Below, piece after piece: positions 1 through 64,000 of a DNA stretch of 64,000 nt. The translations under genes and the position numbers were made by a program. The DNA comes from Lingula anatina (Eukaryota > Animalia > Brachiopoda): positions 8,494,001 through 8,558,000 of the forward strand of contig CM120647.1 of NCBI GenBank assembly GCA_051362555.1, given 5' to 3'. The notes beneath the pieces are model-generated. The model did no database searches and was not told the DNA's origin. It saw nothing but the letters and a program-made list of their open reading frames with translations. Within the stretch, counting starts at the first letter, position 1, and every line of letters starts with the position of its first letter.

Positions 1-1927
1 TTTTTGACACATGTTACAACATGAAAAAATGTGGACAAAATCAGAAAAAACAAAAATTCTTTTCAGCCATTCGAATGTTTTCATAAAAGTTATCTTAATT
101 TTGCAAACAATTTTGTACAGTTTTTAACCTTGTTAAAACAATTTTTAGGATTTACATTTCAGAAAATGTTTTAGACTGTTATGTTTCCAGAAGACGTTTT
201 TAAAACATCCTTAAATGTAATCGTAATATTTCTTCTTTTTTAATATTTTTTCAAGTTTATGATGGCACTATTTCCATAGATTTAGGTTCTAGATTTAGGT
301 ATTGCCAAATCAATCTTGATTTCATATAGGCCCTATATCACACGTGACGTCAGCAATTCACCAGCACACGAACAATACGTTGTTTAGGTCAAGAAGTTAT
401 AAGGTCCACTGAAGGCATGTAATAACCTCACTCATTTACGTATCATAATGATATAATCAGGCAGCATATTTTCACAAGCCCCTTTATTAGGTCCAAACCG
501 TCATCATTTATGCACACTATCTACAGGAAATCTATCTGCATGCCACAGTGGCAGCAACTCATTTAAATACTAATTGCAATGCAACAGATAACAAGTGATC
601 GAGAGCTTCTACTTATCAGTTATATCAGTTCTACTTATCAGGTATACCTTTACAGAGGATGATAAATATTCAAGACTGAAGCAATGTGAATAAATGCTGA
701 AGGTTTGGACCTTATAAAGGAACTGAAGATGTGAGTTTGTGGTTATATTCCTTCTCCCATGCATCAGTGACAAGGGAAATATTAGAAGAACCTGGGTAGG
801 GAGGAACATGGACCCCTACAACATGGTGCCTCGATCGATATGAAACCATACAGCTTTTGTGTTTTTAATATCCAAATACTTAAAAGATCAATAAAGCTAA
901 AAAATAGGCGGAAGACAAGAACCTATTATATCGTAGCCTATCTTTTATATTAATTATTATTTAATATCACAATAATAAACGAGTCGCCTTTTGATGTATG
1001 CCTGGCTATGACCTCTATTAAAAATACCAATTTTTATGAGATTGCAAATTGTATCGTATTGCTTGGTTCTATTGCCTCGCTTTCAAAAATTAGAACAGGC
1101 GCTCCAAAATCATAAGAAGATAAAGATTTTATATTGGCCGAGTTTGCCCCAGGCCTACAATATCCTCGCAGCATTATCTGCAATTAACCTTCCTACGTTT
1201 TTAAAGATGCATACAAAGTCAATTTTTTGTCACAAAAACCAACTAAACGCCAGCATATAGTTTCAAGTAGTATAACTAAGAGAATGACCAAAACGCATTG
1301 TTTAATTTTACCCGAAAATGATGTTTGAATGGATTTTTCTGCTAGCATTCTATGCTGTATGTCGATTACGACCAAAATTTTTTAAAAGGAGCAGTCTTAA
1401 GCTATTTTATGGGTGATTGAGTGATCTATTCAGTTTATCCCTTGGCATGTTGAATTTATTTGAATCGTATATAAGTAACTAGTAGGCCTATATAGAAGTG
1501 GTTTAGGCCTACATGTTTTACTGCCCAGGAATCCACGCTTCACCAATGCTCGGTTCGTATGTAGGCTACCTTTAATGTATTTTGCAATATAATTTTCAGT
1601 CTTTATTAATCAAGAGTGGGGGAGGGGTGGTTCCAAAATCCCCTTGGGCCACACACACACACACACGCACGCACACACACACAACACTATAAATGCGAAG
1701 GGAACCCCCCCTTACAATAAAGACAAAATAATTAAATGTTAATGTAAGGGAAGTCCGATGGATTTGCTTTTTAATGCATACAATCAACAGAATATTTCCA
1801 ATATAATTTCTCAAAACAACACCACAAAGCAAATTAAATCAAATCAACAGGACGGTAAACACCGGCAGGTTTTATCAATTTCACCATTTGTTTATTTCAA
1901 ACCAGAGAAGTAGAGAAAGTACTTTTC

Positions 1928-1937
1928 GCGCATGCGC
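1928..1937. promoter_or_regulatory. NRF1-type palindrome GCGCATGCGC in the SF3B6 promoter
   Basis: Exact NRF1 consensus about 215 bp upstream of the SF3B6 ATG. A YY1-like CAAGATGGCG overlaps the start codon (2147-2156), a common housekeeping-gene layout. Confidence 0.5.
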
Positions 1938-2150
1938 AGTAGTTTGAGTCCTATGCTCATTACACCTTTACCATTTTTAATTTTCTTTAAAACACTTCGA
2001 TATGCGTAAAGCCTGGTATAAAATTCGCGAATAGGATTTAGTTTTGACATTGGAGATGGTGGTATATTGAACATAATAGATTGAATCCAAATTGAGATTA
2101 TCATTTTACTTCTCTTCAACGCGAGATTTTACGATACTAAAAACGTCAAG

Positions 2151-4584
2151 ATGGCGATGGGAAGGAAAACAAACGTGAGTATCTCTTTGATATTGCTTAA
2201 GCACAGTCTATCTGTCAGATTTTTCAATAAATGTATGGAATCTTATTAATCTTATTTATTTTTCTTTTAAAAAATAAAAAAACTTAAGCCCAGATTCTCT
2301 TCATGGTTCTTATACTGTTGTTATTAGTACCGCTTGTTCCAAACCAGTCTTCATAAAGGCAAAGCATGATACAAGACATTGAGATATGTCAATAAGGTTG
2401 ACCGAAAAACCTGAATTATTTATGAACATTGGACACTTGAAAATTGATTAGTTGAAGATTATGCAGCGATATTGAACTGGTGTTATGTAAAGAAAACAGT
2501 TTTGTGTGAACCAGATTAATGCGACTTTGCTCTCAATTCAATCGAGTTCAGCCACACGTTTTTCGTCAGTCAGGGCACAAGTAGTTATTTTCTAATAAAT
2601 GTGTGTGCTTTTTTCTGTATGTCTTTTAAATCAGACATCAAATAATTTAAACAGAAACGAATTCTTATCATACTACATTGATAATAATATTTGAGCTTGT
2701 GAGCAATGTATCCATCTTACTAATTGATGTATGCCTTTGATGTTCCCTTTCCAGGTGCGGCTCCCCCCTGAGGTGAACAGAATCCTCTATGTGCGGAACC
2801 TTCCCTACAAGATAACTGCAGAAGAGATGTACGACATATTTGGGAAATACGGGGCCATCAGACAGATCAGGGTGTAAGTTAGAAACAGAAGGGTAAACTT
2901 ATTTTGAAAAATGGTAGAAATGGGTAATGAAACGTGTAGTTTATTGTGTTTCATTTTGTAGATATCTGAACAACTTTAACACAGTTACATTTAATGAACA
3001 CATATTTGGAGTGAATATTATAACCAGTGCGCTGATTACACCAATCTAGTTTTCAAATTTTGCCTAAAAAGTAAAATATTAATTTGCTGCATCAAATACC
3101 CTCCGTTAATTAAAAGGTAAGGTTGTTTCAATATAGGAAAAGTAGCCTTGTATGTGTCTTTTGAACAAACAAGTACTTTTAAGTAGACAGGGGGTAATAA
3201 ACACACCCATTTCATTGATTGTACAGATTCCATTCTGATATCTTGTCATGTTAGTATGTTGATACTAGAGTCTGAAAAATAGGGTTGTCTCAAAGTAAGA
3301 GACAAAGCCTTATGTGTTGTTATAGGCCACGAGGGCCTCTTCCGTCCTTATCTAGGGGAGTGCTAACCTTCTCTCCTTTCATACAACACAATTTGCATGG
3401 AAATGCCTTGTGGTATATATAGAGGGTTGTATAGTACTGTTTTCGGCTGTGGTAGAGTCATTTTGAAAATTTTATGTATTTTAGATGCTTATAAATTTAG
3501 AGAAGCATCAATGTAATTAATAGTCATGTAAATTTTGAATTTGTAGGTTGTAATGAAATTTTGATTCTATGTTAATATTTTTTTGAGATTTTCTTAATTT
3601 GAAAATTTCACTTTTCATACCTGTGACCTGTAATACAATTCGTCTTTTCCATACTCCCTGCTTTCCACAAATTTCATTGTAATATACAGTCTAACAAAGT
3701 TAATTGAACATACTTAATGAAAAAAAATCAAAAGGATAAATAAAAGGCAGAAATTTGCAAAATTAATTTTTTTCTGTTTAATTTTTAATTTTGTGCACAG
3801 AGTAATTTTAATTCAGTAAATTTTCAATTTTGGGCTAAAAAAAAAACAACTTAACTATAAATTAATTAAGTGTACTGTGTACCAGTGAACACATCTTCCT
3901 GAAATGCTGTCATACTTAATTTCAATTCTTCTCTATTTTTTAGAGGCAACACGCCAGAGACAAGAGGCACAGCATTTGTCGTGTATGAAGACATATTCGA
4001 TGCCAAGAACGCCTGTGATCACCTCTCAGGCTTTAATGTGTGTAACAGATACCTGGTGGTCCTCTACTACCAGTCCACAAAGGTGAGGGCCTTCACAGCC
4101 TTGGCATTCAGACAGCCAGAGGGCTAGGGTTTTGATACAGAAGAAAAAAAGTTTCATCTTTTAAGGAAGATGAAATACTGAGGAGTCACTTAGAATTAAT
4201 TGATTTTGACAGTTTGAAGTTTTTATCTATTTTAAGAAGTGTTTTGTAATTATTATATAATGTGCAATGATAGTGCATTTGAAATGAAATGTAAACAGAA
4301 AAACAAAATGGATATGAAAACTAATGTGATTAATGATTCTTATTTTAAGTCAGAAATTTGGGTTTTCTTGAAATCAAAACAATAATTTTATTGATATTCT
4401 ATTATGATACAGCAAAAAAGCTTGCTTTGTTGCCATTAATAGTGTAGGCACCAATTGTGAAGAAAGGCATTGTTTCATTTTACAGGCTTTCAAGAAGACA
4501 GACACAGACAAAAAGCAACAAGATTTGGACAATATGAAAGCCAAATACGGACTAAGTACCCCAGATCTATCTAAGTCAAAATGA
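2151..4584 (+). CDS. SF3B6: Splicing factor 3B subunit 6 (SF3b p14), 126 aa, 4 exons
   Basis: Exons 2151-2174, 2755-2873, 3944-4082 and 4486-4584, all with GT-AG introns. They translate to [126 protein letters not shown], nearly identical to human SF3B6 across the RRM. Confidence 0.97.
3275..3389 (-). ncRNA. RNU6ATAC: U6atac minor-spliceosomal snRNA
   Basis: The minus strand reads GTGTTGTATGAAAGGAGAGAAGGTTAGCACTCCCCTAGATAAGGACGGAAGAGGCCCTCGTGGCCTATAACAACACATAAGGCTTTGTCTCTTACTTTGAGACAACCCTATTTTT. The first 36 nt match human U6atac as recalled (AAGGAGAG box, AGC triad). It has a 3' hairpin (TTGTCTC/GAGACAA) and a T5 Pol III terminator. Confidence 0.93.
3414..3458 (-). promoter_or_regulatory. 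Type-3 Pol III promoter of U6atac (TATA box plus putative PSE)
   Basis: TATATATA lies at -32..-25 from the U6atac +1 G (3389). A PSE-like CTACCACAGCCGAAAAC lies at about -50..-66, the expected spacing. Confidence 0.65.
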
Positions 4585-6858
4585 TAGATCCTGTGTACTG
4601 CTGTAAGACAATATCAAGATCTTTATAAGGCCCTTTTTTATGTTGAGCAGTGCAATTTTCTGTATCCCACCAAATTGACTGGTAATTATTAGGCGAAGGG
4701 TGAGGGGGTTTCCCCCCCCTTCACAAGCCCCAATTTACCAGTCATGATTTATCTGCTTAACTGGATGTTTCTAGTGTGGTTCATTTAGGTGACTCTTTTA
4801 CAAAATGGCCAGTCTATCAATTCGTCAATCTCACAAACTGTTGTGGTACAGAACACTGTCATGCTCGACGTTTTAAGGGCCCAAAGTACATGGAGATAAT
4901 CACTCTTTAAAGATTTTGGAAAGGAGGGAGAATGTTTGACCTGGTTTCATTGAAGAATTTTGGGTCTAAAAGTGATTCAGAATTATTTTAAGACACAAAA
5001 AAGATCTGTTTAATGAATTTAGAATTAATGTGCAGCTGTTCAGTAAAGGCAGAAACATTGTCTTTTTAAAATAAATAGCTGTTTCTTGTTGTTAAACGGG
5101 TGCAATATTTAAGTTGACATGGATATCTTGGTTCAAGGATGGCTTGCAGTGAAGATCAATTTTTCATTCCAAAGTTCTGCTGTGAAACAATTGTGGAGGC
5201 CATGTTTCATCTGATATGTTTCTGATACTTTGTTACATGAGGAAAGGCCTTTTAAGTTAGCATTATATAGAAGCAAAAGCTGAAGATGGAAGTGAGGACA
5301 ACAGGCACTCTTAATAAATTTCAAAATATGTAATGGAGGCACATGAAAACAGAAAAACCCATTGTGCAATGAAAGTGGAATGGATTTATCATGTAAAAAA
5401 ATCAAGAAGTAACTGGCAGATGGAGAATTTATATTTTTAAGGGCTGCAGAAAAGGTACAGGTGTAAATACAGGCCTTGTAATTTCCAAAATAATTTCACT
5501 GGGGTAATTTGTTTTCAGATTGTGGCGAGTTGATGTACATCACTGAATGTATTTGTAATTTGAGAGATATTAAATATTTTGAAATAAATATGCATTGCTA
5601 AATGGCTTGATTTGTTCTTTCAGTAATTTGACAAATTAACATCTATTTTATCAAAATCCCGATTTCAAAGATGGCACATATGGACAACAAACAAGTAAAT
5701 TCAAAGAAATTGATTGTATGTTATCCATTACTATTTCTTTGGATTAAATTTATTAACTGGAAAATTACGGTTTGTGTTCCAAAATTTCATTATTTCTTTC
5801 TCTCAGTCCAACTTTTCCTTCACTCGCACAGTAAAGAGATTTTTTTCTACTATCGGCAGATTTCTGACTTTTTGGGAGCCAAATTTCATAATTGATGCAG
5901 AGGAAAGTCCATGGGGATCCTGCACCATATTTTCAGTACGTGGCCTCATTCCTCCTCAGCATCTAGACAAGTACAGGCAGTACATATACCACTTTCAACT
6001 GCTGCTTTAAACGTAAATTATCATCTCCATTACTCCATTTTAACATTCACAGGCACAATCCAGACAAACGTCGAGTAAAAAATTCTAACAATGTTTACAG
6101 TGACCAACTTGACGAACAGGCCATACCTGCCTCCAAGAACTTTGGCAGTGAAAATGCCATTTTTACAAAACTTTTCACTTCACACACACAATCACACACA
6201 TTCTTATATTAAAAAAACAGCTACTCTTATAAATATGTTTCATTTTATTTCAATGGCATATTTGTAATGTATAAAGTAATGCAGCTCCAACAAAACTTTA
6301 CTTGAATGTTAAACTGGACAAGTTGCAAAACCCACAAATCAACTACAATGAATATTGTACAGAAGACTAAAATTTACCCCCTAGTAGTAGTACAAAAACA
6401 TTAATTTACTGAACAAAAAGTCAATAACAACAATAAGATTTCATCTTATTAGTTTCCCAAACTCTTATTTCAGATATCTATTGCACTTATCAAACTTAGA
6501 TTTTTCCACAACCGTACTCTCAGACTTTTGGGCTTTCTGTCCATTTATACACCAAAGGATGTCAGTATCTTCTGTTGCTATCATGATCAGCGTCTTCTCT
6601 TTTTCCCTCTATTAGGCATTTCACTCCCAACAATAACATTCAGAAATAGTAATTGTTTCACTATCTGTTAACAGCTGCCCCTTCTTCACATCTAGTGAAA
6701 TTTTCCATCATTTTTCTTATTTTTTTTTCTTTAAAAAAAGTATGTCTTAACTATTTAATAATCTTCTCGTCTTTTATGCCTATACTACTAACAGGCAAAT
6801 CTTTGTCTTGGAATTAGAAAGTATCTACTCTGACTTCAACTACTTTGGTTTCCTAGCT

Positions 6859-19937
<13,079 letters not shown>

Positions 19938-20459
19938 TTTGGTTACCGGATACACATCAGAGGACAGACATCGGGCATGCGCAAATTTGATTGCATCAGA
20001 TGTGATTTCGTCTTTGTTGGTTTCGAACAACTACCACAATTACGTCAAGAACTACGTTTTAAATGAAAAAGAGCCTACGCGTGCTTCTTTTAGATGCCTC
20101 TTTACATGCGAAAACGACATGCACCGTGTCTATTTCGTATGTTATTAATCCCTATAGCAGCGGAATTGACAAGGCCCATGTCGCATTCGTCTTTTACTAG
20201 GCTACAGAGCTTTGAGCCCCAAAAATGACACGGCTGAGTCTGTTTCGCCACTTACTGAACGCCATAGATGCGAGATTGACACGACCCATGTCGCATTCGT
20301 CTCTTACTGTGGATCTTTGAGCTTCAAATGGCTATGTTATAAAAGGCAATCTTGCATTTAAGGGAGCCAGCAAGTTACGAAATAAGCATGACTATTTGTC
20401 AGTTTCGTGTTTTACAAGATGCACAATATAGGCCTACAGGTAACGGATTAAATTCGAAG

Positions 20460-21042
20460 ACTATAATGCATCACCAGAAATATATCGATGTTTTGGAGTC
20501 AGGCTTGCTACCATCTATTACTAACATGTTTGGTGACAGGAATTATTCATTTGTTCACCAGGATGACAATGCTTCTTGTCACAGAGCCAGAGCAGTTGAT
20601 GATTGGTTTGACCAACAGGATATTCGCAGGGTGATGTGGTCTGCCCAGGGTCCGGATGCAAACATAATAGAAAATGTGTGGAATGATATGTCAAAACTTT
20701 TTACAAATGCCCGTCTAACCAGCAGACAAACTCTGTTAGATTCAGTATTTCATGCTTGGGCCAGCATAAGCCCTGAACGTATCAGACAATTATACGAACC
20801 CTTGCCTCGCAGACTGGCAGCTATTATTAGGTCACGTGGCTATGGCACTAAGTACTAATTTTGGACTTGAAAGTGCATATCTTGGTAGAATGTATATTTT
20901 ATTCTCATTTTTTTTTTTTTTTTTTTTTTTTTGTGAAATTTTATGTTAATAAAATGATACCAGGAGTATATCATTCCACAGTCATATATTTCCCCAAAAG
21001 TATTGGTTTAGTAGGGGTGACACTTCTATTGTCCAGTGTGTG
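20460..21042 (+). mobile_element. 5'-truncated Tc1/mariner transposon (DD34E transposase C-terminus plus right end)
   Basis: ORF 20352-20858 contains KYIDVLE...FVHQDDNASCH...WSAQGPDANIIENVW...LYEPLPRRLAAIIRSRGYGTKY, with 34 residues between the second D and the E. The element ends ...CTATTGTCCAGTGTGTG followed by TA (21043-21044). Confidence 0.88.
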
Positions 21043-22084
21043 TAGGTACTTTCTATGGTTGCACAGGTAAATTCTTACTTTTTTTTGGTATTACATATGC
21101 GTATAAATTCCTCGGTTAGTGTGCTTGTCTCGAAATGTGATACTTATGAAATGTTATTCCTTACAGATAAATGTTACAATAGGAAACTGTTTTTTACCCC
21201 ATGCCTTCTTAGTAGTGATGACTAAATTTATAACAGTAAGATATTGCTTGGTTACCATTATATCTGACGCCACTCTTTTCCAAGCCAAATCCTTTGGAAT
21301 AAAAACTTTGGGATATACTGTACCTGACGATCTCCATAGAGTTTTAGTTAAAAAATGTGTATCAGTGTCTCTTGTTTGTTTTCTCTAAAAATGCAAGGAT
21401 TTGACAATCTGAACCACACAAACTTCTAAAAGACCGAAATTAATTGATGCGAACTTGTGGAGGCAAATTTATGACCACAGACTAATTGCTCTAGTATATA
21501 ATTTGGCTTTTAAGGTACATTGAAACGTCATTTCAGGAATTTATAACCCGAGACCAAAATTGCTAGCATAACCTTTGTCTTTCAAAGTACCATCATTTCA
21601 GGAATTTATTACTGGAGGCTGAAATCGCTAGTGCATACTCTCTCTTTCAAGGTACAATTCTTATCATTTCCGGAAGGCTTTTGTGGTCCAAACTTGCCTC
21701 ACGGGTAAACCCATGTGGCTGGATTTTACTTTGTCCAGAAGCCCAGATAGTGGAGCGATCAACCCGATAGACAACAGAAAAAAAGTAACAGGAAAGAGCA
21801 GGATACTTTGCCTGCCGATCCAGACACTTTTAAGCACCATTGGTCGGAAACATGTGGATTTCTTTTCCCTCGACATAGAGGGAGCAGAGCTGGCGGTTCT
21901 CCAAGCTTTCCCGTGGGATAAAATAACGGTCGATATGTGGACAGTCGAAGTTCATAAACTTACAAAGAACTACAGTCAGGCTTTAAAAGATATTAGAGGG
22001 TTATTTCAGCGAACCGGAATGTATAAAGAAGTGCAACCACGAGGACAAGATTTACTGTTTGTGCGACAGGACGCACTCCTCTAA
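21043..22084 (+). pseudogene. FkbM/Star-like methyltransferase copy 1 (intron plus exon 2 only)
   Basis: The exon 2 homolog 21673-22084 is open (VDFFSLDIEGAELAVLQAFPWDKITVDMWTVE), but its acceptor is mutated (TTTCCG instead of TTTCAG). Exon 1 is missing and Tc1 sequence sits in its place. Confidence 0.8.
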
Positions 22085-22407
22085 ACATTAGAAGTATTTT
22101 TCTACATAATCATCTCCGCTATGGAGGATATGTTTTTACCATTATAAGTGTCTTAGTTAACAGCCTAACTCGAAATCTGTCTTGGCGGAGGTATACGAGG
22201 TATATGCGGAATGAATGCTCAATGACTGGCCAGTTGTCGGCAAGTAAAGTATTATTATTTTTTTAATCTCAAACAGGGCCGTACTACGGGACGCAGAGAG
22301 GATAATTGAGCTGTTATGGCGGAGGTATACGCTCTGTTATTGATAATTGAGCTGTCTTGACGAAGGTCTAAGCTCTATTGCTATTAATTGCCTTCTCTTT
22401 CTTTCTT

Positions 22408-22438
<31 letters not shown>

Positions 22439-22814
22439 GTTATTTTTTTATAACCATGCACAAAGAGGGGTTCAGTACGTGAATAGAAACACAAAACTTG
22501 CATTTTTACTCGAAAAGTGTTTTTTACTCACTTATATTAAGATGAGAATTTTGTATACATTTAAGAGAAACCCGAAAAAATGCCATTTCCCCAAATGTAG
22601 GCCAGTATACCTTATCGAACCCCCTAGATGCATTTTTGACTCAAAATCTTTTGCTTTGCATTGGTGATTAACATTACTGAATATTTCTATCCCCTGTGAT
22701 GAGGACTGTTGACATTAAAAAAGGTGCCACCTCCAGTCAAGTTGATGCGTTGCTTTGCTCTTATGTATGCTCGAGCCACAACCTCTGAATAAAAAAAATT
22801 GAGAGAAGGATATG

Positions 22815-22982
22815 CAGGGGCGGATCCAGAGCTATATACTGACAGTCTTCCAAATTATCTTTGTTGATTCATCCTCCAATTTTGACCGTCTTCCAACATT
22901 AAAAATTGGATACCCGTCAATGTAAACTTGAAAATCTGACCGTCTTCTGGAAGACCCAGAAGACGGCCTAAATCCGCCCCTG
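22815..22982. mobile_element. MITE with CAGGGGCGGAT TIRs and 5-bp TSD (ATATG)
   Basis: TIRs and flanking ATATG direct repeats are visible. Other family members lie at 45825-45991 and 60577-60735. Confidence 0.8.
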
Positions 22983-23399
22983 ATATGCATTGTGTGAGTA
23001 TCCTTCAAAGCCACACTTTTTTTTGTGATTAACACAATTTTTAGCATACGATATTAGTTCTTGTGCTTAACATGTCGTAGGTTTCGACTTATGAATGTTA
23101 ATTGTAAATAACTCGTGCATGCGCAGTGTGTCGCCCTTGTATAACCTTGCCTGCTGTATCATGAAAGGATGAACTCATGGAACTGTATGCGGGGATCCTA
23201 AGCCATAGTGTATGCCGTAGAGCGGCTCGTGAACTTGCTGAACATGACTGTAAAAAAAAATAATCTCAATCGTCAGTGCTCTTCTAGCAGAGACTCCGAT
23301 AGTGTATAAATCATGATACCTTTTAAGTTCGAGACAGCACAATCATATATTTTACCCCATGAATCTAGGCTTTCACCGTAGTAAAATGTTATACCAGCA

Positions 23400-23402
<3 letters not shown>

Positions 23403-23462
<60 letters not shown>
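23403..23462. repeat. (AT)n microsatellite
   Basis: About 30 perfect AT units. Confidence 0.95.
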
Positions 23463-23464
<2 letters not shown>

Positions 23465-23470
23465 TCTCTT

Positions 23471-23686
23471 AGACTGCATTCCCACAGATTTAAGATCGAT
23501 CTATCCCCGTGGCGAGTCTCACTAGATAACTGTCAGCTTAGCCAGCTTAAATGTCTGTCCCGCCTACTAATAGCTGTAAGGGGGTAATTAACTTCGTGCG
23601 CGCTCGGCTGACAGCAACATAGCGTGAACCCCCAGGGAGTTAGGTCGATCCAGATGGATCGATCTAAATCCGTGGGAATGCAGCCT
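23471..23686. mobile_element. MITE (PIF/Harbinger-like) with ~30-bp TIRs
   Basis: TIRs AGACTGCATTCCCACAGATTTAAGATCGATC / GATCGATCTAAATCCGTGGGAATGCAGCCT. An inverted relative lies at about 43438-43650, and the 3' halves recur at about 27118-27194 and 32736-32813. Confidence 0.65.
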
Positions 23687-25003
23687 TTTTCGTCAATGAT
23701 GCCCAATGAAATCTGTCTGGGAGAATTATGAATTGATGCTTCATACGTTAATCATACCGGTACCAACATAAATAATGTATATATGTATACATACTGAACA
23801 AATGGTACCGGCAAATACGGGGATGACAAAAGCATTGCAACACGTGGATTTCAGAGCAAAATATGACTTTCCTTCACTTTTGTGCTGTGACATTTACTTT
23901 GGTTCCAAACCACCCAAACGAGCATTCTTGCCTATACTTTGATTTTGGACCCATTTTGTCAAGAACTGGAGCCATGAAAATATACGGATTTTGGAAACTT
24001 ATTTCCAAACCATAAAACTATTACATGAATTGTTAAAACAGTTTCAATTTGACCATAACTGAAGCTTTTGTAATAGTTTCAAATGTTCAATCAAATATTT
24101 GATGTCCATTTCGCAGCCTCTATGCAAAACATTTCTGACTTTTAAAAATGTCTAATTTTCTATATCTGCTACAAACAATAGGCAATTCAAAGCAAGAGTG
24201 AAAAAACTGACGGTTGTTTGCCAACAAAGGGATATTATTCATTGATTTCAAATAACAAAGCATTTTTTACAGACAGGTCCAATCTCCACACCATATAAAT
24301 GATTTAGTACTTATCGCGTCATATCAGTCGTTTAAAGTTATGTAGTTTGTATAATGACTTGAGGGGCATGTAGGCCTACATTCTCGACATCCTTTCAATG
24401 ATACTAATGACGGAATTTCCCTCTCAGGGTTTTGATTTTATTAACAGAATTGCAGCTTACATATATCCCCCTAATAAGCTAGAAAGTGCATTTCCAAAAG
24501 GGTGAAAATGTATTTGTATCAACTTTTATGTTGTCTTGGCTTGTAGGCCTTTACAGTAAGACTGAAGAAGCGATTTTTTACTTTTGTCAAGCCCTGTAGA
24601 AGAGTTTTTGTGTGAGCTATATAGTGTTACATAAAGATTATCCACAATGTTACACGTGGATTTAGAAACTGCGTTGTAAGTTTTCGCCTGACAGCGTGTA
24701 CACAAGGCCCAGATGTAAGTATTATCAAATTTATTATCTGTTACAGTCCAGTTTCTATATGAAAGAATGAAAACTGACATTCACGCTGAACACTTACATA
24801 AACATATCGATGGTTGGAGTTTCTGTTCCTAATGGTGGGTTTTTACGTTAATGACATCGCCCACAAAGGTGGATCTTTCTCCATATTTGAAGTGAAGGCA
24901 AGCGGCAGTACGAGCTCCGAGGTTCTTCAAGATCTTTTCTCATAATAATTATTTATTTATTTATTATCTTATTAATTATTATTATTTTTTATTTTTGTAG
25001 AAA

Positions 25004-26388
25004 ATGCATTTAAAGAGGCATTTACTCGAGACATGCATAATAGTCTTAATAACTGTGTTCATAATGTTGGGATTTTACGTCAAAACAATCGCCCACAGTC
25101 GTGGACCTTCCTCCGCCTTTGAAATGAATGAAAGCAGTGCGGATACCGAGGTACTTCAAGATCTTTTCTCGGGAGAACTGGACGCACTGGATCCCAGGCT
25201 GCTACAGTTTGTGAGGCATAGGCTGCTCTATAAACCTACTAGGAGGCCCCTGAAGCTTAGGAAACCCGATAAAATCCATTATTCCCAAAACGGCCAAAGT
25301 CCTCTGGTTGATAAATTTCTTCGCCAACGACGAAACGGTTTCTTTGTGGAGGCAGGTGCATGGGATGGGGAGGAGAACAGCAACTCTTTATTTTTTGAAA
25401 AATCTCGCAACTGGACGGGAATGCTGATAGAACCCGACCCCCTAAACTTTGAACAACTTGTCATGAAAAACAGGTAGGCCTACTGCCTATGGTTGCACAG
25501 GTAAACTATTACTATTTTCTATTATTGCACATGTATATAAATTCCTCGGTAAGTGAGCTTGTCTCGGAATGTTATTCCTCGCAGATAAATTTTAAAATAG
25601 GGAACTTTTTTACGCCATGCCTTTTAACTAGTGATAACAGGTTTAATAACAGTAAGGGATGGCTTGGTTACCATAATATCTGACTCAACTTTCTTCCAAG
25701 CCAAATCCCACGACAGCTCGCTTTTTAACCGTAATTTATTCGACTGGGATAAACTGTACCTGACCGTGCCCTTAGAGTTTTAGTTAAACATGTGTATCAG
25801 TGTCCGGTGTTTCTTTTCTCTAAAAAATGCAAGGCTTTGACAACCTGAATTCCACAAACTTCTAAAAGACCAAAAATTAAGTCGAACTCATACCGAGGTA
25901 GAGGCAAATCTATGACTGAAGACTGAACCGTCAGTATATACTTTGTCTTTCAAGATGCGTATGCCAATCATTTCAGGAAGGCAATCGTGATCCAGACTTG
26001 CCTCACGGGTAAACCCATGTGGCTGGATTTCACGTTGTCCAGAAGCCCAGATAGTGGGGCGATCAACCCAATAGATAACAGAATAACTGTTACAGGAAAG
26101 AGCAGGATACTTTGCCTACCGATCCAGACGCTTTTAAGCACCATTGGTCGGAAACACGTGGATTTCTTTTCCCTCGACATAGAAGGAGCAGAGCTGGAGG
26201 TTCTCCAAGCTTTCCCGTGGGATAAAATAACGGTCGATATGTGGACGGTAGAAGTTCATGAACTCACAAAGAACTACCGTCAGGCTTTAAAAGATATCAG
26301 AGGGGTATTTCAGCGAACAGGAATGTATAAAGAAGTTCAACCTCTTGGACTAGATCTACTTTTTGTAAGACAAGACATACTCCTATAA
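25004..26388 (+). CDS. Type II membrane FkbM-family (Methyltransf_21, Star-like) methyltransferase, copy 2, 293 aa
   Basis: Exons 25004-25473 and 25977-26388 join as KNR|KAIVIQTCL. It has an N-terminal signal anchor (CIIVLITVFIMLGFYV) and the motifs YSQNGQ, GFFVEAGAWDGEENSNSLFFE..NWTGMLIEP and VDFFSLDIEGAELEVL. Confidence 0.88.
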
Positions 26389-28450
26389 ACATGAGACGTA
26401 TTTGTTTTGGATAATCAACTGCCCTAAAAAGATTGCATTTTACCATTATAGGATTTTAAGTTAACAACCTAACTCGAAAGTAATTGGCGACTTTTAATAA
26501 AATCTCCAGGGTTGATGTGGAGATAGCAAAACTTATAATAACTTAGATTTTGGTGATGGTCTATTGATTAATTAATGTCATTGGCAATTGAGTTGTCTTG
26601 GGGGAAGTCAACACTCTTTGTGTTATGCTCTAGTTATTTTTGGTTTTAAACAAAAGGTTTAGAAATCTATATTACAATGAAGGGTCTTCAACTCTCAAAA
26701 TTTTGATACATGTAATACCCCCGTCACACTTATTCGGAATCAGCAGGAATGAAGAAGAATGACCCTGAATGAAGAATTTTTAAAATTCGCACCACATTCG
26801 GGGAAAAATTCAAATTGACCTTAATTATTGTAAGAGTACCGTTGGAATACTCAGAATGCGCTTGAATTCGCCTGGAATGATGAGTGCACTTTCGACTTTA
26901 TTAGCTCTCAAAAGCAGTTCGAATGTAGTTGGAAAACTAGGAATATTTATAATGCTGTAAGAAGGCAGTAAGAATATTTAGAATATACTTTGAACGGAGC
27001 ACTAGTGTAGTTCGATTGCTGGCAACATTAATATTTCAGTTCATCCGAGGCACATTCGAAACATTCTGGCGGGATATAAAATTCCCGTCACACTAGAGGC
27101 AAAATAGCGTGAACCCCGACAGCAACATAGCGTGAACCCCCAGGGAGTTAGGTCGATCCAGATGGATCGATCTAAATCTGTGGGAATGCAGCCTTATTCG
27201 TCAATGATGCCCAATGAAATCTGTCTGGGAGAATTATGAATTGATGGTTCATACGTTTATCATACCGGTACCAGCATAAATAATGTATATATGTATACAT
27301 ATTGAACAAATAGTACCGGCAAATACGGGGATGACAAAAGCATTGCAACACGTGGATTTCAGAGCAAAATATGACTTTCCTTCATTTTTGTGCTGTGACA
27401 TATTCTTTGGTTCCAAACCACCCAAACGAGCATTCTTGCCTATACTTTGATTTTGGACCCATTTTGTCAAGAAGAACTGGAGCCATGAAAATATACGGAT
27501 TTTGGAAACTTATTTCTAAAGCATAAAACTATTACATGAATTGTTAAAACAGTTTCAATTTGACCATAACTGAAGCTTTTGTAATAGTTTCAAATGTTCA
27601 ATCAAATATTTGATGTCCATTTCGCAGCCTCTATGCAAAACATTTCTGACTTTTAAAAATGTCTAATTTTCTATATCTGCTACAAACAATTGGCAATTCA
27701 AAGCAAGAGTAAAAAAATTGACGGTTGGTTGCCAACAAAGGGATATTATTCACTGATTTCAAATAACAAAGAATTTTTACAGACAGGTCCAATCTCCACA
27801 CCATATAAATGATTTAGTACTTATCGCGTCATATCAGTTGTTTAAAGTTATGTAGTTTGTATAATGACTTGAGGGGCATGTACATTCTCGACATCCTTTC
27901 AATGATACTAATGATGGAATTTCCCTCTCAGGGTTTTGATTTTATTAACAGAATTGCAGCTTACATATATCCCCCAAATAAGCTAGAAAGTGCATTTCCA
28001 AAAGGGTGAAAATGTATTTGTATCAACTTTTATGTTGTCTTGGCTTGTAGGCCTTTACAGTAAGACTGAAGAAGCGATCTTTTACTTTTGTCAAGCCCTG
28101 TAGAAGATTTTTTGTGTGAGCTATATAGTGTGACATAAAGATTATCCACAATGTTACACGTGAATTTAGAAACTGCGTTGTAACTTTTCGCCTGACAGCG
28201 TGTACACAAGGCCCAGCTGTAAGTATTATTAAATTTGTTATCTGTTACAGTCCAGTTTCTATATGAAAGAATGAAAACTGACATTCACGCTGAACACTTA
28301 CATAAACATATCGATGGTTGGAGTTTCTGTTCCTAATGGTGAGTTTTTACGTTAATGACATCTCCCACAAAGGTGGATCTTCCTCCATATTTGAAGTGAG
28401 GGCAAGCGGCAGTACGAGCTCCGAGGTTCTTCAAGATCTTTTCTCATAAT

Positions 28451-28481
<31 letters not shown>

Positions 28482-28533
28482 CATTTATTTAATTATTATT
28501 TTATTATTATTATTATTATTATTTTTGTAGAAA

Positions 28534-29918
28534 ATGCATTTAAAGAGGCATTTACTCCAGACATGCATAATAGTCTTAATAACTGTATTCATAATGTTGG
28601 GATTTTACGTCAAAACAATCGCCCACAGTGGTGGACCTTCCTCCGCCTTTGAAATGAATGAAAGCAGTGCGGATACCGAGGTACTTCAAGATCTTTTCTC
28701 GGGAGAACTGGACGCACTGGATCCCAGGCTGCTACAGTTTGTGAGGCATAGGCTGCTCTATAAACCTACTAAGAGGCCCCTGAAGCTTAGGAAACCCGAT
28801 AAAATCCATTATTCCCAAAACGGCCAAAGTCCTCTGGTTGATAAATTTCTTCGCCAACGACGAAACAGTTTCTTTGTGGAGGCAGGTGCATGGGATGGGG
28901 GGGAGAACAGCGACTCTTTATTTTTTAAAAAATCTCGCAACTGGACGGGAATGCTGATAGAACCCGACTCCCTAAACTTTGAACAACTTGTCATGAAAAA
29001 CAGGTAGGCCTACTGCCTATGGTTGCACAGGTAAACTATTACTATTTTCTATTATTGCACATGTATATAAATTCCTCGGTAAGTGAGCTTGTCTCCGAAT
29101 GTTATTCCTTGCAGATAAATTTTACAATAGGGAATTTTTTTACGCCATGCCTTTTAACTAGTGATAACAGGTTTAATAACAGTAAGGGATTGCTTGGTTA
29201 CCATAATATCTGACTTAACTTTCTTCCAAGCCAAATCCCAGGACAGCTCGCTTTTTAACCGTAATTTATTCGACTGGGATAAACTGTACCTGACCGTGCC
29301 CTTAGAGTTTTAGTTAAACATGTGTATCAGTGTCCGGTGTTTCTTTTCTCTAAAATATGCAAGGCTTTGACAACCTGAATTCCACAAACTTCTAAAAGAC
29401 CAAAAATTAAGTCGAACTCATACCGAGGTAGAGGCAAATCTATGACTGAAGACTGAACCGTCAGTATATACTTTGTCTTTCAAGATGCGTATGCCAATCA
29501 TTTCAGGAAGGCAATCGTGATCCAGACTTGCCTCACGGGTAAACCCATGTGGCTGGATTTCACGTTGTCCAGAAGCCCAGATAGTGGGGCGATCAACCCA
29601 ATAGATAACAGAATAAATGTTACAGGAAAGAGCAGGATACTTTGCCTACCGATCCAGACGCTTTTAAGCACCATTGGTCGGAAACACGTGGATTTCTTTT
29701 CCCTCGACATAGAAGGAGCAGAGCTGGATGTTCTCCAAGCTTTCCCGTGGGATAAAATAACGGTCGATATGTGGACGGTAGAAGTTCATGAACTCACAAA
29801 GAACTACCGTCAGGCTTTAAAAGATATCAGAGGGGTATTTCAGCGAACAGGAATGTATAAAGAAGTTCAACCTCTTGGACTAGATCTACTTTTTGTAAGA
29901 CAAGACATACTCCTATAA
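28534..29918 (+). CDS. FkbM-family Star-like methyltransferase, copy 3 (motif substitutions)
   Basis: Exons 28534-29003 and 29507-29918 give an open frame, but the motif region reads RNSFFVEAGAWDGGENSDSLFFKK...EPDSL. Confidence 0.8.
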
Positions 29919-30179
29919 ACATGAGACGTATTTGTTTTGGATAATCAACTGCCCTAAAAAGATTGCATTTTACCATTATAGGATTTTAAGTTAACAACCT
30001 AACTCGAAAGTAATTGGCGACTTTTAATAAAATCTCCAGGGTTGATGTGGAGATAGCAAAACTTATAATAACTTAGATTTTGGTGATGGTCTATTGATTA
30101 ATTAATGTCATTGGCAATTGAGTTGTCTTGGGGGAAGTCAACACTCTTTGTGTTATGCTCTAGTTATTTTTGGTTTTAA

Positions 30180-31314
30180 AGGACAATGTTCATGTAAAAA
30201 TCCATTTCTCGAATTTTGAAGATTCAGCACTCAATCTATACACTAGAGGTATGTTTTAATCGATCCCCGCCATTTAAAAATTATAAAAACAATCTATTAA
30301 TAGTAAAAAAGCGTTTTAGTAAACCTCACCTCAATATGCATAAATGAAGCAACAGATCTGGGTCACGTGGTACTGTGACGACAATCACGATAAAGGTCTA
30401 TGAGACTCAACTGAGCTGCATGTGCAAACAGACAGAATGATTTTGGAAAGTTGTGTTGAACGGAGTTGAGCAATTTTCTTTATGCCTCAGTGTGTTGCCG
30501 TGGGATTCACAAAAATTGCAGCACTCCTTGACTATCTTTCTTTATCTGTGACGGTCTTCCGTGACTAACTTGCTAACTTTGGTGACAATAGTTGCGATCC
30601 TCGCGATCTCGGTCACCTCAGGTGTTTTAGATCATATCAAAAGCTGATAGTCTTTTAGATACTGTCATCAGTTGGCAAGCTTACTAATTGCTGATGCATT
30701 TTTAAATTCATTGTAGTTGACCAAGAGCTCGTTAACAATAAAACCTGTTAATTATGCACCGCTGCAATTCCCAAGCCAGGTAATAACAGGTATGAAACTC
30801 GTCTTGGTGGGCTTTCATATTTTTCAATATATCTCATTTATTTCATGGGGTTATTTTATTGGTATTTGTAAATGACGTTAAATATCAATACTTAAACAAT
30901 TAAGAGAGAACAGTTTCATTAGCTCTGTATGTATATATTCAAATTCTTGTTTTTCTTTTTATCAAGAGCTTGTAAAATATGTGGGTATTACATGTACCTC
31001 CAATATATAAAAAGAAAAACAAGACTTTGAATTAAACAATTAAGTTCTAACACGGTCGCGAACATTAATAAAAGAAATTGCTCTCAGGGTATCTTGAAGC
31101 TTCCGTGGAAGAAAACGTGTTGAGGAAAAACAGGAAAAAGAGCGTTATATTAAAGAAAAAATGGGAACTGCTGTAATAAAATGGTTCGTTATCCTAATTC
31201 GTTTATGCATTGAGGATTTGTTTCTGAAGATTATTTCATCTGAAATATTAAATAATTTAAAAGATTTATCATTTTATATCTTGAAACGCAAATTCTGCGT
31301 CAGTACGCAATTTT

Positions 31315-31365
<51 letters not shown>

Positions 31366-32264
31366 AAATTTGTAAGCTTATAACACCGTGCTATAAAGAT
31401 CTACTCAAGAAAAAAATTTGCTTGGGTAAAATTGAGTACGGAATGAACTGGAGACACTTGGCTTGTCATTAAGTTTACACGAAAATATGTCAGGTAACTT
31501 TATACTGTCTTTGAAAGAGTAAAGATCGAAAGATATCTAGTACCCCCAGGTCTACGGGAGCTGCTCTTTGTAACTAACGCACAGGTAGATTTTTACCTGA
31601 GATAACTGGAGTAAAGCTTAGATAGAGAGTGCGTTCGATACAAGCAAGACATTTAACCCTCTAATTAAGAGGTAAAGGAAGTTCCAGTTAGATGGATGAT
31701 TAAGATAGGACTTGTAAAGGTAACGGGCATTGTTTACCTCAGTTTAATAAAAGTATGCAAGACGGAGTGTCAGCGGTTTAATAAAATAAATTGAATTTCA
31801 CAAATAACATGGACCTCACATGCAATAATCAACATTTCCCTTAACTCATTCAAATGCAGTGTTTTATACAACTTGGGCTAACCATGATTAAATGCTTGTT
31901 AAAGAATTGACTAGACGGGAAATGGTTTTACACAGCTTCACGAGGATTTAGACCCCTCGGGTAAGAGATTTGAATGAGTATAAACTTTTATCAGAAGCCA
32001 GAGAAGTCATCTTACAGGTAGACAATGCAGCTCAGTTTAACAGCTAAGCACGCTCTATTCTCCAGTGGCTCGATTGTCGTCATCAGACCACGTGACAACG
32101 TATCTCATTAACTCTCAGGCCGAGCAAATAGGACGTTTTTTAAAGCCAAAAATTTACAAAATGAGCTTTTAATTTGTGTATTTGGATAAAGATATCGTTA
32201 GTTGGGCATGTTTTCTGAAGAATATGTTCCGTTCAGGCCATTCTGACGGCATGAAGCAAACCCT
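30180..32264. mobile_element. Non-autonomous Kolobok-like DNA transposon, TTAA TSD
   Basis: Present only in repeat unit 3; the other units have the empty site GGTTTTAAACAAAAGG. TTAA is duplicated at 30176-30179 and 32265-32268. It has AG...CT termini, imperfect TIRs and inverted subterminal GTCACGTGG...TGACGACAATC motifs (about 30362 and 32071). No long ORF. Confidence 0.8.
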
Positions 32265-34132
32265 TTAAACAAAAGGTTTAGAAATCTATATTACAATGAA
32301 GGGTCTTCAACTCTCAAAATTTTGATACATGTAATACCCCCGTCACACTTATTCGGAATCAGCAGGAATGAAGAAGAATGACCCTGAATGAAGAATTTTT
32401 AAAATTCGCACCACATTCGGGGAAAAATTCAAATTGACCTTAATTATTGTAAGAGTACCGTTGGAATACTCAGAATGCGCTTGAATTCGCCTGGAATGAT
32501 GAGTGCACTTTCGACTTTATTAGCTCTCAAAAGCAGTTCGAATGTAGTTGGAAAACTAGGAATATTTATAATGCTGTAAGAAGGCAGTAAGAATATTTAG
32601 AATATACTTTGAACGGAGCACTAGTGTAGTTCGATTGCTGGCAACATTAATATTTCAGTTCATCCGAGGCACATTCGAAACATTCTGGCGGGATATAAAA
32701 TTCCCGTCACACTAGAGGCAAAATAGCGTGAACCCTGACAGCAACATAGCGTGAACCCCCAGGGAGTTAGGTCGATCCAGATGGATCGATCTAAATCTGT
32801 GGGAATGCAGCCTTATTCGTCAATGATGCCCAATGAAATCTGTCTGGGAGAATTATGAATTGATGGTTCATACGTTTATCATACCGGTACCAACATAAAT
32901 AATGTATATATGTATACATATTGAACAAATAGTACCGGCAAATACGGGGATGACAAAAGCATTGCAACACGTGGATTTCAGAGCAAAATATGACTTTCCT
33001 TCATTTTTGTGCTGTGACATATTCTTTGGTTCCAAACCACCCAAACGAGCATTCTTGCCTATACTTTGATTTTAGACCCATTTTGTCAAGAAGAACTGGA
33101 GCCATGAAAATATACGGATTTTGGAAACTTATTTCCAAACCATAAAACTATTACATGAATTGTTAAAACAGTTTCAATTTGACCATAACTGAAGCTTTTG
33201 TAATAGTTTCAAATGTTCAATCAAATATTTGATGTCCATTTCGCAGCCTCTATGCAAAACATTTCTGACTTTTAAAAATGTCTAATTTTCTATATCTGCT
33301 ACAAACAATTGGCAATTCAAAGCAAGAGTAAAAAAATTGACGGTTGGTTGCCAACAAAGGGATATTATTCATTGATTTCAAATAACAAAGAATTTTTACA
33401 GACAGGTCCAATCTCCACACCATATAAATGATTTAGTACTTATCGCGTCATATCAGTTGTTTAAAGTTATGTAGTTTGTATAATGACTTGAGGGGCATGT
33501 ACATTCTCGACATCCTTTCAATGATACTAATGACGGAATTTCCCTCTCAGGGTTTTGATTTTATTAACAGAATTGCAGCTTACATATATCCCCCAAATAA
33601 GCTAGAAAGTGCATTTCCAAAAGGGTGAAAATGTATTTGTATCAACTTTTATGTTGTCTTGGCTTGTAGGCCTTTACAGTAAGACTGAAGAAGCGATCTT
33701 TTACTTTTGTCAAGCCCTGTAGAAGATTTTTTGTGTGAGCTATATAGTGTGACATAAAGATTATCCACAATGTTACACGTGAATTTAGAAACTGCGTTGT
33801 AACTTTTTCGCCTGACAGCGTGTACACAAGGCCCAGCTGTAAGTATTATTAAATTTGTTATCTGTTACAGTCCAGTTTCTATATGAAAGAATGAAAACTG
33901 ACATTCACGCTGAACACTTACATAAACATATCGATGGTTGGAGTTTCTGTTCCTAATGGTGGGTTTTTACGTTAATGACATCGCCCACAAAGGTGGATCT
34001 TTCTCCATATTTGAAGTGAAGGCAAGCGGCAGTACGAGCTCCGAGGTTCTTCAAGATCTTTTCTCATAATAATTATTTATTTATTTATTTATTATCTTAT
34101 TAATTATTATTATTTTTTTATTTTTGTAGAAA

Positions 34133-35517
34133 ATGCATTTAAAGAGGCATTTACTCCAGACATGCATAATAGTCTTAATAACTGTGTTCATAATGTTGGG
34201 ATTTTACGTCAAAACAATCGCCCACAGTCGTGGACCTTCCTCCGCCTTTGAAATGAATGAAAGCAGTGCGGATACCGAGGTACTTCAAGATCTTTTCTCG
34301 GGAGAACTGGACGCACTGGATCCCAGGCTGCTACAGTTTGTGAGGCATAGGCTGCTCTATAAACCTACTAGGAGGCCCCTGAAGCTTAGGAAACCCGATA
34401 AAATCCATTATTCCCAAAACGGCCAAAGTCCTCTGGTTGATAAATTTCTTCGCCAACGACGAAACGGTTTCTTTGTGGAGGCAGGTGCATGGGATGGGGA
34501 GGAGAACAGCAACTCTTTATTTTTTGAAAAATCTCGCAACTGGACGGGAATGCTGATAGAACCCGATCCCCTAAACTTTGAACAACTTGTCATGAAAAAC
34601 AGGTAGGCCTACTGCCTATGGTTGCACAGGTAAACTATTACTATTTTCTATCATTGCACATGTATATAAATTCCTCGGTAAGTGAGCTTGTCTCGGAATG
34701 TTATTCCTTGCAGATAAATTTTAAAATAGGGAACTTTTTTACGCCATGCCTTTTAACTAGTGATAACAGGTTTAATAACAGTAAGGGATTGCTTGGTTAC
34801 CATAATATCTGACTTAACTTTCTTCCAAGCCAAATCCCAGGACAGCTCGCTTTTTAACCGTAATTTATTCGACTGGGATAAACTGTACCTGACCGTGCCC
34901 TTAGAGTTTTAGTTAAACATGTGTATCAGTGTCCGGTGTTTCTTTTCTCTAAAATATGCAAGGCTTTGACAACCTGAATTCCACAAACTTCTAAAAGACC
35001 AAAAATTAAGTCGAACTCATACCGGGGTAGAGGTAAATCTATGACTGAAGACTGAACCGTCAGTATATACTTTGTCTTTCAAGATGCATATGCCAATCAT
35101 TTCAGGAAGGCAATCGTGATCCAGACTTGCCTCACGGGTAAACCCATGTGGCTGGATTTCACGTTGTCCAGAAGCCCAGATAGTGGGGCGATCAACCCAA
35201 TAGATAACAGAATAAATGTTACAGGAAAGAGCAGGATACTTTGCCTACCGATCCAGACGCTTTTAAGCACCATTGGTCGGAAACACGTGGATTTCTTTTC
35301 CCTCGACATAGAGGGAGCAGAGCTGGAGGTTCTCCAAGCTTTCCCGTGGGATAAAATAACGGTCGATATGTGGACGGTAGAAGTTCATGAACTCACAAAG
35401 AACTACCGTCAGGCTTTAAAAGATATTAGAGGGGTATTTCAGCGAACAGGAATGTATAAAGAAGTTCAACCACTTGGACTAGATCTACTTTTTGTAAGAC
35501 AAGACATACCCCTATAA
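34133..35517 (+). CDS. FkbM-family Star-like methyltransferase, copy 4, 293 aa
   Basis: Exons 34133-34602 and 35106-35517, with intact motifs and splice sites. Confidence 0.88.
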
Positions 35518-35844
35518 ACATGAGACGTATTTGTTTTGGATAATCAACTGCCCTAAGAAGATTGCATTTTACCATTATAGGATTTTAAGTTAACAACCTA
35601 ACTCGAAAGTAATTGGCGACTTTTAATAAAATCTCCTGGGTTGATGTGGAGATAGCAAAACTAATAATAACTTAGATTTTGGTGATGGTCTATTGATTTA
35701 TTAATGTCGTTGGTAATTGAGTTGTCTTGGGGGAAGTCAACACTCTTTGTGTTATGCTCTAGTTATTTTTGGTTTTAAACAAAAGGTTTAGAAATCTATA
35801 TTACAATGAAATGGGTCTTCAACTATCAAAATTTTGATACATGT

Positions 35845-36300
35845 AATACCCCCGTCACACTTATTCGGAATCAGCAGGAATGAAGAAGAATGACCCTGAA
35901 CGAAGAATTTTTAAAATTCGCACCACATTCGGGGAAAAATTCAAATTGACCTTAATTATTGTAAGAGTACCGTTGGAATACTCAGAATGCGCTTGAATTC
36001 GCCTGGAATGATGAGTGCACTTTCGACTTTATTAGCTCTCAAAAGCAGTTCGAATGTAGTTGGAAAACTAGGAATATTTATAATGCTGTAAGAAGGCAGT
36101 AAGAATATTTAGAATATACTTTGAACGGAGCACTAGTGTAGTTCGATTGCTGGCAACATTAATATTTCAGCTCATCCGAGGCACATTCGAAACATTCTGG
36201 CGGGATATAAAATTCCCGTCACACTAGAGGCAAAATGATTAAGAATGACGTCTGGAATACAATTCTTTGTGCATTCCTGGATATTCGAAAAAGTCACGTT
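35845..36300 (+). repeat. DNA-transposon-like repeat fragment starting ATACCCCCGTCACAC
   Basis: Rich in GAAT sub-repeats. Shorter copies end at the duplication junctions (about 26714-27105 and 32334-32724). No matching right TIR is seen. Confidence 0.4.
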
Positions 36301-36667
36301 GTAATAACCAGTCGGTGGTTATACACCTTTTTACAGTTAGGCTACTCTTTCACCAGTAATTTAAGACAACTGAGACAGGCTCTCTCTATGTCACTGCTTT
36401 TATACAAGAACTTAATTTACATTTTAAATTAACTTCTATGACTGACATGCAACATGCCATGCCTTAAGACCTTAAAACTTAATTGTGGATACAATTTGCA
36501 TAAACGAATATGTAAATCACATATATGGAAATTAGCTATCAGTGCTATTAATAGTTCACCACATGCGAACTGTCATGCTTAGATCCATCTGAATATATAA
36601 ATTAATTGAACGAATATGTAAATCACATTTATTCAAATTTATACTATCAGAACTAATTAACGGTTCA

Positions 36668-38390
36668 CTACAACGTAGCTCCGTCTTCTTTGTTCGGGTG
36701 CACGTCTGCTTCAACCTCATTCACCATGGAATGGCTGCTCACACTTGAAACCATGTCACTGTTTTTGAAATCACCCACGTCAACCACATCTATTTCTCTT
36801 TCCCCTCGTCCATTTACACCGAGATCTGGACAACGGACTGAAGTAACTTGTGAATCATGGTCATTTTGAGCAGGAGGCTGAACCCCCATGCTTTCAAGAG
36901 AGATGGATGGCAGAGAAACAATACTAGTGGACATGTCATTTTGGGAGATGACGGACCGACTGCCCTCTTTTCGCAAAGCGACGTTCCCCAGAGCTGATGG
37001 AGCTTTGTTTCCCAGGGTACCATTACCAGATGACGTCATGGACGTAGCATCACGTGACCTGCTTAGCTCAACGTCACGTGCCAAGACAGACTGAGACCGA
37101 CTAGGTGATTCAATGTGTGTGGTGTGAACGCCAGAGCTGGAAATGCTGTGACTCACACCTTCCACGCTGCCCACGCTCTCTGATACACCCTCGCGTGTTC
37201 TCGTCCAGGTCTTGCGCAGGCTGGTCCACAAGGTCGCACAGCGTCTTTTTGCTAAAGAAACCACTGCATACAACTCGTGTCGGTATTTAGGCGAGCTGAA
37301 GCAGTACAGCCAGAAATTAATTGAGTGGTTGATATAAAAGAGAAGAATGGATACCGTAAACACCCACTGACGGGCGACGCTTTGTGTCGTGCCCCACAAA
37401 TTGATTGTACCCGTGTTGAGAAGATTAATTGGCCCCACAAGAATGACGTAAGCAAACGTCACAGCGAGGAGCATCCGCGTGACTTGCCTCTGGCTTTTCT
37501 CTCGCGAATCAAGAATGGGCGTTTTGTGGTTCGCCGTACGGTGTTGCCCAGTATCCTTTCCGTCATCTGGCGCAGATTGACTTCGTATTCTTTCAGTCGC
37601 CTTCCTTGTCTCGTGGATTTTGAGGAAGTTTATAACCAGAAGTGACGTCAGAGGTATGATCCAATACAACGTTAACGAAAGCCACTTGTGGATGTAAGCA
37701 TAGTACGAAAGTGTACCGGGACTTCCGACCGGTCTGGCCTCGTAGACGAGAAAGTTCCAACATATTGTGGTATTGCACTCCGGTACATTTTCGTAAAGTA
37801 GATCGGTAAAGAGCACGGGCGAATTGATAACTAATACGAACACGGCGACACCGATAATTATCCATCTGGTTCTCTTCATGGTGCAAAGTGTGCTCGCCTT
37901 GATGGGGAACCTCACTTTCACAAATCTTTCCGCGCTCATTATGGTTAAAATCAGTCCGGTGTGCTCTGGTGCGGAGTAGAACACGAAAAAGGCTATTTTA
38001 CACAGAGCTGGATTGGGAGATATAACGTCAACTTTTAGGTCATACTCCAACAAAAACACAAAACCGTCCAAGAGTAGCATCGAGTCTGATATAGCTACAG
38101 AGATCATGAAGTTGCAAGTTGTAGTGTGACGCAGTGATTCTCGGCAGAACACAGCAATTGAGAGAAGATTGAAGAAGATTCCTAATGAATAAATCAAACA
38201 TCGAGAGATTCTTCTAGTTATAACCACGCCAGGGTTTTCTCCGGCCGCTAAGTACCGCGGCACAGTGCAATTAGTGATAGAATCCGCCGTGATGTCACTT
38301 TTATTATACGTATGATATCCGGAACGCGACCCTACAATATTTGTCGGTCCCAGAACCTCTTGCGGCTTATTGGGTAACTCATACACAGCC
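36668..38390 (-). CDS. Class A (rhodopsin-like, peptide-receptor-like) GPCR paralog without its own N-terminus; terminal exon of a putative RPN2-GPCR chimera
   Basis: 572-aa ORF with 7 TM helices, MSAERF (DRY equivalent) and YINHSINFWLY in TM7, paralogous to 53862-55874. The first 15 nt (38376-38390) and the CAG acceptor come from RPN2 exon 10. Confidence 0.8.
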
Positions 38391-38605
38391 CTGAAAAGGT
38401 CAACATCAACATATGCAATCTTTAAGGTTGACGTAAAATATAGTACTAAAGGTCAACATCACAAAACCATGCTAGAGGTCAAGTTCAGTAAATTAAGCAA
38501 TGAAGGTCAACACTACAAAATAAAATACTTCTTGTCCACATGAAAGATGGTACCAGAAGTCAACATCATGAAATGCACCACTTTGAAAAGTATTCAAACT
38601 TGCAT

Positions 38606-38651
<46 letters not shown>

Positions 38652-38776
38652 ATGTCAATTAAAAACATCTGTTTTGTTAATTTCCAAGCTATATAGTTCT
38701 CATTAATTATTTATTACGATGGTGGAGGTACTTGACATTTTATGAGTCATATTAAAAAATGTATATCAGCCTCTAT

Positions 38777-38850
38777 GTGGATCAGTGAATTTCTTCAACA
38801 CTCTCAGGCTTTATAGCCTTCAGGTTATCGTATTGAAACATCACTTCCAC
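38777..38850 (-). ncRNA. Duplicate of C/D snoRNA copy A (guide degenerate)
   Basis: Boxes and terminal stem are kept, but the guide reads CAATACGATAAC instead of AGAAACGATAAC. Confidence 0.45.
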
Positions 38851-39585
38851 AAAAACAAGCTTCCATTTAAATTAAGAATGTAAAAAGAAACATATAAATA
38901 AAAAACGAAAACAATGCCATCTGAAAGTGCCCATTATCCACCAGACTGGATCTTCAAAAGAATCAAGAACATTGCCATTTAATATTTTTTATAAACCCCC
39001 CAAAAAATGGTTTTCAAATTGGATAACTGTTCCAAAGAGATAGATTAACTATAAAATGCACTCACTTGTCATCTGCTGTTGGTGTGAACTGTTTCTTGCT
39101 CAAGACAATGGCATCGTCACCAACGTTACCCCCAGTGCCCGCGGTGACAGTCATGCCACCAAGACTCACCCCCAGGAGGTTACGCACACGTACCTAGGAC
39201 ACAAGAAAAAAATGTTTATGCCCTTAAAGCAATTTACATTAAAAGTATGAATCACTTGTTCACATTAGGTATTCACAAAAAAATAATAATTAGGGTCAAC
39301 ATTTGTGGTATTCAAACATAATACTTATCAAATGCAAGTCCGATAGTTTGTTTCAAACAATTTCAGTATATTTTGGCTAATACAGTATATTTTGGCTAAT
39401 ACTTTCATAAACCTGGTTTGCACAACAAATTTCACCTTAGCAGTAAGCCATCTGTAATACCCTAAGTCACAAGAAAAATGCTGCATTTCTTTCCTATTCA
39501 TAACACATGAAGAATGCTGCATTTCTTTCCTATTTATAACACTTATTTAACCAAAGTTACCTAACTAGAAGCAAAAAGAGTACTA

Positions 39586-39658
39586 TGGATCAGTAATTGT
39601 TGTCTCTACTTTGAGGTCTAGTTGCCCTCAGGTTATCGTTTCTGAACATCACTTCCAC
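39586..39658 (-). ncRNA. Duplicate of C/D snoRNA copy B (guide intact)
   Basis: Reads GTGGAAGTGATGTTCAGAAACGATAACCTGA...CTGATCCA. Boxes and guide are identical to copy B while the spacers differ. Confidence 0.62.
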
Positions 39659-42600
39659 CAAATTTTGCAGCATTACTCATGTGACCATTATGAACAATGT
39701 TTAAACCTCAAGTGATGACAAATTCTATTCACATCACCAAAAAGGAGGCAAATCTTTCAGAACAAGTTAACCATCAAATGACTCTAAGATCCTTTTCAAC
39801 TACTTTTTACAAGATAAAATTTAAGTCCAAATACAAACAACTGAAAATAATTTTATTTATACAATCGAAAAAAAAATCTTCCAAAAGATTGGGAAAGTCC
39901 CCCCCCCCCCCTTATATTTCCACTGCCAACCTTATTATCTGTAAGTGTTTTGACAGCTGAGAGCAGATGTGCTGCCGTCTTCAGCTGCTGTACCGACTTC
40001 CGGCCCAGGAAATAGTTGGTAAATTTTATAATCTTCTCCTGAAAATATTAACAGGAAAGCATCATTACAATGTTTTCAAGATAAAACATTTCATTTCAAA
40101 ATCAAACAAGGAAACACTGAATTCATAACAAAATTCTTCTTACAGCAAAGTGAATCAAGTGTACAGCCTTTGCAGATTTTTTCCACAAAACTTTAAATTC
40201 ATTGATAAGTTAAAAAATTTAAAAAGGGGAAAAATTGTACCATTGGATTAAAACATGTACAAATAAATAAATAAAATAAAATAATAAATTCCAAAATTTT
40301 CTCCTTACCTCATCTATAGGAGGGACCTTGTCAACCTTTGTTGCCAGTTTATAAGCTGAGTCAATTACAACTGACGTTGTAAACAGCCCTCCTTCGAACT
40401 GTAAATATTTATCATCGACCTCGTCGGCCTGTGCGACCACATCCTCTATCCTTTCAAAGAATTTGCTGACATCCCCACTGAGTTGAGCAGCTGCTAAGAA
40501 GGCATAGCCCAGACTGAAGTGAAACCGGATAATATTTAAATTTTAAGCGGTTAATTTTTTTAAATACTTTCACATTTTAAGAGTTTCGTCGTTCATACAG
40601 AGAGAACAGTTCTTACTTTTAAACAGGTTTTATAATTCAAATTAGTAAATGTCAGTAAGGAATGCATTATGGAACCTGCACATTGTACAGGTTCCATAGC
40701 TGGTAGCAATGGTCAGACAACAGGGATTTTTTTTTATTTGTTATTTATTTATTTATTTTTTTTTTGCAGAGGGGGAGGGAGGGGGTTTGGGTAGGGGGTG
40801 GGTGGGTACTGCAAGCTGTGAGTGTAGTACACTATATATGTTTATATGCTGGTCTCACCTGAGAGCGCTGTCATCTTTTTTCAGTACCTCTAGCAGGGTC
40901 TGGCTGGCGTTGGCTGAGTCCACTAAAACAACAGAGAAAATAATTAAATAAAAATCTCCAATAAGAATTTTTTGTGAAAAAGGGCAACTTATTATGGTAA
41001 AAGTATGATGTTAAGAGCTTGAAAATGGTTTGTAAAATTCTGAACATATCTAGATATCATATAAAGAGAACATCTTTAAAATTTACAAGAAAATTTAATG
41101 TTGCCTGTGTATTATTTTGTTTCCAAACTTTGGCTCAATTGGTTTCAGAAAAAAAAAAGAAATTCAAACCCAGCTTACCTGTCACACCCAGATTTTTTGC
41201 TGCTAAAATTGCATAGTAAATGTTCACCACTGGCTGATCTGTCTTAAGACTCTCTGCAATTGTCTCGTTGGCAGTGTTCGCTGTCAGCTAAAGTATACAT
41301 AAAATGTCATTTCAGTATTCAAATATCATCTTTAGAAAAAGCTATTATTTACAACAAAACATTAAATAAATAAATAAATAAATATTGATTTATTTATTTC
41401 AACAGTATTCAAATATCATCTTTGAATCATTTACAGCAAAACATTAAATAAATAAATGAATAAATAAATAAATATTTATTGATATTCAACAGTCTGAACC
41501 CCAAAATCTATCAGTTGATGCTTGTGCAATGATTAAACAAAGTTTTTGTCTCACAGCAAAATATCATCAAGTTTTGACAGAAGGGTTGTAATGCAGGAAA
41601 CTATTACAACAAAACAAAATAAAAGATATTCCTAAAGAAGGATAATCCCTCTCCAAGTATTACCCAGTTATTACCTACCTGGCATCCACCCAAATTTTTG
41701 GCCGCTGAAGAGGCAAAGAATAAACTTTCTACGCTACTCTGGTCCAAGTTGACTTGAAGATAGTTGCATACATCCTTAAAAAATTAACTAAATTGGTAAA
41801 AAATGATAATCAAATTCAAAAATTGCGAAACATAACAGTATTTAAGTTGTAAAAAAATATGCGTTTATATAAAAGTTTTATAAACTAAACTTAGATATAT
41901 TTAGATATATAAACATGGGCTTCTTAAATCTTAATATCAATTTTTATATATTCATTCAAAAAAAGTCTTTTATTTCAAAGAGAGCAAACAAGCAAACATT
42001 ATTTTTTTTACGATTATAATTATTAAAATCATAAGTTTTGAAGACTCAATTGTATTTACTAACCTTAGAGTTAGGGATGACTACCCCCAGCAACGTCAGG
42101 CCCATGATGGAGTAGTGGGCAACCTCTACATCTGAGTACGGTGCTGCTGCTTCAAACACTGATCTCAGCCGTGTCTGATCAGCAGCAGAAAAATATGATG
42201 ATGGCGTCAAAGCCTGTCCCATTACGGACAGCAAGGCAAATGCAACTAATAGAATGGTACCTGAATGAAATACGAAAAACTGTTATGTCTGCAGGTGTAT
42301 AATCTTCATGCCTTTATTTATTTTTCATTTCTACACTTGCTTGCATTATTATCTACTTAGCTTGTTTCTTCTTCTTATTAATTATTTTGATTTTATTACT
42401 ATAATTGTAGCAATTGTTGTCAATTCTATTTATCTATACTTTCTTTTAATTTTTTCACCCCCCCCCCCCCCCCCCCCCCCGGAAATCAAGTCAACGCAAG
42501 GCAAGTTCCCCGCAGTTGAGCAATTATGATATAGACATCAATTCTACAAGTTTTAACAGAACAAAAATAACTCCGGAAATCAATCATTTCCCCCGGAAAT

Positions 42601-43437
42601 CAAGTCAACGCAAGGCAAGTTCCCTACAGTTGAGCAATAATGATATAGACATCAGTTCTACAAGTTTTAACAGAACAAAAATAACTTGAACTTATATGAA
42701 TGGAAGCCAAGAAATAAATCTTAATCCTTCAGATAGCCAAACAGGAAACCCAACTTTAAAAGAGTCAAACTTTCAAAGCGTGTCATTTTATGGACTGTCT
42801 AAAAGATATATATGAACCATTAACTGCATATGAGAAACTTTTATCTCTTTTTGCTGACACAAACTTAAAGACAAAATAAAAGTTAAAAGTTAGAGATATA
42901 TTGATGTGGCACATAAGCACCCACATGTCAACATGGCGGCTACCGGCTAGAATCCGCACCGGAATACTTAACAATTTTCTTTCAAAGTACACCGCATTGC
43001 AAAGTGACCCCAACTTGACAGTAAGATCCGTGTATGGCGGAGCAAAGTGAATTCCATTTCATCAGAAAATGAAAAAAAAAACGGCCGTATTTCCTTTTCA
43101 TTTGATAAATGAGTAGTAATAGAAGGACGCGAGAGGTAGTAAAAAAAAAATGGTAGAATGTGGCAGAATGTTTTGTATCATCTGTTTTATAACTATTTTG
43201 TATTTATTTTATGTGTTTTACTTCACTTAAATGGAGACGCTTATATTGGTTGACGTAACAAGTGTGTACGCAAGCTTTGAAAGGTAGGTGTTTGTTTACT
43301 ATTGAATTGGATGAGCATAAAGACGCGCATCCGTTATTATTGATCCGAAACCTGATATGAAATTGAACAGTTTAACGCGTCTCACAATGTGTAAATAAAC
43401 AGGGACCGCAATCAATCAGGTGAGGCTATTCTAACAC

Positions 43438-43650
43438 CCCATTTCCATAGATTAGATCGACCTACTTTAGATCGACCTAACTCCCTGGGGGTTCACGCTA
43501 AATAGCTGTCAGCCGGGCGGACACGAAAGTTAATTATCCCCTTACAGCTTGTAGTAGGCGGGACGGACATTTAAGTCAGATTATCTGAAAGTAATCTAGT
43601 GAGACTCCCCGCGGGGATAGATCGATCTAAAATCTATGGGAATAGAGCCT
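43438..43650. mobile_element. Inverted relative of the MITE at 23471-23686
   Basis: Reverse-complement similarity over about 200 bp (CTCCCTGGGGGTTCACGCTA, AGTAGGCGGGAC, GATCGATCTAAAATC). Confidence 0.65.
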
Positions 43651-44199
43651 AATTTACAAAGTGTGAGGTATACATACCAAATACATAGAGTATTGTGATA
43701 GTGTGTGGTTCGCAAACACTGAATTCATTAACTTTGCCTTTTACTAGAGTGAACTGTACAGCGGTCAGCATTAAATGAATGACACTATGAGCGGATAGTA
43801 TTATAGTAGTGCTAGTAGCGTTAAATCGTGAAACAACAGTTGAGGTTGGCTATTTGTACTTAAACGCTGCATTGACTTCTTTAAAACTCAACCCTTTATT
43901 CCTAAATAATCGCCTTGGTTTTCAACAGGCAAATTAGTAATACAGGCGGTCGTAAACAACCTCTTTAGAGCACGGCCTTTTGTAGCCACAGCCATCACTT
44001 CACAACATTTGTCAGATTTAAAGCTAAACATTGCCAAATATCTTCATCTTTAAAAAATATGACTATTTTCTCTTCCAAGTCAAAAATTCTCAGCATTTTT
44101 TCTGATCCAAAGCTAAACGTTACAAATTTTTCTGCTCGTTTTTAAGATTGAATATTTTTCCTTCAGATGAATCACTTTTGTTTTTTATGTTAAAATGAA

Positions 44200-44750
44200 A
44201 AAAAATTCACTTCAAACTAAAAATTTAAAAGTTTTCCACTTTAAAATTAAACAGAACAAAATACTTGTTTGTCTTTGAATACCAGAAAATATCTAAGTGA
44301 AACAGTAACATGATTGTTTAAAGTTAAACTGTACAGTTTTCATTTTTCTTGTTCAACTGTGAAAATCAGTTTTTCCTTGTTTTAAAAAATGAAACAGCAA
44401 TTGCAACCTGATATGCAGAAGTATTTTATCTCTAGTGCATGAAACAACAGTTTCACTTTCCGATTTAAGTTTAATTTTCCTGTTCATATCAGAACTTTCC
44501 CAATGAAAAAGACAAATGTTTGTTCTTCTTAAACAACAGTTATTATGTCTGTTTAAAGTTAAACAGTGCAGTATTTTTTCTGTTCGTCTTTGAATTTCAG
44601 AAGATCTCCCGATCAAAATGAAACAGAAACATTAATGTAATCTGTAGAAATATGTTCTCTTTATTGCAAGAAACGACAGTTTTATGATTATTTAAAGTTA
44701 AACTGTACAATTTTCTTTTTTCGTGTTCGACTGTGAAAATCAGTTTTTCC
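44200..44750. repeat. Degenerate tandem repeat with a GTTTAAAGTTAAAC core
   Basis: The core recurs at about 44316, 44551 and 44690. A related block lies at about 45465-45680. Confidence 0.5.
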
Positions 44751-45824
44751 TTAAAGTCATAATAACTCTTCGTTTTGGCCAAAAATTGGATTTTCCTGGC
44801 GTAAACGGCAATTTTCCCGTACTTACCAATGGTCAAAGACCGCATTCCTGCATTCAAAGTTAGTCCAGGGTTTTTTTCCTAAACGCTTGGTTTTTTTTAA
44901 TCTCTTAAGAGATTTTAACTGACGGAGCCCTCTCTGACATTGCATAAGTCACGCGATATCGAGCGGGGTTTTCTGATGACCTACTTAAAACCGCGGGAAA
45001 AGCAGACAACAACAACACTTTATTACACTAAAATAAGATTCATACGATATAATCGTCTTACTGCTCAGAATGCATTTATATCTACAACGTGTGCACTTCT
45101 GGGCTTTTCTTATCCGACGCACAGTACAAAAACTCGCAACTTTCTTCTGAGGATTGTGTCATGCGCCTGCTATATCTTATTTCGCCACATGTTATTTTGG
45201 TCTCGAATGCACGCGAGAATCCGCGTGATGCGCCAACATCCTTGGCAACGGATGCCTTGACGACCGAGAAGAAAGACAGCAAAAGCCCTATTGACAAGCA
45301 CAGTTTTTAGTTTTAATACAATAACAGCCGTTTTAGTGGTGAAGTGCAATATAATATATTTCCATGTGTTGTTTAGAATGTATTTCTTGCGGAATTTTGA
45401 ATCTCAAATGAAGAGTTATTATTACTTTAATAAAAAAAAATAAATAAATAAAACACCAACTTGTGATGTGCAGAAGTATTTTTTATCTCCCGTGCATGAA
45501 ACCAGTTTTACTTTCCGATTTAAGTTAAATTTTATCTGTTCATCTTTGATAATTAGACATTTCCCAATGAAAATGACAAGTATTTGTTCTCCCTAACGCA
45601 ATAAACAATAGTTGTTATGTCTGTTTAAAGTTAAACAGTTCAGTATTTCTTTCTGTTCGTCGTTGAATATCAGAAATTTCACCTATGAAAACGCGTCGTT
45701 AGATATTTTTCTACACAAGTCAGCGTCTTAATATTGAAAATTTTGTTGTTACATGTCATAGAACCATAAATTCAAGAAAACAGGCTATATGGATTATATG
45801 CACATTATTCATTAGTACTAAATA

Positions 45825-45991
45825 CAGGGGCGGATTTAGGCCATTTTCTGAGTCTTCTGGAAGACGGTCAGATTTTCAAGTTTACATTGACAGGTATCTA
45901 TTTTTCTGTCGGAAGACGGTCAAAAATGGAGGATGGATCAACAAAGATAATTTGGAAGACTCTCAGAAAATATCTCTGGATCCCCCCCCTG
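45825..45991. mobile_element. CAGGGGCGGAT-family MITE (inverted), 5-bp TSD AAATA
   Basis: Reverse complement of 22815-22982, with AAATA on both sides. Confidence 0.8.
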
Positions 45992-48374
45992 AAATATGCA
46001 ATCTCTGTGCACACGGTGGTAATTAACAAACCCTCTGTTACATTGATAACTACATTTAATGCGTTAACGACAATTTGAATAGACTAAATTAAGAATTATG
46101 CTTATCAATGCAGGCATAAACACCACAAACAGAGCTACGTAATACACTTTCACGTGGAGCTTGTAGGTTGATATAATCGGCAAACATTTATGCTTCATAA
46201 CATTCTGTTGGATTAACAGCTCGACAAAATAAGTGCACATATTTTATGTTTCCGTGTCCAGAAGATATTTTTTAGATAAGAATGTCAGTCAATTTAACAT
46301 TTTAATGTGTTGTAAAGCAATTTATTATCATCATTTTACCGTTGTTTGAAAACCTTTTTCCTAAGTTAAGATAACTCACATTGACCAAGTATACAATACA
46401 CGTTGTACAAATACGTATTCCGAACATAAAGTGCATGAAATGAATGAGTTATACTATGTATGGATTGGTTATTGAGTTGTAAATGGAGATTGTCTGATAT
46501 GATAATATTTTCGGATGATTTAACTGGCACTGTAGGAGGGTATGTGTAGGTTTATGTGTTCTAAACTTATAACTTTCCAATTTCTACACAAGATTGAGCT
46601 GTGCCTCACAAAGATTTCAATAAGTCTGTTGCCTTCCTCAGTTGTTGAAAACATTTATTTACTTTTATCCAAAAGTTTCTGACATAAGGATGGCTTCTCC
46701 CATCTAGCACTCTAAATTACATAGTTATCACAATGTAATATAAAGTTTATGTTAAGGTCGTTCTCAGCTATATATACTGCCAGGGAGGACTTACGCACTC
46801 AGCCTGAAAAATGGCTAGCTAGTGGCCGGTAAAGAGAAGGATAAGCAAAGCAAAAATACTCTACATTTGAACAACAGCACTACACGCACCATGGAACACT
46901 GTGCACCAACAACCTAATACATTATTTTCAAATAGTTTGTAACATAAGGCAAACATTTCTGTATGTATTCTCGCCAAACTTTCATTACTATATAGCTTAA
47001 ATGCTGTACATATTTCTATAATCAAATCTAAGTTTCAGTATGCATACCCTTTTTGTCTGCCATGTTAACTTTCTTCTCAAGTTAATACCAGTGCTGGAAT
47101 AATAAAAGGCATGCAGTTACTATTTGTTATGGATAAAAGTAACTTGTATCCATCGTAGTAATACATAATCTGCCGAAAAGAAAGGGCAGAAAAAAATCAA
47201 CTACTGGTTTTTCAACTAACATAGGTGTACGCGTAAATAAATTTGGTGCACGACGCATTAAACTCTTTTGAACCTTTGGATTTTTTAAACAATTTTTGAA
47301 CTGTATGTTTCATCTCTCACTCTAAAATTAATTCTCCTTCCTGGTTGATGAAATGAGCACAGCACGTTATATGAAAAAAGGATACATTGCAACGCACTTG
47401 CGTCTTACTTAAATGTAAGTGGTTGCATTAATGGAATTACTATAAGAGCCTACTGGTATCTTGCGAATTAAAGAGTAGTCTTCGTTTTTTATAGATGATT
47501 TTGAGGTTAACATCAGATATCGCTATTTATTACAAAGATGCACAAAACAGCAACCTATTTTAGTTTGAATAATACGAGACTTGTAGCATAAAATGCCGAA
47601 TACTGCAGAATAGAGTTTTAGATCGTTTGAAATGATAAAATAGCTTCCAACATTTACATTGCATAATTAAATGACAATTGCGTCAAAATATTTTAAACTT
47701 CAAAACTGTAAAGGGAAATAGTTGCACAAAGCGAAATACAGAAAAAACTTATATTTACCAGTGCGTTAATCAAAAAGCAATATTTTAATTGTCTTTATCA
47801 AACTGTATGCTGTGCACGTTTCTCACACTAGAAGCCACCAAATGTTCCTTCCTGGTTGATGACACGAGCACAGCATGTGATATATGAAATATAGAAATAT
47901 CAAATCACGGAAGTCTCACTTAACTGGCCGCATATCTTTTGTAGCACACATCCTAGACATAAAGAGGCTTCCTTCATTTAAGTTTTGCTTGAGATTAATT
48001 AGCCCTGAGACGTGCTATGAAACTTCAAAATGATTGGACACTCTGCCATCCCGGAAGAACATCTGTAAGATTGCACTTTATTTAGTCCTGGGACCCACTT
48101 TATGCATCTTAGTTTTAATTGTAAATATCAACGTATTTGTCAAGCGCTTAAATGTGTTAGTTGAGCCGCCTTTATGTACAACTGTAACAATCCGAATAAA
48201 AAGAGTACACTGTAGCTCCAATAGCCGTTTTTCATTCTGGCTTATCAGGGAAATTCCGAGGAATTGAAATGAATTAAAAAAACAATGCAGAATGTTGGTC
48301 GATTGTTTTTGTGGGTGAATATTAGATTAACATGAAATACCGTGAGGCTAAACTATTCACCTTTTGTCACTATT

Positions 48375-48435
48375 ATCCTCTTATCTGAGCGATAGAAAAG
48401 TCAAAGTCCGTATTAACAGTACGCTATCTTGACCA
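48375..48435 (+). mobile_element. Possible tiny LINE reverse-transcriptase fragment
   Basis: Translates SYLSDRKVKVRINSTLS*, which resembles the conserved non-LTR RT segment (SYLSDR..VR.N..LS). Very short. Confidence 0.3.
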
Positions 48436-49003
48436 AAGTTCCAGCTTGACAGAATGGCAATGGCTTCCAACACCATGAATCTTGCCTCCACACTGTTGCC
48501 GTACGGAAAAGGACATGCGGGCAATTCATGGGCACTGTATGGACGTTGCATGATCTGTGTAACCTTTTTTGAATTTTTGCTTAATTTTATGTATCTTTGG
48601 ACACAAACTGTGTGTGCAGTTTCCAAAAGCTTTGGGGACCCCTGGCTCAGGCTTGAAAACAATTACTTTAAAGCAAATTGCTGTGGGAGAGAAATTCCTC
48701 CATAAAAGATTCTCATTGCATTTTTCCATGAAAAACTTTTAAATAAAAAATAATAATTAAAGATATTTTAATAAAAAATATCTTTAAAATCCTATTTATA
48801 ATTGTTTTGATAAATGTCGACTGAGGCGAAACATCCTGCATCCTCTCACTGTGTACAATGTACTCGCTTTCACTTTTTTATGTTTTATCAGTTAATTTAT
48901 TCAAATATATTATTGTCTTAAAATGGCAAATCCAATTAAGTGATAAATATATTTACTCGCTTTCGTTCATTACAAAAATCATCTGCTTCACTTTTAATAC
49001 ACT

Positions 49004-51903
49004 TTAATTACATCCGATTTCTGTTTCTAAGCTTTTTTCGTCTAAAGATTCCGGAATTACAAACACAGCAACATTGCTATTTGCAGATTTCGTTTTTCGT
49101 GAGGCAAAAGAAACGCGACTTCCGCTAGATGGAGCTGGCGACACCCGCTTGTGAATCCTGTTGGTGCTTTTTTCGTCTAAAAATTCCGGAATAACAAACG
49201 CAGCAACATTGCTATTTGCAGATGTCGTTTTTCGTGAGGCAAAAGAAAGGCGACTTCCGCTAGATGGAGCTGGTGACACCCGCTTGTGAATCCTATTGGC
49301 GCTCAGAACACTTGAACAAGACGGGACATCGCTCCGTGTTCCCCCAAAACCGGATTCCCTCTCATCCGTCGGATCTGTCTCTGCCTCGCCAGAGTCGCCA
49401 ACACGGCGGCGAGATACAGGCGCCGGGGTCTGCGTGAGATCCAGTGTTGTACTGTGTCTCTTTGAGAAACGTTGACTCATTTTTCGAATCTTCCTTACTG
49501 TTTTCACCATGTTCAAAAACTCCCTTCTGTACTTACTGGCGCTGATGCAGTAGAACCAAAAGTTCATGGCGTGGTTGAGGTAGAAAAGCAGCACTGAAAC
49601 AGTGAATGTGATCGTCAGCGCCACCTGATGGCGTTCGTCATGTGACTTCCACCACTCCACGATGTCCAGCATGAAAACATTAAGGGGCGTGGTTAGAAAC
49701 AGGAAGCTGAAGGTAACCACAAGGAGCATGCGCTGGACCTTGAATGATATCATTTAAAAACATAAATTTGGACTAATAATACGTATTATTCGCCCAAGAA
49801 ATACAGCATCACACCAAAAAGTAATGAATAGGATACATAAACCTATTGCAATAAATGTCAATAGGCAGACGCGCACGACGGCGTTATTTAAAAGTATATG
49901 GAAGTAAATAGGCTGTGAGACGAAATAAAGATAATTCATAATTTTTGAGAAAGCGATTAAAAAGTAAATTTATAATAAAAAACGTTTTTTAAACCTTGGA
50001 TTTTACAGTAAGAAAAGGGCAAAATTTAATCTTACACACCTGTCTTTGATTCTTGTCCATAATTCGAATAAAAGAAGATTTTTCGCCACTTAGTCTTGAT
50101 TTAGCAACCTGTTGCTTGCGCCGCCTATGGATTTTATTCGTTTCCCAGATGATCATGCCGTTGACGATAGGGAGCGCCACCACTGGGATCATCCAACTAA
50201 TTACAGCATACGCCCATTTGTTGGCGCCCTGGATATAGCGATCTTGGCGGGAAAATAAATTATGAAAATTAGTTTTCAATTTAAAAGTTGTTTCAGATTA
50301 CTGTATTTGTTTTTGAAGTTGAAGATTACAAAATTTTATGTGAAGTAATTACAATAAAAGCTCAAAGCAAATCAATTTCTAATGTATATTTAACATATTA
50401 GCTGAATGAATTGTCATAATCATTCAGTTTTTTAAAAATATATGAGAAAACGAAGTAAAGGATATGCAAAATACGAACGGCTTTTTTACACGCAGATTTG
50501 AATTCACTTATTATCAGTTATATTTAATCCTTAAAGTTATTACAAAAGCATCCAGAAATTCTGAACGTATTGTCTAGCTACATGCTTAAGATATATTTAT
50601 TGAATAACAGTGAGAGTAAAGATATAACTATGTTATATTTACCAATCCGCGAAAGATGATCCGGCGAATAGTGGAAGATATTCCAACAGACTTGTCTCAG
50701 GCGGCAGTTATCTTCAATATTAACTCTGGAAAACAGCAGTGGGATGTTTATCATAACCATGACCAATGATACAATTATAATGAGAATCCGGGTATTCCTG
50801 GCCGTGAAGTGGTAATATATCAACGCCCTCGTGGGGAATTTGATCCTCAATAGTCGCTCTATGCTCATGAGTGTGAGCAGCGTCCCGCTTAACTCGGAGG
50901 CTACGGTCATGGCAAAGGCCGCTGAGCGACACTGGACCTCCCCTGTCGACATCACCGCCGTCGGCGTCTCGTACTCGAAGAAGAAAAGTATGCCGACGAT
51001 GAGGACGGCGATGTCGGCCACGCTGACGCCGATCATGAAGATGCACATTGTAGTATTGCGCAACGTTTTACGGCAGAAGACGGCGATGGCTAAGGAGTTG
51101 AATACTAAACCGGAGAAGTAAATGACAAGACGACCAAAGTAGCGGATTTTGGTTGCCACTTCCACGATTCGTTTTGTGTACATTGTCAATTTTATACCAC
51201 CGTTCTCTAAGGATAATATTGGCATAGAACAGTTACCAGGAGTTGCCGTTGAGTTTTCATGTTCGGAAGTGCTGTTATGGATGGAGCGCAGTGTCGTCTG
51301 CTGAAAGTCTGAACCCTCCGTGTAATAAAATGTATCTGGTTGGGTGATATCGTCTTCCCAAACTAAGTTTCTGCGTAGTCTTTTATGAATCTCTCGAGTA
51401 AAGCTGCTTTCTATTTCGTAGCGGTAGTTAAGTCTATAGGATTGGAATTTTGGTACCTTGTTTCTTGCAACTTTTCCAACAAATTTTCCAACATGCTTCA
51501 CTCCTCGTAGTTGCAGGTTATTTGAAGGGGCGCCAGCTTGTCTTGACGTTGGAATTTGAACAAACCTTATTGCCATTTCTCCAGATTTGAAGTTGTCTAT
51601 TTGCTTAAATTTTCCTGGGAAACACTTTTCATGCTCGAAGTTTGTGTCTCTGTCCTTTTCACTTACATTTACACCAGTTTGATTAATTTGATTGTTCTTA
51701 CAATCATTAGGGGAGTTCACCATTTTGAAGGCAGGCGTCTGGTCTACGTGGTCGGTGCTAGATACCACTTCCCCTACGGCGTCGACAAATTGTGGTCCTG
51801 GAACCCATAACACGAACAAAAAGACCGCCAAGACGGCCAATGACGCCACTGACGCGAGGCTGGCCTGAAATGAAGCGAACCCAGTTCGTAACAGTCGAAC
51901 CAT
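49004..51903 (-). CDS. Class A peptide-receptor-like GPCR with long N-terminus, 3 exons, about 732 aa
   Basis: Exons 50643-51903, 50040-50242 and 49004-49738 (GT-AG, phases 1 and 0). It has a hydrophobic signal peptide after MVRLLRT, TM1 GLVFNSLAIAVF, MSIERL and TM7 YLNHAMNFWFY. The start codon is taken as the first ATG. Confidence 0.88.
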
Positions 51904-52333
51904 TGTCTCCAACGCCAAGCAGGTTTGCCGTGGTTTGCGTGCTCTTTGCACGGTGGGGCCTCTTGCCAATCCGCTAGTCTCAAGACGCCAGCTGGTACGT
52001 TTATGCTCTAAAAGTGTCCCCTTTTTAACAAGTCACGTTACGTGGTGGCGTCTCTGAACACTCAGTTGTACATACACGTACGTATATGCAGAATATCTAA
52101 CCACAGGTTATCACCAAATAGACAAAGCCAATTGCAACAATAACTAGAGTGACATTATCAGAGAGCACCAGCCAATAAAAGCAAAAGCCATCCGGTGAGC
52201 CATCTTTTGAAAATACAGTTATGGGTTAGAGTGTGTTGAACCTTCCCCTGGTTCAAATAACCAATCAGAGAATAAAGGCACCAGGACTAGGTTTACGATT
52301 ATGGTGGAACATTTGCGGTTTTATTCTGAGCCC

Positions 52334-52779
52334 AGGGGTGGCACTTGTGATTTATGCACTGAAAAAAAAAAGATCCTCGCGATTTAGCGTCAATTAGTGA
52401 ATTTTAGGTCGATTGTATCGCTGTTTTTAATTAATTTGCATGTATCAAGTTATAAGGCAATGGGTTTATTTTTTAAACATTTTATTAATTTATTTATTTA
52501 TTTGCCATAAGGATTTAAAAAATAAAAACCTGAAAAAATGAAAATAAATATAAAAATAAAAAGATATTTGTCTGATTACCGATAATTTGTTTTATAAACT
52601 TAAAGAATGCAATAAGGTTTAGATAAAGTAAAGGCAGTGTTAATCGTAGTTATTTGTTGACTTGCTGTTTAAGCCAAATAACAAAAACTGAAACTGAGGT
52701 AATTGTGATTATCAGCGAAGCTGAACGGCATTTAATTTGTTGCAGTGTGATAGGAATATAAAAATGAAGTGCCACCCCT
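52334..52779. mobile_element. Putative MITE with 13-bp TIR AGGGGTGGCACTT
   Basis: Perfect inverted 13-mers about 445 bp apart around AT-rich DNA. No clear TSD. Confidence 0.4.
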
Positions 52780-53617
52780 TGTATACCATTGGATTAGATT
52801 ATAATTTATCGGACCGAAATAGAAATAATCATCCGTCTCTCATCTGACCCAGTAGCGTTCAAGTACCGTGACAATGAGGGCATCGACCAAAGTTTATTGT
52901 TATTATTATGATTTCCAGGTTATCAACATTAGAGATCAGAGGTGTTAAGTTCGGTTTGCATCCGTATTAAGAGAAAATAATTTAGGAGAGCAGCAAAAGC
53001 GAATGCCCATTGCACCCTTGCTTCGTCATTGGTACGCGTCAATATGCGCGCACGTATACACACTCTATGTTCTAGCACATCGTTATGAGCATTCTGCCCT
53101 TGTAACTGACATATGATAGAATGCAGAGCGCTTCTACTGAAGTTTAAAAAATCAGTGCATTGGTTTTTTAAGTCTTGTCTCATATCTTCACTTATTTGAA
53201 GATTTAGTTGGACAAGCCTGGACATTTTTAGACTTACATCAGTTTCGGTATGAATAAGGCAATGTCTGTCGATTATTCACATGCACTTTATTGCAGGTGA
53301 ATGTGTTCTCCTTGTAACTTAAAATAAAATGAAAGAACGCCATGATTCAACCACGCTTATTGATTTGTCTCAAATACAACAAAAAACATTTATACGGGGC
53401 AGAGTAGAAATTAATTTATTATTTTCTTTTATTTAAGACAAATGCACCATTAATATGACGGTTGGTTACGACAGAAATGGTCGACTTCACCTGATTGACT
53501 GTCAAAACTCTCTGATCTCAAATTCATGACGGTCGCATAGGTATTCACGTATGGCACACTAAGGGACATCCTTGGCCCCTCCCCTTCAATTTTTCCCTTC
53601 CATGCAACCCCCCCCCC

Positions 53618-53662
<45 letters not shown>

Positions 53663-53861
53663 ATAATAATACATTAACCGGAAACCTATTATCTTTTTAT
53701 ACGTTTTTAAACTGAGACGTCGCTTTTATTTAAGAACCACAAGAAGGATACAGGAATATTGCTCAGGTAATATCTTTATTCAGAATATCTATTGTTGGTT
53801 TTTATTAAGGAATTAACATAGTTACGATGAAAATATATAAATCCTTAACTGTAAATTGTCT

Positions 53862-55874
53862 TTATACTTCAGTTCCCATAGTATCGTAATCGTCACTTAC
53901 TGAGAAAGTCACGTGGCTCCGTCTGCTTTGCTCTGGGTGCACGTTTGCTTCAACCTCATTCACCATGAAATGGCTGCTCACACTTGAAACCATGTCACTG
54001 TTTTTGAAATCACCCACGTCAACCACATCTAATTCTCTTTTTTCTCGTCCATTTACACCGAGATCTGGACAACGGAGTGAAGTAACTTGTGAATCATGGT
54101 CATTTTGAGCAGGAGGCTGAATCCCCATGCTTTCAAGAGAGGCGGAAGACATATTAGAAACAATATGAGTAGACATGTCATTTTGGGCGATGACGGACCG
54201 ACTGCGCTCTCTTGGCAACGCGGCGTTCATCAGAGCTGATGGGACTTGTCTCAGTTTGTTACTCAGGGTATTAAGACCAGATGACGTCATGGACTTAGCA
54301 TCACGTGACCTGCTTAGCTCAACATCACGTGCCAAGACAGACTGAGACCGAATAGATAATTCAATGTGTGTGGCGTGAGCGTCAGAGCTGGAGGTGCTGT
54401 GACTCACACTGTCCACACTGTCCATGCTCCGTGATATACCCTCGCGTGTTCTCGTCGAGATCTTGGGCAGCCTGGTCCACAAGGTCGCACAGCGTCTTTT
54501 TGCAAAATAAACCATTTCAAAAAACTCGTGTCGGTATTTTGGCGCGCTGAAGCAGTACAGCCAGAAATTAATTGAGTGGTTGATATAAAAGAGAAGAACG
54601 GATACCGTAAACACCCACTGACGAGCGACGTTTTGCGTCGTGTCCCACAAATTGATGACCCCCGTGTTAAGAAGATTAATTGGCGTCACAAGAATGACGT
54701 AAGCAAACGTTACGACGAGGAGCATCCGCGTGACTTGCCTCTGGCTTCTCTCTCGCGAATCAAGAGTGGGCGTTTTGTGGTTCGCCGTGCTGTGCTGCCC
54801 GGTAACTTTTCCCTCAGCTGGCTCAGATTGACTTCTTATTCTTTCGGTCGCCTTGCTGGTCTCGTGGATTATGAGAAAGTTTATAACCGGAAGTGACGTC
54901 AGAGGTATGATCCAATACAAAGTTGACGAAAGCCACTTGTGGATGTAAGCATAATATGACAGTATACCGTGACTTCCGACCGGCCTGGCCTCGTAGACGA
55001 GAAAGTTCCAACATATCGTGGTGTTGCACTCCGGTATATATTCGTAAAGTAGATCGGTAAAGAGCACGGGTGAATTGATAAATAATACAGCCACTGAGAC
55101 ACCGATAATTATCCCTCTGGTTTTCCTCATGGTGCATAGTGTGCTCGCCTTGATGGGGAACCTCACTTTGACAAATCTCTCTGCGCTCATTACGGTTAAG
55201 ATCAGCCCGCTGTACTCTGGCGCGGAGTAGAACACGAACAGAGCCGTTTTACACAGAGCTGGATTGGGAGATATGACGTCAACGTCTACGTCATACTCCA
55301 ACAAAAACATAAAACCGTCCAAGAGTAGCACCGTGTCCGCTATAGACACAGAGATCATGAAGTTGCAAGTTGTAGTGTGACGCAATGTTCCTCGGCAGAA
55401 TACGGCAATTGAGAGAAGATTGAAGACGATTCCTAACGAATAAATCAAAAACCGAGCTATTCTTCTGGTTACAACTACGCCATGGTTTGCTCCAGTCGCT
55501 AAGGACCGCGGCATAGTGCAGTTAGTGATAGAACCTGCCGTGACGTCACTTTGATTATGAGTATGATATCCGGAATGCGACCCTACAATGGTTGTCGGTC
55601 CCAGAACCTCTCGCGGCTTGTAGTGTAATTTCCTGGTGACTTGCTTGCTTTGGTTGCTATCAATTGCAGTGCTAACGTCACGTTGCCTTCCATATCGTTC
55701 AGTGATTTGCGTAACCGATGACGTCATGTATACTGTATACGTGCCCTCTTTAACTGACTTAAAACGTATGTAGCCGCTATTCTGACTACTGTTTACCAAT
55801 GGATTGCCCAAGACTCCTGCTGATAGACCAGAGAAGCACATGTATAACAAAGTCGTTATTTTCATCGAAGACAT
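53862..55874 (-). CDS. Intronless class A GPCR (FMRFamide/sex-peptide-receptor-like invertebrate expansion), 670 aa
   Basis: Single ORF with a signal peptide (MKITTLLYMCFSGLSAGVLG), 7 TM helices, MSAERF, YINHSINFWLY and a long Ser-rich tail ending GTEV (PDZ-type). Confidence 0.92.
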   Translation of the reverse strand: MSSMKITTLLYMCFSGLSAGVLGNPLVNSSQNSGYIRFKSVKEGTYTVYMTSSVTQITERYGRQRDVSTAIDSNQSKQVTRKLHYKPREVLGPTTIVGSHSGYHTHNQSDVTAGSITNCTMPRSLATGANHGVVVTRRIARFLIYSLGIVFNLLSIAVFCRGTLRHTTTCNFMISVSIADTVLLLDGFMFLLEYDVDVDVISPNPALCKTALFVFYSAPEYSGLILTVMSAERFVKVRFPIKASTLCTMRKTRGIIIGVSVAVLFINSPVLFTDLLYEYIPECNTTICWNFLVYEARPVGSHGILSYYAYIHKWLSSTLYWIIPLTSLPVINFLIIHETSKATERIRSQSEPAEGKVTGQHSTANHKTPTLDSRERSQRQVTRMLLVVTFAYVILVTPINLLNTGVINLWDTTQNVARQWVFTVSVLLFYINHSINFWLYCFSAPKYRHEFFEMVYFAKRRCATLWTRLPKISTRTREGISRSMDSVDSVSHSTSSSDAHATHIELSIRSQSVLARDVELSRSRDAKSMTSSGLNTLSNKLRQVPSALMNAALPRERSRSVIAQNDMSTHIVSNMSSASLESMGIQPPAQNDHDSQVTSLRCPDLGVNGREKRELDVVDVGDFKNSDMVSSVSSHFMVNEVEANVHPEQSRRSHVTFSVSDDYDTMGTEV

Positions 55875-56539
55875 ATTGATGCTGAGATCAATTTATAAAG
55901 AGTTAACCTGGTCACGCTGACTCTTTCCTTTTTTGCCGTCCACAGAAAGAGGTCTCTCTACACAAAAGAGCAGTTCCTCACAATGACGTAACGTTTTGAA
56001 TAGAACTACTGTACAAATCTCCAAACAGTGCCCGTCGATTCCGGTATGCTTGTAACCCATATACTGGTATAAACGTTTCACGTTACAGTTTCGGTATCAG
56101 TATTAGATAAGACAAAGATAAAATTAAATGTTCATTTTGTCAGGAGTAATCAGAATCCAGAAAAAAAACTCTCCTATTCTTCCTCTTGTTATTATAATTA
56201 TTATTGTTGTTATTAACACACGCAGAAACACTATCAATTCAGAATGGTATATTTTGTCAAATTTAACTCCGTGACTACGTTCAGTGATGATGTTAGTGCG
56301 GGTATCTTTTTGATAAGCTACGATAAGAAATTTATAGATAATTCGAACTGTTATTTGCGGATACAATGTGATGCGTTTTGTAGACCAATGAAATATACAA
56401 TTGATAATTGAGATGTATATAAATGTGTAGATTTCTCTTTTCAATGCGTCAGGTGTGACCTTCCTAATTGTGCTATTAATTTTCTGTAAAGCGCAAGTTT
56501 ATTGACTTTTGTGTTTTACGTCAGCACTTAAAGTTTTGT

Positions 56540-56735
56540 CTGACGTCATAAGCAACTCATTCGTACATCAACACAGAAAATTCCCGTGCATTAGCAATTT
56601 ATTCAGACGTCAACAAAGAAAATTATCTTACGTCACAAGCAACTCAAATAAACGTCAATACTGAAAATACCCTTACGGCACAAGCATCTCATTCAGACTT
56701 CAACATAAAAAATGTCTTACAGGTTACGTCATAAA
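56540..56735. repeat. Degenerate ~45-bp tandem repeat (ACGTCA.AAGCAACTCA core)
   Basis: Recurring ACGTCA/AGCAACTCA/CAGACGTCAAC segments between the GPCR and the RTK 3' end. Confidence 0.45.
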
Positions 56736-57042
56736 CGCCTAATACTGACCAGTACACTTGTTTCAGGCTTCTATAATTATTTGTCATGAAGTGATATTAG
56801 AGAAGCACCCGTTTTAATATCATGCATGCACTTTGAGCAAAAAATGTAAGCTCTTTAATGTGGAGAAAAATCTACTGTTAGACAGACAGACAGACAGGCA
56901 GTAACGCGGATATTGAGATAGGCAGACAGGTAGACAGACAAATTAAAGGACCCTGCATTATATTGTGTACTCTGAATAACCATGTCTATATTAATCGTTA
57001 TAATCCCGAGAATATCGTAAGTAATGACGTCATCATTCTCAT

Positions 57043-63372
<6,330 letters not shown>

Positions 63373-63429
63373 TGTGGGAGTGGAATATTGGGTTGAATTT
63401 ATGCTCTGTGGTTTGAAACTACGTCGGGG

Positions 63430-63463
<34 letters not shown>

Positions 63464-63906
63464 CAGAGAGAGAGAGAGAGAGAGAGGTTTGAAACCACGT
63501 ATAGTCGTGAGAGAGAGAAAGAGAGTGGTTTGAAATTACTTGTATTCTTAGACCTGTGTGTGTGTGAGAGAGAGATGGAGAGAGAGAGAGAGACAGACGC
63601 AGCGTAAGTGGGGAAGGGACGGAAAAAGTGTGAAGGGGGGGGGGAGAACAGGGTAGGAGGGGAAAGATACAAAATAAACCTGTCAAGTTACATGCATACA
63701 ACATTTAAATTAGATAATTAAAATCTTAACTTTGGATACAATACAATCTTAATTCTAAGTCTACCTTAAGCCCGTAAAACACCGAGAACAAATTAAGCCC
63801 CCCTCTGAAAACTATGCAAGAAAAGAAATGCCTGCCATATTTAAAGACCAGTAACAGTGATGTATGAATAAAATGAGGACTGTCAAATATTGTCAAAACC
63901 CCAACG

Positions 63907-63940
<34 letters not shown>

Positions 63941-64000
63941 GCGTTCGCACACCCAGAAAACAGGGGCTTAATATGTAATATCCAACAAGAAACATTGGAC

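What the first reader, a model, noticed from the sequence alone, without database searches (positions are those of the whole stretch)
36668..42260. Putative chimeric gene: ribophorin II lumenal N-terminus spliced in frame to a 7TM GPCR
Seen: duplicated RPN2 exons 2-7 and 9 keep their exact lengths, GT-AG sites and open frames. The exon 10 acceptor plus 15 nt (K-AVYEL) runs directly and in frame into a GPCR ORF (PNKPQEVLGPT..., versus KLHYKPREVLGPT in the parent at about 55625), replacing the receptor's own signal peptide and first ~80 aa. My manual count gives 16 synonymous vs 4 replacement differences from the parent in exon 2, and 5 vs 0 in exon 3, so the copy was under purifying selection for much of its history. 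Topology is coherent: the ER-lumenal RPN2 domain would become the receptor ectodomain. Inference: a lineage-specific ~880-aa RPN2-GPCR fusion receptor, an architecture I do not know from any described family. The selection signal could predate the fusion.
Basis: partly seen in the sequence, partly recalled or inferred. Interest (0 to 1): 0.88.

Follow-up and report, generated by a model that had tools for sequence, protein, structure and literature searches.

The report
Ribophorin–receptor chimeric gene in a brachiopod
In a lamp-shell (likely Lingula) genome, the front half of a housekeeping glycosylation gene is joined in frame to a seven-membrane-span receptor gene, likely by one tandem duplication; the hybrid shows signs of past selection, but no RNA from it was seen, so it is likely a once-working hybrid receptor that is now rarely expressed or decaying.

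Summary
The chimera is in the sequence: nine GT-AG exons give an open 879-codon frame with the RPN2 signal peptide, its whole N-terminal domain, a broken piece of domain 2, then a rhodopsin-family 7TM receptor lacking its first 82 residues. Block order and equal ages of both halves (dS 0.22 and 0.20, introns 0.19) fit one tandem duplication with breakpoints inside both genes. The RPN2 domain was under purifying selection after duplication (p 8e-7, worst case). The receptor half has no start codon before TM1, yet its frame is open. Against present function: 0 of 81 RNA reads laid from three runs were shown to be chimera-specific, the 7TM-coding part had no RNA depth, allele-level receptor changes look neutral (16:7), and one donor site is weakened. 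A late deletion joining two formerly whole duplicates is not excluded, and no independent read was shown to bridge the junction. No RPN2-GPCR protein was found in the databases or papers searched. Verdict: a real, unusual chimeric gene of a known kind, likely functional once, unproven now.

The parts
42925..43024 (-). Duplicated RPN2 proximal upstream stretch (~90 nt) and exon 1 with the ATG (42934-42925)
   Evidence: Homology to 19735-19834 ends about 90 nt above the ATG; donor GT kept
42064..42260 (-). RPN2-derived exon 2 (predicted signal peptide, start of N-terminal domain)
   Evidence: 197 nt, GT-AG, 16 syn / 4 nonsyn
41679..41774 (-). RPN2-derived exon 3
   Evidence: 96 nt, 5 / 0
41179..41287 (-). 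RPN2-derived exon 4; K108N makes a new N-glycosylation sequon
   Evidence: 109 nt, 6 / 1
40859..40922 (-). RPN2-derived exon 5; K142N makes a second new sequon
   Evidence: 64 nt, 2 / 2
40309..40513 (-). RPN2-derived exon 6
   Evidence: 205 nt, 11 / 5
39931..40038 (-). RPN2-derived exon 7, end of the N-terminal domain (Pfam PF05817 ends at parent residue 260); donor departs further from consensus than the parent's
39700..39731 (-). Site of the ~0.5 kb deletion that removed exon 8 (69 nt, in frame)
   Evidence: Intron alignment; self-BLAST break
39066..39193 (-). RPN2-derived exon 9, remnant of domain 2, likely a linker
   Evidence: 128 nt, 5 / 7; three of seven changes are to Gly
38375..38390 (-). 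RPN2 exon-10 acceptor plus AVYEL; fusion junction at 38377-38376
36668..38377 (-). GPCR-derived part of the last exon: 54-residue stalk with the family's NC[ST]xP motif, 7TM domain (PF00001), long tail, stop at 36670-36668
36628..36633 (-). Candidate poly(A) signal 35 nt after the stop
   Evidence: AATAAA, the only one within 370 nt; use not shown
6859..19744 (-). Parent RPN2 gene, 18 exons, 634 aa
   Evidence: 4 differences from P0003
53862..55874 (-). Parent GPCR-A, single coding exon, 670 aa, breakpoint at Leu83 (55628)
   Evidence: 27 differences from P0001
49004..52032 (-). Paralogue GPCR-B, present only in the right-hand duplicate unit
21042..36236 (+). FkbM-domain methyltransferase array (one older partial copy, three 97-98% identical units), present only in the left-hand unit

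Best explanation
This is a chimeric gene likely made by one tandem duplication whose two breakpoints fell in RPN2 exon 10 and at codon 83 of the neighbouring receptor gene, and it was likely translated as a single signal peptide-RPN2 domain-linker-7TM receptor for most of its history, but is likely rare, tissue-restricted or decaying now. Shown: the in-frame structure, the block order, equal ages of both halves, and constraint on the RPN2 N-terminal domain. Inferred working: the RPN2 start and signal peptide replace the receptor's own signal peptide and pro-region; the RPN2 domain folds on its own in the ER lumen and becomes the ectodomain; the broken domain 2 became a linker; the stalk and 7TM core are kept, so ligand class and G-protein signalling would be the parent's. 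The likely gain is a new expression pattern from the RPN2 start, with the RPN2 domain conserved mainly because it must fold to pass ER quality control, not because it binds a new ligand.
For: Order on the minus strand is GPCR-A, GPCR-B, RPN2 5' copy | GPCR-A 3' copy, FkbM array, RPN2: a tandem duplication of 55628-14821 with reciprocal loss of FkbM and GPCR-B. dS 0.22 [0.16-0.29] for RPN2, 0.20 [0.14-0.27] for the 7TM, intron distance 0.19. Exons 1-7: 14 replacement vs 43 synonymous; a neutral copy is rejected even if the parent took no replacements (p 7.6e-7). At 101 7TM sites shared with two paralogues, 9 changed on the copy branch vs 22.7 expected at d 0.10 (p 0.001) or 15.9 at d 0.07 (p 0.046). 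The first Met in the receptor exon is its residue 95, after TM1, and the parent's Met121 is Val, so a whole receptor needs the RPN2 ATG. Exons 9-10 carry 7 replacement vs 6 synonymous, unlike exons 1-7 (Fisher p 0.049), as expected if domain 2 broke early. The domain is predicted as a self-contained all-helical fold (pTM 0.87; TM-score 0.85 to RPN2 in 8b6l). An independent DNA run holds copy-type RPN2 pieces (1-4 other letters where copy and parent differ at 14-57 sites) and copy-lineage receptor pieces with no stop or exon frameshift among the rows listed.
Against: RNA: 81 reads laid from three runs of three studies, no depth over 36721-38488; listed loose ends run into parent exon 8 (14 and 7 reads) or parent exon 10 (18 reads). 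Upper bound about 0.14-0.18 RPKM if these animals carry an allele within 4%. Differences between the window and run X4 in the receptor are 16 replacement to 7 synonymous among 23 listed rows, as neutral drift would give (p 0.64). Pairwise 7TM counts alone do not reject a neutral copy (p 0.18 with parent omega 0), nor does the conserved-site test at d 0.05 (p 0.30). Only 1 of 26 conserved exon 9-10 sites changed (4.0-5.7 expected if neutral), which weakens the early-break argument. Conserved-site changes are 9 on the copy vs 1 on the parent branch. The public model P0043 ends after exon 7 without the receptor exon. The junction is not shown bridged in independent DNA.
Confidence: 0.5

Rival explanations
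1. Two steps: the whole cluster was duplicated, both whole genes were kept by selection, and a recent deletion joined RPN2 exon 10 to the receptor copy in frame by luck; the product is a young non-functional chimeric pseudogene.
For: Also predicts equal ages of both halves. Fits the absence of RNA, neutral-like recent receptor changes, and the constraint left at conserved exon-9 sites. A short neutral spell is compatible with an open frame (p 0.06 at d 0.01).
Against: Needs two late frame-keeping events by chance (1/3 for the junction; 3 of 8 internal exons 2-9 are multiples of three). Seven replacements in exons 9-10 are unlikely if that part was constrained for 85-90% of the branch (p 0.015-0.026). 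No remnant of the missing RPN2 3' part or receptor 5' part in the window.
Confidence: 0.27
2. The selected product is a soluble signal peptide plus RPN2 N-terminal domain (read-through or other splicing after exon 7); the receptor exon is a passenger.
For: Constraint is strongest on exons 2-7 (omega 0.09); the exon-7 donor is weakened and read-through stops after about 25 codons; the public model P0043 is a 254-aa domain-only protein.
Against: Does not explain the open receptor frame (survival 2e-5 at d 0.1 with indels, 0.014 without) or its constraint at conserved sites. No listed RNA read group was copy-type in exons 2-7 either. P0043 is parent-type at all 9 diagnostic residues after exon 2, so it may be an assembly or annotation mosaic.
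Confidence: 0.1
3. The junction is an assembly error or private to one haplotype.
For: No contig was shown to bridge 38376; run X4 has no depth at 38047-38267. Its receptor pieces differ by about 3.4% but its RPN2-copy pieces by about 0.8%, so they could come from an unseen third paralogue.
Against: Both halves are 10-20% diverged from their parents and meet at 2 nt of homology, not at a long repeat. Both copy lineages occur in an independent run. P0043's last 7 residues map to the FkbM units downstream, so another assembly also has an RPN2-derived exon set upstream of that array. No closer receptor paralogue was found.
Confidence: 0.06
4. The RPN2 domain has an active role: it keeps its binding to ER chaperones or the oligosaccharyltransferase and makes an ER-resident receptor, or serves as a new ligand-binding ectodomain.
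For: [quoted passage not shown] The fold resembles alpha/alpha-barrel binding proteins such as intrinsic factor (E 1e-3, TM 0.61). Two of 21 replacements make new sequons (p 0.027, post hoc).
Against: No binding or localisation data; conserved residues K142, A222 and S239 changed in the copy; no RNA seen; the fold likeness is generic.
Confidence: 0.07

Closest known systems
Tandem-duplication chimeric genes of Drosophila (PMC5460883, passages read; Quetzalcoatl cited in its reference list; Sdic recalled)
   Same: A duplication that ignores gene borders joins the 5' end of one gene to the 3' end of a neighbour, leaves both parents whole, and often changes expression.
   Different: Here the partners are an oligosaccharyltransferase subunit and a receptor; the join is old (dS about 0.2); expression is not shown.
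Ribophorin II (RPN2/SWP1; human 6s7o chain F, E 6e-150 for P0003)
   Same: Signal peptide, whole PF05817 domain and exon structure.
   Different: Domain 2 is broken; domain 3 and the C-terminal membrane domain are absent, so it cannot be a normal subunit.
Lingula orphan rhodopsin-family peptide-receptor-like GPCRs (P0001, labelled orexin receptor type 2-like; P0002, labelled growth hormone secretagogue receptor)
   Same: 7tm_1 and Srw Pfam hits, ERF and NFWLY motifs, extracellular cysteines, NC[ST]xP stalk; 80% identity to P0001.
   Different: Own signal peptide and RxxR-bearing pro-region are replaced by 310 RPN2-derived residues. The database labels are automatic and say nothing tested about ligand.
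GPCRs with recruited N-terminal domains (PMC3971589, passages)
   Same: Rhodopsin-family receptors do recruit N-terminal domains, mostly in animals.
   Different: The word ribophorin does not occur in that paper's main text (its supplementary architecture figures were not seen); the recruited domain here is from a core ER enzyme complex.

Membership tests
Tandem-duplication chimeric gene | 5' part of one gene joined to 3' part of another with both parents kept nearby in the expected order | tested here: met
Tandem-duplication chimeric gene | Both halves of one age | tested here: met
   dS 0.22 and 0.20, introns 0.19; the receptor tail is an exception at 0.06
Tandem-duplication chimeric gene | Fusion made by the duplication itself, not by a later deletion | tested here: inconclusive
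   Exon 9-10 tests point both ways
Tandem-duplication chimeric gene | Spliced chimeric transcript | tested here: not met
   None among 81 reads laid from 3 of the 9 RNA runs listed; tissues unknown, 6-25% of each run read
Rhodopsin-family GPCR (PF00001) | 7tm_1 domain above the curated cut-off | tested here: met
   86.1 bits vs 30.5, profile 2-260 of 260
Rhodopsin-family GPCR (PF00001) | TM3 and TM7 motifs and TM3-ECL2 cysteines kept | tested here: met
   Same as the parent in the alignment; motif roles are recalled
Rhodopsin-family GPCR (PF00001) | Ligand binding and G-protein coupling | not testable with these tools
   Needs expression and assay
Ribophorin II subunit of OST | N-terminal domain PF05817 | tested here: met
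   Parent residues 28-260 lie in exons 2-7
Ribophorin II subunit of OST | Domains 2, 3 and the C-terminal membrane domain | tested here: not met
   Only 48 residues of domain 2 remain

The most novel reading that the evidence does not exclude
A working receptor whose ectodomain is the lumenal domain of an oligosaccharyltransferase subunit, born in one duplication, tuned by new glycosylation sites and a glycine linker, and still made in a tissue or stage not sampled here, possibly signalling from the ER or using the RPN2 fold to bind a ligand.
Probability: 0.2. Interest if true: 0.8.

Novelty: new variant of a known kind. Interest (0 to 1): 0.5.

Why it matters
If made as protein, it shows a receptor gaining a whole ectodomain and a new promoter in one step from an unrelated housekeeping neighbour, with both parents beside it for comparison. 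It would also be a natural test of whether the poorly understood RPN2 N-terminal domain folds and works outside the oligosaccharyltransferase. If it is a pseudogene, it is a tidy but ordinary case of chimeric gene birth and decay.

Tried and rejected
No whole genome is held for this window, so copies elsewhere in the genome could not be sought. The run search listed no RNA holder among indexed runs; this blank is not used as evidence. No fine-scale lay over the junction was obtained, so bridging in other animals and expression in the 6 other listed RNA runs are open. A single-sequence fold of the receptor exon was uninformative (mean pLDDT 41). No fold of the whole chimera was made. Searches for a fused protein: near-length search with the receptor exon gave 2 hits among 7999 candidates scored, neither fused; shorter search 1 distant hit of 1779; exon-6 search 40 hits of 143, all with RPN2 domains only; of the 150 listed out of 1902 RPN2-like representatives, 17 long or partial ones were scanned and none has a 7TM domain. 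Paper searches: searches gave 0 papers; one search gave 1 unrelated listing; searches gave nothing on this locus (listings only). That RPN2's ER-retention signals lie in its membrane and cytosolic parts is recalled, not found. Remnants of FkbM in the right unit or GPCR-B in the left unit: none, only shared repeats. Microhomology-driven joining: only 2 nt, no support. Earlier scan notes: none. Errors corrected: wrong exon ends, and the wrong-frame receptor numbers, which were discarded and redone.
Full report
Observation. The stretch 36668-42934 on the minus strand holds nine exons that splice, all at GT-AG sites, into an open frame of 879 codons. Eight are copies of exons 1-7 and 9 of the whole RPN2 gene at 19744-6859; the ninth starts with the RPN2 exon-10 acceptor and five codons and runs in frame into a copy of the single-exon receptor gene at 55874-53862 from its codon 83. 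The closest named proteins are from Lingula anatina: P0003 differs from the parent RPN2 at 4 residues and P0001 from the parent receptor at 27.

Anatomy. By Pfam limits on P0003 the chimera has the predicted signal peptide, the whole N-terminal domain (28-260), then 48 residues of domain 2, which has lost exon 8 and is cut at residue 334; domain 3 and the membrane domain are absent. The receptor part keeps a 54-residue stalk with an NC[ST]xP motif shared with GPCR-B, the full 7tm_1 domain, and a long tail. It loses the signal peptide and a pro-region with an RxxR motif (that this is a protease site is inferred). The N-terminal domain, folded from the related model P0043, is predicted as a self-contained helical fold (pTM 0.87) that matches RPN2 in solved translocons. 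In human cells this domain is flexible, membrane-distal and contacted by an accessory lumenal protein (PMC9892003, passages). Topology is coherent by inference: signal peptide, lumenal domain, TM1.

Origin. On the minus strand the order is GPCR-A, GPCR-B, RPN2 5' copy, GPCR-A 3' copy, FkbM array, RPN2. This is what one tandem duplication from GPCR-A codon 83 to RPN2 exon 10 leaves, followed by loss of FkbM from one unit and GPCR-B from the other; no remnants of the lost genes were found. Ages agree: dS 0.22 [0.16-0.29] for the RPN2 part, 0.20 [0.14-0.27] for the 7TM, 0.19 for 3213 aligned intron sites. Chimeras made this way are known in Drosophila and often change expression (PMC5460883, passages). 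A larger duplication followed by a deletion predicts the same order and ages, so this does not date the fusion.

Selection. In exons 1-7 there are 14 replacement and 43 synonymous differences; even with every replacement on the copy branch, a neutral copy is rejected (p 7.6e-7; omega at most about 0.25 with equal rates). For 17 of 21 replacements the parent's residue is the commoner among 32 outgroups, for 1 the copy's, 3 are ties, so the copy is relaxed but not neutral. Exons 9-10 have 7 replacements to 6 synonymous (Fisher p 0.049 against exons 1-7), 3 of them to glycine (p 0.014, post hoc). That suits an early break of domain 2, but only 1 of 26 conserved sites there changed, against 4.0-5.7 expected if neutral. 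For the 7TM, pairwise omega is 0.38 and does not reject a neutral copy (p 0.18); at 101 sites shared with two paralogues, 9 changed in the copy and 1 in the parent, fewer than neutral at d 0.07-0.10 but not at 0.05. The receptor exon has no Met before TM1, so its open frame is only useful with the RPN2 ATG. Whole-history neutrality is excluded by frame survival (4e-6 or less); a last neutral spell of d 0.01 is not (0.06). Two replacements create new glycosylation sequons (p 0.027, post hoc). Ancestral polymorphism is part of dS and was not removed; the tests at lower d bracket this.

Other animals. Run X4, from another study than the two best holders, has copy-type RPN2 pieces: 1-4 other letters in six listed contigs where copy and parent differ at 14-57 sites. 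Its two listed receptor contigs match the parent at 5 of 18 and 2 of 15 diagnostic sites and otherwise the copy. Among the 23 listed differences in the receptor exon, none is a stop, 16 are replacements and 7 synonymous, as drift would give (p 0.64); three of the nine conserved-site changes are absent from X4, so they are recent. 23 further difference rows and 67 of 75 contigs were not shown. No contig was shown to bridge 38376. A public model, P0043, on a scaffold of the same length as RPN2's, has copy-type residues in exon 2, parent-type residues after it, and a 7-residue end that maps to the FkbM units; it does not include the receptor.

Expression. Three RNA runs from three studies (3 of 9 listed; 6, 6 and 25% of each read) gave 26, 21 and 34 laid reads and no depth over 36721-38488. 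The listed loose ends go into parent exon 8 (14 and 7 reads), parent exon 10 (18 reads) or parent-type exon 6 and exon 4 sequence; two loose-end rows were not shown. The 95% upper bound is about 0.14-0.18 RPKM. Limits: tissues are unknown, it is unknown whether these animals carry the locus, alleles over 4% different are missed, and the tool drops some reads unseen. The exon-7 donor has drifted from the parent's, and one of its two changes is absent from X4.

Mechanism. Most likely (0.5): a one-step chimera that was translated as a receptor with a passive, folding-constrained RPN2 ectodomain and a new expression pattern, and is now rare or decaying. Shown: structure, order, ages, constraint on the RPN2 domain. 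Inferred: one-step origin, translation, topology, surface location, parent-like signalling. Rivals: late fusion of two whole duplicates giving a pseudogene (0.27), a domain-only product (0.10), an active role of the domain (0.07), assembly error (0.06).

Comparison and novelty. It works like a rhodopsin-family receptor with a recruited N-terminal domain, a known route (PMC3971589, passages; its supplementary architecture figures were not seen and could bear on novelty). It is not a ribophorin II subunit, since domains 2-4 fail. No RPN2-7TM protein was found or 46-47, and no paper; these searches are incomplete for eukaryotes. It is a new variant of a known kind. Interest 0.5: a striking architecture with real evolutionary support, held down by the lack of any transcript and by signs of recent drift.

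Noticed in passing
window 36673-37270 vs 53911-54520: The receptor tail has dS 0.06 and omega about 2 between copy and parent, against dS 0.20 in the 7TM; the public allele P0001 shares 10 of its 27 differences with the copy, all in the tail. Gene conversion or fast tail evolution.
   Followed up: partly
window 21042-36236: Array of FkbM-domain methyltransferase genes: one older copy lacking its first coding exon (dS 0.25-0.30, omega about 0.13) and three 97-98% identical units; the middle unit differs in the otherwise shared first-exon motifs.
   Followed up: partly
window 20343-20858: DDE-type transposase fragment (PF13358, below cut-off) upstream of the parent RPN2, beyond the end of homology with the copy.
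   Followed up: no
window 10132-10959 and 12848-13684: Inverted repeats of about 830 nt, 96% alike, with internal sub-repeats, inside RPN2 intron 11; likely a DNA transposon.
   Followed up: no
window 8580-8833 and 14157-14411: A 256-nt element, 96% alike, in two RPN2 introns.
   Followed up: no
window 49004-52032: GPCR-B has a long N-terminus of about 250 residues with an RLRR motif, introns in the 7TM (GPCR-A has none) and a tandem repeat in its tail.
   Followed up: partly
window 57100-62122: Exons of a receptor tyrosine kinase with Ig domains on the minus strand.
   Followed up: no
window 2150-4110: A small plus-strand gene tail-to-tail with RPN2, resembling the splicing factor SF3B14 by eye (recalled label; sequence).
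   Followed up: no
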